A stretch of DNA of 64,000 nt, taken from Candidatus Omnitrophota bacterium (GTDB taxonomy: Bacteria > Omnitrophota > Gorgyraeia > JAFGHF01). Position numbers and translations under genes: made by a program. Under the pieces are notes generated by a model. It saw only the letters and a list, made by a program, of their open reading frames with translations. It had not been told where the DNA came from and searched no databases. Of this stretch, positions 1 to 64,000 are shown one piece after another; position 1 is the stretch's first letter, and every line of letters starts with the position of its first letter. Location of the stretch: positions 692,211 through 756,210 of the forward strand of contig CP070837.1 of assembly GCA_020341815.1 (NCBI GenBank). The letters are read 5' to 3'.

Positions 1-1048
1 TTTGCCAGTATAGCCACAGGCGTTACGATATTAAAATAAAAGGCTGTAATAGGCGCAAGGCCTATCCAGGCCGCTAAGGATGCGGATGCAACCCTAACAA
101 GATAAAAAAGACAACGATTGGATACGGGAAAAAGTCCTTCTATTTTGGGCGTAAAATAGACGATAGAAATCACGCTCAAAAATGAAAGCTGAAATCCCGC
201 TTCAAATAAATAATAGGGGCGCGCAATCAGAATAATCAGCGCCGAAAGCCCCAGGGAATTATATATCTCTATCTCTCTGTTTATCAAATAACCGAATAAG
301 ACGACGCTCGCCATAATGGTTGCCCTGACCACCGAAGGCCGCGCCCCGCTAAGTGAAGCATAAGCAATTAAAACAAGGATAGTAAGAATGAAAGTTAAGC
401 GGCGGCCCAGACGAAATAATTTGAACAGGGCAACTATAATAGAGGCGATCAAGGCTATATGTAAACCGCTGATAGCCAGGATATGAATTGTGCCGGTATG
501 GATGAATAAATCCTTGATATCTTCCGAAAGACTGCTGCGCTCACCTAAAAGAATAGCCGATAAGAGAGAAGCCTCTTTGGGTTCAAGATATTGATAAATA
601 ATCCCGCGCAGTTTTTCCTTGAGATTGAAAACATTCTTGACGAAGTCTCTTTGGGAAGATATCCGCCTAAGCGCGTCTTTTTCCTTTACCTTCAACAAGG
701 CAAAGATATCGTGGTTGGCTAAATATTCCCGATAGTTAAAGCCCCCGGGATTGCGCAGGCTTAAAGGGCGCAGCAGCGACCCCTCAAGAAAAAGCCTATC
801 CCCATATTCTATTTTTCGCTCTCCGTATAGAGTTACCTTGACTAATCCTTCTGTCTTCTGCCAGTTTTGCTTAACTCCTAACTCAGAGGCCCGCAGAATA
901 AAAGTCGTCTTTGGGGTGTGATAAAAGGTCTGAGTAACTTCAGGGGCTGAAGTCACCCTCCCCCGGATAGAGACTTTTTGCGGATTGTTAAAGGCAAAAT
1001 TACGGATATGGGAGGCAGGATATATCTGTGCGTTTTCCAGATGAAGCA
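1..1048 (-). CDS. ComEC/Rec2-family competence protein, N-terminal part (gene runs off the left edge)
   Basis: The reverse-strand translation starts MLHLENAQIYPASHIRNFAFNNPQKVS at the cat at 1046-1048. It continues into a DUF4131-like region and hydrophobic competence-domain helices (..LIAYASLSGARPSVVRATIMASVVLFGYL..). It is absent from the ORF track because there is no in-window stop. Confidence 0.55.
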
Positions 1049-1253
1049 TTCCGATGAAAAATATACAAGCGCTTAGGGAAAGTGAAAATAAAAGATTTTT
1101 CCTTAAATTAATCAGGGAAAAAGTTAGAAATAGAAGACAGATAACAAAAAGCAAAAATAAAGGGATATGGACGAACCTTCCGCTCCATATCCCCAAACAG
1201 AATAAAATGCAGATTACGCTTAAGGGATTATTTTTCAAAATACGAATATTTAA

Positions 1254-1835
1254 TTATAGGGCAATGATCTGCATTATGCCTCTTCTTACCATCATCACGG
1301 CTATCGAGGCTAAAAGCAAGGCGGCAACCTTCGACAATGCCCGGGAGCCGGATATCCCGATAATTTTTATTATAATATCCGAGGATAGAAAAATTATGGC
1401 GGCCAGAATTACATTGGCCATTACAGCGATTAAGGTCGGCATCGGGCCATATTCCTGCAGTATAATCAAAGAGGTTGTCAATACAGCAGGCCCCACAATC
1501 AAAGGTATGCCTAAGGGCACGCTGCCCAATTCATTGCTGGGAATACGGCGTTTTTTCACCGGGTTTACGATATCTATTATGGCGATACAAAAAAGCAGCA
1601 TTCCCCCGGCCACCATAAAATCGCCTATAGTAATATTAAGAAACCGAAAGATTGCCTTGCCCAGAAAAATAAAGCCTACGGCCAGGCAAACCGCCGTAAT
1701 AACGGACTGAATAATAACTTTGATTCTTTCTTTATTGTCGAGGCCTTCGGTAAGAGAAACAAAGATGGGTAATACTCCCACTGCATCCACAGCTACGAAT
1801 AAAGGAATAAAGGCTAAAAGAATATTTTTAAACAT
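1254..1835 (-). CDS. MarC-family (UPF0056) integral membrane protein
   Basis: A 193-aa polytopic membrane protein starting MFKNILLAFIPLFVAVDAVGVLPIFVSL, typical of MarC/UPF0056 proteins. Confidence 0.55.
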   Translation of the reverse strand: MFKNILLAFIPLFVAVDAVGVLPIFVSLTEGLDNKERIKVIIQSVITAVCLAVGFIFLGKAIFRFLNITIGDFMVAGGMLLFCIAIIDIVNPVKKRRIPSNELGSVPLGIPLIVGPAVLTTSLIILQEYGPMPTLIAVMANVILAAIIFLSSDIIIKIIGISGSRALSKVAALLLASIAVMMVRRGIMQIIAL

Positions 1836-2017
1836 TTCACCGCCCCCCTTTTTAATATCCCTGCTTTTTCCCTATTTTTTAGTGAACCTCTCTAAAAGCT
1901 CTTTTATCAGCCGCTCCTGCTCGGCTTTATCATTGGCCATTCTGCGGATTATCATTTTTTGGCGCCTGATGTATTTCCTGACGCCTCGAGGAAATCTTTT
2001 CTTCATTGTCGAGCTCT

Positions 2018-2383
2018 CTAAAACAAACTTATCCTGTTCTTTATCTGTTCAAACTTCTTCTGGCCGATGCCGTCAACACGCATCAGCTCTTCTTTATTCT
2101 CGAAGGGGCCGTGTCTCTGGCGGTAATCTGCTATTCTCCGGGCAAGCTTCTCACCTATTCCGGGAAGAGAGGTGAGCTCATTCGGTTTTAAGCTATTGAT
2201 ATTAACGGGCTCATCCTGCCTATCAACCTTATCCGCCAATTGAACGGAAGCTGCCTCATAAGGCTTAAAGTTAAGTTCCAGCTTTTGGCGGCTCTTTTTA
2301 TAGCCTGCAACACCCAGCCCGCTCATAAAGGAGAGGGTGAGAAATATCAGAATTATCTTTTCCTGTCTGGTCAAATCAAGCAT
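2018..2383 (-). CDS. comEA: ComEA-like competence protein with helix-hairpin-helix DNA-binding domain
   Basis: A single N-terminal TM segment, then LTSLPGIGEKLARRIADYR..RVDGIGQKKFEQI (tandem HhH motifs). It lies next to comEC. Confidence 0.7.
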   Translation of the reverse strand: MLDLTRQEKIILIFLTLSFMSGLGVAGYKKSRQKLELNFKPYEAASVQLADKVDRQDEPVNINSLKPNELTSLPGIGEKLARRIADYRQRHGPFENKEELMRVDGIGQKKFEQIKNRISLF

Positions 2384-3567
2384 TATTTAAGCACATACCT
2401 AATCCAGGCGCGCTCAAACTGGTCGAGGTCAGAATATTTATTGCTGTAGGTCAAGTTTAAGGCGCTCTCAAAAGGCTGGCCGGATATCAAAAGCTTGCAG
2501 AAATGGGAAAACTTCTCGCGCCCATGCTGGCTAATCAAAAACCCTACCACACTCTGCGCCTGAGCGTAATAAAGCTCCAAGGTCTTTTCCTTTCTTGGAT
2601 AACGTTTTAATTTTACTAATTCCTCGATGGGGATATGCTCTCCTTCCCCAATGCTGTCATGCAGCATGGCATCGGCATAACCGATATTTCCGCTTTCATA
2701 TATTGCCAGGCCCTCATTGAGCCATAAGGGGATATCCTCACCCCCGGCAAAATCATTGAAGATAAGATGCGTCAACTCATGAGGGAAGCCGACTGAAAGA
2801 TAAGCCGTAGATATGCCCCGCAGATATATTTCCTTTTCCCCTGTTTGAGGGACAAAACCGCCGGCGTGGTCAAACTTTTTTACGAATGTCTGTATATACT
2901 CCTGCCACTTTTCTTCATCGGGTATAATAAAGACCTCGCACTTATCCAGCCAATTTATTTCCTTTGCGTAACCTAAATCATAAGCAATCTTTTCGTAATA
3001 ATATTCGGCTTTAGCCCCTACTGCCTTGGCCTGGGCAATATCTTCGTAATAAATAATAAAGTGTTCGCTCTGGCGATTATACCAGTTACCCTTGGCTAAA
3101 AGGGCACGGGCAAGCTCCGTTCGCCCTTTGCGCCCCGGCTGAATAATCTCTCCCCGCTTTATCTTCCTCTTAAGAATATCCCTGATATATTCTTCTCTTT
3201 TCAGGCTATCTCGCTGGGCCTTAAGGACCCATTCGCCCTTATATTTTACCAGGCCTTTATTTATCTGCTCTGCCTCAAATATAGCCTTAGCGCGCCGGGC
3301 TCTTTCTCTTTCCTCCTTAAGCGCAAGCCATTCCTCTTTGAGGGCCCTGTTTCTTTTTTCATCCCATTTTTCCACATAGGCGATGTCGCTTTTGGCAAAG
3401 GTAACCCTGGCGCCGAGTGAGGCCTCCACTTCTAAAACCCTGTCCGTATCCCGAATAATAATGCCTTCCATGATACTGCCGTTATTAAAACAGATAATAT
3501 CCGCTCCGGTTTTATCCGTCCAAGATACTAATCCTAAGACTATTGCCAAAAATATAGCCTTTTTCAA
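2383..3567 (-). CDS. Secreted putative zinc metallopeptidase (HExxH, peptidase-MA-like)
   Basis: Signal peptide MKKAIFLAIVLGLVS. Motif HELTHLIFNDF...LNEGLAIYES is a HExxH plus downstream Glu (zincin-like). Confidence 0.4.
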   Translation of the reverse strand: MKKAIFLAIVLGLVSWTDKTGADIICFNNGSIMEGIIIRDTDRVLEVEASLGARVTFAKSDIAYVEKWDEKRNRALKEEWLALKEERERARRAKAIFEAEQINKGLVKYKGEWVLKAQRDSLKREEYIRDILKRKIKRGEIIQPGRKGRTELARALLAKGNWYNRQSEHFIIYYEDIAQAKAVGAKAEYYYEKIAYDLGYAKEINWLDKCEVFIIPDEEKWQEYIQTFVKKFDHAGGFVPQTGEKEIYLRGISTAYLSVGFPHELTHLIFNDFAGGEDIPLWLNEGLAIYESGNIGYADAMLHDSIGEGEHIPIEELVKLKRYPRKEKTLELYYAQAQSVVGFLISQHGREKFSHFCKLLISGQPFESALNLTYSNKYSDLDQFERAWIRYVLK

Positions 3568-3585
3568 TTCTTCCCCTTTTTGCCG

Positions 3586-6024
3586 TTACAACACTATACT
3601 AACCAGCTTTCTGGGTACAATCAAGAATTTTTTAACAGGCTTTTCTTTTATCCAGGTGGTTACTTTTTCATTATGCAAGACTTGTTCTTTCAAATCTTCT
3701 TCGGTTATGTCATAAGGCACAGTTATCTTAGCGCGCACCCTGCCGTTTATCTGCACCACAATCAAGACCTCTTCTGCCTGAATGGCCTCTTTATCGTAGC
3801 TGGGCCAGGGAAGCTCAAAGATGCTATTTTTCTTTCCCAAGAGCTGCCACATCTCTTCTGCCATATGCGGCACAAACGGAGAGAGCAAAATCACTGTCGC
3901 CTCAAGCGCCTCTTCCCTCGCAACCGCATCCACCCCTTCATCCTGGGCTTTATAAATTTCATTCACCAGCTCCATAATTGCGCTGATAGCAGTATTAAAA
4001 TGGAACTCCCGCTCGATATCCTCGGTTACTTTCTTAATGGTCAGGTGGGTCTTTCTTTTTAGCCAATCGTTTTTCTTGCCTTCTGCAACATTTGGCTGTT
4101 TTATCAGGCGCCACACCCTGTTAAGGAAGCGCCAGGCGCCCTCCACCCCCCTATCATTCCACTCGGCGTCTTTTTCCGGAGGGCCGATAAATAAGGTATA
4201 AAGCCTGACCGTATCGGCGCCGTATTTAGCAATAAGCTCATCGGGGCTGACCACGTTGCCTTTGGACTTGGACATCTTTGCCCCGGATTTTATTATCATG
4301 CCTTGAGTAAACAATCTCTTAAAGGGCTCATCGAAATCCACCAGGCCCAAATCATAAAAAACCTTGGTAATAAAGCGGGAATATAAAAGGTGCAGGATAG
4401 CGTGCTCCACTCCGCCGATATACTGGTCAACGGGCAGCCATTTATTGACAATCTCCCGTTCAAAAGGCCTGTTCTTATCCTTAGGGGAAAGATAGCGCAG
4501 ATAATACCAGCTGGAATCAACAAAGGTATCCATGGTGTCTGTCTCTCTGCGGGCCTTGGCCTTGCATTTAGGACAAGTCGTATTCACGAAAGCCCTGGCC
4601 TGTTTCAAAGGTGACTCTCCGTGCGGCCTGAATTCCACTTTTTCCGGAAGCAGAACCGGAAGGTCTTTCTCATTAACAGGGACTTGCCCGCAATGCTCGC
4701 AATAGATAATAGGAATAGGCGCCCCCCAGTATCTCTGACGGGAAATCAGCCAATCCCTCAGCCGATAGTGAACAGTCCTTTGGCCGATTTTTTTCTTTTC
4801 CATAAAATCGGCTATTTTTTCCATTGCCTGGCGGTTATCCAGGCCGTCAAACTGGGCGGAGTTTACCATTACCCCCTCATCCACATAGGCCCCGCGCATA
4901 GTCTGCGCATTCAAGGCCTCATTAGGATTATCTATGACTACCTCTATCGGCAAATTGTATTTTTTGGCAAATTCAAAGTCTCTTTGGTCATGTGCCGGAA
5001 CAGCCATCACCGCCCCCGTGCCGTATTCCATCAATACATAATTGGCAATCCAGAGAGGAATCTGGCGATTATTTACCGGATTAATTACATACCTGCCTGT
5101 AAAGATTCCTTCTTTTTCTATCTCTGCAGTAGCGCGGGATGCTATATTCTGCTTTCTCACCTTTTCGACAAATGCAAGAATATCGTCTCTATTCGGGGCG
5201 CCCTCTATTAATTTTTCGATATCGGGATGCTCGGCCGCCAGGACCATATAAGTTGCTCCGTATATAGTATCTACCCTGGTAGTAAAACAACTTAAAGCCT
5301 TATCTTCTCCTTCAAGCGGAAAATCTATCCTTACGCCTTCGCTTCTGCCGATCCAATTCTGCTGCATTGTCCTGACGCGCTGGGGCCACTCTTTCAATTT
5401 GGATAAATCATCCAAAAGCCGCTGGGCGTAAGCGGTAATCTTAAAGAACCATTGCTCCAGAACTTTTTCCGTGACTTGATTATCGCATCTCCAGCAGCGG
5501 CCTTCGATAACCTGCTCATTGGCCAGAATAGTCTGGCACGACGGACACCAGTTCACCGCCGCCTTTTTCTTATAGGCAAGGCCCTTTTCATAAAGTTTTA
5601 AGAATATCCACTGGGTCCATTTATAATAATCGGGTAGGCAGGAGGTAACTTCTCTCGACCAGTCATAGCCTGTGCCCCAGGCATCAAGCTGTTTTTTCAT
5701 TCGGGTGATATTTCTCAGGCTTGAGGTTTTGGGGTGGATACCGTCTTTTATTGCCGCATTCTCCGCCGGCAGACCAAAAGCATCCCAACCCATCGGCGTA
5801 AGAACGTTAAAGCCCCGCATCATCATAAAGCGCGCCACCACATCGCCAATGATATAATTGCGGCCATGACCCACGTGCAGGGCCGATGAGGGATAGGGAA
5901 ACATCATCAGGCAGTAATATTTAGTCTTGGGCGAGCGCGGGTCCATCTTAAACAAACCGATTTTACGCCAGAACTTCTGCCATTTAGGCTCGATCTTCTT
6001 GAATGGATAGGAATTTTCTGTCAT
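3586..6024 (-). CDS. leuS: Leucyl-tRNA synthetase
   Basis: 812 aa. It carries the HIGH-type motif HVGHGRNY, KMSKSKGN, and the editing-domain and C-terminal architecture of bacterial LeuS. Confidence 0.95.
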   Translation of the reverse strand: MTENSYPFKKIEPKWQKFWRKIGLFKMDPRSPKTKYYCLMMFPYPSSALHVGHGRNYIIGDVVARFMMMRGFNVLTPMGWDAFGLPAENAAIKDGIHPKTSSLRNITRMKKQLDAWGTGYDWSREVTSCLPDYYKWTQWIFLKLYEKGLAYKKKAAVNWCPSCQTILANEQVIEGRCWRCDNQVTEKVLEQWFFKITAYAQRLLDDLSKLKEWPQRVRTMQQNWIGRSEGVRIDFPLEGEDKALSCFTTRVDTIYGATYMVLAAEHPDIEKLIEGAPNRDDILAFVEKVRKQNIASRATAEIEKEGIFTGRYVINPVNNRQIPLWIANYVLMEYGTGAVMAVPAHDQRDFEFAKKYNLPIEVVIDNPNEALNAQTMRGAYVDEGVMVNSAQFDGLDNRQAMEKIADFMEKKKIGQRTVHYRLRDWLISRQRYWGAPIPIIYCEHCGQVPVNEKDLPVLLPEKVEFRPHGESPLKQARAFVNTTCPKCKAKARRETDTMDTFVDSSWYYLRYLSPKDKNRPFEREIVNKWLPVDQYIGGVEHAILHLLYSRFITKVFYDLGLVDFDEPFKRLFTQGMIIKSGAKMSKSKGNVVSPDELIAKYGADTVRLYTLFIGPPEKDAEWNDRGVEGAWRFLNRVWRLIKQPNVAEGKKNDWLKRKTHLTIKKVTEDIEREFHFNTAISAIMELVNEIYKAQDEGVDAVAREEALEATVILLSPFVPHMAEEMWQLLGKKNSIFELPWPSYDKEAIQAEEVLIVVQINGRVRAKITVPYDITEEDLKEQVLHNEKVTTWIKEKPVKKFLIVPRKLVSIVL

Positions 6025-6026
6025 AG

Positions 6027-6704
6027 TTACGGCTTTAATATCAAATTATTAAACTTTTCTACTTCTTTTATCTGATAGATTGGCCTCTTTTGCTTACTCA
6101 AAATCCGGCAATAACCTTTTTCATTATAAAGCCATCTATCCGAAGTTTTAGCCTTAAGGTCTATCAAATCAATCTTATAATCCCAGCCTGCGATTCGGTA
6201 TATTGTATGGATATGTTTATTTTCAAGTTTTTCTTTTTGTTCCCAAGCTAATGTAAATTGCTCAAGTTCGTCTGCCGATTTTAATATTTTTATTTCTTTA
6301 AAATTTTTATCAAGAATTTTAACTTTTGAAAGCCGAGTTCGTATCTTCTTTACATTTAAAGAATCTAAATCCAGGATAAAACTTCTTTCTTTTTCATCAT
6401 AAATAAGCAATTTCATGCCATATTTTTTAAGATTTGTAATCATTACCCATTGAATATCGTGTTCCATCAAGGGATTTATTATTATTTGATAGATTTTCTT
6501 CTTCCAGATAATTTCATTGCTTTTGATATTTCTTGCTTCGATATAGGCTTTCTGTAACAATTTCCCCATTTCATATACGGCTTTATATTCTATATCTCCA
6601 ACCCTTATTTTATCAGGGTATTCTATATGCATTCTTTTTGCAAAGAGCAAAGAAGGTAGTATTAATAGACATATTAAAAGAATATAAATTGTTTTTGATC
6701 TCAT
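6027..6704 (-). CDS. Hypothetical secreted protein, strongly AT-rich gene
   Basis: 225 aa with a signal peptide (MRSKTIYILLICLLILPSLLFA). No recognisable motif. Composition is visibly lower GC than leuS, which lies 3 nt downstream. Confidence 0.45.
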   Translation of the reverse strand: MRSKTIYILLICLLILPSLLFAKRMHIEYPDKIRVGDIEYKAVYEMGKLLQKAYIEARNIKSNEIIWKKKIYQIIINPLMEHDIQWVMITNLKKYGMKLLIYDEKERSFILDLDSLNVKKIRTRLSKVKILDKNFKEIKILKSADELEQFTLAWEQKEKLENKHIHTIYRIAGWDYKIDLIDLKAKTSDRWLYNEKGYCRILSKQKRPIYQIKEVEKFNNLILKP

Positions 6705-6787
6705 CTTATTATTTCTCCATTTTTTACATTATTTGCTCTATATTTGTCTAAATTATCACATTTTTGAAGACGTTACAAGAAAATAGT

Positions 6788-6816
6788 TTGACTTTCTCTA
6801 TCTAAGTAATTATACT
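6788..6816 (+). promoter_or_regulatory. Putative sigma70-like promoter for nfeD (TTGACT-17-TATACT)
   Basis: TTGACT at 6788-6793, a 17-nt spacer, then TATACT at 6811-6816. The ATG is only 10 nt downstream, so the transcript would be near-leaderless. Confidence 0.3.
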
Positions 6817-6825
6817 ACATATATC

Positions 6826-8142
6826 ATGAAAAAGAGAAAAATTGCCTTAATATTGGCCCTGGTCGTTTTATTTACAGCGGGGCTTTTATTGCCTAAAGGC
6901 TCTTCGCTGCCGCAAGATAAATCCTCTTTAGTATTGGTCGTGGATATCGATGATATGATTATCAATCCTGTGGCCTATGAGGTTATTAGTGAGGCTATCG
7001 ATGAGGCAGAAACAAAAAAAGCTCAATGCGTGGTTATCAGGATGGATACCCCCGGGGGACTCTTAGAAACCACGCACAAAATAGTCAAAGAGATAATGGG
7101 CTCTTCTGTTCCTGTAGCGGTCTATGTCTGGCCCCAGGGAGCAAGGGCGGCTTCTGCAGGAGTATTCATCACTTTAGCCAGCCATGTAGCGGCTATGGCT
7201 GAGTCTACGCATATCGGAGCGGCACACCCTGTAATAATGAATAAGTCCTGGGGTAATATAGATGAAGAGATGCGCCAGAAGGTGCTCAATGACTCCGTGG
7301 CCTGGATTGAATCCCTGGCCAAGGCCAGAGGCCGAAATGCCCTCTGGGCCAAGCAGGCCGTTACCGAAAGTGTCTCCATCACCGAGAAAGAGGCCTTAAG
7401 ATTAAGAGTAGCCGATATCGTAGCTAAAGACTTAGATGAACTATTAAATAAAATAGACGGGCGCACGGTTGAGACCCTCGGACAAAAAGTCACCTTGCAC
7501 ACTAAAGAGGCCCGGGTTGAATTTATCCCTATGAGCCTGCGGCAGAAGTTTCTGAATAACTTAATCAATCCCAATATCGCTTATATCCTGATGCTTCTGG
7601 GATTCTTCGGGCTTTTATATGAAATAACCCACCCCGGCTTTGGCTTCCCGGGGCTGGCGGGGATTATTTCGCTTCTTCTGGCCTTCTATGCATTTCAGGT
7701 CCTGCCTACAAACTACGCCGGGGTTGCCCTGGTAATCGTGGGAATAGCATTTTTCATTATCGAGGCCTTTACCCCTACATTCGGCGCCTTTACTTTGGCG
7801 GGAATCGTCTCTTTGGTCTTTGGCTCAACGATATTATTCAACCAGCCTTATGAGTTCCTGAAAGTATCATTAAAGCTGATTATCCCTGTGGCTGTTTCCT
7901 TAGGATTAATTTCTACATTTCTGATAACCCTGGTAATTAAGGCCCATAGACGAAAAATAACTATCGGACAGGAAGCGCTTATCGGCCAAAGAGCCACAGC
8001 CCAGACAAACATCTCGCCCAAGGGCAAGGTCTTTATCCACGGAGAAATCTGGGATGCCCAGAGCAGCGACAAAATCCTTAAAGGTCAAGAGGTAATTATT
8101 GAGAAGGTGGAAGGATTAAAATTAATAGTAAGGAAAGCTTAA
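6826..8142 (+). CDS. NfeD-family membrane-bound ClpP-class serine protease (long form)
   Basis: 438 aa. N-terminal ClpP-like domain (VVDIDDMIINPVAYEV..RMDTPGGLL..GARAASAGVFI), then TM helices and a C-terminal OB-fold region. It sits upstream of an SPFH protein. Confidence 0.8.
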   Translation: MKKRKIALILALVVLFTAGLLLPKGSSLPQDKSSLVLVVDIDDMIINPVAYEVISEAIDEAETKKAQCVVIRMDTPGGLLETTHKIVKEIMGSSVPVAVYVWPQGARAASAGVFITLASHVAAMAESTHIGAAHPVIMNKSWGNIDEEMRQKVLNDSVAWIESLAKARGRNALWAKQAVTESVSITEKEALRLRVADIVAKDLDELLNKIDGRTVETLGQKVTLHTKEARVEFIPMSLRQKFLNNLINPNIAYILMLLGFFGLLYEITHPGFGFPGLAGIISLLLAFYAFQVLPTNYAGVALVIVGIAFFIIEAFTPTFGAFTLAGIVSLVFGSTILFNQPYEFLKVSLKLIIPVAVSLGLISTFLITLVIKAHRRKITIGQEALIGQRATAQTNISPKGKVFIHGEIWDAQSSDKILKGQEVIIEKVEGLKLIVRKA

Positions 8143-8159
8143 CAAATTAAGATTGGGAG

Positions 8160-8909
8160 GTGTTTAATATGTGGAAGACTTTCGCTATTATTATTGTGCT
8201 CTGGCTGTTAAACTGCATCAAAATACTGCGGGAATATGAAAGAGCGGTAATCTTTCGCCTGGGACGCGTCCTGGCCCAGCCAAAAGGCCCGGGTGTCATC
8301 TTCGTATTCATCCCCTTTGACCGCTCAGAAAGAGTGAGCCTGCGCACCATTACCTTAGATGTGCCGCCTCAGGATATAATCACCAGAGATAACGTCTCGG
8401 TAAAGGTCAATGCCGTTGTATATTACCGGGTAATGGACCCCATCAAGGCAATTACCGAAATCGAAAACTATAATTTCGCTACCTCGCAAATATCCCAGAC
8501 AACCTTAAGAAGCGTGGTCGGCCAGGTGCCCCTTGATGATTTGCTCTCCAACAGGGAAAAAATAAACGCCTCTTTGCAGGAGATAATCGATAAGCAAACC
8601 GACCCCTGGGGTATCAAGGTCTCGGTGGTTGAGATAAAGCATGTGGACCTGCCCTCTGAGATGCAAAGGGCAATGGCCCGTCAGGCCGAGGCCGAAAGAG
8701 AACGCCGGGCCAAGATAATCAGCGCCGAAGGAGAATCCCAGGCAGCCCTGAAGCTGAAAGAGGCCGCCGAAACCATTGCCGAGCACCCCATGGCGCTTCA
8801 GATGAGATATCTGCAGACCTTAGCGGATATGTCTTCGGAACGCTCTTCTATCGTGGTACTTCCGCTTCCGCTTGAGTTCTTAAAGGCCCTCAGCGCCAAA
8901 AAAAGTTGA
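8160..8909 (+). CDS. SPFH/band-7 (stomatin-like) protein
   Basis: An N-terminal TM helix, then [16 protein letters not shown].. SPFH domain with a C-terminal coiled coil. This is the classic NfeD-stomatin operon partner. Confidence 0.8.
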
Positions 8910-8958
8910 GATATTGACAAATCAGGCCTTAGATGGTATAAGGGGTAAGTAAATTCGG

Positions 8959-9032
8959 GGGGCTGTGGTGAAGCGGGATCACATCACAATGGCATTGTGA
9001 TATCACGGGTTCGATTCCCGTCAGCTCCACCA
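8959..9032 (+). tRNA. tRNA-Ala (anticodon GGC)
   Basis: A 74-nt cloverleaf with acceptor GGGGCTG/CAGCTCC and the G3:U70 Ala identity pair. The anticodon loop is atGGCat, the T-loop is GGTTCGATTCC, and the encoded end is ACCA. Confidence 0.8.
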
Positions 9033-9090
9033 AAATTGTTCCACAATTTTGGTGAGATCTCGCCCGTCTCACCATTTAGAATTTCAAAGA

Positions 9091-9119
9091 GGTGGACGAG
9101 GCGGATCCACCATTTTTCT
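9091..9119 (+). terminator. Rho-independent terminator-like hairpin plus T-tract after tRNA-Ala
   Basis: ggtgga-cgaggcgga-tccacc followed by atttttct. It is the last of three consecutive hairpins downstream of the tRNA. Confidence 0.45.
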
Positions 9120-9132
9120 ACATAAGGTCTTT

Positions 9133-9369
9133 TCAGGAAGAAGAGAGAACCTCTTTTATCTCATCTACGGTAGGAATCCTGCCGGATAGTCTAACCTTGC
9201 CATCTATAATTACTGCCGGGGTAAACATTACTCCCTTCTCGGCAAACTCGGCTACATTTGTAAGCTTGGTAACTTCAGCATCAATTCCCAGCTCTTTTAT
9301 TGCCTCTTCTACGTTCTTCTCCGTTGCTTTGCATCTGGGGCACCCGGGACCCGCAATCTCAATTTTCAT
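9133..9369 (-). CDS. Small thioredoxin-fold redox-active disulfide protein (CPRC motif)
   Basis: 78 aa. It starts MKIEIAGPGCPRCK and has the ..AVIIDGKV..G thioredoxin-like fold. It is paired with a downstream permease. Confidence 0.65.
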   Translation of the reverse strand: MKIEIAGPGCPRCKATEKNVEEAIKELGIDAEVTKLTNVAEFAEKGVMFTPAVIIDGKVRLSGRIPTVDEIKEVLSSS

Positions 9370-9386
9370 CTTTACTCCCTTTCTGT

Positions 9387-10433
9387 TTAAAAAATATAAT
9401 TGCCGAAAAACCAGCCCACTGTACTTCCTAAGATAATTATCGTAACCACGTAACAGAGGGCCTTTTTAACCCCAAAGACACGGGCAATCGCCAGCCAATT
9501 GGGCAGGCTTATGCCCGGCCCTGTCAGAAGAAGAGCCAGAGACGGCCCCTTGCCCATGCCCAGCTTCATCAATGTATCCACAAAAGGCGCCTCGGTCATA
9601 GTGGCAAAATAGCTTATCGCCCCCAGCATTGTAGCCAGAAAGGAAGCCGAAAGGCTGTTACCTCCCAGCCACCTTCTTATCCAGTCCTCAGGCAGAATTT
9701 TACCAATGATGCCAACGATAAAAACGCCCAATAACAGCAAAGGAAAGATTATCCTGACAAACCAGAAGGTCTGCCTCATCCAGTCTTTTAGCTCTTGTTT
9801 TGACTTTACCTTCAGGGCATAGGCGAGCATAATCAACGTAGCCAGACCCCAGACAAAAACCTTATGCAAATAAGGGCCCTTCCTTATAACATAGTTCGGC
9901 AAAAGCAAGCTGGCCAGAATCAATAGAATAAGGATGATGTCTTTTGCGGCGATGATTTTTCCTCCTGCTGTCTCCTGATTCTCTTCAATCCGTTTTTGTT
10001 CGCTCCTGCGAAAGACAGTGCTCATTATTATCCCAACCACAAAGGCCATAAGCAAGGCCGAAATTATTCTTGCGGTGACCATGCCATAGCCCAAAATTGC
10101 CCCGGTATATAAAAGGGCCAGGATATTTGAGGCCGGGGCAACCCATAACAGGATAAAGGCAGGGCCGATGCCGCTTCCTCTATAATAGAGGCCACTGGCA
10201 ACGGGGATAACCGTGCAGGAGCAGGCAGCCAGAAAGAAGCTGCCCAGGGCGGCTAAGCTGAATGACTTTATCTTATTTGCCGTATAACCCAGATGCCTGA
10301 TTATGGCCTCTTTGGATATAAAAGACACCATTGCCCCGGCCAGGAGAAACGCCGGCACAAGGCACGTTACCACATGCTCTATGATGTATTCTTTTACCGA
10401 TAAAAAACCTGCAATAATCAGCTCTGTTATCAT
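9387..10433 (-). CDS. Predicted permease (DUF318-type) partner of the redox-active disulfide protein
   Basis: A polytopic membrane protein. The start is trimmed to MITELIIAGFL (cat at 10431-10433), because the longer ORF would overlap tRNA-Leu. Confidence 0.6.
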   Translation of the reverse strand: MITELIIAGFLSVKEYIIEHVVTCLVPAFLLAGAMVSFISKEAIIRHLGYTANKIKSFSLAALGSFFLAACSCTVIPVASGLYYRGSGIGPAFILLWVAPASNILALLYTGAILGYGMVTARIISALLMAFVVGIIMSTVFRRSEQKRIEENQETAGGKIIAAKDIILILLILASLLLPNYVIRKGPYLHKVFVWGLATLIMLAYALKVKSKQELKDWMRQTFWFVRIIFPLLLLGVFIVGIIGKILPEDWIRRWLGGNSLSASFLATMLGAISYFATMTEAPFVDTLMKLGMGKGPSLALLLTGPGISLPNWLAIARVFGVKKALCYVVTIIILGSTVGWFFGNYIF

Positions 10434-10445
10434 TTTATATTTTAC

Positions 10446-10534
10446 TGGTGCCGGAGGTGGGAGTCGAACCCACACGGGGTTTAAGCCCCACTGGATTTTG
10501 AGTCCAGCGCGTCTGCCAATTTCACCACTCCGGC
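10446..10534 (-). tRNA. tRNA-Leu (anticodon CAA)
   Basis: Reverse complement GCCGGAGTGGTGAAATTGGCAGACGCGCTGGACTCAAAATCCAGTGGGGCTTAAACCCCGTGTGGGTTCGACTCCCACCTCCGGCACCA. It has a long variable arm and the anticodon loop is ctCAAaa. Confidence 0.8.
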
Positions 10535-10675
10535 TTAATGAGCACTGAATTTACGAAACACAAGGTGTTTTGTAAATTCATCCTCTTTAGTTTTTCTTCT
10601 TTAGTTTGTGTAAATTAATCCCGATAGCAATGAGAAAATTTATTTATAAATTTTGAAATGTTTTGCTATCGGGAT
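10535..10675 (-). repeat. Copy A of a repeated intergenic module (12-bp-stem palindrome plus conserved AATGAGCACT box)
   Basis: Stem arms atcccgatagca (10618-10629) and tgctatcgggat (10664-10675) flank a conserved interior (agaaaattta..ataaatttt). The box aatgagcact (10537-10546) abuts the tRNA-Leu 5' end. Copy B is at 13586-13696. Confidence 0.5.
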
Positions 10676-10686
10676 AAACTCACAAC

Positions 10687-11661
10687 TTACGATTCCGTTT
10701 CTTTTTCTTCTTCGAACACGCCTATTTTTCGGAACTTTTTATATCTTTCTTCCAGGAGCTCCTCTTTTGACAGAGACAATAGCTGCTGTAAATATTTTTT
10801 AATCGCCGACTTGATATTCTTAGCACAACCCTCCGGGTCGCGATGCGCCCCGCCTAAAGGCTCTTTAATAACCTCCTCCACCACTCCCATCTTAAATAAA
10901 TCACGGGCCGTAAGCTTTAAGGCATCCGCAGCCTCGGGCGCGCGGGCCCTATCCCTCCAGAGAATAGCAGCGCAGCCTTCGGGAGAAATAACCGAATAAT
11001 AGGCATTTTCCAGTATACAAACCTTATCCCCTATGCCGATACCTAAGGCACCGCCGCTTCCTCCCTCACCGATAACAAAAGCGATTATCGGCACTGCAAT
11101 TGCCGTCATCTCTCTTAAGTTAAGGGCAATACTCTGCGCCTGTCCTCTTTCTTCAGCGCCTATACCGGGATAGGCCCCCGGGGTATCGATAAATATCACG
11201 ATAGGGATATTGAATTTTTCCGCCAGCTGCATCGCCTTCAGGGCCTTCCTGTATCCTTCAGGATGCGCGCATCCGAAATTGCGCAGCAAGTTTTCCTTGG
11301 TGTCTCTGCCCTTCTGATGCCCGATAACCACAACCTTCTGCCCGTTAAGTCTGGCCAGACCCGTAATCATCGCTTTATCATCGGCAAAAAGCCTGTCGCC
11401 GTGCAGCTCTATAAAATCTTTCATAATTAGATCTATATAATCTAATGTATAGGGCCTCTGGGGATGGCGGGCAATCTGCACCCTTTGCCAGGCAGTTAAA
11501 TTTTCGAAAATCTCGCGTTTTAACTTCTCCAGCCTTTGCGTCAGGTGCTTTATCTCCGAGGAAAGGTCTATCTTTTCGGTCTCGGTAAGACCTTTGAGCT
11601 CTTCGATCTTGCGCTCAAGTTCCAGGATGGGCTTCTCAAAATCCAATCCGCTTGCCTTCAA
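10687..11661 (-). CDS. accA: Acetyl-CoA carboxylase carboxyltransferase alpha subunit
   Basis: 324 aa. [23 protein letters not shown].., then the conserved ..[15 protein letters not shown].. carboxyltransferase core. Confidence 0.9.
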
Positions 11662-11673
11662 AGGAATTTCACC

Positions 11674-12633
11674 TCAATCTACAATAATTACTTCGGTTTC
11701 TCTGGGCAAAATAGTAAATAACTCTTCCACTTCGTTATTCAACATTCTAACACAGCCGTTGGTGACCTGGCTTCCTAAGTCCTCTTCGGTTGCGCCGCCG
11801 TGAATGCCGTATTCCGGCTCGGAAAGCCCCAGCCATCTTGTGCCCAGAATGTTTTCCGGGGTGTTCGGCGGAATTATCCCCTCCCCGTCTTTATACCAGG
11901 GCGGATTTTTTAATTTTTCTACAATTTTAAAAGCCCCTTCGGGGGTGCAATCATATTTTCCCGTAGCCACCGGATAAACTTTAAAGATTTCCTCATCCGC
12001 CTTCAAGGCAAGGGAACTCTGCGACTTATCGACGATTACGCTGTATTTAGCAGTGGAAACCTTCAGGCGCTTTCCCGGCCTGATCAGATGATTGTCTAAG
12101 CTATTGCTGCGCATAATCAAATCTACCGTCGTATTATATTTAGCGGCGATTTTGGCCAGGGTATCGCCCGGCTCCACTTTATAAAGGATATCTCTCTCTG
12201 TCACAATGGGAGAAAACAGGACTTTTATATTCAGCGTCCAGAGTTTATTTTCCACGTCGGAAATCTGTTCAAAACTGGGAAAATTGACAATAATCTCATT
12301 GTAAGCGGCTTTTGCCTCCTGCCAAAGACTTTCTCCTTCGTAAATCTCTGCCAATTTATACAAAGCCTCTGCGGCCTTGGGGCTGCGGGGAAACTTTTTC
12401 ACTAACTCCTGATAGAGCTTAACGGCCTTGGTTGTCTGGTTCTTGGACTGCCAGGACAAAGCAGTGCGATAAAGGGAATCGGCCTGGGGCACAGGCTGCT
12501 TGCTTCTTTTGCCCTTGCCGACCTGACCCACAATGCAAACTATTATCAAGCATCCTGTCAAACCAATTACTCCTGAGAATAATAATTTTTTATTCACCTT
12601 TACCTCCTTCTTTTTATATGAAGATAATTGCAA
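11674..12633 (-). CDS. L,D-transpeptidase (YkuD domain) with TPR and LysM regions
   Basis: Signal anchor, then a TPR-like region, LysM (YKVEPGDTLAKIAAKYNTTVDLI) and the catalytic motif GIHGG...SQVTNGCVRMLN. Confidence 0.7.
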   Translation of the reverse strand: MQLSSYKKKEVKVNKKLLFSGVIGLTGCLIIVCIVGQVGKGKRSKQPVPQADSLYRTALSWQSKNQTTKAVKLYQELVKKFPRSPKAAEALYKLAEIYEGESLWQEAKAAYNEIIVNFPSFEQISDVENKLWTLNIKVLFSPIVTERDILYKVEPGDTLAKIAAKYNTTVDLIMRSNSLDNHLIRPGKRLKVSTAKYSVIVDKSQSSLALKADEEIFKVYPVATGKYDCTPEGAFKIVEKLKNPPWYKDGEGIIPPNTPENILGTRWLGLSEPEYGIHGGATEEDLGSQVTNGCVRMLNNEVEELFTILPRETEVIIVD

Positions 12634-13060
12634 CCAAAATCCCGATTATGGCTCCGATAAAAACTTCAATAGGTGTATGCCCCAGAAACTCTCTAAGACT
12701 TTCCTCTTTCAATTTCTTCTTCCAATAGATATCATCTAAAATCATATTTAAAATTTCCGCCTGCTCCCCCACCGACCTTCTGAAGCCCTGGGCATCCATC
12801 ATAATTATCCAGGCAAAAACCAGAGTTACCGCAAAAACGGGAGACGTCACTCCGAATCTTAAGCCGATTGCGCCAGCCAAAGCCGAAACCGTTGCTGCGT
12901 GTGAGCTGGGCATCCCCCCTGTATCTACAAACCACCTGAAATTAAATCTTTTTTCGGTGATTACGCCTAAAAACACCTTGGCGCTCTGGGCAATGAACCA
13001 GGCCACCAATACGGTAACGAACACCTCATTTTGAAATACCTGTCTAAAGAAATTTATCAT
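12614..13060 (-). CDS. DUF212 / YuiD-like divergent PAP2 (acid phosphatase-related) membrane protein
   Basis: 148 aa. ..DTGGMPSSHAATVSALA.. motif within four TM helices. Confidence 0.55.
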   Translation of the reverse strand: MINFFRQVFQNEVFVTVLVAWFIAQSAKVFLGVITEKRFNFRWFVDTGGMPSSHAATVSALAGAIGLRFGVTSPVFAVTLVFAWIIMMDAQGFRRSVGEQAEILNMILDDIYWKKKLKEESLREFLGHTPIEVFIGAIIGILVAIIFI

Positions 13061-13072
13061 TTATGCTGTCTT

Positions 13073-13570
13073 TTATCGATCCTTATAGGAAAGTTTACCA
13101 ACGGGCTCAAGCTCTACTCTTATCCTTGGCTTAAAAGTCGAATGACTGTGCTTTACGAGATAACCCTTGTTTCCCTTTCGCAGGGCTAATTCATCTTCTG
13201 TGCGCAGCATTGCGACCTTTGCCGAACGCCTTTGCAGCTTTTCTCTTAATCTAACGGCCTTAATTGCCTTTTTTAACTCCTTCAGAGAGAGAAACTTCTC
13301 TTCAAGGATGCCCTTTTCCTTAATGAGCCCGGCAATTTTGGCCTGCAGTTGGTCTCTTTCTTCTTTGAGCGCCTGAAGCTGGCTTCTAAAGCCTGAATTG
13401 TCCTTTTCTAAAAAGGCAATGGTTGTATTTAATTTTTCTAACTTTGCGGATGTCTCTTCAAGTGTCTTGTCAAAATAGCGGCTCAATTTTTGATGCCGAT
13501 AATAAAAAGCAAAGCTTAAGGATAAACTCGCCAGGAGTACCGCTAAATAAAGCATGCGTAGTATCTTCAT
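13073..13570 (-). CDS. Hypothetical membrane-anchored coiled-coil protein
   Basis: 165 aa. N-terminal TM helix, heptad-rich middle and a basic C-terminus. A strong AGGAGG RBS lies upstream. Confidence 0.45.
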   Translation of the reverse strand: MKILRMLYLAVLLASLSLSFAFYYRHQKLSRYFDKTLEETSAKLEKLNTTIAFLEKDNSGFRSQLQALKEERDQLQAKIAGLIKEKGILEEKFLSLKELKKAIKAVRLREKLQRRSAKVAMLRTEDELALRKGNKGYLVKHSHSTFKPRIRVELEPVGKLSYKDR

Positions 13571-13585
13571 GCTTCACCTCCTTTA

Positions 13586-13696
13586 AATGAGCACTTAACT
13601 TATGCAACCAAAGGAAGCGTAAGTTAATGTGCGAATTTATCCCGATAGCTGCAAGAAAATTTAGAATAAATTTTCGTAGCGTTTTGCTATCGGGGT
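13586..13696 (-). repeat. Copy B of the repeated intergenic module (palindrome plus AATGAGCACT box)
   Basis: Stem arms atcccgatagc (13639-13649) and gctatcgggg (13686-13695) with the same interior consensus as copy A. The box aatgagcact (13586-13595) sits just upstream of the RBS of the 13570 gene. Confidence 0.5.
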
Positions 13697-13737
13697 GTTC
13701 TTTTATTATAATAGACAATTACTCAAAAGGCAAGGTG

Positions 13738-15126
13738 TTATTTTCCAATACAAAATTGAGAAAAGATACGCTCCAGGATATCCTCACAATGTATCTTGCC
13801 GATTATCTCGCCTAAAAACGATTGCGCCTCTTTTATGTAGAGAGCAATAATCTCTGCCCCCTGGCTCATCTTTATTGCTTTAACTGCCCGCCGCAGAGAA
13901 AGATGCGCCTTCTTTAAGGCCTGCCGATGCCTGATGTTGGTAACCAAAAGTTCATCTCCTGAGGGCGCCTCCCCCCGCCAGAGGTATGCGGCTATTTCTC
14001 TTTGTAAGTTCTTCAAGCCTCTGCCGCGAAGGGCGGAGACTTTTATAACCTTTCTGCCCCTTGAGACCCTGCTTAACTCATCCGCCTCTATCTTCTGAGG
14101 CAAATCCTGTTTATTCAAAACTACAAAAGCGCATCTTTCTGAAATATATCGAGATATCTTCAAGTCTTCGGCCTCCAGCTTACGGCTGGCATCTAAAACC
14201 AGAAGGATAAGGTCTGCCTCTTTTAACGCCTTTCGGCTCCTTTTTACCGCTTCTGTTTCCGCTAAATTGCTCCCCTCGACAATTCCTGCGGTATCGATTA
14301 GGCGCAAAGGAATACCGGAAATATCAACTGTCTCCTCAAGGACATCCCTCGTTGTTCCGGGCAGAGGAGTAACAATGGCCCTGTCCTTTTTTAAGAGGGC
14401 ATTCAAAAGGCTGGATTTGCCCACATTGGGCCTGCCGCAGATAACACAGCTTATCCCCTCACGCAAAATTGTCCCTCTATCTGCGCTATCCAGAAGTTCT
14501 TTTATCTGACAGGAGGCCTTTTTTGCTTTTTTCAATATTTTTTCTAAAGACTTAGGCTCTATATCCTGATCGGCGAAATCTATAGAGGCCTCAAGTTGTG
14601 TCGATATCTCAAGAAGGCTCCTGCGCAAGCTGCCTATTTTTCTGGAAAGCCTCCCTTCTAGCTGCCCTAAGGCGGCATTTAGCGCCTGGGGGGTTTGGGA
14701 ATTAATCACATCCAAAATTGCCTCAGCCTGAGTTAAATCAATGCGCCCGGCCAGATACGCACGTCTGGTAAACTCACCCCGCCCGCTCAAGCGCACACCC
14801 AAACTCAATACCAGTTCCAGTATTTTTCTTAAGACAACGATGCCGCTGTGGCAATTAATCTCTACGATATCCTCTTTGGTATATGTCCTGGGCGCGCGCA
14901 TAACATTGAGCAAAACCTCATCGATACGCTCTTTGCCATTTTTAATCCATCCGTAATAGAGCCTGTGCGTGGCCAGCTGCGAAGGACGCTTGCCGTTGGA
15001 GCCGATAAAAATCTTATCCGCTATTGAAACGGCTTTCTTGCCGCTTAGACGCACTATGCCAATTCCGCTTTTACCCAGCGGCGTAGATATTGCCGCTATG
15101 GTGTCATCTAGATATAACTTTTCCAT
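13738..15126 (-). CDS. mnmE: tRNA modification GTPase MnmE (TrmE)
   Basis: 462 aa. G-domain GRPNVGKSSLLNALL, DTAG, NKQD, and the C-terminal CIGK motif. Confidence 0.9.
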   Translation of the reverse strand: MEKLYLDDTIAAISTPLGKSGIGIVRLSGKKAVSIADKIFIGSNGKRPSQLATHRLYYGWIKNGKERIDEVLLNVMRAPRTYTKEDIVEINCHSGIVVLRKILELVLSLGVRLSGRGEFTRRAYLAGRIDLTQAEAILDVINSQTPQALNAALGQLEGRLSRKIGSLRRSLLEISTQLEASIDFADQDIEPKSLEKILKKAKKASCQIKELLDSADRGTILREGISCVICGRPNVGKSSLLNALLKKDRAIVTPLPGTTRDVLEETVDISGIPLRLIDTAGIVEGSNLAETEAVKRSRKALKEADLILLVLDASRKLEAEDLKISRYISERCAFVVLNKQDLPQKIEADELSRVSRGRKVIKVSALRGRGLKNLQREIAAYLWRGEAPSGDELLVTNIRHRQALKKAHLSLRRAVKAIKMSQGAEIIALYIKEAQSFLGEIIGKIHCEDILERIFSQFCIGK

Positions 15127-16433
15127 TGTCTTTCCTTCTCAAAAAGCTCCCCCAGTAAAAATAGCGAACCGCATACCAGTATTAAATCCTTCTCCCTTGT
15201 GTCCTCTCTGGCAATTTTGAGGGCCTGGATTGAATTTTCGCACAAAGTAACAGGTCTTTTTATCGGCATGAATGCCCTAGCTGCCTCGGGGTCCATAGCG
15301 CGGGGATTGGCAGCCTTAGTTAAAATTATCTTATTGGCTAAAGGCACAAGCTCTTTTAAAATTCCCCGCACATCCTTATCCTGACAAACCCCAAAAACTA
15401 AAATCAGATTGCGAAATCTAAAGGATTTAATCAGGGCCTCTTTCAAGGCAAAGGCAGATGCCTGATTATGCGCGCCATCAAAGACAACTGTGGGCTTACG
15501 GGAAACTATCTGCAGCCTCCCTGCCCAAGAGGCCTTTTTTAAGCCCCTGGCAATTGCCCCGTGAGAAATCTCAACATCGAAGTATGCTAAAGCTTCAATG
15601 CAGCCAATGGCAACAGCCGCATTGATAAGCTGATGCTCTCCCAAAAGTCTTATCTTTAATTCCGGATATTCACCAAATATCCCTTCAATATCAAAGGATT
15701 GCCCGTAAAGGCTTGAACGCTTTTCTTTAATCCGGATATCTTTGCCTACCTCAAACAATTTTGCCGCTTGAGCCTTCGCTCTTTTTCTAATAACCTCAAG
15801 CGCCTCTTTGCGCTGCGGCGCGCAAATTACAATCTGACTCTTTGTTTTGATAATCCCTGCTTTTTCTGCGGCTATCTCTCTCAATGTAGCGCCTAAGACA
15901 CGGGTGTGCTCATAACTAATGGGGGTTATAGCACAAACCAAAGAAGAGACTGTATTGGTCGCGTCCAATCTTCCCCCCAGACCGGTCTCCAGGACCGCAA
16001 AATCAACCTTGGCCTGCTTAAAATATAAAAAGGCGCAAGCGGTGAGAATCTCATAATAGCTAAGCCTGCCCAATTCTGTCTCTCTTAATTTTTCGGCATA
16101 AGGTTTTATCTTTTCTATCAACCTGGCGAAATCTTTTTTTGTAATTTTCTCCCCAATCCTGATTCTTTCCCGCACATCTATCAAATGCGGAGAAGTATAA
16201 AGCCCGACTTTAAATCCGGCCTCTCTTAAAATACTTGCTATAAAGGCGCAAGCAGAACCCTTCCCCTTTGTCCCGGCAATATGGATAGTCCGCAAAGAGC
16301 TTTGCGGATTGCCTAAAAGATGCAAGAACTCCTTCACTCTTCTTAATTTAAAAGAGGATTTATAAGGATAAGAATTGAGTCGCTCATAATTAATGAAGGA
16401 ATTAAGATAGGCTTGCGCCTTGAGGTAGGTCAT
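15108..16433 (-). CDS. folC: Folylpolyglutamate synthase / dihydrofolate synthase
   Basis: 441 aa. P-loop HIAGTKGKGSACAF..YTSPHL within a Mur-ligase fold. Confidence 0.85.
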   Translation of the reverse strand: MTYLKAQAYLNSFINYERLNSYPYKSSFKLRRVKEFLHLLGNPQSSLRTIHIAGTKGKGSACAFIASILREAGFKVGLYTSPHLIDVRERIRIGEKITKKDFARLIEKIKPYAEKLRETELGRLSYYEILTACAFLYFKQAKVDFAVLETGLGGRLDATNTVSSLVCAITPISYEHTRVLGATLREIAAEKAGIIKTKSQIVICAPQRKEALEVIRKRAKAQAAKLFEVGKDIRIKEKRSSLYGQSFDIEGIFGEYPELKIRLLGEHQLINAAVAIGCIEALAYFDVEISHGAIARGLKKASWAGRLQIVSRKPTVVFDGAHNQASAFALKEALIKSFRFRNLILVFGVCQDKDVRGILKELVPLANKIILTKAANPRAMDPEAARAFMPIKRPVTLCENSIQALKIAREDTREKDLILVCGSLFLLGELFEKERQWKSYI

Positions 16434-17625
16434 GTTTTATAAAATAATTCATCAGCTGCCAGCCCTGAGGGAAACTTAACTTGCTTTCGGCAGCTGCGGA
16501 TTCATTAAATTCACAAATCTTGTCCTTCGCTACTGCCTCACCGCATAAAGCAAAAAATATTGGTTCTGAGGTATGCGTTCTCATAGGAATGGGAGTATAA
16601 TGATCCGGTAGCACCATAATTCTAAAAGGCTCTTTATGCTCTTCAAAATGTTTTAATATTTGTCCCACTATCTGACTGTCAAACCTTTCGATCGCCGTTA
16701 TCTTGGCCCTTAAGTCCCCGTTATGACCAGCCTCGTCCGGCGCCTCCACATGAATAAAGATGAAATCTTTATTCTCCAGCGAATCTATTCCGTATTTTCC
16801 CTTGGCCAGATAATCGGTATCGTAATATCCGGTGGCGCCGGGCACATCAATAGGCTCAAGGCCGATTATCCTGCCTATACCTTTAATCAGGTCCACTGCC
16901 GAAATAACCGAACCGTTAACTCCGTATAATTTTTTAAACGGGGGCATAGCGGGGCGCCTCCCCTGTCCCCAAAGCCAGATTGAGTTAGCGGGATGCTCCT
17001 TCAGGTCAATGCGCACTTTATTTATCTCGTGTTCCTCCAGAAAGCCCTGCGCCCGCTGCATTAAATCAATCAAAAACTTGGCATTTCTTCCGCGGGGAAG
17101 GTTTCTGGATAAGCTTTGGCCGACGATATTGTGCGGAGGGACGCATTTAAGTTTTAATAAAGAAGGTTTTAAATCCTTTACAACCATTAAATGTCGATAG
17201 CTTACGCCCGGATAAAATCTTACTCCCACTTCTTCCAGATGCTTATCCAGGTCTTTAATTAAAATGTGCGCCTCTTTATTATTGATGTGGCCGCTGCTAT
17301 AGTCCAGCATCTTATCCTCCCCTGTAGTAACAAGATTGCAGCGAAAAGCCACCTCGTCTTTTGCCAGGTCTATCCCCATATTTGCTGCCTCTAACGGACC
17401 GCGCCCGGTATAGAATTTTGTCGGGTCATAACCTAATATAGAAAGATTGGCTACATCGCTGGCGGGAGCCATTCTTTCAGGGATTGTCTTTGCCCAGCCG
17501 ACCTGGCCATTGCGGGCAATATAATCCATATTCGGGGTTTTTGCCGCTTCCAGAGGGGTCTTACCCTGTAATTGCTCCAGAGGATAATCGGCCATCCCAT
17601 CGCCTACTAAAACTATATATTTCAT
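16402..17625 (-). CDS. Cofactor-independent phosphoglycerate mutase, archaeal-type (ApgM family); proposed non-canonical homoserine kinase in this context
   Basis: It starts MKYIVLVGDGMADYP..TPNMD.., characteristic of the ApgM/proposed-homoserine-kinase family. It lies immediately downstream of hom-thrC. The start is trimmed to MKYIV (cat at 17623-17625). Confidence 0.7.
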   Translation of the reverse strand: MKYIVLVGDGMADYPLEQLQGKTPLEAAKTPNMDYIARNGQVGWAKTIPERMAPASDVANLSILGYDPTKFYTGRGPLEAANMGIDLAKDEVAFRCNLVTTGEDKMLDYSSGHINNKEAHILIKDLDKHLEEVGVRFYPGVSYRHLMVVKDLKPSLLKLKCVPPHNIVGQSLSRNLPRGRNAKFLIDLMQRAQGFLEEHEINKVRIDLKEHPANSIWLWGQGRRPAMPPFKKLYGVNGSVISAVDLIKGIGRIIGLEPIDVPGATGYYDTDYLAKGKYGIDSLENKDFIFIHVEAPDEAGHNGDLRAKITAIERFDSQIVGQILKHFEEHKEPFRIMVLPDHYTPIPMRTHTSEPIFFALCGEAVAKDKICEFNESAAAESKLSFPQGWQLMNYFIKHDLPQGASLS

Positions 17626-17635
17626 AACAACCTCT

Positions 17636-18703
17636 CTAAAAGCCAATCTCTTTTACTATTCTTTTTAAATTGGCTGGTAAAACTTTAGGTTTCTCTATAA
17701 TCGCTATTGCCCGGTCGGGGTCTTTGAGGCCATGGCCGGTCAATATACAAACCACTCTTATTGTCTTTTGTTTTGTTTTTTTAAAGAACCCCTGTTTAGC
17801 CATTTTGAATAAGCCGGCAACAGAGGCCGCAGATGCCGGCTCCGCAAATATGCCCTCCTCTGCCGCTAAAAATTTATAAGCGGAAATAATTTCCTTATCC
17901 GTAACCATATCGATCAGGCCACCTGATTCATCGCGCGCGGCTTCTGCGCTCTTCCAGCTGGCGGGATTGCCGATTTTTATAGCCGTGGCTATTGTTTTGG
18001 GGTCTTTGATTATCTTTTTACGCACAATAGGCGCGGCCCCCTCGGCCTGAAACCCGCACATCTTAGGCAAGTTTTTAATCTTGCCTGCTTTTTTATATTC
18101 TTTATAGCCCTTCCAATAAGCGGTGATATTTCCGGCATTGCCCACGGGAATAAAATGATAATCGGGCGCCTCTTTCAGAACATCGCAGATTTCAAAGGCC
18201 CCTGTCTTCTGGCCTTCAATCCTGTAGGGATTTATTGAATTAACCAGGGTAATGGGATATTTTTCCGTAATCTGGCGCACCAAATTCAGGCACTCGTCGA
18301 AATTTCCTTTGATGGCGATGACTTTGGCTCCGTGAATTAAGGCCTGGGCCAATTTTCCCAGAGCAATGGCCCCTTCCGGGATAAGAACAACGCACTTCAT
18401 CCTGGCAGAGCTGGCATAGGCAGCAGCAGAAGCAGAGGTATTGCCTGTTGAAGCGCAAATTACTGCCCGGGCGCCCTCTTCTTTTGCCTTGGATACGGCC
18501 AGGGTCATGCCTCTATCTTTAAAAGAACCGGTAGGATTTAAGCCCTCATATTTAAGATAGACCTCTGCATTACTTCCCACATGCTCGCTTAATGACTTAG
18601 CCAAAAGAAGGGGAGTATCGGCTTCCTGTAAGGTAATTATCGGGGTATTTTTTGTAACAGGCAGGTAGCTTTTATATCTTTCGATTACACCCTGATAGCT
18701 CAT
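17636..18703 (-). CDS. thrC: Threonine synthase
   Basis: 355 aa. PLP-binding ..GSFKDRGM.. lysine motif and the PLP beta-family fold. Confidence 0.9.
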
Positions 18704-18705
18704 CT

Positions 18706-20001
18706 TTATAATGCTTCCACTCTCAATGCCACGGTTTTTCTTCTGATGCTTTCCAGACGGTCTATCTTGCGCAGAGCCAGGCGCAGAGAGCGCTCACTGG
18801 CTTCGTGGGTCATCATTACGATAGGGACAATCCTGGCCCATTTTCTTTCTTTCTGGGAGACGCTGGAAATACTAATTTTATGCTGTCCCAAAATCCCGGA
18901 AATCTTGGCCAGAACCCCAGGGCGGTCAATGGCCATAAAACGTATGTAATAGCGGGATGCGATTTCTTCAATCTTGCGAATGCGGCGGATATTAATCCTG
19001 TAAACCAATTGAGGTTTAGCCGAAGGCACCTCTTGCTTCAAGGCATAAGCTAAATCGGCGATATCGCCTATTACGGCGCTGGCGGTAGGGAATCTACCTG
19101 CCCCTTCACCATAGAAGACCTGTTCGCCGACCAAGTCTCCGCTTACATAAATGGCATTATAGATACCGTTGACTGAAGATAAAAGGTGTTCCCTGGGAAT
19201 TAAGGTCGGCTGAACCCTCAACTCCAATTCACCCGCCTCACATTTGGCGATAGCCAAAAGCTTAATTGTATATCCGGATTCCTGGGCATAACGAATATCA
19301 TTTAAAGAAACATCAGTAATGCCTTCTATATAGACTTTTTCCAGAGGCACCCATCGGCCGAATCCTAATGCTGCAAGGATTACCAGCTTGTGTGCAGAAT
19401 CTATTCCTTTGAGGTCTAAAGAGGGTCTTTTCTCCGCATAGCCCTTCTGATGAGCGACTTTTAGCGCCCGGCGAAAATCCCAATTCTCCTGAGCCATCTG
19501 CGATAGAATATAATTAGAGGTGCCGTTTACGATTCCGTATATCTTCTGCAGGCGATTGGAAATCAAGCTCTCGCGCAAGGACTTGATTATGGGAATGCCC
19601 CCGCCGACGCTTGCCTCAAAGTATACGCGCACATTATTCCTTCTGGCCTCCTCAAATATCTCTTCTGCGCATTCGGCTAAAAGCGCCTTGTTGGCGGTTA
19701 CCACATGTTTCTTATTCCTCAAAGCTTGAATAATAAACTCTTTGGCCGGATGTATCCCTCCAATCAATTCTACGACAATCTTTATCTGCGGGTCGTCTAA
19801 AATCTGCCTTATATCCCTGGTCAACAGAGAGGGATTTACCTGGACAATTCTCCTGCGCCGCAAATTGGTATCGCAAATCTTCTTCAGGTGGATTCTTATG
19901 CCTAATTTTTTCTTCAAAAGGTTGCCGCGGCTTTTCAAGACTTTCACTACACCGCTGCCAACGGTGCCGAAACCGACTAAGCCAATATCTATCCTCTGCA
20001 T
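18706..20001 (-). CDS. hom: Homoserine dehydrogenase with C-terminal ACT domain
   Basis: 431 aa. N-terminal Rossmann [12 protein letters not shown], the catalytic domain, and an ACT domain. Confidence 0.9.
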
Positions 20002-20011
20002 TTTTCTCCCT

Positions 20012-20389
20012 TTAGCCTTTTAGAAACAATTCCGTAAATCTTCGTAATTCCTTTTTTCGTTGGTCTCCAAGGTTGACAAATTCAATTCTAATGGCGTAAA
20101 TAATATTTTTCTTTATTTCTTCACAACCCACTATTCTGCCTTCGAGTTCAACAGAAACTCTTTCCGAAGGAAGTCGTAAGTTAATTTCTAAAATAGTGTT
20201 GAGGGGAAACAGGTCGCTTACGGTAAAGCGAATCCCTGTTTCGCTCAAATCCTTTGTGCGGGTTATATCTGCATGCGGTCTTAAGCCTACCCTAAGTCCT
20301 TTTGCCTCAGGCAGTTCTTTAATCCTGTATTGAACTATAACCTCTCTTCTTACTCTTGGCGCTGCCCTTTTGTCTTTTCGCTCTTCCAT
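20012..20389 (-). CDS. PilZ-domain protein (c-di-GMP binding)
   Basis: RxxxR...D.SETGIRF PilZ signature. The start is trimmed to MEERKDKR (cat at 20387-20389), because the longer ORF overlaps tRNA-Pro. Confidence 0.55.
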   Translation of the reverse strand: MEERKDKRAAPRVRREVIVQYRIKELPEAKGLRVGLRPHADITRTKDLSETGIRFTVSDLFPLNTILEINLRLPSERVSVELEGRIVGCEEIKKNIIYAIRIEFVNLGDQRKKELRRFTELFLKG

Positions 20390-20416
20390 AGTTAAGCCCA
20401 ATATATTGGCATAGGA

Positions 20417-20494
20417 TGGTCGGGACGGCCGGATTCGAACCGGCGACCCCTTGAACCCCATTCAAGTGCGCTAGCCAAACTGCGCCACGTCCCG
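20417..20494 (-). tRNA. tRNA-Pro (anticodon GGG)
   Basis: Reverse complement CGGGACGTGGCGCAGTTTGGCTAGCGCACTTGAATGGGGTTCAAGGGGTCGCCGGTTCGAATCCGGCCGTCCCGACCA. The anticodon loop is atGGGgt. Confidence 0.8.
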
Positions 20495-20596
20495 AACCAA
20501 AATACTTCAACGGTTAAGATTAGTAGCAAACTAATGCCATATGGCACGAGTTTTGCCAAAGTACAAAGCTTAGCAGTATTTTGGTTCGGGACACGT
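20487..20596. repeat. MITE-like 110-bp palindromic element, copy 1 (about 20-bp TIRs); left TIR overlaps the tRNA-Pro 5' end
   Basis: TIRs acgtcccgaaccaaaatact and agtattttggttcgggacacgt. The centre is the palindrome tgccatatggca. A near-identical copy in inverted orientation is at 24102-24211. Confidence 0.6.
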
Positions 20597-20601
20597 CCCC
20601 T

Positions 20602-20877
20602 TTAGAAACGCACCTTCCCAAAACACTCTAAATACTGCCTCAATCTACCGTTGAGATACTTCTTTCCTTTACCACTCTTTAAATACTGCTCTCTCGCAAT
20701 TGCATCTTTTTTCTCTATACAAGCCTCACAATATATCAACTCAAAGGGTATTCTATGCCTTGTGGAAGGTTCTTCACCGGCATTGTGTTCTTTGAGCCGA
20801 CGCTTTAAATCATCTGTAAAGCCGGTATATAACTTATCGTCTTTTTGGCTATGAAGGACATATACATAATAATACAT
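20602..20877 (-). CDS. Small GIY-YIG nuclease-superfamily protein (YhbQ/UPF0213-like)
   Basis: 91 aa. YVYVLHSQKDDKLYTGFTDDLKRRLKEHN is a GIY-YIG motif with a conserved Arg and Glu. The gene is AT-rich and its stop is 5 nt from the MITE-like element. Confidence 0.7.
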   Translation of the reverse strand: MYYYVYVLHSQKDDKLYTGFTDDLKRRLKEHNAGEEPSTRHRIPFELIYCEACIEKKDAIAREQYLKSGKGKKYLNGRLRQYLECFGKVRF

Positions 20878-20950
20878 AGTAACTCAATATATCCAATTAA
20901 CTTTTTATTATACCTGCTTTTGGGGGTGTTGTAAAGAGAGTTTCTTCCCT

Positions 20951-21181
20951 CTATCTTCTTTTGCCGCCGCCGCGCCTTGTGCCGCTACGGCCAGCAGGGC
21001 TCTTTTTGGTTTTACCTCTTTTTTCACCGGCTGTTATATCTCTGTTTTTCTTCTGATGAGAAGGCACCCAGCCCGTCTTGCGCAATGTGCCATAGATATA
21101 TTTTCTTGCCCTCTCTGAGGTAGTAGAGCCAAATTTCTTTTTGGCTTCCTTCTTTAGCTTTCTTTCCAGCTCTTCCGGCAT
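20951..21181 (-). CDS. Hypothetical small highly basic protein
   Basis: 76 aa, Lys/Arg-rich with a C-terminus of ..RRGGGKRR. No known motif recognised. Confidence 0.35.
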   Translation of the reverse strand: MPEELERKLKKEAKKKFGSTTSERARKYIYGTLRKTGWVPSHQKKNRDITAGEKRGKTKKSPAGRSGTRRGGGKRR

Positions 21182-21200
21182 TTTCCCCTCCGCCTCTTTA

Positions 21201-22205
21201 TTATTCTGCCTTTTTTTCTCTGAGCATTAATTCTTCAACGGCAAGCTTGGGGTCTTTGTCCTCGTACAACACCGCATAAACCTCGGAGGTAATAGGCATC
21301 TCTACATTATGCCTCTTGGCCAGAGCAAAGACAGATTGAGTGGTCCTCACCCCCTCGGCAACCATCTCCATTTTAGACAAAATCGCTTTCAGCTTTTTGC
21401 CCCTGCCGATCTGCTCGCCCACCCAGCGATTACGACCGTGAGAGCTGATACAGGTCGTCACTAAATCGCCCAAACCGCTCAAGCCGGAAAAGGTCTCCGG
21501 CCGCGCGCCTTGAGCCTGACCCAGGCGGGCTATTTCTACCAACCCCCGGGTAAGGATGGCCGCTTTGCTATTTGCGCCAAAGCCAAGGCCATCGGAGATG
21601 CCGCAGGCAATAGCAATCACATTCTTTGACGCGCCTCCCAGCTCTACACCTATTATATCGCCTGTTGTATAGACACGAAAGCGCTCGCTCATAAATACAT
21701 CCTGCACTTCTTCCGCAAGTGCAATATCCTCACTGGATACGACGCAGGTAGCAGGAATGCCTCTGGCTACTTCATAAGAGATAGTCGGCCCGGAAAGTAC
21801 CGCTATCCTGCGCTTACCCAAAACATCCTCGACTACTTCGGACATGCGCAAGAGGGTATCGTTTTCGATACCCTTGACTGCGCTCAAAATAATAGCGCCA
21901 GAGGCATTTTCTTCCTTTATCCGGGCGAGCACCCCCCTTAAAAAATGCGAGGGCACCGCCAGGACAATCAAAGCGGCCTCTTCGATAGTTAAACCGATAT
22001 CCGCAGAAAAAGAAATTTCTTTCGGTATCTTGATACCGGGGAGAAACTTGGAATTAATTCTCTTTTTTTCCAAATAACGGATGTAGTCGGCAAAAGGGCC
22101 CCAGACCTCGACCTTATAACCCTTATTATGGAGCATAATCGCCAGGGTCGTGCCCCATCCGCCATCGCCGATAACCGCAACTTTTGCGCCCTTTTTTATA
22201 GCCAT
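21201..22205 (-). CDS. gpsA: NAD(P)H-dependent glycerol-3-phosphate dehydrogenase
   Basis: AKVAVIGDGGWGTTLA Rossmann motif and the GpsA fold. The start is trimmed to MAIKKG (cat at 22203-22205). Confidence 0.9.
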   Translation of the reverse strand: MAIKKGAKVAVIGDGGWGTTLAIMLHNKGYKVEVWGPFADYIRYLEKKRINSKFLPGIKIPKEISFSADIGLTIEEAALIVLAVPSHFLRGVLARIKEENASGAIILSAVKGIENDTLLRMSEVVEDVLGKRRIAVLSGPTISYEVARGIPATCVVSSEDIALAEEVQDVFMSERFRVYTTGDIIGVELGGASKNVIAIACGISDGLGFGANSKAAILTRGLVEIARLGQAQGARPETFSGLSGLGDLVTTCISSHGRNRWVGEQIGRGKKLKAILSKMEMVAEGVRTTQSVFALAKRHNVEMPITSEVYAVLYEDKDPKLAVEELMLREKKAE

Positions 22206-22327
22206 AGTCAGTATGATACTATAATCGATATATGAAGTCAATCAAAAGCTTAAAGACGAAAAAATCTCTGGACGAACCGAAGTTTTTATGTATAATAGTG
22301 TAATAACCTCTTAAAAGGAAGGCGGTT

Positions 22328-23848
22328 ATGCGACAAAAAAGAGAGCTCTGGAAAACGCACTGGGGTATGATTTTTGCTATGATCGGCACCGAGGTGGGCT
22401 TAGGCAATATCTGGCGTTTTCCCTATCTTGTAGGCAAATACGGAGGAGGAGTTTTTCTCATTCCTTATATAGTACTCTTATTGGGCGCGGCCGTCTTTGC
22501 TATGATAGCCGAATGGGTCCTGGGGCGCCATACCCGCAGGGACCCTTTAGGGGCATTTGAGAAGATAAAGTTTCCTTTTGGCCGGGATATCGGCGCCTGG
22601 GGCATCATCGGTCCGTTTTTCCTCTATTCCTACTATATCGTTATTACCGGCTGGGTTATCTTTTTTATCGCCGCCTCCCTCGGCAGGCTCTATTTCGGCC
22701 AGGACAGCGAGCAATTCTTCCTTAACTTTCTGGCCAGCCCCTGGATATTCGCGGTGCACGCACTTGCCATTTTTATTACCAGCGGCATTTTGGCTTTAGG
22801 TGTGCAAAAAGGCATTGAGCGGGCCTGTAAATTTATGATTCCCACCCTTTTTATACTGCTGATAATTGTAGCTATCCGCTCAATCACCCTTCCCGGGGCC
22901 TCATCAGGAATTGAGTTTTATATGCGTCCCCGCTGGGAAGGTCTCTTAAACCCCCAGACCTGGATTGCCGCTTTAGGTCAGGTATTTTTCACTCTGAGTT
23001 TGGGCATGGGCGCCATGCTGATATATGGCTCCTATCTTCGCAATGAATGGGGAATCCCCGCCAATGCCCTGGCCTGCACATTAGGCAATACGGCATCTTC
23101 CATCCTGGCCGGATTTGCAATTTTCCCCGCTGCCTTTGCCCTGGGATTTGGCGCACTGGTCGGCGGCTCCGAAAGCATCGGCCTGACATTTTTTGTCTTG
23201 CCGCGCGTTTTCGAAAAGATGCCTGCGGGCTGGCTCTTCGGAGGCCTTTTCTTTATCCTGCTTAGCTTCGGGGCGCTTTCTTCGGCAATCAGTATACAGG
23301 AACCCAGCATTGCCTGGCTGAAAGAAGAGGTAGGCTGGCGCCGCAAAAAGAGCGCCTTGATTACAGGGATTATTTTATGGGCAATGGGCCTGCCGTTTCT
23401 GCTCAACGGCTTTCTGGTTGGCGGGCTGGGCAAAAAACTGGCCCTGTTGGGGAAAATGGATATAATTATCGGCCAGCTTGCACTTCCTTTATTTGGCCTG
23501 CTTTCTGTAATCGCTGTAGGGCATTTTATGCGCAAGGCCGGCTATCAGGAAATAAATAAAAATGCAAAACACAAAATCGGCACCTGGATCATGCCCTGGA
23601 TTAGATGGGTAGTGCCTATCTTTGTACTGCTTTTATTTTTCTTAAGCCTGATTAAAGTCCTGCAGGATTTGGGCAGAATCCCTCAGATTCTTCCCGTCGT
23701 AACTATGCCCGAGTTTCAACCCATAGGGATAACCCGCTCAACGATAGCGATGATAATAACAATCTGCACTATCATCTGGGGCGGTTTCGTTTTTATGACT
23801 TACAGGGTAATTACTACGGAAAAAGAAAAAGCAAGGAATAAAAAATAA
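22328..23848 (+). CDS. Sodium-dependent transporter, neurotransmitter:sodium symporter (SNF/NSS) family
   Basis: 506 aa. ..GLGNIWRFPYLVGKYGGG.. signature and 11-12 TM helices. Confidence 0.85.
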   Translation: MRQKRELWKTHWGMIFAMIGTEVGLGNIWRFPYLVGKYGGGVFLIPYIVLLLGAAVFAMIAEWVLGRHTRRDPLGAFEKIKFPFGRDIGAWGIIGPFFLYSYYIVITGWVIFFIAASLGRLYFGQDSEQFFLNFLASPWIFAVHALAIFITSGILALGVQKGIERACKFMIPTLFILLIIVAIRSITLPGASSGIEFYMRPRWEGLLNPQTWIAALGQVFFTLSLGMGAMLIYGSYLRNEWGIPANALACTLGNTASSILAGFAIFPAAFALGFGALVGGSESIGLTFFVLPRVFEKMPAGWLFGGLFFILLSFGALSSAISIQEPSIAWLKEEVGWRRKKSALITGIILWAMGLPFLLNGFLVGGLGKKLALLGKMDIIIGQLALPLFGLLSVIAVGHFMRKAGYQEINKNAKHKIGTWIMPWIRWVVPIFVLLLFFLSLIKVLQDLGRIPQILPVVTMPEFQPIGITRSTIAMIITICTIIWGGFVFMTYRVITTEKEKARNKK

Positions 23849-24101
23849 TGATCCCCGCCCTTCCAAAACATACGTTTGGTATAAGAGATATGGGTAAGGA
23901 TAATTCAACCAGATTAAAATATAGATTTAGACCTGACATTGCGAAGAAAGGAAGGGCGGGGTGAACCTCTCTGTTCTGGCTAATTCTAAATTCGGCTGGA
24001 TATTTATCTGGTCGGAAATTATCCTGGTATATCTGCTATTCCTCTGGTTTCACAGAATAGTGGAAAGAAAGCGCAGGTCTAAATAAGGCTTATTGTTTTC
24101 G

Positions 24102-24211
24102 ACGTGCCCCGAACCAAAATACTACTAAGTTTTGTATTTTGGCAAAACTCGTGCCATATGGCATTAGTTTGCTACTAATCTCAACTGTTGAAGTATTTTG
24201 GTTCGGGGCGT
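24102..24211. repeat. MITE-like 110-bp palindromic element, copy 2 (inverted relative to copy 1); overlaps the 3' end of queF
   Basis: TIRs acgtgccccgaaccaaaatact and agtattttggttcggggcgt. The interior is about 90% identical to the reverse complement of copy 1. Confidence 0.6.
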
Positions 24212-24585
24212 GGATACCTCGCCAGAACCTGAGTCTTTATCCCGCCACGGGGACTAAACTCGCCATGCACCTCAAGCCATTTTGGCCGGCAGGCGCCTGC
24301 TGCATCGTCTAAAATCCGATTTACCGCGTTTTCATAAAAGATGCCTAAATTCCTAAAGGCAAGTAAATAGAATTTCAAAGACTTAAGCTCCAGGCAAAGC
24401 TTATTGGGAACGTAGCGAATGGTAATCACGCCGAAATCGGGAAGCTGGGTCTTCGGGCAAATAGAGGTGAACTCAGGGACAGAAATGACAATCTCATAAT
24501 TTTTATATTGGCTGGGAAAACAATCGATGCGGGGAAGCTTGGCTTTTATGCCTGCTTGGGCGTGTTTTTTCGTATAACCTTTCAT
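24181..24585 (-). CDS. queF: NADPH-dependent 7-cyano-7-deazaguanine (preQ0) reductase, type I
   Basis: 134 aa. ..EFTSICPKTQLPDFG.. is the Cys/QueF motif of the T-fold. The last 9 codons are encoded inside the MITE-like element. Confidence 0.8.
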   Translation of the reverse strand: MKGYTKKHAQAGIKAKLPRIDCFPSQYKNYEIVISVPEFTSICPKTQLPDFGVITIRYVPNKLCLELKSLKFYLLAFRNLGIFYENAVNRILDDAAGACRPKWLEVHGEFSPRGGIKTQVLARYPRPEPKYFNS

Positions 24586-24590
24586 ATCTT

Positions 24591-25112
24591 TTACCTCAAA
24601 CTATAAATACATCCGCAGTAATGCTGGCGATAGATATTGTGCTCTTGAGCCAGCTCCTGCGTTCTTTTAAAGCCATCCTGTTTTTTAAAATCGCGCGCCA
24701 AAAAAAGATCTCCCCCCGCTTTCTGCCCTATTTCATTTATCACCTGACTATTTTTATGCGGGCTTATGGTGAGGGTGGTGGTAAAGACATCGAAAGCTTT
24801 TTCCTTGACCTTCTTTGCCGCCTCTTCCAGACGCAGAGCAAAACATCTTCTGCACCTTCTGCCGCCTTCAGGCTCCTCTTCCAGCCCCTTAATCCGCAGG
24901 CGCCACTTATCTATCTCATAATCGCCGATTATTAAAGGGAGCTTTTGGCGCTTAGCCAACTTTTCAGTCTCCTTGAGCCTCTTTAAATATTCCTGCTCAG
25001 GCTGGATATTGGGGTTGTAAAAATATCCGCTGAGGTCACAACCTTCCTGTCTCAATTTTTCTATAGAGAAAGAGGCGCAGACCGCACAACAAATATGCAA
25101 TAATACCTTCAT
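24591..25112 (-). CDS. queH: Epoxyqueuosine reductase QueH (DUF208)
   Basis: 173 aa. N-terminal HICCAVC and C-terminal QHYCGC motifs, diagnostic of DUF208/QueH. Confidence 0.7.
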   Translation of the reverse strand: MKVLLHICCAVCASFSIEKLRQEGCDLSGYFYNPNIQPEQEYLKRLKETEKLAKRQKLPLIIGDYEIDKWRLRIKGLEEEPEGGRRCRRCFALRLEEAAKKVKEKAFDVFTTTLTISPHKNSQVINEIGQKAGGDLFLARDFKKQDGFKRTQELAQEHNIYRQHYCGCIYSLR

Positions 25113-25127
25113 GGTAGGATTTTCTGC

Positions 25128-26774
25128 TTACTCTGCTGCCTTAATTATATTGCGATGAAGGCCGGGGAATTGGCGCAGATAATCGATGCGCTCCTGTTTA
25201 ATCTGTTTAACTAAAGAGGTGATTTTGCGGGGAGAATAGAACTTTTTCAAGTTAAAACGCGAGATATCCATTCCTTCTACATTCTTAGGAACTTCAAGCT
25301 TCCAATAACGGTCCTTTTTCCACTGAATAGTCCCCCGGGCAATCCCGCGAATAATTGCGGCCATCTCCATAATTTCCACGCGATCAACCTTGCGTTCGGT
25401 AATCCTGGTTCCATCGGGGGCAGTCTTTATAATCTCGCCCACGCCGCCTGTATTAAGCAGGAAACACCTGACCTTGTCTCCGTATTTCTGTATAAAATCA
25501 TAAAACATATTCCCTTCTTCTGCCTCGCTGCCCACAATAAAAGGATTGGTGCCTACTACGCGCACAGATTCACCGATTTTGCGCGGATCACCCGCAGAAG
25601 TCTCTATAGATTCACCCAGCATAAACGCTGCTGCTGCCTGAGCGGGGCTAAGCTTGGAGGCAATCGGCAGCACCGTATTGCGCCGGGTAATAAAGGCAAT
25701 AATCAGGCCGTCCAATTGACGCAGAGGCGGCAGGTTAACGGTCTTTGCGGCAAACTCGCCCAGGTGCTTCATCTGGATAATACCGCGGCCGTTTCCGGTT
25801 AAGGTATCGTCGTCAAAATAAAGCTTACCTGCCTTATCCATAGTTACATTCTCAAAAGTGGCCTCCGGCCTTATGGCTGCATTATAGAGGAGGCTTTGGG
25901 TCTTGGGGTCTAAGCCGTCGGTCTTGATGAAGAAACCCCTTTCCGTGCCCAGCGTAGAACCATCCCTGCGCCAGAAGATTACGTCATCCTGAACAATCTC
26001 TACGCCCTCACCCGGCTTTGTCAGACCGTGATTATGACAAGCATGAGTGGTCTTACCGGTAGCCGAAAGCCCAAAAAGAAACATCCCGTATTTCTTGAGA
26101 TTTCCCGATGCGTCAAGTGCCTTAAGCACCTTTGCCCCGGCATGTATCCCCAGCATTCCCTGCTTTTTGGCAAGCCACATCGCCATGCGCAGGAAGCCTT
26201 TCTTTACCTCGCCAAAGTAGTCAGTACCCAATACAAAGGTTACTCCCTCTTCGGGAAAGACCAAAATCTGGCGCTTTGTTTCCGGCCATTCGGGGACATA
26301 AACTATCCATAATTTCGGGCTGCGCAAACTGCTGCGATTGCCAGCTTGAGGCTTAAACATGGTGTTGGACCACATATAAGGAATGCGGATACAGTCTTTC
26401 CTCTGCACGGACAAATATAGCGTGCAATGCGGGCTGTAATAAGGATTGTCCCCCATGGCCTGCTCAACCTTAACCAGAGGCGCCTTCTTGAGGTAATCCT
26501 CGAGCTTCTTCAGGGTCTGGGGCAGGGATTTTAAGATTTCTCTTTGGCGGGGATTGACTTTCGAAAGCTGAACATCTTCAGAGCCAACATATACGGTTAA
26601 GCCTGCGCTTCTATTGCGTACATCGGTAATAAAGACATAATTTCCGTATTCGGTCTTATTGCCGTATTTCTCGGCCATGATTTTAAGGCCCGAATAATCC
26701 ATAGGCTCTATATTGGATTGCCCGCTTAGCTTTTTAACTATCTTCAGGGCTGTCCTGGGTTTATAGTTACGCAC
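25128..26774 (-). CDS. Phosphoenolpyruvate carboxykinase (ATP)-like protein
   Basis: 548 aa. Kinase-1a-like P-loop FLFGLSATGKTT followed by ..IVQDDVIFW.., resembling PckA (FFGLSGTGKTT...GDDEHGW). The N-terminal region is atypical. Confidence 0.45.
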   Translation of the reverse strand: MRNYKPRTALKIVKKLSGQSNIEPMDYSGLKIMAEKYGNKTEYGNYVFITDVRNRSAGLTVYVGSEDVQLSKVNPRQREILKSLPQTLKKLEDYLKKAPLVKVEQAMGDNPYYSPHCTLYLSVQRKDCIRIPYMWSNTMFKPQAGNRSSLRSPKLWIVYVPEWPETKRQILVFPEEGVTFVLGTDYFGEVKKGFLRMAMWLAKKQGMLGIHAGAKVLKALDASGNLKKYGMFLFGLSATGKTTHACHNHGLTKPGEGVEIVQDDVIFWRRDGSTLGTERGFFIKTDGLDPKTQSLLYNAAIRPEATFENVTMDKAGKLYFDDDTLTGNGRGIIQMKHLGEFAAKTVNLPPLRQLDGLIIAFITRRNTVLPIASKLSPAQAAAAFMLGESIETSAGDPRKIGESVRVVGTNPFIVGSEAEEGNMFYDFIQKYGDKVRCFLLNTGGVGEIIKTAPDGTRITERKVDRVEIMEMAAIIRGIARGTIQWKKDRYWKLEVPKNVEGMDISRFNLKKFYSPRKITSLVKQIKQERIDYLRQFPGLHRNIIKAAE

Positions 26775-26855
26775 ACCTGCCTCCTTGCTGTAGCTTTTTA
26801 TGATACCTCTTATCCCCCTTAGCTGTCAAACGTTTTCTGTCATTTTTTAGAATTT

Positions 26856-28565
26856 TCAAAAAGAATAGCCGGCACTTATTTTTATCAGTCTTCCGGCACC
26901 TTGTATATCCTGCATTTCCTGATAACTCCTGTCGAATATATTTATGCCTTCTAAGGCCAGGGTAAAGTTGGAAAGCTCCTTCTTCATTTTTAAATCAAAA
27001 GTAGTATACCTTTTCCTCTGGAGGGGTCGGGAAAAATTACCGATTACATTTGTAGAAATGCCTCCGAAATCAAGGCCCAAGATACTTACAAGCTTATGGC
27101 GATTATAATCAAAGACATATTTGGAAAAATTATAAGGGTTGTTTTTGTCCAAATCAAGATAAGTATATTCTAAAGAACATTTCTTTAGTATATTATCTTT
27201 GAAATTCAGCTGTGAATAAAAGTCCAGGCCATATACATCCAAATCCTCGACATTCATTGCCTCCCAGGCAAGTGCAGAGACATTTTTTACCCAGTCAATA
27301 GTATTTGACTGGTCTCTTAAGAAAAAACTAACGCTTGAAATAAAATTGTCGCCAGGTGCATAATCCAGGCCCCACTCAAAGTTATAAGACTTCTGAACAT
27401 CAAGATTAACGTTTCCTATATTAGAAGGGGAATTGTAATATAGTTCGGTGAAGGAAGGTGCTCTCCAGATACGGTCAAAGGAAAATCCTAATTTCAAATC
27501 ATCTTTCAAAAAATAATTTAAGCCTAAAGAGATATCTTCCAGATATTCCCATTCTTCATAATAATCGAATCCCCCGGAAAAATCGACAAGGAGCTTACCC
27601 AGCTCTTTATCCTTCAACCCCAGGCGTAATCCCTTTTTCATCCGGTAGTGCTTATTAAGATTAGTGCTGTCTATCGTCTCTCTGTCTATATTAAAGATAA
27701 GAGATAAATCGTTGTAAAAATCCAACTTACTTTTTAACCCATAGAGATAAGTGGTGTGATAATTGGTGTAAAAGGAGGGATCGTGGCGGTTTAATATGTA
27801 TTTATCGCCGTGCCTTCTTAAATAAAAGGTATTATTCAAATCAAACAACTCTTTATTTTTTAGCCCTGCGCGCAAGGAATAAAATCTCTGGGTGATGTGT
27901 TCCTCTTCATGCGGCCAGGCCGAGGCATAGAAACTATCCGCTCCGAAGTCCCTCTTTGTCGAGCCGAATAAAAACTCGATATCCTTATCTTTGAGCTCAT
28001 CTTCCCATAAAGAGTGAAAAGAAAAATTATAGATTTCAAAATCCGTATCCTGCCTGTCCCCCTTGCTTATCTTGTGCTCGCAGGATATCCTGTTTTTTGT
28101 TTCTTTTAAGGGAAAATTGAAAGACAGAAGCTGTCCCCAGAGGGCATGCTCGCCAAAAGAAGATTTTAAGAGAAAGCCTTCATCTTTGGGCTTCTTGGGA
28201 ATAAAGTTTATTTTCTGCGAGTTCTTAAAAATGTCTATTTCCTCAAGGTCTGCGCTGGTTAAGGGTATCTCCAGGTTAAAGTGGCCGGTCTGGGGGTCGT
28301 TAATTTTTATCCCCCCTAGCTCTATAGAGGTATCCTCAAAGATAGAACCTCGCAATGAAACATCCTGCTGCACGCCGGAAATAGAGCGCTTCCTTAAATC
28401 TATGCTTGAGGAATAATCAATCATCTCCTCTAAAGAGAAAGCGGGCAGGCCCTCTTCAGGCAAACCTTTCTTTATGGAGATTTTTCCCAGTTCCACCTCT
28501 TCGGCAAAACAAAAAGAAAAAGCACTAAGGAAAATCATGGATGCAAAAAGGAAGGTCTTCATCAA
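26856..28565 (-). CDS. Outer-membrane beta-barrel receptor, TonB-dependent-receptor-like
   Basis: Signal peptide, a plug-like segment (VSLRGS..ELGGIKINDPQTGHFNLEIP), many amphipathic beta strands, and a C-terminal ..AGYSF. Confidence 0.5.
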   Translation of the reverse strand: MMKTFLFASMIFLSAFSFCFAEEVELGKISIKKGLPEEGLPAFSLEEMIDYSSSIDLRKRSISGVQQDVSLRGSIFEDTSIELGGIKINDPQTGHFNLEIPLTSADLEEIDIFKNSQKINFIPKKPKDEGFLLKSSFGEHALWGQLLSFNFPLKETKNRISCEHKISKGDRQDTDFEIYNFSFHSLWEDELKDKDIEFLFGSTKRDFGADSFYASAWPHEEEHITQRFYSLRAGLKNKELFDLNNTFYLRRHGDKYILNRHDPSFYTNYHTTYLYGLKSKLDFYNDLSLIFNIDRETIDSTNLNKHYRMKKGLRLGLKDKELGKLLVDFSGGFDYYEEWEYLEDISLGLNYFLKDDLKLGFSFDRIWRAPSFTELYYNSPSNIGNVNLDVQKSYNFEWGLDYAPGDNFISSVSFFLRDQSNTIDWVKNVSALAWEAMNVEDLDVYGLDFYSQLNFKDNILKKCSLEYTYLDLDKNNPYNFSKYVFDYNRHKLVSILGLDFGGISTNVIGNFSRPLQRKRYTTFDLKMKKELSNFTLALEGINIFDRSYQEMQDIQGAGRLIKISAGYSF

Positions 28566-29134
28566 GGAAAATAGCGGGGAATTTTTTTACCCAGTTCAAA
28601 AGCTTTTTCCAGGCAATTCGGATGTTCCAACACACGCGCCTTCTTATCTACATTTGGACAGCAAAAGCTTTCTTTCAATTCTGCGCCCAAAACAGCAAAG
28701 AAATTCCTGACTATACTTTCTGCGTTTTTAAAAAAGCTGCCTCTTGAGCCTGCGCTGACTAAAATAAGGAATCCTTTTTTTAGAGGCGCAGGATTTTTTT
28801 TCTCCAAAACATATTTTGCCACCCAGATACATTGATAGCGGTCAATCATCGCCTTAACCTGCGCGGGAAGACTGCCGAAAAAAATAGGTGACGCCAAAAC
28901 TACTGCCTCGGCCTCATCCAATTTCTTATAAATCATCTGCATATCGTCATTAACAATGCATCTACCTGTTTTATCGCAGCCGCCGCATTCCTGACAGCCT
29001 GCAAACTTTAATTCATTCAGGACAATCTTCTCTGGCTCCAAGCCAAGAGATTTTACCCCTTCCAGAGCCTTATCCAGAAGTATCTCCGAATTGCCACCCC
29101 TGCGGGGTGAGCCTAAAATAGCTAATATCTTCAC
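28562..29134 (-). CDS. Iron-sulfur flavoprotein (Isf) / NADPH-dependent FMN reductase family
   Basis: 190 aa. Flavodoxin-like fold starting MKILAILGSPRRGGNSE, with the compact CX2CX2CX5C motif (CQECGGCDKTGRC). Confidence 0.65.
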   Translation of the reverse strand: MKILAILGSPRRGGNSEILLDKALEGVKSLGLEPEKIVLNELKFAGCQECGGCDKTGRCIVNDDMQMIYKKLDEAEAVVLASPIFFGSLPAQVKAMIDRYQCIWVAKYVLEKKNPAPLKKGFLILVSAGSRGSFFKNAESIVRNFFAVLGAELKESFCCPNVDKKARVLEHPNCLEKAFELGKKIPRYFP

Positions 29135-29266
29135 CCCGCTCTTCCTTTCATCGCTATGCCAGGGTTAGATTTTACTTTTGCTAAACTACAAACCATATAA
29201 TCAAACATCCTTGTCCTCGCTCTTGACTTATCAATGCGGGTATTAGGAAGAGCGGGGTTCATGGTT

Positions 29267-29295
29267 AAAATAATGCGGGACATATCCTGTCCCGC
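29267..29295 (-). terminator. Rho-independent terminator downstream of the 29337-30542 gene
   Basis: Minus-strand gcgggaca-ggata-tgtcccgc followed by attatttt. Confidence 0.45.
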
Positions 29296-29336
29296 TTAAG
29301 CTTAATGAACTTTCTTTGCCTTCCTATTTATCTTGA

Positions 29337-30542
29337 TTAGCTTAGCGGCCTTTCTTTTAAGGGCCGGAAGCGGTATCCCGATTCAGCCCCAGGCAAAGGA
29401 GCCACAGGCTCGGTTAAGAGAAATTTGCCATCCGCAATCCACTCCTTAAGAATGCCGGCAATCTCTCGAGCCTTGGAGTAGCTGGAGAGACTTCCGGTGG
29501 GAACCTCTTTATTCTGCACCGATATCTTTCCGCTTTTAAGCTGGGCATAATTGACTTCCCCTAAACTCCCCGTCTCTCTTTGAGGATAGGCCCGACCATA
29601 GTCAATTATCTGGGTATAGATTTCTTCATCGCGCACCGCAGTATATTTACATATCTCTTCATTAAGAATAGGGATAGGCACGCCAATGCCTACTGTCAGG
29701 GTAACGCCATACCCATACATCGTGGTTCCCACAAGCCACTTGGGGCTCATCTTCTTCAGGTCGCCGATGACCGCAAGAGTACCCGCTGCCTGAGAGGGCG
29801 TGCCGTTTTCATGGCGCTTAACCCCGGGGTTATGCTGGGTACCCTGCCAGGCTACAAAGCCAACCCCTCCCCCTAAGAATATCTTTGTGCCGATACCGAT
29901 AGTTTTATAATAGGGGTCGTTCATAAGCGGTGAAAGACACCCGGCACTACAATAATTGGCATTGCCCAGATGAGGCTTGAGCACTCCCATATAGGTATAG
30001 ATAATACGCTCACTCAGATTAACGGCTACGCTATAGTTCTGATAGCAATTGCGCAGATTAAAAAGCACGGCTTCGTTCAAATCCTTGATATTAATCAGGG
30101 TCTCCAGTTCCCTGCGGGGATAGCAATCCGTACCGTAAGCCGAGGCCTTCAGCACTATGTCTTTGCCCCCTACCAGCTCTTCGATTACATAGGCTCCCCC
30201 GTATTTGAAACTGCCGGGATAGACCTTGTTGCGCGGGTCTTCATCAGGCAAAGCAGCGGCCCCCAGATAAATATCTAAGGCTGCAAAACCGGTATAGACA
30301 GGCACATCGTTAAGATAGGCCCTGCCTCCTCCCAATTTTATTCTGGGCTTGGAGTGGCCGATATTCAAATATGCTCCCGAAGAACACATCGGCCCAAAGG
30401 TGCCGCAGGTGACCACATCCACTTCTTTGGCCGTCTCTCTCAGGCCCTTTTCATCTATGAGGTCCGTAATCTCCTCGGCAGTAACTACAACTGCCTTTCC
30501 CTTCTTTATCTTCTCGTTAATTTCTTGTATCGTCTTAGCCAT
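29337..30542 (-). CDS. Conserved protein, possibly DUF39/COG1900 (sulfur-incorporating homocysteine biosynthesis) family; function uncertain
   Basis: 401 aa, Gly-rich, with no classical motif recognised. The family assignment is from overall similarity as remembered, not verified. Confidence 0.35.
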   Translation of the reverse strand: MAKTIQEINEKIKKGKAVVVTAEEITDLIDEKGLRETAKEVDVVTCGTFGPMCSSGAYLNIGHSKPRIKLGGGRAYLNDVPVYTGFAALDIYLGAAALPDEDPRNKVYPGSFKYGGAYVIEELVGGKDIVLKASAYGTDCYPRRELETLINIKDLNEAVLFNLRNCYQNYSVAVNLSERIIYTYMGVLKPHLGNANYCSAGCLSPLMNDPYYKTIGIGTKIFLGGGVGFVAWQGTQHNPGVKRHENGTPSQAAGTLAVIGDLKKMSPKWLVGTTMYGYGVTLTVGIGVPIPILNEEICKYTAVRDEEIYTQIIDYGRAYPQRETGSLGEVNYAQLKSGKISVQNKEVPTGSLSSYSKAREIAGILKEWIADGKFLLTEPVAPLPGAESGYRFRPLKERPLS

Positions 30543-30587
30543 TTTTTATCTCTTTTTGCTCCCCTATTCTTCGCTTTCGAATTCTTT

Positions 30588-30884
30588 TTAATTAGGCAAA
30601 GGCCGTTTTAACATCTGTTCCAAGAGGGCGGGATTTTTCACTATAGTGAATAGCATTACACCGGCAATAATAGCATAAATTATACCAAGGACTATGCCGG
30701 CAGCAGCCAGCCCCTCTCCCCTGCAATTACTATCGGGCGCAGCAATCCTTTTAAGAGAAAGGATTCCGAAAACAACTGCTGCGATTGCCTTCTCAATCCC
30801 TGCCAGCTGAATAAAAGATATAATTCCAAAAACCAGGGCGGCTATCGCGAACTCATTCATGCGAGCTTTATTGATTTGCTGCAT
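30588..30884 (-). CDS. Small membrane protein (DUF4190-like)
   Basis: 98 aa with two hydrophobic helices of the GxxxG type. Confidence 0.4.
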   Translation of the reverse strand: MQQINKARMNEFAIAALVFGIISFIQLAGIEKAIAAVVFGILSLKRIAAPDSNCRGEGLAAAGIVLGIIYAIIAGVMLFTIVKNPALLEQMLKRPLPN

Positions 30885-31389
30885 CTTCTCCTCCGGATAA
30901 TTGTTCTTTTCTCCTCAACAGTTGCCGGGCATACCTGGAAGTAAGCCCTCCCATTTTTCCCCGGGCTTCCTCTATCTTTTTCTCAACTTCCTTAAGCGTC
31001 AGGCAATTAATCTTTTTCTTCTTTGGCGGCGCCTCTTGCTTGGGCTTAGCCGCTTCTTCCGCAACAGCTTTTTCCTCTGTTTTGGCTTCCTTGCCTTCGG
31101 GTGGCTTCTCCTCTTTTTTCTCTTCTTTTGCTTCTTTCTTGGCTTCGGCTTTCTCTTCCTTCTTTTCCTGGGGCTCTTTCTTGGCCTCGGCCTTTTCCTG
31201 GCTTTTCTCTTCTTTTTTCGGTTCCTTCTTTTCTTGGGGTTCCTTCTTGGCCTCGGCAGCGGGCTTCTGGTGATGAGTCTTCGGTTTTGCTTCCTCAGCG
31301 CTAGGTGCCTTCTTTTCTTTCTTCTCTTCGTGTTCTTTCTTATCGGGCTTCTGGTGCTTATCCTCTGCCTTTTTCTTCTCTTCAGCCAT
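30868..31389 (-). CDS. Lys/Glu-rich low-complexity protein with conserved C-terminal segment
   Basis: 173 aa. Repeated KKEPQEKKEEKAEAKKE units, then ..LTLKEVEKKIEEARGKMGGLTSRYARQLLRRKEQL. Confidence 0.45.
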   Translation of the reverse strand: MAEEKKKAEDKHQKPDKKEHEEKKEKKAPSAEEAKPKTHHQKPAAEAKKEPQEKKEPKKEEKSQEKAEAKKEPQEKKEEKAEAKKEAKEEKKEEKPPEGKEAKTEEKAVAEEAAKPKQEAPPKKKKINCLTLKEVEKKIEEARGKMGGLTSRYARQLLRRKEQLSGGEDAANQ

Positions 31390-31587
31390 CTAAATGTCTC
31401 CTCTTCCTAATTCATGAAGGTTTAGCTTTTTTCTGCAATTCGGGCAGATAAAAGTGTTACTTTCCGGTGCAAGCGAACCCTCCACTTCCTCAACGCTTAA
31501 GGTCTCACCGCAATATGGACATCGGCATAAACGAAGGGGTCGTGAAAAATCTAAGGGTTCCTCTTGATAATCCGGACTATCGGGCAT
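31390..31587 (-). CDS. Small zinc-ribbon protein
   Basis: 65 aa. CRCPYCGE ... CPNCRKK is a pair of CxxC motifs. Confidence 0.4.
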   Translation of the reverse strand: MPDSPDYQEEPLDFSRPLRLCRCPYCGETLSVEEVEGSLAPESNTFICPNCRKKLNLHELGRGDI

Positions 31588-32218
31588 GTTTATTTATTAT
31601 TTTCAAAGCCTGCTCTGGAGTCTCTACTACATTAAATATATCTAAATCTCTTGGGCTAATCATCTTTTCCCTAAGCACCTTGCCTTTGAACCAATGCAAA
31701 AGATCCTGCCAATATTCCCTGTTAAACAGGATTACCGGACGCGCCTCCATTCGGCTGGTCTGAATAAGGGTAATGGCCTCAAAAAACTCATCCATCGTTC
31801 CGTAGCCACCGGGAAAGATAAGATAGGCCTGGCTGTATTTAGCAAACATTACGCGGCGGCAGAAGAAATACCTGAACTCCAAAAGACGAGTGAGATATTC
31901 ATTGGGCTTTTGCTGGATGGGCGTAAGAATATTCAAGCCCACCGATTCGGCCCCGGCTTCCTTGGCGCCTTTATTTGCCGCTTCCATTATCCCCGGGCCG
32001 GCTCCGGTTATAATTGCAAAACCTGCCTTAGCGAAGACTTTGGCTGATTTCTGCGCCAATTTATAGTAGGTGCTGCCGGGCTTAACGCGGGAGGAACCAA
32101 AAACGGAAACTGCTTTGCGAATATCGGAGAGTTCCTCAAAGCCTTCCACAAACTCACTCATAATCCTGAAGATGCGCCAGGGGTCCTCTTTGACAAAATT
32201 ATGCTTTAGCTTGGACAT
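31577..32218 (-). CDS. LOG-family protein (cytokinin riboside 5'-monophosphate phosphoribohydrolase-like, YvdD/TIGR00730)
   Basis: ..VFGSSR.. and GAGPGIMEAANKGA.. motifs within a Rossmann fold. Confidence 0.8.
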   Translation of the reverse strand: MSKLKHNFVKEDPWRIFRIMSEFVEGFEELSDIRKAVSVFGSSRVKPGSTYYKLAQKSAKVFAKAGFAIITGAGPGIMEAANKGAKEAGAESVGLNILTPIQQKPNEYLTRLLEFRYFFCRRVMFAKYSQAYLIFPGGYGTMDEFFEAITLIQTSRMEARPVILFNREYWQDLLHWFKGKVLREKMISPRDLDIFNVVETPEQALKIINKHAR

Positions 32219-33509
32219 GCCTTTTCTCCTTCAAAAAATTATCTCTTACCCATTTCTTGGCTTGAGCCTTACTTTTAAGCTTTCCCTCCAGCTGCATATC
32301 TATCATTTCTCTATGGATTTTACCAAAAATCGGGCCAGGAGTAAAGCCTATTTTTATTAATTCGTAACCGCTCAAAAGCGGCCTGGGGATTGCCGGCTCT
32401 TTTTTGACTTCTTTGTATTTGCTTCTTAAGAAGCGCCATATTGTCAAATCTTTGTGGCTGGCAATACAATCAATGCGGTGAAGTGCAAGCTCCTCCTCAA
32501 AAGTAGGCCGGGCAAAAAGCCTTTTGAGGGTGGCTTCACGCATCTTTGGCGCCTCCATTATACGCATATGGTTTTCCACGCAGGCGACAATATCTTCCCT
32601 GTCTCTATTGGAAAACCTTAGTCTCTTCAGTATCCTATCCGACATCTCCGCACCCAGCTTATCATGCCCGCTAAATCTGATGCGTTCGGCCACCTCAAAA
32701 GTCGCAGGCTTTCCGATATCATGCAGAAGGCAGGCAAAGACCAACACCAAAGAGGGGCTCTTTAGCTTTTTCAGCATCAATAAGGTATGGGCAAATACAT
32801 CTCCTTCGGGATGAAAGGCGCGGGGCTGCTCCACCCCTTTGAGCTTATCTACTTCAGGCAGGATATATCTTAAAAGCCCGGTCTCATCAAGCAGTTTTAA
32901 TCCTAAAGAAGGCCTCTTGCCTGTAAATATCAGAACCAATTCATCGCGAATTCGCTCAAGGCTTGCCTTCTTTATTTCCGCGGCCATTTTCCCGATAGCC
33001 TGCAAGGTTTTATCTTCAATGCTAAAGCCAAGGGTAACGGCAAATCTGACTGCCCGAACAAGCCTTAAAGGGTCCTCTTTAAATCTCGAAGAGGCCTCAC
33101 CTATACAACGGATTTTCTTCCTGCGGATATCACTTCTGCCCCCCACCAAATCAATAATCTTCTTAGCAATAGGCTCATAAGCTAAGCCATTGATAGTAAA
33201 ATCTCTCATTTTTACATCTTCGCTGATGCTTAAGAGGGCTTTTCTTCTCTTGCTTCTAAAAGTGGAAACCTGAAAAGGCATATCATTCCTTATAACTAAT
33301 AATGTGCCAAACTGCGCACCCACGCTATGGGTCTGGCCGGGGAAAATCTTTCTTATCTGGGAAACCTTGGCGCTGGTGGCAATATCAAAGTCCTTGGGCG
33401 CCTTGCGCATTACCATATCCCTTACGCAGCCGCCCACAAAGTAGGCAGAAAAACCCTTACTGCGCAATTTTCTGACAATCCCGGAAGCTAATTGCCTCTT
33501 TTTTACCAT
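32199..33509 (-). CDS. cca: CCA-adding tRNA nucleotidyltransferase with HD domain
   Basis: 436 aa. Pol-beta NTase head FVGGCVRDMVM..DFDIAT, and an HD domain LLHDIGKP. Confidence 0.8.
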   Translation of the reverse strand: MVKKRQLASGIVRKLRSKGFSAYFVGGCVRDMVMRKAPKDFDIATSAKVSQIRKIFPGQTHSVGAQFGTLLVIRNDMPFQVSTFRSKRRKALLSISEDVKMRDFTINGLAYEPIAKKIIDLVGGRSDIRRKKIRCIGEASSRFKEDPLRLVRAVRFAVTLGFSIEDKTLQAIGKMAAEIKKASLERIRDELVLIFTGKRPSLGLKLLDETGLLRYILPEVDKLKGVEQPRAFHPEGDVFAHTLLMLKKLKSPSLVLVFACLLHDIGKPATFEVAERIRFSGHDKLGAEMSDRILKRLRFSNRDREDIVACVENHMRIMEAPKMREATLKRLFARPTFEEELALHRIDCIASHKDLTIWRFLRSKYKEVKKEPAIPRPLLSGYELIKIGFTPGPIFGKIHREMIDMQLEGKLKSKAQAKKWVRDNFLKEKRHVQAKA

Positions 33510-33518
33510 ATCCTAATC

Positions 33519-35363
33519 CTATACCTGAAAGCTTACTCTGACCAGTCCCCTGACGGAGTTGCTTAAATAAATCTCATCGGCATCTATGAGGTCTTTTTCG
33601 AAAAGGATTTTTTCTTCAACCGCCGGCTTATCCTTGCAAAGATATCTTCTATATACCCCATCCAGAAGTCCGCAGGCCACAGGAGGCGTATAAAACCTGC
33701 CCCTTTTTTTGACAAAAATATTGGAGATAGCTCCTTCGGTAATCTCATTCCTCTCGTTACTAAAGATGACATCGTAGAAGCCTCTATCCTTAGCTCTTTT
33801 ATATTCCTGCTCATATATTTTGCGGTTAGTGGTCTTATGATATAAAAAAGGATTATCCGAACAAATCATTTTTCCGCAAAGGAAAATCTTTGCATCTTCT
33901 TTAGCAGCCGATTTCAATAAAGAGCTTTCCAGTTCGATTTTTGCGTCTTTATGCAACAGGAGGCGCGCTTTATACTTATTGCGCCCAAACCTATTTTGCA
34001 GTTTCCCCAATGCTTTCAATACATCATCTTTTCTGTAAAGAAAATTAAAATATTTCGCTGATTTTTCCAGCCTCTTTAGATGCTCATTCAAGAGGAAATA
34101 TCCCTTATCCGGCTGCCAGAGCATAGTTTCAATCAATTGAAACTCTTTTTGCCTCTTAACCAAAAAATCCGCCTTCAGGCGGCATTCGGCGTATTCGCCT
34201 CTTGGGTCGGAGTCATAGACAATGCCGCCTCCTACGCCCAGCTCTCCGGTCTTTCTGCGGCTATCTATCAAAAGAGTGCGGATGGCCACATTAAACGCCC
34301 CGCACTTATCGGGCGAGAAAAAACCGATGCTTCCGGTATATATATTGCGCGGCTCTTTCTCTAATTTTCCGATTAGCTCCATAGTTTTTATCTTAGGCGC
34401 CCCTGTTACCGAACCGGAAGGAAAAATATGCCTGAATATATCAAAGGCCGATTTCTCCTTCAAGCGACCTTCCACAGTTGAGGTCATCTGAAAAAGCGTC
34501 TGGTACTTTTCTATATTAAACAGACGCGGAACTCTTACGCTGCCGACTTTTGAGATTCTGCCTAAATCATTGCGCAGTAAATCCACAATCATTAAATTTT
34601 CGCTTCTGTTTTTAGGGCAATTCTTGAGAGTTACGGCAATTCCGGCGTCTTCTTCCGGGGTCTTGCCTCTTTGGGCCGTGCCTTTCATCGGCCGGGTATA
34701 GATTCTATTTCCCTTTTTTCTGAAAAATAATTCCGGCGAAAAGGAAAGGATATGGAAAGCATCCCCTCCTTTTTTATAAGGGACATTAGCCTTAATAAGA
34801 GCCGAATAGGGGACACTCTGGTTATCTCTCAAATTAAAATATAGACCTAAAGGTGAACCGGAGAAAGAAAACTTAAGCTTAAAGGTATAATTTACCTGAT
34901 AGGTGAGTCCCTGGGCGATTAAATCTTTTATCTTTGTTATTGCCTTAAGGTAAGACTTTTCAGAGATATTTGGGGCAATTTCTTTAATCTGAGCGGGCGA
35001 CTTCCAGGAACCTCTGGCAATATCCTTTTTTCGATGATTGTAAATCAACGGTCGCTTATAGAGGCCGAACCACAAAAGCGGAAAATTAAAACTTTCTTTA
35101 ATTTTTAGCTTCTCTTCAAAGGCACCTTGCGCCTCATAAGAAAGAAAGCCCGCAACGTAATAACCGTCCTTCAGGGCTTTATCCAGCTGGGCGAGTGAGG
35201 CCTCTACCTCATTTATTTTAAAAGCGGAAATTATCCTCTTAGGCCGCAAAAATAGATAGCTTAAATAATTCTGTGCATCGGGCCTGGCAGTCTCCAGAAA
35301 AACAAAGTTCTCTTCGTGTTCTAAGCGCTTTAAAATAGCGGCAATAGTAGGATTTTTTTTCAT
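33519..35363 (-). CDS. pabBC: Bifunctional aminodeoxychorismate synthase component I / aminodeoxychorismate lyase (PabB-PabC fusion)
   Basis: 614 aa. Chorismate-binding domain (..PSGSVTGAPK..) fused to a class-IV aminotransferase-fold C-terminus (..EITEGAISNIF..). Confidence 0.75.
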   Translation of the reverse strand: MKKNPTIAAILKRLEHEENFVFLETARPDAQNYLSYLFLRPKRIISAFKINEVEASLAQLDKALKDGYYVAGFLSYEAQGAFEEKLKIKESFNFPLLWFGLYKRPLIYNHRKKDIARGSWKSPAQIKEIAPNISEKSYLKAITKIKDLIAQGLTYQVNYTFKLKFSFSGSPLGLYFNLRDNQSVPYSALIKANVPYKKGGDAFHILSFSPELFFRKKGNRIYTRPMKGTAQRGKTPEEDAGIAVTLKNCPKNRSENLMIVDLLRNDLGRISKVGSVRVPRLFNIEKYQTLFQMTSTVEGRLKEKSAFDIFRHIFPSGSVTGAPKIKTMELIGKLEKEPRNIYTGSIGFFSPDKCGAFNVAIRTLLIDSRRKTGELGVGGGIVYDSDPRGEYAECRLKADFLVKRQKEFQLIETMLWQPDKGYFLLNEHLKRLEKSAKYFNFLYRKDDVLKALGKLQNRFGRNKYKARLLLHKDAKIELESSLLKSAAKEDAKIFLCGKMICSDNPFLYHKTTNRKIYEQEYKRAKDRGFYDVIFSNERNEITEGAISNIFVKKRGRFYTPPVACGLLDGVYRRYLCKDKPAVEEKILFEKDLIDADEIYLSNSVRGLVRVSFQV

Positions 35364-35368
35364 CTTGA

Positions 35369-36427
35369 TTAGCCGCTATCGGCCACAAATTTAAGCAGGG
35401 ACTTCATTAAATCGAAGCCCTTTTCATAGCCGGGAAAGGCATTTCCCTCCAAAACATAGGCAGTTTTTAAACCTTCGGAAAATATAATATCTATGCCGGC
35501 GAAATCTAATCCGAGTGCGCGGGCGGTCTTTTTTGCTAATTTTTTCAATTGCGCTTTTTTCCCTTTAGCCAGACCTCTTAAAATTATCCCTTTCTTATCG
35601 ATCCTGCCGCCTTGCGACCAGTTTGTAACCCAGACATCGGCCGGAGAAGACTTGGCATACATATAGACCACCCTGCCGAACATAACATATACCCTGAAGT
35701 CAAACCTTCTCGCCTCGAAAGTAGCCGGCGTTATTGCCTCCTCGCAGAGAAAGCCCCTTTTAAGAAGTTCATGGATAAATCTGCGCTTATCCTTAACCCT
35801 GCCAAATCGCCAATCGCAATCATAGGGTCTGCTGAGGATTTTTCCTCTGCGAAATGCGAAATTGGAGATTACGCCTTCTTTATCTATATAAGTGATGCCT
35901 TTTCCTAAGGCCCCAAATCTGGGTTTGATATACAGGCCCATACCTTTATTCAGCATTCTCTGAATATCGATAAACGAAAAAACCTTAAATGTCCGGGGTG
36001 AAAGAATTGCGTTTTTCTCTAATAAAGCTTTACTTGCCTTTTTGTCTCTATCCAGGCAGATTGCTCCTGGCGAATTTAAATATTCTATCTGCCTGCCTTT
36101 GTAGTATTTGGCTATTGTTTTCTCTATCTTTCTGAAAAAACTCTTGAATTCCCGGCCAAATTTTTTATCGCCGTAGATTCTTTCATCGGGATAAATTTCG
36201 ATATTGCGATTCCAGTATTTATAGGGGAAGAAAAAGACGACTAATATTCTGGGGCTCTTTATCGGGGGAATCTTTTTCGAAAGAAGCTGGGAGTAGTTTA
36301 TTACGGCGAGCTCAAGCTTTTTTTCGCCTTTTAATTTCCGGGCGTATCTTACAAACTTTGCAAAAGAGCGCTCAGGTCTCTTTCCCTTTATATATTTATC
36401 GCCGATAACAAGTAAGGCCTTTTTCAT
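35369..36427 (-). CDS. ATP-grasp fold protein (RimK/YheC-YheD-like ligase)
   Basis: 352 aa. ..KPRFGALGKGI.., ..FDFRVYV.., ..NWSQGG.., ..GIDII..EGNAFPG are ATP-grasp motifs. Confidence 0.6.
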   Translation of the reverse strand: MKKALLVIGDKYIKGKRPERSFAKFVRYARKLKGEKKLELAVINYSQLLSKKIPPIKSPRILVVFFFPYKYWNRNIEIYPDERIYGDKKFGREFKSFFRKIEKTIAKYYKGRQIEYLNSPGAICLDRDKKASKALLEKNAILSPRTFKVFSFIDIQRMLNKGMGLYIKPRFGALGKGITYIDKEGVISNFAFRRGKILSRPYDCDWRFGRVKDKRRFIHELLKRGFLCEEAITPATFEARRFDFRVYVMFGRVVYMYAKSSPADVWVTNWSQGGRIDKKGIILRGLAKGKKAQLKKLAKKTARALGLDFAGIDIIFSEGLKTAYVLEGNAFPGYEKGFDLMKSLLKFVADSG

Positions 36428-37362
36428 CGGGGGCTAATTAGCGCTTTGTTTAAATAAGGAGGCAGCCTATCCAAAGAGGCCGAGGCCAGCTTCAAAAGAA
36501 TAGGCAAAACCTGACGGCTGTATCGCGCAGCACTGGATATAGGCGCCAGTCCCGGATAGCCGAATATGCTGATATGGGTAATGCCGTCAACCTCATAAGT
36601 AGGCTTATCTATTAAAGTAGGATGGCAGCTCTCTATGGGGCTGGGATAATCCACGGAAAGGTCAAGAATTATCGCTCCCTTATTCAATAAACAAAGCATA
36701 TCCCTGGTAATCAGGTATTCTTTATTTTCCCGTTTTGCCTGCGGCCAGCAAATAGCGTTTACCACTATATCCTTCCTTCTTAAAAAATGCCTGATGTACC
36801 TGTATTCGGACTTGCGCAGGATCTTAAGCCTGGCCCCCAGATTAAAAGCTACTTTTAAGCTGCCGGTGGCCACCGAACCATATCCCAACATCAAAACACT
36901 GCAGTCAACGGGACTCCTTTTGGCCAGATTGAAAGCCATAAGCATTCCCTGCTCTCCGGCTATGTCGCAACAGCTGATTAAGCGTTCCCCGGCCCTGTTT
37001 CTAATCAGCTCCATGGCCACGGCCTTGGCACCCGCCTTCTTTAACAGCCGCACATATTGAGGGTATTGCTCGGCATGCAGCATACAAAACAAAAGATTAT
37101 TACGCAGAAGCTTAAACTCCTCCGGCAGCGGAGGTTTCAATTTTACCACAATGGCTTTTCTAAACAATTCTTTCCTGCTGGCAATAAGCTTCGCCCCGCA
37201 GCTTTTATATTCGCTATCGGGAATATATATTCTTGCCCCCAGGCCTTTTTCCACAAAGACATCATGCCCCTGTTCAATCAGTCTTTTTACCTCACGCGGT
37301 AAAAGTATGGCTCTTGTCTCCCTGCCCCGGGCAGCAATCTCTTTAACTATCGCTATTTCCAT
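36424..37362 (-). CDS. AlaDH/PNT-family NAD(P)-dependent dehydrogenase (alanine dehydrogenase / carboxyethyl-ornithine synthase-like)
   Basis: It starts MEIAIVKEIAARGRETRAILLP..GHDVFVEKGLG, the AlaDH/PNT N-domain, with Rossmann LGYGSVATGS. The start is trimmed to MEIAI (cat at 37360-37362), which has a strong AGGAGG RBS. Confidence 0.6.
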   Translation of the reverse strand: MEIAIVKEIAARGRETRAILLPREVKRLIEQGHDVFVEKGLGARIYIPDSEYKSCGAKLIASRKELFRKAIVVKLKPPLPEEFKLLRNNLLFCMLHAEQYPQYVRLLKKAGAKAVAMELIRNRAGERLISCCDIAGEQGMLMAFNLAKRSPVDCSVLMLGYGSVATGSLKVAFNLGARLKILRKSEYRYIRHFLRRKDIVVNAICWPQAKRENKEYLITRDMLCLLNKGAIILDLSVDYPSPIESCHPTLIDKPTYEVDGITHISIFGYPGLAPISSAARYSRQVLPILLKLASASLDRLPPYLNKALISPR

Positions 37363-37471
37363 AGAAAATCCTCCTTGTCTTACTATTATATACATAATTG
37401 GCGAAAATCCAAGCAAAAACTTAAAAACTAATGGGGTTTACATTTTAATCAAACTGGCTTATAATAACGCT

Positions 37472-39403
37472 ATGGAATATGACCGTTTTCAAAAAGAAGC
37501 AATTGATTACATTAACCGCGGGCATTCCGTAATTGTCTCCGCCCCTACAGGCAGCGGTAAGACCGTTATCGCCGAACACGTTATTACCGAATGTCTCAAA
37601 AAGGCACAAGGCGTAATCTATACCGCACCCATCAAGGCCCTTTCCAACCAAAAATTCCGCGATTTTCAGGGCCAATACGGGGATAAAATCGGAATCCTCA
37701 CCGGGGACGTCTCCATAAATCCCGAAGCGCCTGTTTTGATTATGACCACAGAAATCTTTCGCAACAAGGCCCTGGAGGACCCCCGCAACCTAAAAAGATA
37801 CGCCTGGATAATCTTCGATGAGGTCCATTATATTGATAATGAGGAACGCGGCACTATCTGGGAAGAGTCGATAATGTTTCTGCCTGCGCACATGAAGATG
37901 CTCTGCCTCTCCGCCACAGTGCCTAATATCGATGAGCTCTCCCGCTGGATCGAATCGGTGCATAAGATGCCGCTTAAGCAGGTAATCGAGAAGCAGCGCC
38001 CGGTGCCTCTGCATTTTTTCTTTCAATGTCAAAACGAAATTCTGGACAGGCTTAAAAAACTGCAGCAAAAAGGATATAAAAAAAGAATAGCTCACAGTTA
38101 TCGGGGCAGACAAAGATTTACTCATGCCTTCTTCAAGCCAAACCGCCTCTCTTCGCTCCTGCACCATCTCCAGGAAAACGACGCCCTGCCCTCTATCTAC
38201 TTTGCCTTTGGCCGCCGTCGCTGCGAGACCCTGGCCCAGGAACTATTTTCCTTTAACTTCCTGACTAAGGACGAAGAAGTCCAGATTAGCTCGCTTTACG
38301 ATTCGCTTTGCGAACGCTTCGACTTAAAGCAGGAAAAAAGTGCGGCCTTACTCACCCCTTTGATTAAGCGCGGCATAGCCTACCATCATGCGGGAATGCT
38401 GCCTACATTAAAAGAGGTAATCGAGCGCCTTTTTACCTCCCGGCTGCTTAAAGTCATCTTTACCACGGAGACCTTTGCCCTGGGGATCAATATGCCCGCG
38501 CGCACCGTGGCCTTTGACGGGATGCGTAAATTCTACGGCCGCTATCACCGCAATCTAACGACGCGCGATTTCTATCAGATGGCCGGGCGCGCCGGAAGGC
38601 GGGGTATGGACAGGGAAGGTTTTGTCTATTGCCGCATCAACCCCAACAGGATTCAGCTGGATGAGGTAAGACGTATCCTCTACGGAAAACCGGAAAGGAT
38701 AACCAGTAAGTTCAATTCCTCTTACGCCACACTCTTACATCTCTACGAAAAACATCAGGAAAAGCTCTATCGGCTTTATCCTCTTTCCCTGCACTATTTT
38801 CAGGAAAAGCCGCGCAGGAGAAAAGGGGCCGAGGCCCAACTCCATGCCAAGGTAAATCTACTCAAAAAATTAGGCCATATCCGGGATAATGCACTGACCC
38901 ATAAAGGCAGATTTGCCGCCTCGCTTTACGGCTATGAACTGCCCTTAGCGGAAATCTATGAAGAAAATGTACTGGAAGAGCTTTCGCCCGTAGAGCTGGG
39001 CATCTTAGCCTGCGCTTTAGTTTATGAGCCGCGCAAAAAAGACCGTCCCCCAAAAATTACCCGTAACGTGCGCGCCTTGAAAGAGGCAACCGAGGAAATT
39101 ACAAAAAATATTCATCGCCTCGAGAAGAACTTCGGTATCTGGCCTAAATCCAAAGAATGCTTCTGGCATCTGGCGCAAGTCACCGAGGCCTGGCTGAGGG
39201 GTACAGACTTTTCCAAGCTGGGGCAATATTCGGATGTGGATGAAGGAGAGCTGATACGTTACTTCCGCATGGGACTGCAGATCTTGCGTGAAATTCGGCA
39301 GGCGCCTGTATCTTCGGATATGCTTAAAGAAAAAATCAATGGGCTTGCGGCTGTCTTTAACCGCGATATTGTCGACGCTGAGAAACAGCTAAGGCTTGAA
39401 TAA
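37472..39403 (+). CDS. Ski2-like DEVH-box superfamily-2 RNA helicase (HelY-like)
   Basis: 644 aa. Motif I APTGSGKT, motif II FDEVHYI, and motif VI QMAGRAGRRG. The start is trimmed to MEYDRFQKEAI (atg at 37472). Confidence 0.8.
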   Translation: MEYDRFQKEAIDYINRGHSVIVSAPTGSGKTVIAEHVITECLKKAQGVIYTAPIKALSNQKFRDFQGQYGDKIGILTGDVSINPEAPVLIMTTEIFRNKALEDPRNLKRYAWIIFDEVHYIDNEERGTIWEESIMFLPAHMKMLCLSATVPNIDELSRWIESVHKMPLKQVIEKQRPVPLHFFFQCQNEILDRLKKLQQKGYKKRIAHSYRGRQRFTHAFFKPNRLSSLLHHLQENDALPSIYFAFGRRRCETLAQELFSFNFLTKDEEVQISSLYDSLCERFDLKQEKSAALLTPLIKRGIAYHHAGMLPTLKEVIERLFTSRLLKVIFTTETFALGINMPARTVAFDGMRKFYGRYHRNLTTRDFYQMAGRAGRRGMDREGFVYCRINPNRIQLDEVRRILYGKPERITSKFNSSYATLLHLYEKHQEKLYRLYPLSLHYFQEKPRRRKGAEAQLHAKVNLLKKLGHIRDNALTHKGRFAASLYGYELPLAEIYEENVLEELSPVELGILACALVYEPRKKDRPPKITRNVRALKEATEEITKNIHRLEKNFGIWPKSKECFWHLAQVTEAWLRGTDFSKLGQYSDVDEGELIRYFRMGLQILREIRQAPVSSDMLKEKINGLAAVFNRDIVDAEKQLRLE

Positions 39404-41729
39404 ACTTTTCCACATATAAAGGCTTAAATTGCTTTCCTGAGCCCTTTCTTAATTCGGCAATAGCCTCTTTTGTAGTCTTGGGTATTGTGTAAGTGCGGCC
39501 CGTGGTCATAGCATCAAAGGCATCGGCAATAGAGATTATAGCGGCTCCCGCAGGAATAAGGTCCTGACCGATGCCATGAGGATAACCCGTCCCATCGTAT
39601 CTTTCATGGTGATGAAGGATTAAGGGAATATACTTCCGGAAAAACTCGATAGGCTCTAAAATCCTCACCCCCGCCTCCGAATGCTGCTTGACAATGGCAT
39701 ATTCTTCGTTTGATAATTTATCTGTTTTGCGCAGGATACTCTCGGGCATTCCTATTTTTCCAATATCGTGTAACAATGCGGCCTGCGAAATAAGCTTACG
39801 CTCTTCCTCCGGCATTCCTAAGGCTTCCGCCAGCATCAAGGCATATTTGCGCACTCTGTCGGAATGGCCTGCGGTATATGTATCCTTGGCCTCCAAGGCC
39901 TTGACCAGTGAACGGATAAACTCAAAAAAGGCCGTCTCCATATCTTTATGCGCCTGGCGCAACTCTTTCAAAGTGGTATTTAAGTCCCTGTACATATCTT
40001 CCAGGTAATCTGAAGCTATATAGCCGACTTCTGCGCCCGGCTTCTTCTCCTGCGCCCCCAGATGGACCTTATCCAGCTTTGAGTCAAATACACAAACCTC
40101 ATTTCGCTTATACCCCCTCTTTAAGGCGGCTTCGGCGCATCTAATCAGGTCGCGGGAGGAGTTTATCGCTACGTGCGGATAAGAAGCCACTCCTATGGAA
40201 AAAATTAATTTTAAGTCTTTGGCCGCTCCGCTAACTTCGAGTTCTTCAATTTCCTCTCTTAATTTTTCTCCCAGCTTAAGTACCTCATCATACTTGAGCT
40301 TAAGCAAAAGAGAGAATTTATTCTCTCCATACCTGGCCAATAAAGCGCCCCGGGGAGAGTTTTCTTTCAACATCTGGGCAATAGCCCGCAAGATGAGGTT
40401 TGCCTGTTCAATTCCATAGTCATCGCTTATCTTGCGGAAATTATCGATACTGAAAATTGCCAGGGATATATTGGACTTGGACCTTATGGCCTCAATTACT
40501 TCCGCCTGCAACCTGAACCTGAAATAACGATATATAAATAGACCCGTAGAGATATCGGTAACGACCAATTTCCTTAATTGTGCGCTGGTTAAGGAAAGCC
40601 TGAAATATTTAAAAATTCCGGCGAAGATAAATATAGATATCCCCACAAAGACTACGGCGAAATAATCCATAGTGTAATTCTTCAGGGACAGGCCAAAATA
40701 TAAAAGCAGGAAACCGGCTGTAAAAGCAACGGAAAAGAGCGCGCTTCTAAAAAAGGCAAGGTTATAACTAAAGAAGGCCAGCAATAAAGCAAAAATAAGC
40801 AAGATTATAAAAGAAACCGCAGCAGGCAGCTCTCTTAAAGAAGTGCCGTTAATTAACATCAGGATATTATTGGCGCATATGCCTACCCCGGGCATCGGAC
40901 CAAAGGGAGTCAGGTAAATATCATGGATAGCCTCGGCCTCTGCCCCCACCAGTACTATCTTATTGCGCAGATTATCAAAAGGAACCTCTTCCTGCATCAC
41001 CTTCCAGAAAGGCACCACCGTAAAATCATCAAAATCTGCCCGGTAGTTAATACTCATCGTGCCGTCTCTGCGCGCGGGAATCCTAACGTCTTCAAAAGTT
41101 ATATTTCGTCCATCGAAAGTAATCTTATCCGCAGGCGCGCCCGCATATCGGGCAGCGACTTTTATCTCAAAGGAATAATCCTTTACTTCGTATTGTGGAG
41201 AAAAAAGAATACCCCAGGTATTACGCACTCTGAAGTCGTCATCCTGGGGCTTATTGATAAAAGCTGTCTCTGCGCCCGATTGCAGAAACGGTTCATATGG
41301 CAGGACATGCTCTCCCTTTTCATCGAAAAAAGAGGCCATAAACACATTGCGAGATTTTTTAATTGCCTGGGCCAAAAGTTTATCGTCTTCGGCGCTGCTT
41401 ACACCAGTAAAAACTAAATCGAAAGATATAAGCTCCGGTTGATAACTATTTAGCTTCTCAAGCAGCTCGGCAAAGGTCCTGCGCGGCCAGGGCCATTTCT
41501 TGCCCATTTTCTTTAAGGAGATATCGTCTATGCTTATAATTATTATGTTTTCGATATTTTTCGGCTGAGGCAGGAGGGCATGCCTAAGGACAGTGGCAAT
41601 ATCCCGGGATTTCCATCTGGGAAGATTAAGAACCTCCAGAGGCACTAAGATAAATGAGTATATTATTAATATCAAGATACCTATTAACAACATCCTCAAA
41701 GTATTTTGGTCACGCCATAATTTAATCAT
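39357..41729 (-). CDS. CHASE2 sensor - degenerate GGDEF - HD-GYP c-di-GMP phosphodiesterase
   Basis: 790 aa. TM/CHASE2 N-terminal half, a degenerate GGDEF (RYGENKF), and an HD-GYP domain (HDIGK ... HHERYDGTGYP). Confidence 0.7.
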   Translation of the reverse strand: MIKLWRDQNTLRMLLIGILILIIYSFILVPLEVLNLPRWKSRDIATVLRHALLPQPKNIENIIIISIDDISLKKMGKKWPWPRRTFAELLEKLNSYQPELISFDLVFTGVSSAEDDKLLAQAIKKSRNVFMASFFDEKGEHVLPYEPFLQSGAETAFINKPQDDDFRVRNTWGILFSPQYEVKDYSFEIKVAARYAGAPADKITFDGRNITFEDVRIPARRDGTMSINYRADFDDFTVVPFWKVMQEEVPFDNLRNKIVLVGAEAEAIHDIYLTPFGPMPGVGICANNILMLINGTSLRELPAAVSFIILLIFALLLAFFSYNLAFFRSALFSVAFTAGFLLLYFGLSLKNYTMDYFAVVFVGISIFIFAGIFKYFRLSLTSAQLRKLVVTDISTGLFIYRYFRFRLQAEVIEAIRSKSNISLAIFSIDNFRKISDDYGIEQANLILRAIAQMLKENSPRGALLARYGENKFSLLLKLKYDEVLKLGEKLREEIEELEVSGAAKDLKLIFSIGVASYPHVAINSSRDLIRCAEAALKRGYKRNEVCVFDSKLDKVHLGAQEKKPGAEVGYIASDYLEDMYRDLNTTLKELRQAHKDMETAFFEFIRSLVKALEAKDTYTAGHSDRVRKYALMLAEALGMPEEERKLISQAALLHDIGKIGMPESILRKTDKLSNEEYAIVKQHSEAGVRILEPIEFFRKYIPLILHHHERYDGTGYPHGIGQDLIPAGAAIISIADAFDAMTTGRTYTIPKTTKEAIAELRKGSGKQFKPLYVEKFIQALAVSQRRQYRG

Positions 41730-41847
41730 AGATTAAAGTTTAACATACAACCTGAGACTTGTCAAAAAGAACTTGACTTATTTTTATGGATGTGATAAGA
41801 ATATTTAATAGGTATAAATATTAAAATAAAGAAAGGAGGAAGCAGAT

Positions 41848-42429
41848 ATGAAGAGAAAAAGCGCTTTTGTATTGACGGAGATAATAATAGCCTGCGTTAT
41901 TATTGCTATTATAGCCTCTATAGCCCTTGCCACCTACCAGAAAGCCAGAGAAAGGACCGATCAACTCCTTTGCGAAACCAGGGAAAAACTGATTTATACA
42001 GCCGTTAAGATGTCCATTTATGATACGGGTGTTGTCCCGGCTTCTCTCACCAAGGTCTGGGACGAGTACAAGAATAAGGCCGTAGCTCAACTAAGAGAGG
42101 AGAATAACAACTCCCGCTTTCCTTTTGTGAAGAATTGGGCCTTGGTTAAAGTGGCCGAGGCCAGCTTCGGCGACTATTACGGAAATGATCCTGCAGTTAT
42201 TACCTGTCCGCGCGATAAGACTCCTCCGCCAGGAGGCGTCTCCTATAGCATACACTCCGCCGCAAAAGGAAAAACCCGGGGCTGGATGAAGGCCAATCCA
42301 AATGCCACCTTACTCTATGAAACTGACAGTATAGGCGGAGGAGAGGTCTATCGTCATAGAGAAGGCAGAAGAAAGGTTTCTAATTATATTACCGCCGGGG
42401 GGAAGCATAGGAAAAAACATAAAGATTGA
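41848..42429 (+). CDS. Type IV pilin-like / pseudopilin protein
   Basis: The N-terminus KRKSAFVLTEIIIACVIIAIIASIALATYQ matches the prepilin cleavage/methylation helix (GFTLIE..AIP.YQ) with Ser-Ala at the cleavage site. A strong RBS precedes it. Confidence 0.45.
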   Translation: MKRKSAFVLTEIIIACVIIAIIASIALATYQKARERTDQLLCETREKLIYTAVKMSIYDTGVVPASLTKVWDEYKNKAVAQLREENNNSRFPFVKNWALVKVAEASFGDYYGNDPAVITCPRDKTPPPGGVSYSIHSAAKGKTRGWMKANPNATLLYETDSIGGGEVYRHREGRRKVSNYITAGGKHRKKHKD

Positions 42430-42818
42430 ATAAGTTGGCTATAATTGCTCTTATCATAGGCTATATAACAATAGCCTTCAGTTTAACAGTATTGATTGCG
42501 CCGAAATTTTTACGTAAGGTTGTTGATTTATTTTCTATAGGCAGTCGGATTTACGCGGTGGGACTATTACGTTTGATTTTAGGCGTGTTATTTTTGATGT
42601 TAGCGACACAGGCAAGATTCTGGGGTTATATAATAGCCCTGGGTCTTGCCTGTAGTGCTTCCGGATTGTTTATTTTCTTTATTCCCCTCAGACGAACGAA
42701 AAAGTTTCTTCAACGTCTAGAAAACCTATCGAACTCTACCCTGCGCATTTTAGCAGCTATTGGTTTTGCTATCTGGGGCCTTCTGATTTATTCTATCCTT
42801 CCGGCGATTCCTCATTAA
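42426..42818 (+). CDS. Hypothetical 4-TM membrane protein
   Basis: 130 aa, hydrophobic, with no known motif. Confidence 0.4.
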   Translation: MNKLAIIALIIGYITIAFSLTVLIAPKFLRKVVDLFSIGSRIYAVGLLRLILGVLFLMLATQARFWGYIIALGLACSASGLFIFFIPLRRTKKFLQRLENLSNSTLRILAAIGFAIWGLLIYSILPAIPH

Positions 42819-44244
42819 GCTTCGGTCTTAAAAATCGCTCAAAAGGCGACTCTTCCTTCTTGGGCTTCTCTTCCGCCTTTGGTTTTTCAGGGCCCGGCTC
42901 CTCTTGCGATGCTTCAGGTTCCCGCTTTTCCTCCGGCTCTTTTTGCTTTGGTTCTTCAGAGGCCGCTTCTACCTGCGTCTCTTCCTGCGGCGCTTCGGGT
43001 TTCTGTTCTTCTTGTTGCAACTCCTGAGGTTCTTCTTCAGGAACTTCTTCGGGCTTTTGTTCTTCCGAAGACTCCTCGACAGAACTTAAGCCTTCCTGTA
43101 TTTCTTCTTGCGATGCCTCAGGCCTTTGCTCTTCTTCCGGTTTTTCCTCCGGCTCTTCAGGCGTCTGTTCTTGTTGTGGTTCTTCAGCGGGAGACTCTGC
43201 CTGTGCTTCCTCCTGTATTACTTCAGGCTCTTCAGGCACCTGTTCCTCTTGAGGTGCCTCAGGCTGCTCTTCGGCTTTCGGTCCTTCTTCGGGCTTTTCT
43301 TCTTCCTTCGGCTCTTCAGCCTGCGCTTCTTCTTGTTGTGGCGTCTCGGGCTCATCAGGCGCCTGTTGCTCCTGGGGTTCGACTTTGGGCTCTTCCTTTA
43401 CTTCCTCGGGCTCCTGTTCTGCTTGAGGCTCCTGGGGCTTTTCCCCTTTAATTTCTTCGGCTTTAGGCCCTTCTTCGGGCTTTTCTTCTTCCTTTGGTTC
43501 TTCAGGTTTCTGCTCCTCCCGGGCCTGCTCAGGAATTGATTCTGCCTTTGCTTCCTTTTCTTTTAGCCTGGCCTCTTTTTCCTGCTCGAGCTCTTTTTTA
43601 GCTCCCTCGAGTTCTCCTTTGGCGCTTTCAAGCTCTCCTTTAGTGCCTTCAAATTCTTTTTTAGCTCCCTCAAGCTCTCCCTTGGCGTCTTCAAGCTCTT
43701 TTTTAGCTCCCTCGAGTTCTCCTTTGGCGCTTTCAAGCTTTTCTTTAAGCTGATTAAGCTCTTTCTCCAAAGCCTCTTTACCTTCTTTAAGTGTCTGGCT
43801 CTCCTGGGAAACCTTGCTTAACTCATCCTCTTTGCCCTGCAGGTCTTTCTCTAACTTCTTACACTTAATCAGCTGCTCATTAGCCTGTTTTTTCTGCTGT
43901 TCCAACTGAATGGGCAAGTCTTTCTTGGCAATAAGCTCTTTTTGCATCTGCTCGGACTTGGTCTTAAGTTCCTGATGAACTCTATCCTTCTCCTGAAGCT
44001 CTTTCTTTAAATTATCCATCTCTTCCTTCAGGCTAGCCGCTTCTGCCTGAAGTTTCTCATCCGTAACAGTAACCTGCCTAAGCTCCCCTTCCTTCTGCCG
44101 AACCTCGTCTTTCAGGCTATCTACCTGCGCCGTATATTTACCAAAGTCTTTTTTCTGCTGTCCCAGCTGCTGAAAAAGAAATAAGATAATTATTACAACC
44201 AAGCTCGCCATCAGTATTGCCAATATTAAAGGTAAAGGCAGCAT
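42793..44244 (-). CDS. Membrane-anchored coiled-coil protein with tandem heptad repeats and acidic Glu/Pro/Gln-rich C-terminal region
   Basis: 483 aa. TM helix, coiled coil, repeated GELEGAKKELEDAK units, and duplicated EEPKEEEKPEEGPKAEE blocks. Confidence 0.5.
   Translation of the reverse strand: MLPLPLILAILMASLVVIIILFLFQQLGQQKKDFGKYTAQVDSLKDEVRQKEGELRQVTVTDEKLQAEAASLKEEMDNLKKELQEKDRVHQELKTKSEQMQKELIAKKDLPIQLEQQKKQANEQLIKCKKLEKDLQGKEDELSKVSQESQTLKEGKEALEKELNQLKEKLESAKGELEGAKKELEDAKGELEGAKKEFEGTKGELESAKGELEGAKKELEQEKEARLKEKEAKAESIPEQAREEQKPEEPKEEEKPEEGPKAEEIKGEKPQEPQAEQEPEEVKEEPKVEPQEQQAPDEPETPQQEEAQAEEPKEEEKPEEGPKAEEQPEAPQEEQVPEEPEVIQEEAQAESPAEEPQQEQTPEEPEEKPEEEQRPEASQEEIQEGLSSVEESSEEQKPEEVPEEEPQELQQEEQKPEAPQEETQVEAASEEPKQKEPEEKREPEASQEEPGPEKPKAEEKPKKEESPFERFLRPKLNEESPEG
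43590..43745 (-). repeat. In-frame tandem DNA repeats (21/42-nt units, 105-nt higher-order period) within the coiled-coil gene
   Basis: gctccctcgagttctcctttggcgctttcaagct recurs at 43601 and 43706, with variants between. Confidence 0.5.
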
Positions 44245-44257
44245 AAGCCCTCCTGTC

Positions 44258-45046
44258 TTATTTTTTCAAACTATTGAACAATTCTTCTGCCTGGCTAACA
44301 GAAGCATTTTTATGAACAATTTGGCGAATGGCTTGAATCATTGCAACTGAATTATCCGACTGCCAGATATTCCTTCCCATATCTACCCCTGCAGCGCCTT
44401 GGCCTACAGCGTCACTGGCAAGCTGCAAGGCATCCAGCTCCGTCCTTAATTTAGGGCCTCCGGCAATAACTAAAGGAACGGGGGAAGCTTCCACTACCTT
44501 GTGGAAATCATCGCAATAGTATGTCTTGATTATCTGCGCGCCCAACTCTGCGGCAATGCGGCAGGCCAGAGAAAGATAACGGGCATCGCGCTTAGCCAGT
44601 TCTTTGCCCACGGCAGTAACCGCCAATACCGGTATTCCGTATTCCTGGGCTTCATTAATGAGGTTGGCTAAACCCAGTAAAGTCTGGTGCTCATACTTTG
44701 CCCCTACATAGATAGAAAAAGCACAGGCCGATACATTAAGGCGAACGGCCTCTTTTATTGAAGTAGTAATTGCCTCTTTAGAAAGGTCCTCTCCCACAAT
44801 GCTGTTGCCTCCGGAAACCCTTAAGATTACCGGTGGAGAAGTCTTGGCATCTATGCAATTGCGCAAGACGCCTCTGGTAAGCATCAGGGCATCGGCAAAG
44901 CCAAGAAGGGGCCTAACCGTCTCCTGGGGCTTTTCCAATTTGCTCACCGCTCCTAAGAAATAACCGTGGTCTATGGCCAGCCATACTGCCCGGCCTGTCT
45001 CCGGTTTTATCAATTTACTTATGCGATTTTGCATTCCCCAATCCAT
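44258..45046 (-). CDS. Class I aldolase of the DhnA/FbaB family (COG1830; fructose-bisphosphate aldolase / ADH-synthase-like)
   Basis: 262 aa. ..WLAIDHG.. and the Schiff-base lysine context ..IIKTYY... Confidence 0.6.
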   Translation of the reverse strand: MDWGMQNRISKLIKPETGRAVWLAIDHGYFLGAVSKLEKPQETVRPLLGFADALMLTRGVLRNCIDAKTSPPVILRVSGGNSIVGEDLSKEAITTSIKEAVRLNVSACAFSIYVGAKYEHQTLLGLANLINEAQEYGIPVLAVTAVGKELAKRDARYLSLACRIAAELGAQIIKTYYCDDFHKVVEASPVPLVIAGGPKLRTELDALQLASDAVGQGAAGVDMGRNIWQSDNSVAMIQAIRQIVHKNASVSQAEELFNSLKK

Positions 45047-45061
45047 ATTTTTTCTCCTTTT

Positions 45062-46999
45062 TTAAAGAATAAACAGAAGTATCGCCAAACTAAAGAAAAG
45101 AACAACAGTTGCTATCTTTATACCATCTAAATGCCTATTTGTAAATAGGGCAAATTTTTCCGAAGCAAATCCTTTATCGGCCAGAAGAAATACAGCCACC
45201 AAAGGCAGAGTAAAAACCAGATTATATAATATAAGATATAAAAAGGCCGAAGCGCGAAGATGCGGTACCTTTAATACAAAGGCAATAGTAGGAAAGTACA
45301 CCTGCCCCGTGCAGGGAAATTCAAAAAGGGCCACAATGCAGCCGGTTACAAATGTCGCAGCAATAAGAGCGGCTAAAGGTCTTCGACTATCGGCTATATC
45401 TCTTAAACGATCGTGCAGTTTAAGACCGCAACCTTTCATCTGGCCTGTCTTTTTATATCTTATGTAGTCACAAAGGTTATAAACACCCAAACCCAACACC
45501 AATAAAGCAATGGCATAATAAATCAGGCGGGACAGACGAGAAAAGACCTCTAATCTTTGCAGTCCCTGAAAAATGCCTAAGCCAATGGCAAGATAGGTTA
45601 AAAAGACACTGATAATAAAAGTAGCCCCCACGCAGGCAATCTGGCGGCGCCCGTAACTATTTAAAGCCAGCAAAGAGACAAAAAAAATCAAGGTGGCAAA
45701 GGCGCAAGGGTTGATACCGTCAATTAATCCGGCGGTAATTACCAGGGCCGGACTGAAAGTGGAAAAATTATCAATTATGGCATTATCTCCTCCTGCCTCT
45801 ATTCTTTCCGCAGCTACTGCTTCCTGTTCCGATAAAGCTTTAATAGCTCCTTTAAGCTCTTTCTTTATTTGTTCCTTTCCCCTTAAGGCTATATTGGGCA
45901 AAAACACCTCGGGGATAGGACCTTTAGATAGCCCGTATTCCTTCTCCATCTTCAATTTGAGCGCAAGCGCATCGCTATCCGATATATTATGGTAATTTAT
46001 TTCGATCTTATCTTTATATTCTGACTCTATCTCCGACAAAAGCCTATTCTTTATTTCCCGGCAGCTTGAACAGGCATTGGAATAGAAGAAGTCTATTGCG
46101 ATAACTCCGGATGCAACTTTTCTTGCAGCAGAAGCCAATGCCTTTCTCTTAAAAGGCTCATATTGTTTAAGCCCTTCTAAATTAGGGATAAGATAGACAT
46201 TTTCCCATAAAAAGGTGGGTGAGCGCTTTATCTGTAAACTTTCCGCCTCTTTAGAGTCATCCTTAAGTATCTCTAAGGCCCATTCTTTTTTGGATTCTAT
46301 AATATCCGCAGAGATTCCTAATTCCTTAAGCGCCTCTTCTCTATTTTTATCCTGGATGAGCAAAAGATAATCCCGGAATTTATCGGGATAGTGTTTCTGA
46401 ATAATAATCTGGGCTATGTCTTCCTTTGTCTCGCTAGGCCCATAAAAAGAGGATATGCCAAACTCATGAACCTTAACCAGGTATCTTAAATTAAGGTCTA
46501 TATCTATATCTCTCTGCCTGATAAAATCGATTAGCTCTGCCTGAGTAGTCTTTGAGTAAGGACAAAATGCCCCCACAAACATATCCAGCCTGTTGGGTTT
46601 TCTTTTTCTGTCCAAAAGCATAACAGTGCCCAGCTTCAACTGCTCATCGGGAATCACATAATAGTCTTTAACCTTAACCACCATCTTGTGACGGACCATA
46701 TGAAAGAACGCGTCACGATTGGCAATAGATTTATCGTAAATAACGAAAGGGACAAACTTGATATCCAGCTCCTTTATGTATTTACGCGCCTGGGTGGAAT
46801 TATATTCGAGATAGGTCTCGCGAGAATCGGGAAAGAGTGTTTTTATGCTTTGCCTTAACGTGGAATTGACGCCTGCGAGGTCTCTTGAGGAAATAAGGGT
46901 ATAATTAAGCTGCTCTTCGGACTTACCGAAAGCTAAAGCTGAATATAAAAATGCGCTCAAAATAATCGCAATAGAAAGTATGGATAATATTTTTTTCAT
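45062..46999 (-). CDS. DsbD/CcdA-type transmembrane disulfide-transfer domain fused to a large N-terminal periplasmic thioredoxin-like region
   Basis: 645 aa. Signal peptide, a CxxC (NACSSCREI) periplasmic region, and a C-terminal CcdA-like TM core (..ITAGLIDGINPCAFATL..). Confidence 0.55.
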   Translation of the reverse strand: MKKILSILSIAIILSAFLYSALAFGKSEEQLNYTLISSRDLAGVNSTLRQSIKTLFPDSRETYLEYNSTQARKYIKELDIKFVPFVIYDKSIANRDAFFHMVRHKMVVKVKDYYVIPDEQLKLGTVMLLDRKRKPNRLDMFVGAFCPYSKTTQAELIDFIRQRDIDIDLNLRYLVKVHEFGISSFYGPSETKEDIAQIIIQKHYPDKFRDYLLLIQDKNREEALKELGISADIIESKKEWALEILKDDSKEAESLQIKRSPTFLWENVYLIPNLEGLKQYEPFKRKALASAARKVASGVIAIDFFYSNACSSCREIKNRLLSEIESEYKDKIEINYHNISDSDALALKLKMEKEYGLSKGPIPEVFLPNIALRGKEQIKKELKGAIKALSEQEAVAAERIEAGGDNAIIDNFSTFSPALVITAGLIDGINPCAFATLIFFVSLLALNSYGRRQIACVGATFIISVFLTYLAIGLGIFQGLQRLEVFSRLSRLIYYAIALLVLGLGVYNLCDYIRYKKTGQMKGCGLKLHDRLRDIADSRRPLAALIAATFVTGCIVALFEFPCTGQVYFPTIAFVLKVPHLRASAFLYLILYNLVFTLPLVAVFLLADKGFASEKFALFTNRHLDGIKIATVVLFFSLAILLFIL

Positions 47000-47003
47000 C
47001 TTT

Positions 47004-47088
47004 TTATTACTGAAATCACTGAAACTATTACACTGAAATCACTGAGATCTTATTCAGTGCTTTCAGTAATAATTCAGTGCTCTCAGTG
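47004..47088. promoter_or_regulatory. Intergenic palindrome with an array of CACTGA/TCAGTG hexamers (candidate operator/promoter region upstream of the 45062-46999 gene)
   Basis: ttattactgaaatcactgaaa (47004-47024) pairs with ttcagtgctttcagtaataa (47053-47072). There are at least 6 copies of CACTGA or its complement in 85 nt. Confidence 0.35.
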
Positions 47089-47123
47089 TTTACAGTTTAA
47101 CATACATCTTCTCTTACTGCTAT

Positions 47124-48158
47124 TTATTTTTGCGGCTGAATAATCACTTTTAGCGAATCAGCCGCCTCCGCAACAAGACGAAAACCTTCTTTAATTTTAT
47201 CCAGGTCGAATCTATGGGTAATCAAATCTTTAACATTTATCTTGCCCTGACTTAAGAGCTCAAGCGCCTCTAAATGCTGCGCGGGCGTTGCCGCATAGGA
47301 AGAGGTAAGCGTTATTTCGTTGCGCCAGAAGACATCGTTTATGGAAAGAGGGATGGAAACACCTTCAGCTGTAGCCGCAAAGAAAAGCACGCAACCGCCC
47401 CTCTGGACTAATTGCAGGGCCTGAATATGGGCAGACTTTGCGCCGGTGGCTACAATCACCAAATCTGCTCCTTTACCTTGGGTTAACTGGCGGAATCGCT
47501 CTACCACATCCTCTGCTTGCGGATTTATTACTTCATCCGCGCCGAACTTTCGGGCCAGGTTCAGGCGATAATCTACTATATCGCAGGCAGCGATAAAAGA
47601 GGCGCCCTTAAGACGGGCCAGTTGAATATGTAACATCCCGGATATACCGCAGCCCATCACCAAGACGCTGCTTCCTTTTGCCATACCCGCTAATTTTTGC
47701 CCGCGCAAGACACAGGCCAAGGGTTCGGTAAAGGTGGCCTCATCGTACGAGAGGTTATCCGGCAGAGGATAAACTCCGCCTAATTCTACATTTATTGCCG
47801 GAAGGCGCAGATATTCCACAAACCCGCCGGGGTCAAAATGGGTCTTGCGCAAGGTCTCGCACGTAGTCTCATGGCCTTTTAGGCAGTAACTACACCTGCC
47901 GCAGGGCACATGATGAGAAGCCGAAACCCTCTGACCTTTTTTATATTGCCTCAGGCCTTCACCAAGCTCTACTATCTCACCGGCGATTTCATGGCCTAAA
48001 ACCAAAGGCGTCTTATCACGCCTGTACCATTCAATGACATCTGTGCCGCAGACGCCTGCGGCCTCTACACGCACTAAAAGCTCGCCCGGGCCGATTTCCG
48101 GCCGGGGCACCTCTTTTATACGGATATCTTTATTATTATAATAGACGGCAACGCGCAT
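47124..48158 (-). CDS. Zinc-dependent alcohol dehydrogenase (MDR family; threonine/sorbitol dehydrogenase-like)
   Basis: 344 aa. GVCGTDV, GHE, structural-zinc Cys cluster CGRCSYC, and Rossmann GCGISG. Confidence 0.8.
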   Translation of the reverse strand: MRVAVYYNNKDIRIKEVPRPEIGPGELLVRVEAAGVCGTDVIEWYRRDKTPLVLGHEIAGEIVELGEGLRQYKKGQRVSASHHVPCGRCSYCLKGHETTCETLRKTHFDPGGFVEYLRLPAINVELGGVYPLPDNLSYDEATFTEPLACVLRGQKLAGMAKGSSVLVMGCGISGMLHIQLARLKGASFIAACDIVDYRLNLARKFGADEVINPQAEDVVERFRQLTQGKGADLVIVATGAKSAHIQALQLVQRGGCVLFFAATAEGVSIPLSINDVFWRNEITLTSSYAATPAQHLEALELLSQGKINVKDLITHRFDLDKIKEGFRLVAEAADSLKVIIQPQK

Positions 48159-48172
48159 AAAAAGTATCTGTT

Positions 48173-49297
48173 TTAAGGTGTTAAAAGAAGCTCTTCGATG
48201 AGAGACTCCAGGGTTTCCTTGGAGACGTAACCAACGAATTTCTTTACTATTTTCATTTCTCTATCGATAATAAAAGTAACGGGGATGTGATAAATTCCGC
48301 CGTATTTTTCAGTCAAGGCATAATCGCCTTTTACTACAGGATAATTTATGTCTAACTCTTCAGAAACGCTCTTTATCTTGCCGATATCGCCTCTATCTAA
48401 ATTTATACCGATTATTACCAGGCCTTCATCTTTATATTCATCATAAAGTTTAATGAAGTCGGCTATTGCCCTGCGGCAGGCCGGACATGAGCCTGTCCAG
48501 AAATTAAGGATAACTACTTTTCCTTTATAATCGTAAAGCTGCAGCTGGCTTCCCTCGATAGTAGAAAGGACAAAGTCGGGGGCGGTCTTTCTTGAAGGCG
48601 CCTCGTTTGCCCAGACTGCGGGAATTAAAATTGTTATCCCAACGATAATAAGCAATATCCCGCTGATAACCGAAACAAGCTTAAGATGTCTTCTTATTTT
48701 CGTAAACAAATTGAGCACCCATTTTATTCCGATACTCACCATTAAAAACGGCAAGGCCAGCCCTAAAGAATAAAAACATAAAAGTATTATTCCTTGCGCC
48801 ACGGTATCAGCTGTTGCTGCAAGCATAAGAATCCCTCCCAGAATCGGCCCCACGCAGGGCGTCCAGCCAAAGCCAAAGGCCATACCCACAAGCACCGAGC
48901 CCAGCCAACTCACCGGCCTTTGTTTAAGATGAAATCTTTTCTCCCGATTCAGGAATTTTATCTTAAGCAAACCGCTGAGGTGCAATCCGAAAAGGATAAT
49001 GGCCCCTGCTCCGATTATCCTGATTAGTTTCTGATGGCTAACGAAATATGAACCTAAAAATGTGGCCGAGGCCCCTAAACCCACAAAAACTAAAGAAAAC
49101 CCCAGAATAAAAAGAAGCGCCTCAGTCAAAATCAATCTTTTTTTTGTAGAAATTTCAGCCGAAGGACCCGTTAAATCCTGGGCTGATAAGCCCGTGATAA
49201 AACAGATATAGGCGGGAATAAGGGGAAGCACGCACGGTGAGAAAAATGATAAAAGGCCCGCCCCGAAAGAAATAAAAATCTGTAAAATATTGGTCAT
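48173..49297 (-). CDS. CcdA-type transmembrane domain fused to C-terminal TlpA/ResA-like thioredoxin
   Basis: 374 aa. N-terminal CcdA TM core (..FFSPCVLPLIPAY..) and a C-terminal thioredoxin (WTGSCPACRR). Confidence 0.65.
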   Translation of the reverse strand: MTNILQIFISFGAGLLSFFSPCVLPLIPAYICFITGLSAQDLTGPSAEISTKKRLILTEALLFILGFSLVFVGLGASATFLGSYFVSHQKLIRIIGAGAIILFGLHLSGLLKIKFLNREKRFHLKQRPVSWLGSVLVGMAFGFGWTPCVGPILGGILMLAATADTVAQGIILLCFYSLGLALPFLMVSIGIKWVLNLFTKIRRHLKLVSVISGILLIIVGITILIPAVWANEAPSRKTAPDFVLSTIEGSQLQLYDYKGKVVILNFWTGSCPACRRAIADFIKLYDEYKDEGLVIIGINLDRGDIGKIKSVSEELDINYPVVKGDYALTEKYGGIYHIPVTFIIDREMKIVKKFVGYVSKETLESLIEELLLTP

Positions 49298-49300
49298 TTT

Positions 49301-50404
49301 TTACAACTGCCTTAATAAGGTCTTAATATCTACATATTTCTCAATCAAATCCCTGATTATTTTCATCTTGCCTGCATCTTCAGCTCTTATTTTCACCGTC
49401 AAATCATGAACCTTGGAAGCAACGCTGTAAGTATCTCCTTTCGCCAATAGCAATGGGATTTTTGCCTTCTTCACTAAATCTACAACACTCTTATGCGGTT
49501 TAATCCCTCCGGTCAAGACAATGCCGGCTATTCGAACGCCGTCATTTTGTTTATCTGCCTGAAAGCCGGTAACGGCCAAAATCATATCTTCCCTGTCGCC
49601 GGGAGTGATAATCAGGCTTCTGTCCGAAAAATACTTTAAGGCGTCATGCGGAGCCATTGCCCCTACCAAAATCTTATCCACGCTTGTTTCCAGAGACCCT
49701 CCAGAAACTATAAGCTCAAAGTTCAATTCCTCCAAGACCTGCCTGATGGTTGGTTCAGACAATAGCTCTCTGTAAGGGATTACACCCAATGTTTTTAAGC
49801 CTTTTCTTTTTAACCCCGCGCGTACTATTCTGTTAATCTGATTGTACTTTTCCGGTTTGACTTTATTAATTATTACCCCGGCTATTTGAACGCCCTCCTT
49901 GTCAAACAGGGCCTTATTCAGCATTATCTCGTCAATTGGTCTGCCGATACCGCCTGAGGAAACTATTATTACCTTTGACGAAAGCATCTTAGCTACGGTG
50001 GCGTTGGAGAGGTCAAACACAGAGCCGACTCCGGCGTGCCCCGTGCCCTCAATTATCACTAAGTCCTTATCTTTGGCCACGGCCTTAAACGAGCTCTTAA
50101 TCCGCCTGACCAAGCCCTTGCTTTGGCCCGTTAAGATATAATTTCTGGTAAAGCCCTTTTCAATAGCCACCGGGCTCATGTCCTTAATGGGGCATTTAAT
50201 CCCGCAGGCCTTCTCTATCAATACGGAGTCCTCGTCTACCTTCTCATTTTTCTCAATAAGATACCTCTGGCCTACCGGCTTTATAAAGCCTATTCTCTTA
50301 AATCTTTCCTGCAAGGCATAGATTAACCCCAGGCTGACCACAGTCTTTCCGTCATTCTGGCCCGTTGCCGAGATAAAGATTCTTCGCGTCTTACTCTTAG
50401 GCAT
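49301..50404 (-). CDS. P-loop (CobQ/MinD-like AAA) plus DRTGG domain protein, resembling the N-terminal region of phosphotransacetylase
   Basis: 367 aa. ..IFISATGQNDGKT.. P-loop, and a DRTGG domain (..ITPGDREDMILAVTG..IVLTGGIKP..). Confidence 0.6.
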   Translation of the reverse strand: MPKSKTRRIFISATGQNDGKTVVSLGLIYALQERFKRIGFIKPVGQRYLIEKNEKVDEDSVLIEKACGIKCPIKDMSPVAIEKGFTRNYILTGQSKGLVRRIKSSFKAVAKDKDLVIIEGTGHAGVGSVFDLSNATVAKMLSSKVIIVSSGGIGRPIDEIMLNKALFDKEGVQIAGVIINKVKPEKYNQINRIVRAGLKRKGLKTLGVIPYRELLSEPTIRQVLEELNFELIVSGGSLETSVDKILVGAMAPHDALKYFSDRSLIITPGDREDMILAVTGFQADKQNDGVRIAGIVLTGGIKPHKSVVDLVKKAKIPLLLAKGDTYSVASKVHDLTVKIRAEDAGKMKIIRDLIEKYVDIKTLLRQL

Positions 50405-51697
50405 CTATTTTTTCTCCCACCTGAGCAATTCTATCACCTTGGCCAGGGTTGAGCCCCTGTCGATTTCCTCTCTCAATCTATTTTCCTGCTCCAGGACACC
50501 CATTGCCCGGTTGGTAACTTCGACTACTTTCCCTGCAGGGATACAAACCACCCCGTCATCATCGCCGACTATCCAGTCGCCGCCAGAAACTCTCACGCCA
50601 TTAATTACAATGGGTGAGCCTATCTCGCCAAAACCCTTAGGCTCTCCCGCAGAAGGCATAATAAGTGTGGAAAATGCCGGAAATTTCAATTTACGTATTT
50701 CCGATGAGTCGCGCAGAGCGCCATTTATCACTACCCCGGCAATCTTTTTCTGGATGGCCCCGTGTGTAGCTAATTCTCCCCATACCGCCGGGCCTACACC
50801 TGCGGCATCTATCACAATCACGTCTCCACAAGAGGCCTGATCAACCGCCTCCACGCTCTTTGCCCAGTCGCCGGGATAGGTGCGCACGGTCAAGGCCGGA
50901 CCCGCCATCTTCACCGCCTGCCAAACAGGACGAATACCTTTTAAATCTCCTGCGCGATGCATGGCATCGGAAAGATTAGCGGTAGAGACCTCTTTCAATA
51001 TCTTATATACCTCGTCCAGAGAAACCCTTTTGAAATATTCGCTCTTTACGGCTTTGCCTGTGGCAAGCGTCTTTTTTATCCGCCTTGCCGCCTCCAGAGG
51101 ATCCCTGGCCTTGGTTATGGCGCCACCCACAATCACGATGTTTGCGCCTGTTTTTACTGCCTGGGGTGCGGTCTCGGAGTTTATCCCTCCGGCCACAGCA
51201 ACAGGCACTCCTACTGCGCCTCTTACCCTGGCCAATTTAGCGAAAGGTTCTTTACCCTGCATCTGCTCATCGATAGCGCAGTGCACGCCGATATAATCGA
51301 CACCGAGCTTCTCTATTTCTTTTGCCCGTCTTTCCAAATCCCCATCTTTAATCTCTATCAAATCGGCCTCTATCCTGGCGCCGTAATTCTTTCCTGCCTC
51401 TACGCATTCGCGGATAGCGCTATCTGAAGCCGCTGCCAACACACAGACAATATCCGCTCCTGCCTTGGCCGCTGCCTCGGTCTCTATTCTTCCGGCGTCC
51501 ATTATCTTCATATCCGCTACGATAGTGGCCCTGGGAAACTTCCTGCGCAGCTGCCTGAGGGCGTCTAGGCCTTCGCTTTTTATCAAAGGGGTTCCGGCCT
51601 CAAGCCAATCCACGCCGCCTGCCACTGCTTCCTCAGCGACTTTCAGCGCCCTGTTCAAGTTTAAGAAATCCAACGCTACCTGTAATACCGGTTTCAT
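50405..51697 (-). CDS. Fusion of 3-hexulose-6-phosphate synthase (HPS/KGPDC family) with an RraA-like domain
   Basis: 430 aa. N-terminus starts MKPVLQVALDFLNLNRALKVAEE..VDWLEAGTPLI (HPS TIM barrel). The C-terminus matches RraA (..ANLSDAMHRAG..GDVIVIDAAG..GELATHGAIQKKIAGVVINGALRD..). Confidence 0.65.
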   Translation of the reverse strand: MKPVLQVALDFLNLNRALKVAEEAVAGGVDWLEAGTPLIKSEGLDALRQLRRKFPRATIVADMKIMDAGRIETEAAAKAGADIVCVLAAASDSAIRECVEAGKNYGARIEADLIEIKDGDLERRAKEIEKLGVDYIGVHCAIDEQMQGKEPFAKLARVRGAVGVPVAVAGGINSETAPQAVKTGANIVIVGGAITKARDPLEAARRIKKTLATGKAVKSEYFKRVSLDEVYKILKEVSTANLSDAMHRAGDLKGIRPVWQAVKMAGPALTVRTYPGDWAKSVEAVDQASCGDVIVIDAAGVGPAVWGELATHGAIQKKIAGVVINGALRDSSEIRKLKFPAFSTLIMPSAGEPKGFGEIGSPIVINGVRVSGGDWIVGDDDGVVCIPAGKVVEVTNRAMGVLEQENRLREEIDRGSTLAKVIELLRWEKK

Positions 51698-52114
51698 CTA
51701 TTCTCCTATAATCTGCACGACTATCTCGCGGGAACGGGCCCGGTTGTCAAAATCTATAAACACAATCTGCTGCCAGGTGCCCAGAAGCAGTCTCCTATTA
51801 GAAAAGGGAACGCTTAAGGAGGGTCCCAACATTGCCGCACGCACATGCGAGAAGCCATTACCGTCATGCCACCTTAAATTGTGGTGATACTCTCCCTGCC
51901 GGGGAGCAATTACTTCAAAGGCCCGGGGTATATCTTTAAGCAGTCCCGGCTCATATTCAATAGTGGTCAGGCCTGCCGTTGAGCCGGAGACAAAGACAGT
52001 TATAACGCCGTCTTTAAGCTTGGCTTCTTCAAGAGAAGCACTTACCTTATCGGTAATATCGATTATATCCGTTTCGCCTCTTGATTTTAATCTTATAGAT
52101 TTGGTTATAACCAT
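51698..52114 (-). CDS. YjbQ-family (UPF0047) protein
   Basis: 138 aa. ..ITDKV..GVITVFV.HTTA-like core and ..HVRAAMLG.. typical of YjbQ. Confidence 0.7.
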   Translation of the reverse strand: MVITKSIRLKSRGETDIIDITDKVSASLEEAKLKDGVITVFVSGSTAGLTTIEYEPGLLKDIPRAFEVIAPRQGEYHHNLRWHDGNGFSHVRAAMLGPSLSVPFSNRRLLLGTWQQIVFIDFDNRARSREIVVQIIGE

Positions 52115-52129
52115 TTTATTCCTTTTTAT

Positions 52130-52918
52130 TTATTTTTTCCTATACGCATCGAGGAACGATGCGCAGTAAATATGCTTATTTAAAATAAGCTCGGCGCAAA
52201 TCGCCGCATCCATCAATTCTTTATCCAGGGGGTCCATAATTGCCCCTTTTAACCCTAAGGCCAAAGCCATCACTAAAAAGGTCCGGTTAATCAGGCTTCT
52301 GTTTTCTGTGCCCTGGGAAACATTGCTTAAGCCCACCACCGTCTTTGGCGGCGGGTCGGATAAAAGACTGAACTCTCTTATTGCCTCCAGCACCTCTAAG
52401 CTTTGAGGCTGGGCAACATTGACCGGCAGGATTATCGGGTCAAGATAGATATCCTCATGCCCCAAGCCCGCTTCCATAGACGCAGAAATTATCACCGCGG
52501 CAAACTCGCTCCTCTGATGCCTGTCGCGGGGAATACCTTTTTTATCCATAGTCAAGCCAATCAAGCCGGCCCCATATTGCTTGGCCATAGGCAGCAAAAC
52601 ATCCAGTTTTTCCTTATCGGCGGTGGTTGAGTTTATCATGGCCTTATTTTTTATTAGCTTCAGGCCTTCTTCAATTACATTAGGCTTTGTGCTATCCAGG
52701 CACAAAGGCGTATCGGTCACTTCCTGAATGGTCTCAACCAACCACTTCATTGCCCCGACCGCATCGGCTGCCGCCGGACCTACATTTACATCCAGCATCC
52801 CCGCGCCCGCTTCCGCCTGCTCTTTGGCCAACTTCTGAATAACAGACTTATCCTTATTGGCTATTGCCTTTCCTACATTCTTAAACATCCCGTTGATTAA
52901 TTCGCCTATTACCAGCAT
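52130..52918 (-). CDS. acsE: Methyltetrahydrofolate:corrinoid iron-sulfur protein methyltransferase (pterin-binding DHPS-like barrel)
   Basis: 262 aa, the same length as Moorella MeTr. It starts MLVIGELINGMFK with pterin-binding barrel motifs, inside an acs cluster. Confidence 0.8.
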   Translation of the reverse strand: MLVIGELINGMFKNVGKAIANKDKSVIQKLAKEQAEAGAGMLDVNVGPAAADAVGAMKWLVETIQEVTDTPLCLDSTKPNVIEEGLKLIKNKAMINSTTADKEKLDVLLPMAKQYGAGLIGLTMDKKGIPRDRHQRSEFAAVIISASMEAGLGHEDIYLDPIILPVNVAQPQSLEVLEAIREFSLLSDPPPKTVVGLSNVSQGTENRSLINRTFLVMALALGLKGAIMDPLDKELMDAAICAELILNKHIYCASFLDAYRKK

Positions 52919-52922
52919 CCTT

Positions 52923-53879
52923 TTACCCTTTCTTCATCAATCTTTCGATGGTTCCTCTGACGATTTCTATTGCTTTGGGGTGTCTCATCACTAAGATACC
53001 TGCTCCGGCCAGCAATACCGAAACCGCCGTGGTTGCCTCCCATACCGGGCCGCGCTCCTTTTCCGTGCCCCACTCAGGGTGTTCTGCCTGAGGACCCTTG
53101 GCTTCTTTTGCCCGCCAGGCCTCATTCCCCACAAAGCAGATAAAAGGCATGGATAACATCTTATCTCCCATAAGAGCCGCCAGGCGCGCCCGCTCCATTA
53201 TTGAATAGGCATATTCCATGCCATAGCCAAGAGCGCCGATAGTAGGGTTCATTGCTATTTTATTTATATCAAAACCCATATCCGAAATCAGGATATTCAC
53301 CTGCTTGGCAATATTGATATCGATAGGGGATTCACCGATTATATTGTGCCCGTCGGCAAGACAGGCAGCGGTAAGGGTCTTGTAATTTTTTTCAGTAGCA
53401 TCGCCAAATAAACAATTTTCACCCTTGGCCGCCTCACAGCATTTAGGCAAAACCTCGTTGTCTTTATCATCATTGCCGCAACCCAAAACAATCAAAGGCA
53501 CGCCTACCGCCTCAAGAACCGATTTTACAACTTCTGCGGCCTTATCGGTTGATGCATTACCGAAATCGGGATGGGTACCTTGAAGCTTCAGGCAAAGTAA
53601 TTCGGCCTTATATTCGTTAACACATTTTTTTGCCCATTCGGCGGAATTTTTAAAGACATCCTTAAACGGCTCTTTCAAAACTTCAGGCCAGTCAACGGGC
53701 TCGGCATCAAATATCTCCATGGCTATCACCGGCTTATTGGGGATATCTCCTTCATTGAATAAATACGGTAAAGTGGATTCACCCCCCACAGTAACCTTGG
53801 AAGTGCGCGTCCCGGTTCCGCCGATAGTTAAGGTATTAATTGTATTGGACCACTTTTCCTTTAATAACTCCACACTCAT
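52923..53879 (-). CDS. acsD: Corrinoid iron-sulfur protein small subunit (CFeSP delta, AcsD/CdhD)
   Basis: 318 aa. TIM-barrel corrinoid protein (..LIVLGCGNDDKD..). Size and position match AcsD. Confidence 0.8.
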   Translation of the reverse strand: MSVELLKEKWSNTINTLTIGGTGTRTSKVTVGGESTLPYLFNEGDIPNKPVIAMEIFDAEPVDWPEVLKEPFKDVFKNSAEWAKKCVNEYKAELLCLKLQGTHPDFGNASTDKAAEVVKSVLEAVGVPLIVLGCGNDDKDNEVLPKCCEAAKGENCLFGDATEKNYKTLTAACLADGHNIIGESPIDINIAKQVNILISDMGFDINKIAMNPTIGALGYGMEYAYSIMERARLAALMGDKMLSMPFICFVGNEAWRAKEAKGPQAEHPEWGTEKERGPVWEATTAVSVLLAGAGILVMRHPKAIEIVRGTIERLMKKG

Positions 53880-53882
53880 CGA

Positions 53883-54641
53883 TTACCTCCTAAAAAGACC
53901 TTCGCATATTTTATTTACTGCTTCCTGTGCCTTTGAAGTTTCATCAAGCTTTCTTACATTGCCTCCGGCTAAGGCTAATTCGGATATCTCTTCATCTTCG
54001 GGTATTACGCCAGTAAGGGAAATCCCCGTGCGCCCAATCTCCTCTTTAAGTTTATTCGTCTCTCCTTGAGCCCTGTTCACTATCAGTTTTGTGTCTTTGA
54101 CGCTGATTTCTAATTCCCGGGCCAAATCCAGAATCCTTTTCGCCGAACGCAGGCCCACAACGGTATAGTCGCTGACAATGAATAAAAGGTCTATCTTCCT
54201 GGTGGTGCGCCGGGAAAGATGCTCCATTCCCGCCTCATTATCGATTACTATATAAGCATAACTTTTAGTTAATCTTTCAATCAGCGTTCGCAATAAATTA
54301 TTCACAAAGCAATAACACCCCGCACCCTCCGGACGGCCCATTACCAAAAGGTCGAATCCATCGGCCTCGCTAAGGGCATCCTGAATCTGATATTCCAGGT
54401 ATCTGTCGCGGGTCATGCCTTGTGGAATCTGCGAAGGGTTTTTGGCTATATCATCGGCAATGGCAACAATGCTCTTTTCCGACTTAACGCCTAAGGCCTC
54501 ATCCAAATTGGCATTGGGGTCGGCGTCCACAGCTAAAATAGAAGCGCCCTTATGCCTGTTCATAAGCCAGCGGATAACTAACGCTGCCAAGGTAGTTTTT
54601 CCGGTGCCGCCTTTTCCGCAAATTGCTATCGTATAGCTCAT
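53883..54641 (-). CDS. cooC: CO dehydrogenase/ACS nickel-insertion accessory ATPase (CooC/AcsF, MinD/ParA family)
   Basis: 252 aa. Deviant Walker A ICGKGGTGKTT and ..AVDADPNANL... Confidence 0.85.
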   Translation of the reverse strand: MSYTIAICGKGGTGKTTLAALVIRWLMNRHKGASILAVDADPNANLDEALGVKSEKSIVAIADDIAKNPSQIPQGMTRDRYLEYQIQDALSEADGFDLLVMGRPEGAGCYCFVNNLLRTLIERLTKSYAYIVIDNEAGMEHLSRRTTRKIDLLFIVSDYTVVGLRSAKRILDLARELEISVKDTKLIVNRAQGETNKLKEEIGRTGISLTGVIPEDEEISELALAGGNVRKLDETSKAQEAVNKICEGLFRR

Positions 54642-56554
54642 CTTGTCTTCGTCTGTAAGGTAGGAAAACGACTCAGGTCCGTATGAGGGAAAAACAAGGC
54701 TGAGACATATTCATCCATGTAACTGGGCTCTACACTCAATTCAATATAGGTCATCTTCTTGGCTATTTCCTCTGCCTCGGTCTTGGCCTCATAGGAAAGC
54801 AGGATTTCCCGGGCCCCCACCAGGGAACTGTTGCCGATAAAAGTAAACCTCTCCCGCTGCAAATCGGGAAGCAGGCCTATTGTAATTGCCTTATCAATAT
54901 CCAGATAGGTGCCGAATCCTCCGGCTATATAAAACTGCTCGATATCCTTAAAATCCAATTTTAATTTTTTCAATAAAACCGCACAGGCCGCATAGATTGC
55001 CCCTTTTGAGCGTTTGAGATTATCGATATCGGCCTCGGTAATCACGATATTGCGCGTAACGGCGGCGTCTTTTTTAGGCACCAGCACAAACTCTTTGCCT
55101 TTGGCAAACTTTCCGTTGCGGTCAATAATCCCCCGGCGGAATAATTCGGCCAGACAATCGATATATCCGGAGCCGCATATCCCTCGCGGCTTGGCATTGC
55201 CTATTGTGCTAACCTTGACTTTATTGCTTTTGTCTATTTCGACCCTCTGGATTGCACCATTTGTTGCGCGCATGCCGCATTTTACGCCACTGCCCTCAAA
55301 GGCCGGTCCGGCAGAGGCCGCGCAGGAGACCATCCATTCGCGATTACCCAAGACTATCTCTCCGTTTGTGCCCACATCAATGAGCATAGTTAACTTATCC
55401 GCCCGCTCAAGGCCGCAGGCCAAGACTCCGGCAGTAATATCTCCGCCCACATATGTGCTTACCCCGGGCACGCAGGCCAATAAGCCCCGCGGATTCACCT
55501 TTATTCCGGTCTCCGCAGCCCTGATTACCGGAACGAAATTGGCTGTGGATACATAGGGCTCTCTGCGGATAAACTTAGGGTCCACCCGCAATAAAAGATG
55601 CAGCATGGTGGTGTTTCCGGCGCACATTATCCCGTTAATATCGTTTAAATTAATCTTCTCTTCTTTAACCAGCTCCTCGATTATGGCATTAACATTATCG
55701 ATAACGGCGTGATGCAGCTTCTCCAGCCCATCGCGCTCTGAGGCATAGACAATCCGCGTAATCACATCACTGCCAAAGCTTGCCTGTTTATTATGCGTAG
55801 CCTTGGTGCCTAAAATTTCCTTTGTGTTAAGGTTTACCAGTTGCCCTGAGACAGTAGTGGTGCCGATATCTAAGGCAATACCAAAGTTTTTCTCGGAGGT
55901 ATCACCCGGTTCAACGGCAACAATCTCCACAGTGCCGTTTCGCTTGCCTAAGAGCACCGTTACCTTCCATTCGCTTTCTCTAAATAACCTTCCCAGGCGC
56001 TTAATATTGGTCAGACCCGTCTGAAGTATGGGGATGTTACTTGTCTTTCTGACGCCCCGATATAATCTTTCCAGGTCGCTTGTTGTGTCACCTAAGTCAG
56101 GAGGAGGAAGCTCAAGATAAAGCTTGGTAGCCAGGGGGCTGTGCTTAAATAAGTCCTCCTCGATTATCCTTTTGCCTTTTTCTACGTCTACCGCCTGGCT
56201 ATACATCCCTTTAAGGCGCAGGAGCTTGGCGTCCTGCTCGGAAATCTTATCCAAATCCAGCCTTGATTCCGGCGGGACCTTTACCTCTACGTCACTATGC
56301 ACCGTGGTCTGACAGGCAAGGACATAGCCTTTTCGTCTTTCCTTAAGAGAGATTCTTCCCGAGGGCTCGGTCTTTACCTGGCCCTTTTTAATAATTACCT
56401 TACACCTTCCGCAGACTCCGTCTCCGCCGCAGCTGGAATTGATATGCACCCCGGCCTCAACCGCGCAAGACAAAAGGTCCCTGCCCTTATGCGCCTCTAT
56501 CCTGGTGGCCTGAGGATGAAAAAATGTGACTTTATAGGTATCTTTGTCTTTCAT
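54638..56554 (-). CDS. Reductive activator of corrinoid iron-sulfur protein (RACo; 2Fe-2S ferredoxin + ASKHA ATPase)
   Basis: 638 aa. N-terminal plant-type 2Fe-2S (CGGDGVCGRCKV), then a large ASKHA/DUF4445 ATPase domain. It lies between acsC and cooC. Confidence 0.7.
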   Translation of the reverse strand: MKDKDTYKVTFFHPQATRIEAHKGRDLLSCAVEAGVHINSSCGGDGVCGRCKVIIKKGQVKTEPSGRISLKERRKGYVLACQTTVHSDVEVKVPPESRLDLDKISEQDAKLLRLKGMYSQAVDVEKGKRIIEEDLFKHSPLATKLYLELPPPDLGDTTSDLERLYRGVRKTSNIPILQTGLTNIKRLGRLFRESEWKVTVLLGKRNGTVEIVAVEPGDTSEKNFGIALDIGTTTVSGQLVNLNTKEILGTKATHNKQASFGSDVITRIVYASERDGLEKLHHAVIDNVNAIIEELVKEEKINLNDINGIMCAGNTTMLHLLLRVDPKFIRREPYVSTANFVPVIRAAETGIKVNPRGLLACVPGVSTYVGGDITAGVLACGLERADKLTMLIDVGTNGEIVLGNREWMVSCAASAGPAFEGSGVKCGMRATNGAIQRVEIDKSNKVKVSTIGNAKPRGICGSGYIDCLAELFRRGIIDRNGKFAKGKEFVLVPKKDAAVTRNIVITEADIDNLKRSKGAIYAACAVLLKKLKLDFKDIEQFYIAGGFGTYLDIDKAITIGLLPDLQRERFTFIGNSSLVGAREILLSYEAKTEAEEIAKKMTYIELSVEPSYMDEYVSALFFPHTDLSRFPTLQTKTR

Positions 56555-57897
56555 TTGTTTAAGGATTTAAGGAAACTGGGAAGGCCGGAGGCCTCTTTGG
56601 GGCCAACACGCACCTTCCACCCCGACTCTTCTTCCAGTTTTCCGCTTAACACCGCTACATAACCGGGGATAATTATCTCTTTATGCGAAACCTTATCTTT
56701 TATTCCGCATTCATTCAAACTTTTGGTGATGGTCTCGGCGGTAAACTTCTCCGCCGCCCAGGCAGTCAAAACGCTTAATCCTTCAGCATAAGATGAAATT
56801 ATATAACAAGGAACGCGGCTTCCCTCAACCTCTGCCTCTACGGTATAATAGGTCAAAGAAAAATTAGTGGTAACCAATACCGGGGACTTATCTGTGACCT
56901 GGCCGATTTCATAAATCTTGGGCTCAACCTGAAGCGGCTTCTGCGGGTCGGTATAGATATTCTGGCGCAGGGTAAGCAAAGGCAAGACCTCCCAGGGCTC
57001 TACTCCTTTTATAACTACAATCCCCGCATACTTGGCGATATAAGAGGCGGCCTCTGTTATCTCCTGATAAGTCTCACCCGCTGAACTCAGGGCGATTGTG
57101 GGATAACCAAAGGGCCGATAAGTCTTCTTTAAGGCCAGGCGCCTGATTTGCGTTAAGTCACTTATCTTACCTGAGATATCCTTATTGCCCGAATCAAGAA
57201 TCAAATCTTCTACTCCTGCAGAGACCGCCTTCTGCGCCAATTCAGAAAGCTCATCCAGACTCTCTGCCTTGATTGCCAAAGGAAGAGAGTTTTCCTTGGC
57301 AATGGCAACCATAGCATCAAGGTTATCTTTAGTGGCAGCATAGAGTAAAGGCTTTCTATCTTTACAAAGAGAGGCTGCGGCCTTAATTATCTCTGCGTCT
57401 TCGCTCATTAGAATTAAATTTAGCGACTCGGTTACAGAGCGTAGTCTAATTTTTTTTACCAGCTCTGTAAAAGTCTCTTTTTTTCCACTGCTACATCTCA
57501 GCGCAATTAAATTTACGCCGATTTGCTGTCCCACGCGCTCAAAATGCAGCTTATTTATCTTATTAATCCTTTCATCGATTCTGGAAGCATCCTCTGTATC
57601 TTCAACAAGAACCGCTATACCCGCAGGGTGATAAAAGGTCTGTTCATGGCGAAACATTACGGTTTCGTTTCCTATCTCAAGCTTTGCCTCACCCGTTCCG
57701 ATAGTCACCAGTTTTATCGGCGGACGTGAGGCGCTTTCCAGGGCCTGCTTTGCCTCCTCGCTAACATAAGGGCATTTGCTTAACTCCACTTTTTTCGCCG
57801 CAATCTGCATAGCAAAGGCAAGACACGTGGGAAAACCGCATTCCTTACAATTAGTTTTAGGTAAAAGTTTATAAATATCAAGTCCCGATAACGCCAT
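56551..57897 (-). CDS. acsC: Corrinoid iron-sulfur protein large subunit (CFeSP gamma, AcsC/CdhE)
   Basis: 448 aa. N-terminal 4Fe-4S motif CKECGFPTCLAFAMQ, then a TIM barrel and a B12-binding domain. Confidence 0.85.
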   Translation of the reverse strand: MALSGLDIYKLLPKTNCKECGFPTCLAFAMQIAAKKVELSKCPYVSEEAKQALESASRPPIKLVTIGTGEAKLEIGNETVMFRHEQTFYHPAGIAVLVEDTEDASRIDERINKINKLHFERVGQQIGVNLIALRCSSGKKETFTELVKKIRLRSVTESLNLILMSEDAEIIKAAASLCKDRKPLLYAATKDNLDAMVAIAKENSLPLAIKAESLDELSELAQKAVSAGVEDLILDSGNKDISGKISDLTQIRRLALKKTYRPFGYPTIALSSAGETYQEITEAASYIAKYAGIVVIKGVEPWEVLPLLTLRQNIYTDPQKPLQVEPKIYEIGQVTDKSPVLVTTNFSLTYYTVEAEVEGSRVPCYIISSYAEGLSVLTAWAAEKFTAETITKSLNECGIKDKVSHKEIIIPGYVAVLSGKLEEESGWKVRVGPKEASGLPSFLKSLNK

Positions 57898-57906
57898 TTC
57901 TCCTCC

Positions 57907-60900
57907 TTACATAAGCGGTGGCATCTTAAGCGCCGGATGTCCTGTTTTCTCCAGGTGCTTCAATAAATCTTCGGAAGTTGTGGCCACAGTCTCATCGCCA
58001 ATCTTATCAAGTAAATCGGGCGCGCCTTCTTCCTCGCATCTTTTCTTTAACTTATCTGCCAGGGCCTCTTTCAGTTCCTTGGGCATCCAGACTATTCTTT
58101 TTAAGCCTCCATCGGCAGAGATGAACTTTTTGCTCACCAAATACAATCTTCCCACACCCATAAAGCCCGGGGTCTGCGCCCCTCCGCCTACCGAACCGGC
58201 CAGCGTAGAGAAAGTCATCCCGCAGGGCGTCATCCCGCTATACTCGCGGTTGACTACCATAAATCCGTTGGCCTCGGGTAAAATTGCGATAATACACTCG
58301 AAACACCCACAATTTTTAATTAAGAGGCCGTTGGCGAAATAGCAATGTTCATCTGAAGTAGTCAGGTTATAAACATATTTAAATTGATTTTTGTTCTGAA
58401 TCTTTTCAACCTTAGTTACTATATCTAAAAAATAATCGGTCTCCAGTAAGGATTGAAGAAAATCTCTCTTTTGCTGCGGAAGCACCTCTAATACCTTCTC
58501 TACATTTGCCGCTACAGGTCTTGACCGTGCTGTCTTGTAATAAAAGCATGTTGTGGGGCTTAAAACTTTAGAGCTTTCGGGAATCGAACTCAATATTCTT
58601 CCAACAGATAAAGGCAAAACCTGCTCTTGACTTTTATTAAGCCTGTTTTCGGCTGAGAGCTTTTTGATATCGCATAAGACCTTTTTCTTCTCTGGATGCC
58701 TAACTGGAACTTTTTCTGCAAATCTACTTAAACTAATTCCGTGCAAAACGACTTTGTAAATTGAACCTGCTTTATGTATATTAGCAGTAATTCCCAATCT
58801 TTTTAATAGTAATTGCAAATGGAATACAGCTGTCTTATCTTCAATACAAAGATAGGCCTCGCCTGTATCCCACTTATCTGCATATTTCCTTAATCTTACA
58901 CTACCATCTCCATCAAAAACCCCGGCTAAGTAAGCAGAAATAAAGTTTTGAGGAAGATTGATTAATTTAGATAGGTTCCATTTACCCTTAGCGCCAACTT
59001 TAATTCCATAGTAACTCAGCAAAGTTCCAAATAACGGATTGTTGATATAGCATTGATAACACTGCTTAACAGAATTGATTAGTCTTCCTCTTATCTTTCC
59101 CTTGCCCTTTGCTCTAACTCTAACACCTATGGCATGGCCAGGGAAAATATTTTTATAAGTGTCTTTATATGCGGAAATCAACTCTTCATTGGTGTTAATA
59201 AAATCTATCTTATATTGGTATTTTCCCACTTGACAAATAGACCCGTCAGATGTAATAAGTCCTGCTAAGTAAAAGAATTCCGGACTTAGAGCTTTAGGAA
59301 TATTGATTACGGATGCAGCTCGGCCGACTTTTTTAATGGACCTTTTTATCTCTTGCCAATCTAAATTTAAATCTTGAACTATAAGTTTCAACGCTTTTAA
59401 AGTAAAGTTAATTAAGTTTGGATTATATTGGCCCCATCCTAAATTTTTCCAAGCCGCAGAAAATGAACCATATTTTGCCTTCAACTTATCTTTCATTAAT
59501 TTGTTCAAACCCTCATCTCTGACACTAAAGTCGTCTGGAACAAGATCAATTATATCAGGAACCGCACTAGATAATTCCAACTTACTAAATGAAAAAGCTC
59601 TGTCGCCTGCTTTAATTTTGCCGGCTTCAATCCAACTTAGCCCTTCGGGCTTATCTATAGCGATTTTGTGATCCTCGGTCAAAATAATCTCTGCGCCTGA
59701 TTTGGTGGTCACTTTTACTAAATCTTTTGGGGCCGGAAACTTCTGCATCGCCACTATTTTCTCTGGAATAGTCTTGCCGTTCTTCAAAGTTAAAACCGAA
59801 GACTTGGCATATTCCTCTCCCCCCTGATGTCTATTTATAAACTCTCCCATTCTGGTTATTTTCCCATCAATAATAACTTCTGTTTCTGCTGTGCAACAGC
59901 TTGTCTCCGGAAAAGTCATTATAGAGTATCCGTGGAAGCGCTCCAGAGTTTTATTGGACTTTTGATAGATAAACTCATTTACGCCTTTCCATTCCCCTCT
60001 GGCCGCATCAAGGCACTCCCCCTTTTTCACCGGCTGATTAGGGCCGGTGGGATTTAATTCGTAAGAGGCCTTGGCATCCAGATAGCTGTATGCCCCGCAC
60101 AATCCTAATCTTTCCGGCTTGACCATACATAAGTGATTGGGCGCAAAGCTCTGACACAATGTGCAACTATAAAATGTATCCACGCTCTCATCGGTCATTC
60201 CGGCTGTGCGGGCATCGCGGGCCTCATAGGCCTTTTGAGCCTCACCGATGTGTTTTTCCACGTCTTCCTGTTTGGTATAAATCGTTATCTGGGCCTTATC
60301 TACGATAGCGCCAAAGGTATCGTGCAGGCGGGCATGCAGGATTGTTCCGAAATGTTTAATTTTAAAGCCTTTGTTCTTGGCGTCCTTGGAAATCCTCATC
60401 CAGCACATATCGCGCTGGCCCATATGAAAGACACCCATTGCCTCATTTAAGAATGAATGAATCTGCCGCTCTAAAATAGGTTCGAAGTCTTTCTGCATCT
60501 TGCGTCCGGCAACCTCAACCAAAATCCCCAAAGGAAGCGCTTCACCTTCTTTAACATCATCTATCTCCGGGCCGACCATTTCAATCTTTCCGTCCTGCAC
60601 TTCATCTAACTTTTTCATCCGCACATATTCAAAGGCGGTTGTGTATTTCCCGCCGAACTGCACATACATCTGCTCTTTTCTTACCCGCTCACCTTCAAAG
60701 GCCGCAGAATACGAAACGGGAATGGGGATCTCGGAAATCTTTACCTTCACCCCGCGCACCTCGATACAAACCGGAACTATCTTTTTATAATCGCGCTCTT
60801 TGACTAAATGCTCATAGGTGCAAATGCCCGAGGGCCTGATTTCGGGAATATCCGTATCGGCAATCACCGGAAAGCCCATATTGATAGCCCCGGCACCGGT

Positions 60901-61671
60901 AGCGTATTTCACATCGTCAAGTTCACCTAAGGCCAGGCCAAAAGCAAATACCCTCTCCTTGCAATACTGCAGGCATTTGGCGGCCTCGCCCTTTTTGTGT
61001 CCGCCGAAGGTAAGCGCCCCGCGAATTGCCCAGTGCAAAGGATAAATTGCGCTGATAGTATCTCTTCCGTAAGGCACGATATAGGTATCCCAGCCCATCT
61101 CAACCTTTTCTTCCTTTAGCTGATCGATAATACTCTTTCCATTACTTGATGAACCAACAAAGGTCAGGATATTGCGCTTTTGAAACTCCCTGACAATATC
61201 AACAGCGGTCTTGTTATCCGGGGCTGCCCCTAAAATTGCCGCAAACCCGGGCATCCTTCCGTCAACCAGTTGAATGCCCAAACTCCTTAAAATAGTATCC
61301 GAGAAAAATCCGTTACAATCGGCCTGGGGCTCCTGTCCATAGAGATAGCGAAGCGCCACGATTATTTCTTCGGCAAGCAAGGTAGCCATTCCTGAATCCA
61401 GGGCATCCCCTAAATAAGGAAGCCACAGCTCTTCACTCGGCTCTTCATGCAATAGCGACTTTATATGCTCAAGGACAGGCGCTATATCGGCTAAGGTCTT
61501 TACTTCCGCTCCTAATAAAGCATAAGCCATTGGAAGATAAAAAGCAGTTTCGGGGAAAGCAACCTTAGCGTCTTTTCCTTTTTCACTAATTGCCTTGTTC
61601 AAAAAGTCTTCTGCTTCCTTGGCAACCTTTTTTGCTCCGCGTATTGCGCTTGCTGCAACTATTTTAGACAT
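57907..61671 (-). CDS. acsB: Acetyl-CoA synthase (CODH/ACS beta subunit, AcsB) interrupted in-frame by a 529-aa intein
   Basis: 1254-aa ORF. The N-terminus MSKIVAASAIRGAKKVAKEAEDFL..FPETAFYLPMAYALLG is typical AcsB. 4Fe-4S cysteines C503/C506/C515/C525 have Moorella spacing. Removing residues 592-1120 rejoins ..FPETS to CGCFEC.. and gives a 725-aa AcsB. Confidence 0.9.
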   Translation of the reverse strand: MSKIVAASAIRGAKKVAKEAEDFLNKAISEKGKDAKVAFPETAFYLPMAYALLGAEVKTLADIAPVLEHIKSLLHEEPSEELWLPYLGDALDSGMATLLAEEIIVALRYLYGQEPQADCNGFFSDTILRSLGIQLVDGRMPGFAAILGAAPDNKTAVDIVREFQKRNILTFVGSSSNGKSIIDQLKEEKVEMGWDTYIVPYGRDTISAIYPLHWAIRGALTFGGHKKGEAAKCLQYCKERVFAFGLALGELDDVKYATGAGAINMGFPVIADTDIPEIRPSGICTYEHLVKERDYKKIVPVCIEVRGVKVKISEIPIPVSYSAAFEGERVRKEQMYVQFGGKYTTAFEYVRMKKLDEVQDGKIEMVGPEIDDVKEGEALPLGILVEVAGRKMQKDFEPILERQIHSFLNEAMGVFHMGQRDMCWMRISKDAKNKGFKIKHFGTILHARLHDTFGAIVDKAQITIYTKQEDVEKHIGEAQKAYEARDARTAGMTDESVDTFYSCTLCQSFAPNHLCMVKPERLGLCGAYSYLDAKASYELNPTGPNQPVKKGECLDAARGEWKGVNEFIYQKSNKTLERFHGYSIMTFPETSCCTAETEVIIDGKITRMGEFINRHQGGEEYAKSSVLTLKNGKTIPEKIVAMQKFPAPKDLVKVTTKSGAEIILTEDHKIAIDKPEGLSWIEAGKIKAGDRAFSFSKLELSSAVPDIIDLVPDDFSVRDEGLNKLMKDKLKAKYGSFSAAWKNLGWGQYNPNLINFTLKALKLIVQDLNLDWQEIKRSIKKVGRAASVINIPKALSPEFFYLAGLITSDGSICQVGKYQYKIDFINTNEELISAYKDTYKNIFPGHAIGVRVRAKGKGKIRGRLINSVKQCYQCYINNPLFGTLLSYYGIKVGAKGKWNLSKLINLPQNFISAYLAGVFDGDGSVRLRKYADKWDTGEAYLCIEDKTAVFHLQLLLKRLGITANIHKAGSIYKVVLHGISLSRFAEKVPVRHPEKKKVLCDIKKLSAENRLNKSQEQVLPLSVGRILSSIPESSKVLSPTTCFYYKTARSRPVAANVEKVLEVLPQQKRDFLQSLLETDYFLDIVTKVEKIQNKNQFKYVYNLTTSDEHCYFANGLLIKNCGCFECIIAILPEANGFMVVNREYSGMTPCGMTFSTLAGSVGGGAQTPGFMGVGRLYLVSKKFISADGGLKRIVWMPKELKEALADKLKKRCEEEGAPDLLDKIGDETVATTSEDLLKHLEKTGHPALKMPPLM
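58312..59898 (-). mobile_element. Intein with LAGLIDADG homing-endonuclease domain inserted at the A-cluster Cys-Gly-Cys motif of AcsB
   Basis: Block A CCTAETEVIIDG starts at C592. Two LAGLIDADG motifs are present (FYLAGLITSDGSI, AYLAGVFDGDGSV). Block F/G is KYVYNLTTSDEHCYFANGLLIKN, followed by the +1 Cys of CGCFEC. Intein DNA is visibly more AT-rich than the flanking acsB exteins. Confidence 0.8.
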
Positions 61672-61737
61672 TTGATACTCCTCGTTTAATATTCACCTTG
61701 AGTGCTTACGAATTTCGAATTTCCCATATCTTGCTTT

Positions 61738-62148
61738 CTAATTTAATCTTTTACCATAAATAAGGGCTATAAGCACGCCGCCCACAGGCGTAGCGATTAT
61801 CCCTGAAATAAGACAAGGAAGAGGAAATGGGCCAGCGCTCATAGTATGCTGAAAAAATAATCCTACTAACTGAGGTAAAAACAGAAGAACTCCAAAAATA
61901 AATCCCTTTTTTGCAGGAGTGTTTCCGGGGATGCCTCTATGGATTACAAGATAAAGAAAAGAAAGAACCAATCCCATAACTATGCTTAAAAGGATTAGCT
62001 TAGTCATCATTGTAGAATCAAATGATCTATAGAGATGCTCATAACCCACATACCAATCTTTGAATATTCCTCCGTTTACTATCCCGTGAATTACATTAGA
62101 AAAAATCCCCCATATTAACCCCGCAATAAGCCATCTTAATGCTTTCAT
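61738..62148 (-). CDS. Hypothetical 4-TM membrane protein
   Basis: 136 aa, hydrophobic. It sits between acsB and the oxidoreductase. Confidence 0.4.
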   Translation of the reverse strand: MKALRWLIAGLIWGIFSNVIHGIVNGGIFKDWYVGYEHLYRSFDSTMMTKLILLSIVMGLVLSFLYLVIHRGIPGNTPAKKGFIFGVLLFLPQLVGLFFQHTMSAGPFPLPCLISGIIATPVGGVLIALIYGKRLN

Positions 62149-62167
62149 CTTTTTTACCTCCTCTTAT

Positions 62168-63454
62168 CTAATAAGTTATTATTGTATCTTTACACTCTTC
62201 CAGTTTAAACTTATCTTTATATTTTGCAACTAACGGCATTATTTTGGCATAGTCAAAATTATCATCCAAAAGCAGATGCTTTATAGAGGAAACATCAATT
62301 CTATTTTTGATTAATATGCTTATTATTCCCGCCGGTTTTATATCGCCGACTAAGACCATGCCCACAATCACATTTTCCTTAAGCACAAACTTCTTATATA
62401 TATTATTTTTGACCTGTGAGATTATCTCATAATCTTTTTCCTCTTTGGGCTTGGTAACGCCCATTGAGATAGAGGCCAGGCCAAAAAAATCCACTGAGTT
62501 CATCGATAAGGAGCCGTCATATTTTATCTTTTTATCCAGCATATTTAAGGCGGCACGCTCCCCCTGCTCAACCGCACACGGCCAGAGGGCATTAATTCTT
62601 CTTTCTCCCCGGGCAATATCATAAGTCTGGGCGCAATCTCCGGCAGCAAAGATATTTTCATCAGACGTCTTTAAAAACTCATCAACCACGATTCCCTCTT
62701 CTACTTTTAATCCGCATGACGCAGCCAGTTCTGTATTGGCCTTTACGCCTTTACCGATAATAATCATCTGACATTTAATCTTTTCACCATTATCTAACAG
62801 AACCTCTTCCACGAACTCTTTGCCGATAATCTCCTTGGCGGCCAGGCCCGTCATAATCTTTATCCCGTTTTTCTCCAAGCGTGCTGCAATAAGGCTTGCG
62901 GCTTGCTTATCCACCATTTGTGATAAAACCTGCGGGCTTTTTACGATAACTGCCACCTCTTTTCCTCTTTGCCTTAAGGCATAGGCATCGCGCAGGCCTA
63001 TCAGCCCACCCCCTAATACAGCAATTCGTTCCACTTTATTCAGCATCTTCATTATCGAGCGGGCATCGTCTATCTTTCTTACGGTAAAGACGCCTTTTTT
63101 ATCAATCCCGGGCACATCAACCAGCTTGGGTGAAGCCCCGGTAGCCAGCAAAAGCTTATCGTAGGAAATCTTTGTCCTGTCTTTTAAGGTAATTGACTTT
63201 TCCTTCCTGTCTATGGAAACAGCTTTTTTGCACAGATAAAACTTTATATTATTGTCTTCGTAAAATGTCTTATCTTTAAAATAAAGCTTACTCTCATCGA
63301 TAGAGCCGGCCAAAAGATAAGTTAAGAGACAGCGCGAATACAGAGGGAATACCTCATCTGAGATTACCGCTATCTCTGAACTTTTATCGTGTTTTCTTAA
63401 GGTTTCCGCGCAAGCCACCCCGGCCGCACTTCCGCCTATAATTAGATATTTCAT
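62168..63454 (-). CDS. FAD-dependent pyridine nucleotide-disulfide-family oxidoreductase (NAD(P)H-linked), CODH-associated
   Basis: 428 aa. N-terminal FAD Rossmann LIIGGSAAGVACA and a second NAD Rossmann (VLGGGLIG). Confidence 0.7.
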   Translation of the reverse strand: MKYLIIGGSAAGVACAETLRKHDKSSEIAVISDEVFPLYSRCLLTYLLAGSIDESKLYFKDKTFYEDNNIKFYLCKKAVSIDRKEKSITLKDRTKISYDKLLLATGASPKLVDVPGIDKKGVFTVRKIDDARSIMKMLNKVERIAVLGGGLIGLRDAYALRQRGKEVAVIVKSPQVLSQMVDKQAASLIAARLEKNGIKIMTGLAAKEIIGKEFVEEVLLDNGEKIKCQMIIIGKGVKANTELAASCGLKVEEGIVVDEFLKTSDENIFAAGDCAQTYDIARGERRINALWPCAVEQGERAALNMLDKKIKYDGSLSMNSVDFFGLASISMGVTKPKEEKDYEIISQVKNNIYKKFVLKENVIVGMVLVGDIKPAGIISILIKNRIDVSSIKHLLLDDNFDYAKIMPLVAKYKDKFKLEECKDTIITY

Positions 63455-63951
63455 TTCTTTTTTACCTTTTTCTCAAACTCCTCTTTTGTGCCTACGAAAA
63501 GCGCGCCCGTGGGACAGGCCGCCACGCAGGCAAAGTCTTCCCTGTCCGGACAGAGGTCGCATTTGACCGCGATATGATTTTCCACATCTTGCACAATAGC
63601 GCCGAAGGGACAGCTCATTACACACATCCAGCATCCCACACACTTATCTTTATCCTGCAGGGTTGCCCCTGTCTTTTCATCCTTGGAGAGCGCCCCGCTC
63701 ATGCACGCCTTTATGCAGGGGGCGTCCTCGCAGTGCTGGCAATGCAGGGAAATAATCTTATTGTTGATATTTTCCGCTTTTACCCTTTTCTTGGGTAGAG
63801 CTTTTTCTTTGATTGCGCTAAAGATATCTTTTGACTTAGAATGTTCTACTGCGCAGGCAATCTCACAGGAGCGGCAGCCTACGCATTTGGTAATATCGCA
63901 ATATATCTTGATATCTTTTGTCTTTTTCTTCTTTAGCAGGTCTTTAGTCAT
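63451..63951 (-). CDS. cooF: CooF-like 4Fe-4S cluster ferredoxin (CO dehydrogenase electron-transfer subunit)
   Basis: 166 aa with four Cys-cluster motifs (CVGCRSCEIAC, CQHCEDAPCIKAC, CVGCWMCVMSCP, CDLCPD..CVAACP). Confidence 0.75.
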   Translation of the reverse strand: MTKDLLKKKKTKDIKIYCDITKCVGCRSCEIACAVEHSKSKDIFSAIKEKALPKKRVKAENINNKIISLHCQHCEDAPCIKACMSGALSKDEKTGATLQDKDKCVGCWMCVMSCPFGAIVQDVENHIAVKCDLCPDREDFACVAACPTGALFVGTKEEFEKKVKKK

Positions 63952-64000
63952 TATTTGTCATTCTCACCGGCTCTCGCTCATACATAAGAGGAGGAAGCTT

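What the first reader, a model, noticed from the sequence alone, without database searches (positions are those of the whole stretch)
58312..59898. Intein inserted in the catalytic Cys-Gly-Cys (A-cluster) motif of acetyl-CoA synthase AcsB
The acsB ORF is 1254 aa, against about 730 aa for known AcsB. Residues 592-1120 carry intein hallmarks. They start CCTAETEVIIDG (Cys1, acidic residue at position 5, Thr6, Val8). Block F/G at the other end, ..VYNLTTSDEHCYFANGLLIKN, ends in Asn and is followed by Cys (+1). Splicing would give ..FPETS-CGCFECIIAIL.., a 725-aa protein. The upstream cysteines C503, C506, C515 and C525 have the 3/9/10 spacing of the Moorella 4Fe-4S ligands. The +1 Cys sits 67 residues after the last of them, where Cys595 of the C595-G596-C597 Ni-Ni motif is expected. 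So the insertion lies in the most conserved active-site motif, as is typical of inteins. The host is an unusual one, a Wood-Ljungdahl metabolic enzyme; inteins are mostly known from replication, repair and nucleotide-metabolism proteins. I am not aware of a described AcsB intein. AcsB activity here would depend on protein splicing.
Basis: partly seen in the sequence, partly recalled or inferred. Interest (0 to 1): 0.9.

Follow-up and report, generated by a model that had tools for sequence, protein, structure and literature searches.

The report
Intein splitting acetyl-CoA synthase's nickel site
The gene for acetyl-CoA synthase, the key enzyme of the Wood-Ljungdahl carbon-fixation pathway, is interrupted here exactly at its nickel-binding Cys-Gly-Cys motif by a 529-residue self-splicing mobile protein element (an intein with a homing endonuclease), so the enzyme can only form after protein splicing; the element is a standard kind, but I found no paper describing one in this host enzyme.

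Summary
Confirmed. The minus-strand ORF 57907..61671 encodes a 1254-aa AcsB. Residues 592-1120 (58312..59898) are a canonical class-1 intein carrying a two-motif LAGLIDADG homing endonuclease. It sits between Ser591 and Cys1121, which correspond to Ser594|Cys595 of Moorella ACS, the first Cys of the A-cluster Cys-Gly-Cys motif.

Main evidence:
- The exteins align collinearly with solved ACS structures.
- Intein and LAGLIDADG profiles match, and an AF2 model (pLDDT 90) matches PI-PkoII, VMA inteins and PI-PfuI.
- Cys1, block-B Thr/His, the terminal Asn and the +1 Cys are invariant across relatives.
- A metagenomic allele 92-93% identical in DNA has exactly the predicted empty site and a 725-aa product.
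- Extein dN/dS against that allele is 0.03.
- Intein GC3 is 0.33, against 0.51-0.57 in the exteins.

The element is not unique. At least 28 AcsB genes from uncultured bacteria carry homologous inteins at the same site, as full-length, endonuclease-truncated or mini forms. The source labels are Omnitrophota, Planctomycetia, Actinomycetota, Aerophobetes and Chloroflexota. Some relatives carry a second intein before the Cys509 equivalent.

No paper describing an ACS intein was found. NCBI records name the intein-bearing ones "LAGLIDADG family homing endonuclease" or "hypothetical protein".

Splicing, endonuclease activity and any regulatory role are inferred, not shown. It is a new member of a known kind, of moderate interest.

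The parts
57907..61671 (-). acsB precursor ORF, 1254 aa (139.6 kDa), stop codon included
   Evidence: One search lists the ORF. NCBIfam NF040764 CODH_ACS_al_bet scores 1031.9 bits (cutoff 800) in two stretches. Best PDB ACS match is E 1.5e-211.
59899..61671 (-). N-extein, aa 1-591 (65.8 kDa), ending ..YSIMTFPETS. It contains the [4Fe-4S] ligand cysteines.
   Evidence: Aligns to 7zkj_B 26-593 and 1oao_C 27-594. It is 93.3% nt identical to L011 2022-3796.
60097..60165 (-). Cys503, Cys506, Cys515 and Cys525, equivalent to Moorella Cys506/509/518/528 (the [4Fe-4S] ligands; Cys509 bridges to Nip). This site is uninterrupted here, but in some relatives a second intein sits before Cys506.
   Evidence: Searches give the sequence YSCTLCQSFAPNHLCMVKPERLGLCG. 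The role of Cys509 is taken from PMC8910529. Second-site inteins appear in L006, P0001, P0095, P0109, P0167 and P0168.
58312..59898 (-). Intein, aa 592-1120 (529 aa, 59.4 kDa, pI 9.5)
   Evidence: Supported. It is absent from the 92-93% identical allele L011. GC is 0.365 and GC3 is 0.33, against GC3 of 0.51 and 0.57 in the exteins.
59584..59898 (-). N-terminal splicing (Hint) half, aa 592-696. It holds Cys1 (aa 592, 59896-59898) and block-B Thr74/His77 (aa 665 and 668, 59668-59679).
   Evidence: TIGR01445 matches 592-670. C1, T74 and H77 are invariant in alignment A1 and in all family members. This half is retained in the mini-intein relatives P0013, P0016 and L008-L010.
58447..59583 (-). Linker/DNA-recognition region plus LAGLIDADG homing-endonuclease domain, aa 697-1075. 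This region is deleted in the mini-intein relatives.
   Evidence: Pfam LAGLIDADG_3 matches 910-988. The AF2/Foldseek model matches intein-endonucleases and free LAGLIDADG enzymes. The mini-inteins lack these alignment columns.
59242..59268 (-). LAGLIDADG motif 1, LAGLITSDG (aa 802-810), with the acidic residue present
58903..58929 (-). LAGLIDADG motif 2, LAGVFDGDG (aa 915-923), with the acidic residue present
58312..58446 (-). C-terminal splicing half, aa 1076-1120 (blocks F and G): ..DYFLDIVTKVEKIQNKNQFKYVYNLTTSDEHCYFANGLLIKN. It ends in Asn1120. Block-F position 4 is Asn and the penultimate residue is Lys.
   Evidence: TIGR01443 matches 1099-1121. N529 is invariant and H518 nearly so. The atypical Asn/Lys pair is documented.
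57910..58311 (-). C-extein, aa 1121-1254 (14.4 kDa). It starts with Cys1121-Gly-Cys1123 (58303-58311), equivalent to Moorella Cys595-Gly596-Cys597, the Nip/Nid ligands. Cys1121 is also the +1 splicing nucleophile.
   Evidence: Aligns to 3s2x_A (ACS fragment starting at Ser594) residues 2-136 and to 7zkj_B 594-728. The function of the motif is taken from PMC8910529.
52130..57897 (-). Rest of the acs operon downstream of acsB: acsC (56551-57897), RACo corrinoid activase (54638-56554), CooC/AcsF-type Ni-insertion ATPase (53883-54641), acsD (52923-53879) and acsE methyltransferase (52130-52918).
   Evidence: Pfam gives CdhD+FeS, RACo domains, CbiA/NifH-like, CdhD and Pterin_bind. All genes are intact, which fits a functional pathway.

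Best explanation
Residues 592-1120 of this AcsB are a bona fide class-1 intein with an embedded two-motif LAGLIDADG homing endonuclease. It is inserted in frame between Ser591 and Cys1121, equivalent to Moorella Ser594|Cys595, directly before the A-cluster Cys-Gly-Cys motif.

Proposed splicing mechanism:
1. The 139.6-kDa precursor is translated, and the Hint domain folds from its two halves (aa 592-696 and 1076-1120).
2. Cys592 attacks the Ser591 carbonyl (N-S acyl shift, assisted by block-B Thr665/His668).
3. The thioester is passed to the thiol of Cys1121.
4. Asn1120 cyclises and releases the 59.4-kDa intein.
5. An S-N shift leaves a normal Ser-Cys peptide bond.

The product is an 80.2-kDa, 725-aa AcsB reading ..FPETSCGCFEC... 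Only after this can Cys1121/Cys1123 and Cys506 bind Nip and Nid, presumably with help from the CooC/AcsF-type ATPase encoded three genes downstream. The precursor is expected to be inactive, because the intein splits the C-terminal A-cluster domain and uses a nickel ligand as its nucleophile.

The released intein is a homing endonuclease. It is expected to cut intein-free acsB alleles at the conserved ..GAGACAAGC|TGCGGGTG.. site and copy itself in by repair. This would explain its patchy presence at one site across several phyla and its decay to mini-inteins.

Shown by computation: the exact in-frame boundaries, the fold, the catalytic residues, the empty-site allele, the family distribution and purifying selection on the exteins. 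Inferred: actual splicing, endonuclease activity, the order of splicing and metal insertion, and the dependence of the cell's ACS activity on splicing.
For: - Collinear extein alignment to solved ACS structures, with the break exactly before the CGC motif.
- Intein and LAGLIDADG profile hits above curated cutoffs.
- AF2 model with pLDDT 90.2 and pTM 0.90. Foldseek top hits are intein-endonucleases: 2cw7 (E 4e-22), 7qss, 1dq3 and PI-SceI.
- The family profile also hits the Mja KlbA, PI-PkoII, VMA and RadA inteins by sequence.
- Cys1, T74/H77 and N529 are invariant, and the +1 Cys is present in every member.
- The intein-free allele L011 is 92-93% nt identical on both sides and has a 725-aa product 98% identical to the predicted spliced protein. 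The 1587-bp difference falls exactly at AGC|TGY.
- Extein dN/dS is 0.032 at dS 0.34.
- Intein GC3 is 0.33 against 0.51 and 0.57 in the exteins, and the intein pI is 9.5.
- All 10 loci in GTDB species representatives, plus further protein hits, have the homologous intein at the identical site. Intein lengths range from 149 to 571 aa, which matches the stages of a homing cycle.
- The acs operon around the gene is intact.
Against: - No experiment or proteomic data are available, so splicing itself is not shown.
- Two residues that help catalysis in most inteins are replaced: the penultimate His is Lys, and the block-F Asp is Asn. Among the matched stretches of related inteins that cover the C-terminal end, 136 of 146 have Asp/His. 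Inteins without the penultimate His are known to splice (own knowledge: Chen, Benner & Perler 2000; DnaE split inteins). The combination seen here is untested.
- The endonuclease could already be inactive.
- A second, uninterrupted acsB copy elsewhere in the genome cannot be excluded from 64 kb.
- The window's exact protein is not in the look-up collection, so its own wider genome context could not be examined.
Confidence: 0.88

Rival explanations
1. The intein is a dead element that no longer splices. On this reading, this acsB is a recently inactivated gene, and the organism either lacks ACS activity or relies on another copy.
For: - The penultimate His and the block-F Asp are both replaced by Lys and Asn.
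- Only 64 kb of the genome is visible, so a second copy cannot be excluded.
- The intein looks recently acquired, since the closest allele lacks it. There may have been little time for extein decay to show.
Against: - The Asn/Lys (or Ala) pair is invariant across at least 28 AcsB inteins in distantly related hosts whose exteins are all intact and conserved. It is therefore a family trait, not a lesion.
- All nucleophiles and block-B residues are intact.
- The 1254-codon frame is unbroken.
- Extein dN/dS is 0.032.
- The whole acs operon is intact.
- Mini-inteins at the same site show that splicing is retained long after the endonuclease is lost.
Confidence: 0.07
2. The insert is a lineage-specific accessory domain of AcsB, or a bacterial intein-like (BIL) / Hint domain that cleaves or stays in place. 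On this reading it is not a splicing mobile element.
For: Hint-fold domains that do not splice do exist (BIL and Hedgehog-type). Hedgehog Hint domains appear among the weak structural and sequence matches.
Against: - The insert lies in the most conserved active-site motif and has a C-terminal Asn plus a +1 Cys at every occurrence.
- Of the 120 closest AcsB clusters, 110 lack any intein.
- Its position would separate the metal ligands of one cluster.
- It carries a homing endonuclease, and its GC3 differs from the host gene by about 0.2.
- A 92-93% identical empty-site allele exists.
Confidence: 0.02
3. The structure is an assembly or binning artefact, a chimera joining an acsB contig with an unrelated intein-bearing sequence.
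For: The window probably derives from a metagenome assembly, and its GC content drops sharply inside the insert.
Against: - Both junctions are in frame and codon-exact.
- The same architecture occurs independently in 10 GTDB species-representative MAGs and in more than 15 further protein clusters from NCBI, JGI, ENA and Logan.
- The nearest inteins are only 67-70% identical, so the window is not a copy of those assemblies.
Confidence: 0.01

Closest known systems
Archaeal class-1 inteins with LAGLIDADG homing endonucleases: PI-PkoII (Tko Pol-2, PDB 2cw7), Tli/Pho VMA inteins (7qss, 7qst), PI-PfuI (1dq3), PI-SceI (1vde)
   Same: They share the two-part Hint splicing domain interrupted by a double-motif LAGLIDADG endonuclease and a DNA-recognition region. 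They share Cys1, block-B TxxH and the terminal Asn, and they insert at a conserved active-site residue. They are the best structural matches and are also found by sequence profile.
   Different: Sequence identity is only 11-17%. Their hosts are DNA polymerase, RNR or ATPase, not a nickel/iron-sulfur metabolic enzyme. This family has Asn at block-F position 4 and Lys/Ala as the penultimate residue, where the canonical pair is Asp/His.
Homologous AcsB inteins in uncultured bacteria (e.g. JBHIBS010000016 'bacterium K_1_bin.22', JAFGCM010000059 Omnitrophota, JASEEZ010000006 Actinomycetota, NJBP01000014 Aerophobetes, JBMFNL010000033 Chloroflexia)
   Same: They share the insertion site (..[ST][SA]|C...[KA]N|CGCFEC), the domain order and the atypical catalytic-block residues. 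Identity to the window intein is 40-70%.
   Different: They are allelic variants: some have lost part or all of the endonuclease (149-466 aa), and some genes carry an additional intein at the Cys509 site. No paper describing any of them was found, and the NCBI records for the intein-bearing ones call them 'LAGLIDADG family homing endonuclease' or 'hypothetical protein'.
Intein-free bacterial ACS alpha subunit / AcsB (Moorella thermoacetica 1oao/1mjg, Carboxydothermus hydrogenoformans 1ru3/7zkj)
   Same: The exteins align end to end (E about 1e-207 to 1e-211). All A-cluster ligands are conserved: Cys506/509/518/528/595/597 in Moorella numbering.
   Different: Those enzymes are made directly as proteins of about 730 aa. 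Here the C-terminal domain is split by 529 residues immediately before Cys595.
Inteins in metal-cluster or redox proteins with condition-dependent splicing (Mycobacterium tuberculosis SufB intein; Pyrococcus MoaA and PolII inteins with Cys1/Cys+1 disulfide traps). This comparison rests on my own knowledge and was not tested here.
   Same: They have Cys1 and Cys+1 nucleophiles in a host protein that handles metal clusters. Oxidation or metal binding could in principle block splicing.
   Different: No evidence for conditional splicing was obtained here. In this case the +1 Cys is itself a ligand of the catalytic Ni-Ni site.
NCBIfam 'exception' models for intein-containing proteins (NF045703 Tes radical-SAM lipid synthase, NF038162 RtcB-related)
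   Same: They are precedents for inteins in non-replication enzymes that are recognised by annotation pipelines. Both give weak hits through the intein part.
   Different: Among the NCBIfam hits, none was an intein-containing AcsB model, and the window protein scores far below those two models' cutoffs.

Membership tests
Class-1 (canonical) intein | In-frame insertion in a conserved host protein whose flanks rejoin to the uninterrupted homologue | tested here: met
   The exteins are collinear with PDB ACS structures. The 725-aa spliced product is 98% identical to the natural intein-free P0017. The DNA empty site lies exactly at the predicted junction.
Class-1 (canonical) intein | Hint (Hedgehog/intein) fold formed by the N- and C-terminal halves | tested here: met
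   Pfam Intein_splicing, TIGR01445 and TIGR01443 all match. The AF2 model has pLDDT 90.2, and Foldseek matches inteins and Hedgehog Hint domains.
Class-1 (canonical) intein | Nucleophile at intein position 1 (Cys/Ser) and at extein +1 (Cys/Ser/Thr), with a C-terminal Asn | tested here: met
   Cys592, Asn1120 and Cys1121 are present, and all three positions are invariant in the family.
Class-1 (canonical) intein | Block-B Thr-x-x-His | tested here: met
   The sequence LTEDH contains T74 and H77, both invariant. It aligns to block B of Mja KlbA.
Class-1 (canonical) intein | Penultimate His and block-F Asp. These are common but not universal, and they are not strictly defining. | tested here: not met
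   The residues are Lys (Ala in some relatives) and Asn. Of 146 related intein stretches that cover the C-terminal end, 136 have Asp/His.
Class-1 (canonical) intein | Demonstrated protein splicing | not testable with these tools
   This needs expression of a precursor, or proteomics.
LAGLIDADG homing endonuclease (two-motif, monomeric) | Two LAGLIDADG motifs with terminal acidic residues in an alpha-beta-beta-alpha-beta-beta-alpha pseudo-dimer fold | tested here: met
   The motifs are LAGLITSDG (aa 802-810) and LAGVFDGDG (aa 915-923). Pfam LAGLIDADG_3 matches. Foldseek matches I-Tsp061I, I-DmoI/I-CreI chimeras, I-OnuI and others. The SDG/GDG residues are conserved in all seven full-length sequences of alignment A1.
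LAGLIDADG homing endonuclease (two-motif, monomeric) | Site-specific cleavage of the intein-free allele | not testable with these tools
   The candidate target is known from L011: CCGGAGACAAGC|TGCGGGTGTTTTGAGTGT.
Bacterial acetyl-CoA synthase AcsB (CODH/ACS alpha subunit) | Full-length match to the equivalog model, and all A-cluster ligand cysteines plus the Cys-Gly-Cys motif | tested here: met
   NF040764 scores 1031.9 bits against a cutoff of 800. The cysteines at 503/506/515/525/1121/1123 align to Moorella 506/509/518/528/595/597.
Class-3 intein | Trp-Cys-Thr triplet with a block-F Cys nucleophile, and a non-nucleophilic first residue | tested here: not met
   The first residue is Cys, and block-F position 4 is Asn, not Cys.
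Bacterial intein-like (BIL) domain | A Hint domain in variable regions of non-conserved proteins, without a conserved +1 nucleophile or an endonuclease | tested here: not met
   The insert lies in an invariant active-site motif, has a conserved +1 Cys and carries an endonuclease.

The most novel reading that the evidence does not exclude
The AcsB inteins may be more than parasites. They may act as a maturation gate for an oxygen-sensitive nickel enzyme. The splicing nucleophiles are themselves A-cluster ligands: Cys595 at this site, and Cys509 at the second site found in relatives. Oxidation of these cysteines (a disulfide involving Cys1, the adjacent Cys2 found in the Omnitrophota-type alleles, or Cys+1/Cys+3), or premature binding of Ni, Zn or Cu, would block splicing. 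Active ACS would then be produced only under reducing conditions and before nickel insertion by the co-encoded CooC/AcsF ATPase. The family-specific replacement of block-F Asp and the penultimate His by Asn and Lys would be part of this tuning.
Probability: 0.15. Interest if true: 0.8.

Novelty: new member of a known kind. Interest (0 to 1): 0.55.

Why it matters
1. It adds acetyl-CoA synthase, the defining enzyme of the Wood-Ljungdahl pathway, to the list of intein hosts. That list is dominated by replication, repair and nucleotide-metabolism proteins: 62-67% fall in COG category L and 8-22% in category F, according to PMC4760082. The insertion points found here and in relatives are the very cysteines that hold the Ni-Ni-[4Fe-4S] A-cluster.

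2. It has a practical consequence for annotation. Several intein-bearing AcsB genes are named 'LAGLIDADG family homing endonuclease' or 'hypothetical protein' in NCBI records. About 8% of the closest Omnitrophota-type AcsB clusters carry an intein. Metabolic reconstructions from MAGs could therefore overlook or mis-score the key carbon-fixation gene.

3. It offers a natural system for asking whether inteins in metalloenzymes respond to redox state or metals, because the +1 nucleophile doubles as a nickel ligand.

4. All stages of the homing cycle occur within one gene family: empty site, full-length endonuclease, truncated endonuclease, mini-intein and double occupancy. This makes a compact data set for studying intein dynamics.

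Tried and rejected
- An exact look-up of the 1254-aa protein in the contig collection found nothing on record, so the source genome could not be retrieved. The host is inferred as Omnitrophota-like only from extein identity of 77-91% to proteins so named and 89% to L006.
- Literature searches paired 'intein' with acetyl-CoA synthase, AcsB, CdhC, Wood-Ljungdahl, carbon monoxide dehydrogenase, acetyl-CoA decarbonylase, Omnitroph*, and hydrogenase plus ferredoxin oxidoreductase. None returned a paper describing an ACS intein. The one promising hit, the Desulfonema ishimotonii genome paper, reports GyrB and DnaE inteins only. One multi-term query was rejected for syntax.
- No supplementary tables are held for the intein survey PMC4760082, so I could not check its full host list.
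- The IMG/VR viral contigs encode no relative of the intein, so there is no evidence for a viral vector.
- A profile of the intein family searched against the six-frame translation of the window found only this one intein.
- Rfam found only three tRNAs and no intron or ribozyme in or near the insert.
- I asked whether the site-a (Cys509) intein is the sister of the site-b intein, which would imply ectopic transposition within the gene. The two are only 26-28% identical. Inteins from hydrogenase, 2-oxoacid oxidoreductase and other hosts score higher against the site-b profile, so this is not supported.
- dN/dS within the intein was not attempted, because the nearest relatives are only 67-70% identical in protein and synonymous sites would be saturated.
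- The 136-aa ORF upstream of acsB has no Pfam hit and no homologue in the related loci.
Full report
**Observation**

The minus-strand ORF 57907..61671 encodes 1254 aa. Residues 592-1120 correspond exactly to window 58312..59898. They begin CCTAETEVIIDG and end ..HCYFANGLLIKN, followed by CGCFEC. Deleting them leaves a 725-aa protein reading ..YSIMTFPETS-CGCFECIIAIL...

Composition changes sharply inside the insert. GC is 0.365, against 0.476 and 0.504 in the flanking coding parts. GC3 is 0.33, against 0.51 and 0.57.

**Host protein**

NCBIfam's equivalog model for the bacterial CODH/ACS alpha/beta subunit (NF040764) scores 1031.9 bits against a cutoff of 800, in two stretches. Pfam finds CODH_A_N, CdhC and a split ACS_CODH_B_C domain.

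Against solved structures, query 11-592 aligns to 7zkj_B 26-594 and to Moorella 1oao_C 27-595. Query 1120-1254 aligns to 7zkj_B 593-728 and to residues 1-136 of 3s2x, the ACS fragment that starts at Ser594. The exteins are therefore collinear with ACS, and the break falls between the equivalents of Ser594 and Cys595.

Cys503/506/515/525 correspond to Moorella Cys506/509/518/528. Cys1121-Gly-Cys1123 corresponds to Cys595-Gly596-Cys597. In ACS the [4Fe-4S] cubane is bridged to the Nip-Nid pair through Cys509, and Nid sits in the Cys-Gly-Cys motif (PMC8910529).

**The insert is an intein with a homing endonuclease**

- Pfam Intein_splicing matches 602-1120 and LAGLIDADG_3 matches 910-988.
- TIGR01445 (intein N-terminal) matches 592-670, and TIGR01443 (intein C-terminal) matches 1099-1121. 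All of these hits are above curated cutoffs.
- An AlphaFold2 model built on an alignment of ten family members has mean pLDDT 90.2 and pTM 0.90.
- Its best Foldseek matches in the PDB are PI-PkoII (2cw7, E 4e-22), the Tli and Pho VMA inteins, PI-PfuI and PI-SceI. Free LAGLIDADG enzymes and mini-inteins or Hedgehog Hint domains follow for the respective parts.
- In the family alignment Cys1, Thr74/His77 (block B) and the terminal Asn529 are invariant, and the block-F His518 is nearly so.
- Two LAGLIDADG motifs with their acidic residues are present: LAGLITSDG at aa 802-810 and LAGVFDGDG at aa 915-923.
- The intein is basic (pI 9.5) while the spliced host is acidic (pI 6.0).

**Atypical catalytic-block residues**

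Block-F position 4 is Asn where Asp is usual. The penultimate residue is Lys (Ala in some relatives) where His is usual. Of 146 related intein stretches that cover the C-terminal end, 136 have Asp/His. The Asn/Lys pair occurs only in the AcsB inteins and in one hydrogenase small-subunit intein. I treat this as a family trait rather than damage, because it is constant in all members.

**Empty-site allele**

Searching with the predicted spliced protein returned P0017, a 725-aa AcsB that is 98% identical. Its contig (L011, Logan SRR24270831) aligns to the window in three blocks at 92-93% nucleotide identity:
- L011 718-2010 matches window 63459-62167.
- L011 2022-3796 matches window 61671-59897.
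- L011 3795-7437 matches window 58311-54660.

The only difference inside acsB is the 1587-bp intein. L011 reads ..CCGGAGACAAGC|TGCGGGTGTTTTGAGTGT.. where the window reads ..CCGGAGACAAGC|[intein]|TGTGGGTGTTTCGAGTGT... This fixes the boundaries independently of any motif argument.

Between the two alleles the exteins have dS 0.34, dN 0.011 and dN/dS 0.032, which indicates strong purifying selection.

**Family and distribution**

The intein alone retrieves 16 protein clusters. All but two (P0007, P0012) carry the ACS C-terminal domain, and all that include the junction have ..[ST][SA]|C....[KA]N|CGCFEC.

A scan of one genome per GTDB species found ten loci, and all of them are in acsB at the identical site. 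The record titles name Omnitrophota (3), Planctomycetia (3), Actinomycetota, Aerophobetes, Chloroflexia and an unclassified bacterium. That scan used a single peptide pattern, so it gives a lower bound.

Intein lengths fall into three groups:
- Full-length: 523-571 aa.
- Truncated, lacking the region between the splicing domain and the endonuclease core: 447-466 aa.
- Mini-inteins: 149-179 aa.

The closest inteins are 70% (L001) and 67% (L006) identical, while the matching exteins are 80% and 89% identical. P0013, a mini-intein in a near relative, is 79% identical to the window's splicing domain.

Of the 120 AcsB clusters closest to the window's extein (at least 77% identical, most of the named ones called Omnitrophota/Omnitrophica), eight have an intein at this site and two at a second site. 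In nearly all loci the intein GC is 0.07-0.17 below the exteins. The Chloroflexia locus is the exception.

The pattern is an empty site in the closest relative, patchy presence across phyla, deviant composition and endonuclease decay. This is what a homing cycle produces. I cannot tell from these data whether the window lineage gained the intein recently or the L011 lineage lost it precisely.

**Second insertion site in relatives**

In L006 the acsB frame is 1807 aa and holds two inteins. The extra one (553 aa) sits at SCTL|C...VKN|CQSFAPNH, directly before the equivalent of Cys509. P0001 also has both. P0095, P0109, P0167 and P0168 have only this one. The two intein types are 26-28% identical over their full length, and both have the Asn/Lys pair. 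The window's own Cys506 site is uninterrupted.

**Wider relatives**

A profile search of 1.84 billion representative proteins gave 3588 hits (E ≤ 0.001). Everything above 400 bits is the AcsB family.

The next tier (about 200-290 bits in one stretch) consists of inteins in other proteins, most of them energy-metabolism enzymes:
- The group-4 [NiFe]-hydrogenase/complex-I 49-kDa subunit, at its RICGI|C nickel motif.
- The 20-kDa small subunit, at DCGS|C..N|CNGC.
- 2-oxoacid:ferredoxin oxidoreductase alpha and beta subunits.
- A radical-SAM enzyme.
- An HdrA-like flavoprotein.
- Cbf5.
- A/V-ATPase subunit B.
- PolB and MCM.

Metabolic hosts are thus less exceptional in metagenomic data than the published record suggests. 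In the main genomic survey, 62-67% of intein hosts fall in COG category L and 8-22% in category F (PMC4760082).

**Genomic context**

Immediately downstream of acsB lie acsC, the RACo corrinoid activase, a CooC/AcsF-type ATPase, acsD and acsE. Upstream are an FAD/NAD(P) oxidoreductase and a CooF-like ferredoxin. All are intact. No other intein is present in the window, and Rfam finds only three tRNAs.

**Mechanism**

Steps marked (shown) rest on the computations above. Steps marked (inferred) follow from the established class-1 splicing pathway.
- The precursor is a single 139.6-kDa polypeptide (shown).
- The Hint domain assembles from residues 592-696 and 1076-1120 (shown by model).
- Cys592 forms a thioester with Ser591 (inferred).
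- The acyl group moves to Cys1121 (inferred).
- Asn1120 cyclises and frees the 59.4-kDa intein (inferred).
- An S-N shift yields the 80.2-kDa AcsB with the native Ser-Cys-Gly-Cys sequence (inferred; the product sequence matches a natural protein at 98%, shown).
- The intein divides the A-cluster domain and its +1 nucleophile is a nickel ligand, so cluster assembly should follow splicing (inferred).
- The released endonuclease would target intein-free alleles at the conserved active-site codons (inferred).

**Novelty and literature**

None of eight full-text queries pairing 'intein' with names for this enzyme, pathway or host phylum, or with hydrogenase and ferredoxin oxidoreductase, found a description of an ACS intein.

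None of the 15 NCBIfam hits was an intein-containing AcsB model, although such 'exception' models exist for Tes and RtcB-like proteins.

The sequences themselves are public but are named 'LAGLIDADG family homing endonuclease' or 'hypothetical protein' in NCBI records; some JGI records name them as acetyl-CoA synthase. I classify the finding as a new member (a new host and insertion site) of a well-known kind of element.

**Verdict**

Confidence that this is a genuine, splicing-competent intein is 0.88. Interest is moderate (0.55). The mechanism is textbook. What is not textbook is the host enzyme, the use of A-cluster ligands as splice nucleophiles at two sites, the unusual block-F and penultimate residues, and the annotation consequences. 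The redox/metal-gating idea is untested; I rate its probability at about 0.15.

Noticed in passing
window 61672-62166 (ORF 61738-62148, minus strand): A 495-bp low-GC segment lies between the FAD/NAD(P) oxidoreductase gene and acsB. The 92-93% identical allele L011 has only 11 bp there. The segment encodes a 136-aa hydrophobic protein with about four predicted membrane spans. It has no Pfam hit and no homologue in the related loci. It is therefore a second insertion next to the intein-bearing gene.
   Followed up: partly
L006 1741-7161 (JAFGCM010000059, Omnitrophota MAG); also P0001, P0095, P0109, P0167, P0168: Some relatives' AcsB carry a second intein type (536-553 aa, with LAGLIDADG) at SC[TS]L|C...KN|CQSF, directly before the Cys509 equivalent that bridges the [4Fe-4S] cluster to Nip. 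L006 and P0001 carry both inteins; the L006 AcsB frame is 1807 aa. The two intein types are 26-28% identical.
   Followed up: partly
L008, L009, L010, P0013, P0015, P0016, P0070 (mini); L005, L007, P0006, P0074, P0102, P0104, P0115 (truncated): At the same AcsB site there are mini-inteins of 149-179 aa without an endonuclease. There are also 447-466-aa forms that lack the region between the splicing domain and the LAGLIDADG core. Together with the empty-site alleles, all stages of the homing cycle are represented.
   Followed up: yes
P0140, P0145, P0159, P0149, P0163, P0154, P0157, P0164, P0148, P0147, P0190 (representative-protein hits): The nearest non-AcsB relatives of this intein sit in several other proteins, most of them anaerobic energy-metabolism enzymes. 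The hosts are the group-4 [NiFe]-hydrogenase/complex-I 49-kDa subunit at its RICGI|C nickel motif, the 20-kDa small subunit at a CxxC motif, 2-oxoacid:ferredoxin oxidoreductase alpha and beta, a radical-SAM enzyme, an HdrA-like protein, Cbf5 and A/V-ATPase B. I found no paper describing these either.
   Followed up: partly
window 58315-58317 (Lys1119) and 58366-58368 (Asn1102); family-wide: Both AcsB intein types, and one hydrogenase small-subunit intein (P0149), have Asn instead of the block-F Asp and Lys instead of the penultimate His. Of 146 related intein stretches that cover the C-terminal end, 136 have Asp/His. Whether this reflects shared ancestry or adaptation to cysteine-rich metal sites is unexplained.
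   Followed up: partly
window 59893-59895 (Cys593, intein residue 2): The Omnitrophota-type alleles (window, L001, L005, L006, L008-L010, P0013, P0016, P0070, P0072, P0074 and others) start with Cys-Cys. The alleles labelled Actinomycetota, Aerophobetes or Chloroflexota (and some Omnitrophota-labelled ones such as L007 and P0006) start with Cys followed by Val, Phe or Leu. A vicinal second cysteine next to the nucleophile might matter for redox behaviour. This was not tested.
   Followed up: no
public records P0001, P0006, P0009, P0011, P0074, P0086, P0095, P0102, P0109: NCBI names these intein-containing AcsB proteins 'LAGLIDADG family homing endonuclease' or 'hypothetical protein'. Automated metabolic reconstruction could therefore miss the key Wood-Ljungdahl gene in these MAGs.
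   Followed up: no
window 45062-46999 (-) and 42793-44244 (-): Two long ORFs (645 aa and 483 aa) downstream of the acs region have no Pfam family at E ≤ 1e-5 and E ≤ 1e-4 respectively.
   Followed up: no
window 50405-51697 (-): A 430-aa fusion of an OMP-decarboxylase/HUMPS-family domain with an RraA-like aldolase domain lies just downstream of acsE. A CbiA/DRTGG protein and a DsbD-thioredoxin fusion follow it.
   Followed up: no

What the first reader, a model, noticed from the sequence alone, without database searches (positions are those of the whole stretch)
58700..59600. Intein carries an apparently intact double-motif LAGLIDADG homing endonuclease and is compositionally foreign
Two LAGLIDADG-type motifs are present about 110 residues apart. 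They are ..FFYLAGLITSDGSI.. (residues about 799-813) and ..ISAYLAGVFDGDGSV.. (about 911-925), and the acidic residues are conserved. This suggests a still-functional homing endonuclease rather than a decayed mini-intein. The intein DNA is visibly AT-richer than the neighbouring acsB codons, with runs such as aaaaaataatcggtctccagtaaggattgaag. That is consistent with horizontal acquisition.
Basis: seen in the sequence. Interest (0 to 1): 0.6.

Follow-up and report, generated by a model that had tools for sequence, protein, structure and literature searches.

The report
Homing-endonuclease intein inside acetyl-CoA synthase
The acetyl-CoA synthase gene (acsB) of this Omnitrophota bacterium is interrupted, just before a nickel-binding cysteine, by a 529-residue self-splicing intein carrying an intact-looking LAGLIDADG homing endonuclease; this is an ordinary kind of selfish element in a host protein where I found no published description of one.

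Summary
ORF 57907-61671 (-) encodes AcsB, split by a 529-aa intein at 58312-59898. Two LAGLIDADG motifs lie at 59242-59268 and 58903-58929, and both keep the catalytic Asp (D809, D922).

- **Profiles and fold:** Pfam LAGLIDADG_3 and Intein_splicing both pass their cut-offs. An AlphaFold model (pLDDT 91) matches PI-TkoII, TliVMA, PI-PfuI and PI-SceI.
- **Endonuclease state:** It looks maintained rather than decayed. The window copy has no deviations at the 64 near-invariant columns of 46 related inteins. The nuclease core is as conserved as the splicing domain (pN about 0.17, pS saturated). Relatives with the nuclease deleted show that splicing does not need it.
- **Mobility:** A relative 93% identical in DNA lacks exactly these 1587 nt. 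Intein and host similarities disagree. About 45 species in at least 9 phyla carry the family at this site.
- **AT-richness:** It is real; this is the lowest-GC stretch of the 64 kb. It does not show recent arrival, because 33 of 34 hosts show the same offset, and so does a nuclease-less mini-intein of the same lineage.

The intein is a new member of a known kind. The insertion sits directly before the Cys595-equivalent A-cluster ligand. Interest is moderate.

The parts
57907..61671 (-). acsB precursor ORF (1254 aa): acetyl-CoA synthase with one intein
   Evidence: ORF list. NCBIfam NF040764 scores 1031.9 bits against a cut-off of 800. Pfam CODH_A_N, CdhC and ACS_CODH_B_C all match, the last split in two.
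59899..61671 (-). N-extein (aa 1-591), ending ...FPETS
   Evidence: Collinear with the intein-free allele L001 2022-3796 at 93.3% nt identity.
58312..59898 (-). Intein (aa 592-1120, 529 aa)
   Evidence: Boundaries from sequence. These 1587 nt are precisely absent from L001. Pfam Intein_splicing and TIGR01445/TIGR01443 match.
57910..58311 (-). C-extein (aa 1121-1254), starting CGCFEC. The +1 Cys corresponds to Cys595 of M. thermoacetica ACS.
   Evidence: The alignment to PDB ACS chains places query residue 99 at residue 595 of 1oao.
59584..59898 (-). N-terminal splicing (HINT) part, with Cys1 (59896-59898) and block B T665..H668 (59668-59679)
   Evidence: TIGR01445 matches aa 592-670. C1, T74 and H77 are invariant in 46 inteins.
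59284..59583 (-). Variable helical insert domain (intein aa 106-205), missing from shorter family members
   Evidence: Alignment A2 shows a deletion of about 65 aa in 5 of 13 members, with mean pairwise identity 0.27. Helices are predicted in the AF2 model.
58699..59283 (-). LAGLIDADG endonuclease core (intein aa 206-400), two alpha-beta-beta-alpha-beta-beta-alpha halves
   Evidence: Pfam LAGLIDADG_3 with 2 stretches. AF2 secondary structure. Foldseek hits to PI-TkoII, TliVMA, PI-PfuI, PI-SceI, I-Tsp061I and I-OnuI.
59242..59268 (-). LAGLIDADG motif 1 (LAGLITSDG, aa 802-810); catalytic D809 is codon 59245-59247
   Evidence: Asp is present in 45 of 46 family members.
58903..58929 (-). LAGLIDADG motif 2 (LAGVFDGDG, aa 915-923); catalytic D922 is codon 58906-58908
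   Evidence: Asp is present in 46 of 46 family members.
58438..58698 (-). Helical domain after the nuclease core (intein aa 401-487), holding the invariant T..YY.T.RSRP stretch. I infer it is a DNA-binding module.
   Evidence: T450, Y453, Y454, T456, R458, S459, R460 and P461 are invariant in A2. Helices are predicted with pLDDT around 90. The DNA-binding function is inferred, not shown.
58312..58437 (-). C-terminal splicing part (blocks F and G): ...YVYNLTTSDEHCYFANGLLIKN, terminal Asn1120 (58312-58314), penultimate Lys
   Evidence: TIGR01443 matches. N529 is invariant. Position F:4 is Asn in 45/46. The penultimate residue is K in 39, A in 5 and H in only 1 of 46.
58285..58311 (-). Downstream half of the inferred homing site (TGY GGN TGY TTY GAR TGY AT...). 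The upstream half is 59899-59925.
   Evidence: Alignment of 4 empty and 9 spliced sites. Codon positions 1 and 2 are invariant downstream of the insertion point. The actual recognition sequence has not been tested.

Best explanation
**What it is.** This is a class-1 intein with an embedded double-motif LAGLIDADG homing endonuclease. It is inserted in frame in acsB between Ser591 and the first Cys of the CGC motif that binds the two nickels of the A-cluster.

**Splicing (inferred from the established intein mechanism).**
1. The 1254-aa precursor is translated.
2. Cys592 makes the N-S acyl shift.
3. The thioester passes to Cys1121.
4. Asn1120 cyclises.
5. This releases a 725-aa AcsB with the native ...ETSCGCFEC... 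sequence and a free 529-aa intein.

The +1 nucleophile is itself a metal ligand, so the A-cluster can only be built after splicing.

**Homing (inferred).** The free intein would recognise the uninterrupted acsB sequence spanning the insertion point in an intein-less allele and cut it, using D809 and D922. Recombinational repair from the intein-bearing copy would then spread the element.

**What was shown here.** Anatomy, fold, conservation, purifying selection, an empty allele in a close relative, nuclease-less derivatives, and disagreement between intein and host similarities.

**History.** The element is one state of a gain, decay and loss cycle running in the acsB gene pool of Omnitrophota and other anaerobes. 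When it entered this lineage is unresolved, and the entry is probably not very recent.
For: **Domains.** Profiles pass their cut-offs.

**Fold.** The AF2 model has pLDDT 91.2 and pTM 0.91. Its best PDB matches are PI-TkoII 2cw7 (E=1.6e-21), TliVMA 7qss, PI-PfuI 1dq3 and PI-SceI.

**Residues.** C1, T74, H77, D331 and N529 are invariant, and D218 is present in 45/46. The window copy deviates at none of 64 columns conserved in at least 44 of 46 inteins.

**Selection.**
- The nuclease core has mean pairwise identity 0.498, against 0.497 for the N-splicing domain.
- Against L004 and L015, pN is 0.16-0.18 while pS is saturated at 0.75-0.79.
- Mini-inteins at the same site (P0013 149 aa, P0016 157 aa, P0070 169 aa, P0015 179 aa) lack the whole nuclease inside otherwise intact acsB. 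The constraint on the nuclease is therefore not a splicing requirement.

**Empty allele.** L001 is 98% identical in protein and 93% in DNA, is collinear on both sides, and lacks exactly the 1587 nt.

**Disagreement with host similarity.** Window versus P0086 is 80% in the extein and 70% in the intein. P0086 versus P0072 is 92% and 55%. Within Omnitrophota the two NJ trees differ.

**Spread.** About 45 GTDB species in at least 9 phyla carry the family at this site. Only 8 of the 120 best Omnitrophota-type AcsB hits carry it.
Against: - There is no experiment: neither splicing nor DNA cleavage can be shown with these tools.
- The nearest known intein is only 70% identical. No near-identical copy in a different acsB background documents a recent homing event.
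- Synonymous sites are saturated, so dN/dS is only an upper-bound style argument.
- Two usually conserved splicing residues are non-canonical: F:4 is Asn rather than Asp, and the penultimate residue is Lys rather than His. This holds for the whole family.
- Flanking divergence from L001 is only marginally raised next to the site (11 mismatches in the first 99 nt downstream, against a mean of 6.7). There is no clear co-conversion tract.
Confidence: 0.8

Rival explanations
1. The intein arrived recently by horizontal transfer from an AT-rich donor. Its low GC would then be un-ameliorated donor composition.
For: - It is the lowest-GC stretch of the window.
- A relative 93% identical in DNA (extein dS about 0.33-0.37) lacks it.
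- The intein groups with L004 and L015, while the host groups with L037 and L036.
Against: - Intein GC3 is lower than extein GC3 in 33 of 34 loci, and it tracks each host's GC3 from 0.28 to 0.86. The inteins are therefore largely adapted to their hosts, with a constant deficit.
- The L003 mini-intein has no nuclease and is the same lineage as the window's intein. Its intein pS is 0.55, no higher than the extein pS of 0.62-0.71. It keeps GC3 0.34 against 0.53-0.58 in its exteins.
- This suggests the lineage was already present at or near the window/L003 split, which is older than the window/L001 split. L001 may then have lost it.
- No donor closer than 70% identity is known.
Confidence: 0.25
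2. The endonuclease looks intact but is catalytically dead or only very recently inactivated. In that case the element is now a passively inherited splicing-only intein.
For: - The homing-cycle model predicts decay after fixation.
- Mini-inteins of this family exist.
- In-silico integrity cannot see subtle loss of DNA binding.
- No evidence of a very recent homing event was found.
Against: - There are no deviations at 64 near-invariant columns, and both catalytic Asp are present.
- pN in the nuclease core is no higher than in the splicing domain.
- The ORF is uninterrupted.
- The intein is polymorphic rather than fixed among close relatives, the stage at which selection for nuclease activity operates.
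Confidence: 0.15
3. The intein has been co-opted as a conditional switch. Splicing, which uses the Ni-ligand Cys as its nucleophile, would respond to redox state or metal availability and so gate maturation of the oxygen-sensitive A-cluster.
For: - The +1 Cys corresponds to Cys595, and site a lies before Cys509.
- Omnitrophota members start with Cys-Cys.
- Related inteins sit before cysteines within Cys-containing motifs of hydrogenase subunits and HdrA-like and POR-like proteins.
- Redox-controlled splicing is known for other inteins; this last point rests on my own knowledge and was not tested here.
Against: - Most close relatives have no intein (112 of the 120 best hits lack a site-b intein), so it is dispensable.
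- Insertion at conserved catalytic motifs is the general rule for selfish inteins and needs no benefit to the host.
- The nuclease is conserved, which a purely regulatory element would not need.
Confidence: 0.1
4. The insertion is an assembly or annotation artefact.
For: The exact 1254-aa product is not on record in the protein collection.
Against: - The insertion is in frame, with canonical Cys1 and Asn|Cys junctions.
- The same site is occupied in about 45 independently assembled genomes.
- The flanks are collinear with L001.
Confidence: 0.01

Closest known systems
PI-TkoII (Thermococcus kodakarensis DNA polymerase intein 2; PDB 2cw7)
   Same: It is the best structural match (Foldseek E=1.6e-21, TM 0.63 over the whole chain). 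It is a class-1 intein of about 530 aa with a double-motif LAGLIDADG core plus extra domains.
   Different: Only 18% sequence identity. The host is an archaeal family-B DNA polymerase rather than a bacterial metabolic metalloenzyme. The window's intein has Asn at F:4 and Lys as the penultimate residue.
TliVMA/PhoVMA inteins (7qss, 7qst), PI-PfuI (1dq3) and PI-SceI (1vde, 1lws)
   Same: They share the same two-function architecture, a HINT splicing domain interrupted by a LAGLIDADG nuclease (E 5e-20 to 1e-9). They have one catalytic Asp at the end of each LAGLIDADG helix.
   Different: 11-15% identity. The accessory domains differ: the window has a variable helical insert of about 100 aa before the nuclease core and a conserved helical T..YY.T.RSRP module of about 85 aa after it. 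Their hosts are ATPase or ribonucleotide reductase proteins.
Other members of the AcsB site-b intein family (P0086/L004 at 70%, L015 at 67%, others at 38-53%), annotated only as 'LAGLIDADG family homing endonuclease' in MAG records
   Same: They share the insertion point, domain order, invariant residues and the xKN|C or xAN|C junction.
   Different: The window's copy is a distinct sequence whose nearest relative is 70% identical. Some members lack the insert domain or the whole nuclease.
AcsB site-a inteins, and inteins of [NiFe]-hydrogenase subunits and HdrA-like and POR-like proteins (P0095, P0109, P0150, P0152, P0138, P0139, P0142, P0148)
   Same: They are the nearest relatives outside the family (28-33% identity). 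They have a LAGLIDADG nuclease, a C-terminal xSN|C or xKN|C junction without a penultimate His, and insertion directly before a Cys within a Cys-containing motif. That these Cys are metal ligands is my reading of the motifs, not a test.
   Different: They occupy different host proteins or a different site in AcsB (before the Cys509 equivalent). They are too divergent to be the same allele family.

Membership tests
Class-1 intein (HINT protein-splicing domain) | In-frame insertion whose removal restores the contiguous conserved host sequence | tested here: met
   Removing aa 592-1120 gives ...FPETSCGCFECII..., identical in protein to the intein-free allele P0017/L001. The 1587 nt are exactly absent there.
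Class-1 intein (HINT protein-splicing domain) | N-terminal Cys/Ser nucleophile and block B TxxH | tested here: met
   C592 and T665..H668 are present. All three are invariant in 46 family members.
Class-1 intein (HINT protein-splicing domain) | C-terminal Asn followed by a Cys/Ser/Thr +1 nucleophile | tested here: met
   N1120|C1121 is present, and the Asn is invariant.
Class-1 intein (HINT protein-splicing domain) | Profile match above the curated cut-off | tested here: met
   PF14890 scores 43.7 bits against 35.8. TIGR01445 scores 40.1 against 24.5. TIGR01443 scores 16.0-18.3 against 15.6.
Class-1 intein (HINT protein-splicing domain) | Common accessory residues, which are not defining: Asp at block F position 4 and His as the penultimate residue | tested here: not met
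   F:4 is Asn (45/46). The penultimate residue is Lys (K 39, A 5, Q 1, H 1 of 46). Functional inteins without a penultimate His are known; this rests on my own knowledge. I count this as a family peculiarity, not an exclusion.
Class-1 intein (HINT protein-splicing domain) | Demonstrated protein splicing | not testable with these tools
   Splicing is inferred from conservation of the family in an otherwise intact key enzyme across about 45 species.
Double-motif (monomeric) LAGLIDADG homing endonuclease, intein-encoded | Two LAGLIDADG motifs in one chain about 100-115 residues apart, each ending in an acidic residue | tested here: met
   The motifs are at aa 802-810 and 915-923, with D809 and D922. 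Asp is conserved in 45/46 and 46/46.
Double-motif (monomeric) LAGLIDADG homing endonuclease, intein-encoded | Profile match above the curated cut-off | tested here: met
   PF14528 LAGLIDADG_3 scores 53.1 bits against 22.5, with two stretches.
Double-motif (monomeric) LAGLIDADG homing endonuclease, intein-encoded | Two alpha-beta-beta-alpha-beta-beta-alpha half-domains, with the LAGLIDADG helices at the interface | tested here: met
   The AF2 elements are H206-218, E219-225, E228-235, H238-251, E258-286 and H288-296 for the first half. The second half is H317-331, E333-337, E345-352, H355-367, E373-386 and H387-396. Foldseek matches solved LAGLIDADG enzymes. This is a predicted model, not a solved structure.
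Double-motif (monomeric) LAGLIDADG homing endonuclease, intein-encoded | Site-specific cleavage of the intein-less allele and homing | not testable with these tools
   There is only indirect support: the empty allele, the disagreement with host similarity, and purifying selection.
Host: acetyl-CoA synthase AcsB (A-cluster subunit) | Equivalog profile match, and all A-cluster Cys ligands (Cys506, 509, 518, 528, 595, 597 in M. thermoacetica numbering) | tested here: met
   NF040764 scores 1031.9 bits against 800. In the alignment to 1oao, query C10, C13, C22, C32, C99 and C101 fall at 506, 509, 518, 528, 595 and 597. The ligand roles come from the published ACS structures and rest on my own knowledge.

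The most novel reading that the evidence does not exclude
A related clade of LAGLIDADG inteins, all lacking the penultimate His, has specifically colonised metal-ligand cysteines of anaerobic energy-metabolism enzymes in uncultivated anaerobes. The hosts are ACS at two sites, [NiFe]-hydrogenase large and small subunits, and HdrA-like and POR-like proteins. Because the ligand Cys serves as the splicing nucleophile, splicing may be sensitive to redox state or metal availability. It would then act as a post-translational gate on cofactor assembly, rather than the intein being purely parasitic.
Probability: 0.1. Interest if true: 0.7.

Novelty: new member of a known kind. Interest (0 to 1): 0.38.

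Why it matters
**Unusual host.** Inteins are known mostly from replication, repair and ATPase proteins. Here one sits in the key carbon-fixing enzyme of the Wood-Ljungdahl pathway, exactly at a nickel-binding cysteine. My full-text searches found no paper linking inteins with acetyl-CoA synthase.

**Possible uses.**
- The family gives a natural series for studying the homing cycle in uncultivated anaerobes: full, mini and empty alleles in close relatives, a second site, and at least 9 phyla.
- It is a candidate new LAGLIDADG specificity.
- It is a test case for whether splicing at a metal-ligand Cys is conditional.

**Practical point.** These long acsB genes are annotated as 'LAGLIDADG family homing endonuclease' in MAG records. 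That can hide a complete Wood-Ljungdahl pathway in metabolic reconstructions.

Tried and rejected
- **PDB sequence search:** phmmer with the intein gave only a weak hit to the MJ0781 (KlbA) intein. A fold comparison was needed.
- **First word-indexed protein search:** it returned only 16 hits and missed the 70% relative P0086, which turned up through the extein search and the genome scan.
- **Metagenome scan:** no relative closer than 52%.
- **Exact-product look-up:** the window's protein is not on record, so the source sample is unknown.
- **Co-conversion tract next to the insertion site, against L001:** 11 mismatches in the first 99 nt downstream against a mean of 6.7, and 5 in the first 30 nt. 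This is marginal and I did not claim it.
- **dN/dS against L004 and L015:** dS is saturated, so I used only pN against pS.
- **NJ trees:** the extein segments for L015 and L042 were contaminated by a second (site-a) intein. Their placement in the extein tree should be ignored.
- **Literature:** searches for intein with acetyl-CoA synthase, Wood-Ljungdahl, carbon monoxide dehydrogenase or hydrogenase found nothing relevant. The library lacks most subscription journals and InBase.
- **Other inteins in the window:** none in the ten other large ORFs I scanned.
- **Class 2 or class 3 intein:** rejected, because Cys1 is invariant and there is no WCT signature.
Full report

Yes. ORF 57907..61671 on the minus strand encodes 1254 aa. 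Residues 592-1120 (window 58312-59898) interrupt an otherwise normal AcsB. The core motifs LAGLITSDG (802-810; 59242-59268) and LAGVFDGDG (915-923; 58903-58929) are 113 residues apart, and each has Asp at position 8 (D809, D922).

Pfam LAGLIDADG_3 matches with E=3.9e-14 (53.1 bits against 22.5, two stretches). Intein_splicing scores 43.7 bits against 35.8. NCBIfam intein_Nterm and intein_Cterm also pass. The quoted AT-rich run exists at 58427-58458, inside the intein but outside the stated box.

The intein has 36.5% GC (GC3 0.329). The exteins have 47.6% and 50.4% (GC3 0.51 and 0.57). It is the lowest-GC 1587-nt stretch of the 64 kb. Its GC3 is 2.5 sd below the mean of 52 ORFs. Its synonymous codon usage differs from the exteins (p=1.4e-4).

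**2. Anatomy**

The splicing residues are:
- Cys592 (followed by a second Cys);
- block B T665..H668;
- blocks F and G, ...YVYNLTTSDEHCYFANGLLIKN;
- terminal Asn1120 and the +1 residue Cys1121.

An AlphaFold2 model built on a 20-sequence family alignment is confident (pLDDT 91.2, pTM 0.91). From N to C terminus it shows:
- a beta-rich HINT N-part (1-105);
- a helical insert (106-205);
- two alpha-beta-beta-alpha-beta-beta-alpha halves, each headed by a LAGLIDADG helix (206-400);
- a helical module (401-487);
- the HINT C-part (488-529).

Foldseek against the PDB ranks PI-TkoII first (2cw7, E=1.6e-21, TM 0.63). TliVMA (7qss), PI-PfuI (1dq3), PhoVMA and PI-SceI follow, then free-standing LAGLIDADG enzymes.

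Two usually conserved splicing residues are non-canonical: F:4 is Asn and the penultimate residue is Lys. This holds for the whole family, so it is a lineage trait and not a lesion.

**3. Host and insertion point**

The host is AcsB (NF040764, 1032 bits). It lies in an acs operon with a Pyr_redox protein, AcsC, RACo, a CooC-like ATPase, AcsD and AcsE.

Aligning the spliced C-terminal region to solved ACS chains places the six cysteines at positions 506, 509, 518, 528, 595 and 597 of the M. thermoacetica enzyme. The intein therefore sits immediately before the Cys595 equivalent, the first Cys of the CGC motif. That this motif ligates the nickels comes from the published ACS structures and is my own knowledge. 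The splicing nucleophile is thus itself an A-cluster ligand.

The host's closest relatives are named Omnitrophota.

**4. Is the endonuclease maintained or decaying?**

Four lines of evidence point to maintenance.

(a) In 46 non-identical full-length inteins at this site, 64 columns are conserved in at least 44 sequences. The window's copy deviates at none of them. D218 is present in 45/46 and D331 in 46/46.

(b) The nuclease core is as conserved as the N-splicing domain (mean pairwise identity 0.498 against 0.497). Against the two nearest relatives its pN is 0.16-0.18, while pS is saturated at 0.75-0.79.

(c) Four relatives carry mini-inteins of 149-179 aa at the same site, with the whole nuclease deleted, inside otherwise intact acsB. 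Splicing therefore does not need the nuclease, and the constraint on it must come from its own activity. This last step is an inference.

(d) The ORF is uninterrupted.

None of this proves present-day catalysis.

**5. Is it mobile?**

- **Empty allele.** Contig L001 (protein P0017) is 98% identical in protein and about 93% in DNA across 7 kb. It is collinear on both sides and lacks exactly the 1587 nt.
- **Low frequency.** Of the 120 best AcsB relatives, only 8 carry an intein at this site: 6 full and 2 mini.
- **Disagreement with host similarity.** Window versus P0086 is 80% in the extein and 70% in the intein. P0086 versus P0072 is 92% and 55%. In NJ trees the window's intein groups with L004 and L015, while its extein groups with L037 and L036.
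- **Broad tracking at depth.** At deeper levels the intein tree broadly follows the host tree (Spearman 0.53). That is expected if homing mostly occurs between related alleles.
- **Distribution.** The family occupies this site in about 45 GTDB species. These are labelled Omnitrophota, Chloroflexota, Aerophobetes, Actinomycetota, Clostridia, Bipolaricaulota/Acetothermia, Planctomycetia, Poribacteria and Fraserbacteria. A mini version occurs in a Thermoplasmatota archaeon.
- **Nearest relative.** The nearest known relative of the window's intein is 70% identical.

**6. What does the AT-richness mean?**

It is real, but it does not date the arrival.
- In 33 of 34 related loci the intein's GC3 is below that of its exteins. 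It nevertheless tracks the host: about 0.3-0.45 in Omnitrophota-type hosts and 0.6-0.86 in Chloroflexota.
- The mini-intein of L003 has no nuclease and so is presumably immobile. It belongs to the same lineage as the window's intein: 79% aa identity, with intein pS 0.55 no higher than the extein pS of 0.62-0.71. It is just as AT-shifted, at GC3 0.34 against 0.53-0.58.

The likeliest cause is a standing bias, meaning weaker selection on composition in the element than in acsB. An element pool that is AT-rich everywhere is also possible.

The same data suggest the lineage was present near the window/L003 split, which is older than the window/L001 split (extein dS about 0.33-0.37). L001 may have lost the intein rather than the window having gained it recently. 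I cannot decide between these with saturated sites.

**7. Mechanism**

Shown here: the parts, their conservation, and the polymorphism.

Inferred from the established chemistry of class-1 inteins and LAGLIDADG enzymes:
1. The precursor is translated.
2. An acyl shift occurs at Cys592.
3. Trans-thioesterification passes the N-extein to Cys1121.
4. Asn1120 cyclises.
5. Mature 725-aa AcsB and the free intein are released.
6. The free intein recognises and cleaves the uninterrupted site.
7. Recombinational repair copies the intein into the cut allele.

The candidate target spans the junction. Among 4 empty and 9 spliced sites, codon positions 1 and 2 of CGCFECI are invariant: TGY GGN TGY TTY GAR TGY AT.

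**8. Comparison with what is known, and novelty**

This is a textbook kind of element, a bifunctional LAGLIDADG intein of the PI-TkoII/PI-PfuI type. What is new is the host protein and the site.

Full-text searches combining intein with acetyl-CoA synthase, Wood-Ljungdahl or carbon monoxide dehydrogenase returned nothing on the subject. Public records label the homologues only as 'LAGLIDADG family homing endonuclease'. The library does not cover subscription journals or InBase, so prior mention cannot be excluded.

I file it as a new member of a known kind, with moderate interest.

**9. Wider lead, only partly followed**

An exhaustive profile-free search shows that the next relatives (28-33% identity) are inteins in four kinds of host:
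- AcsB at a second site, before the Cys509 equivalent;
- [NiFe]-hydrogenase large (RICGI|C) and small subunits;
- HdrA-like proteins;
- POR-like proteins.

Each sits directly before a Cys within a Cys-containing motif, and each ends xSN|C or xKN|C. That these Cys are metal ligands is my reading of the motifs and was not tested. This leaves room for a conditional-splicing reading, but I have no evidence for it.

Noticed in passing
window 61672-62166 (ORF 61738-62148, -): A 495-nt segment lies between the Pyr_redox gene and acsB. It encodes a 136-aa hydrophobic orphan protein with no Pfam hit and GC3 0.31. It is absent from four relatives (L001, L083, L084, L085), where acsB follows the Pyr_redox gene directly. 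It is a second insertion/deletion difference in this operon.
   Followed up: partly
window 6027-6704 (-): A 225-aa ORF with 28.5% GC (GC3 0.27) and no Pfam hit, next to leuS. It is the only other stretch of the window as AT-rich as the intein.
   Followed up: no
P0095, P0109, P0150, P0152, P0001; loci L015, L042: AcsB has a second intein site, directly before the Cys509-equivalent cysteine (FYSCTL|C...VVKN|CQSFAPNH), which also carries a LAGLIDADG nuclease. P0001 carries inteins at both sites. L015 and L042 probably do too, because their N-exteins are about 1150 aa.
   Followed up: partly
P0138, P0139, P0142, P0144, P0147, P0148, P0151, P0155: The nearest relatives outside ACS (28-33% identity) are inteins in four kinds of host. 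These are the [NiFe]-hydrogenase large subunit (RICGI|C), a NuoB-like small subunit (LDCGS|C...N|CNGC), HdrA-like proteins and TPP/POR-like proteins. Each sits just before a Cys within a Cys-containing motif, and none has a penultimate His.
   Followed up: partly
L003 4152-6140 (P0013); also P0016, P0070, P0015: These are mini-inteins of 149-179 aa at the same AcsB site. In L003 the deletion removes intein residues of about 110-481 of the window's lineage (79% aa identity in the remaining part). Together with the empty L001 allele this gives full, mini and empty states among close relatives.
   Followed up: yes
loci L006/L009, L024/L039, L036/L037: AcsB exteins are 88-93% identical between MAGs labelled as different phyla: Aerophobetes and Clostridia, Fraserbacteria and Bipolaricaulota, Planctomycetia and Omnitrophota. 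This suggests either transfer of acsB itself or mislabelled bins.
   Followed up: no
intein aa 446-462 (window about 58513-58563): A stretch LSPTTCFYYKTARSRPV in the helical module after the nuclease core is among the most conserved parts of the whole intein family (T450, Y453, Y454, T456, R458, S459, R460 and P461 are invariant). Its role is unknown, and it may be a DNA-contact element.
   Followed up: no
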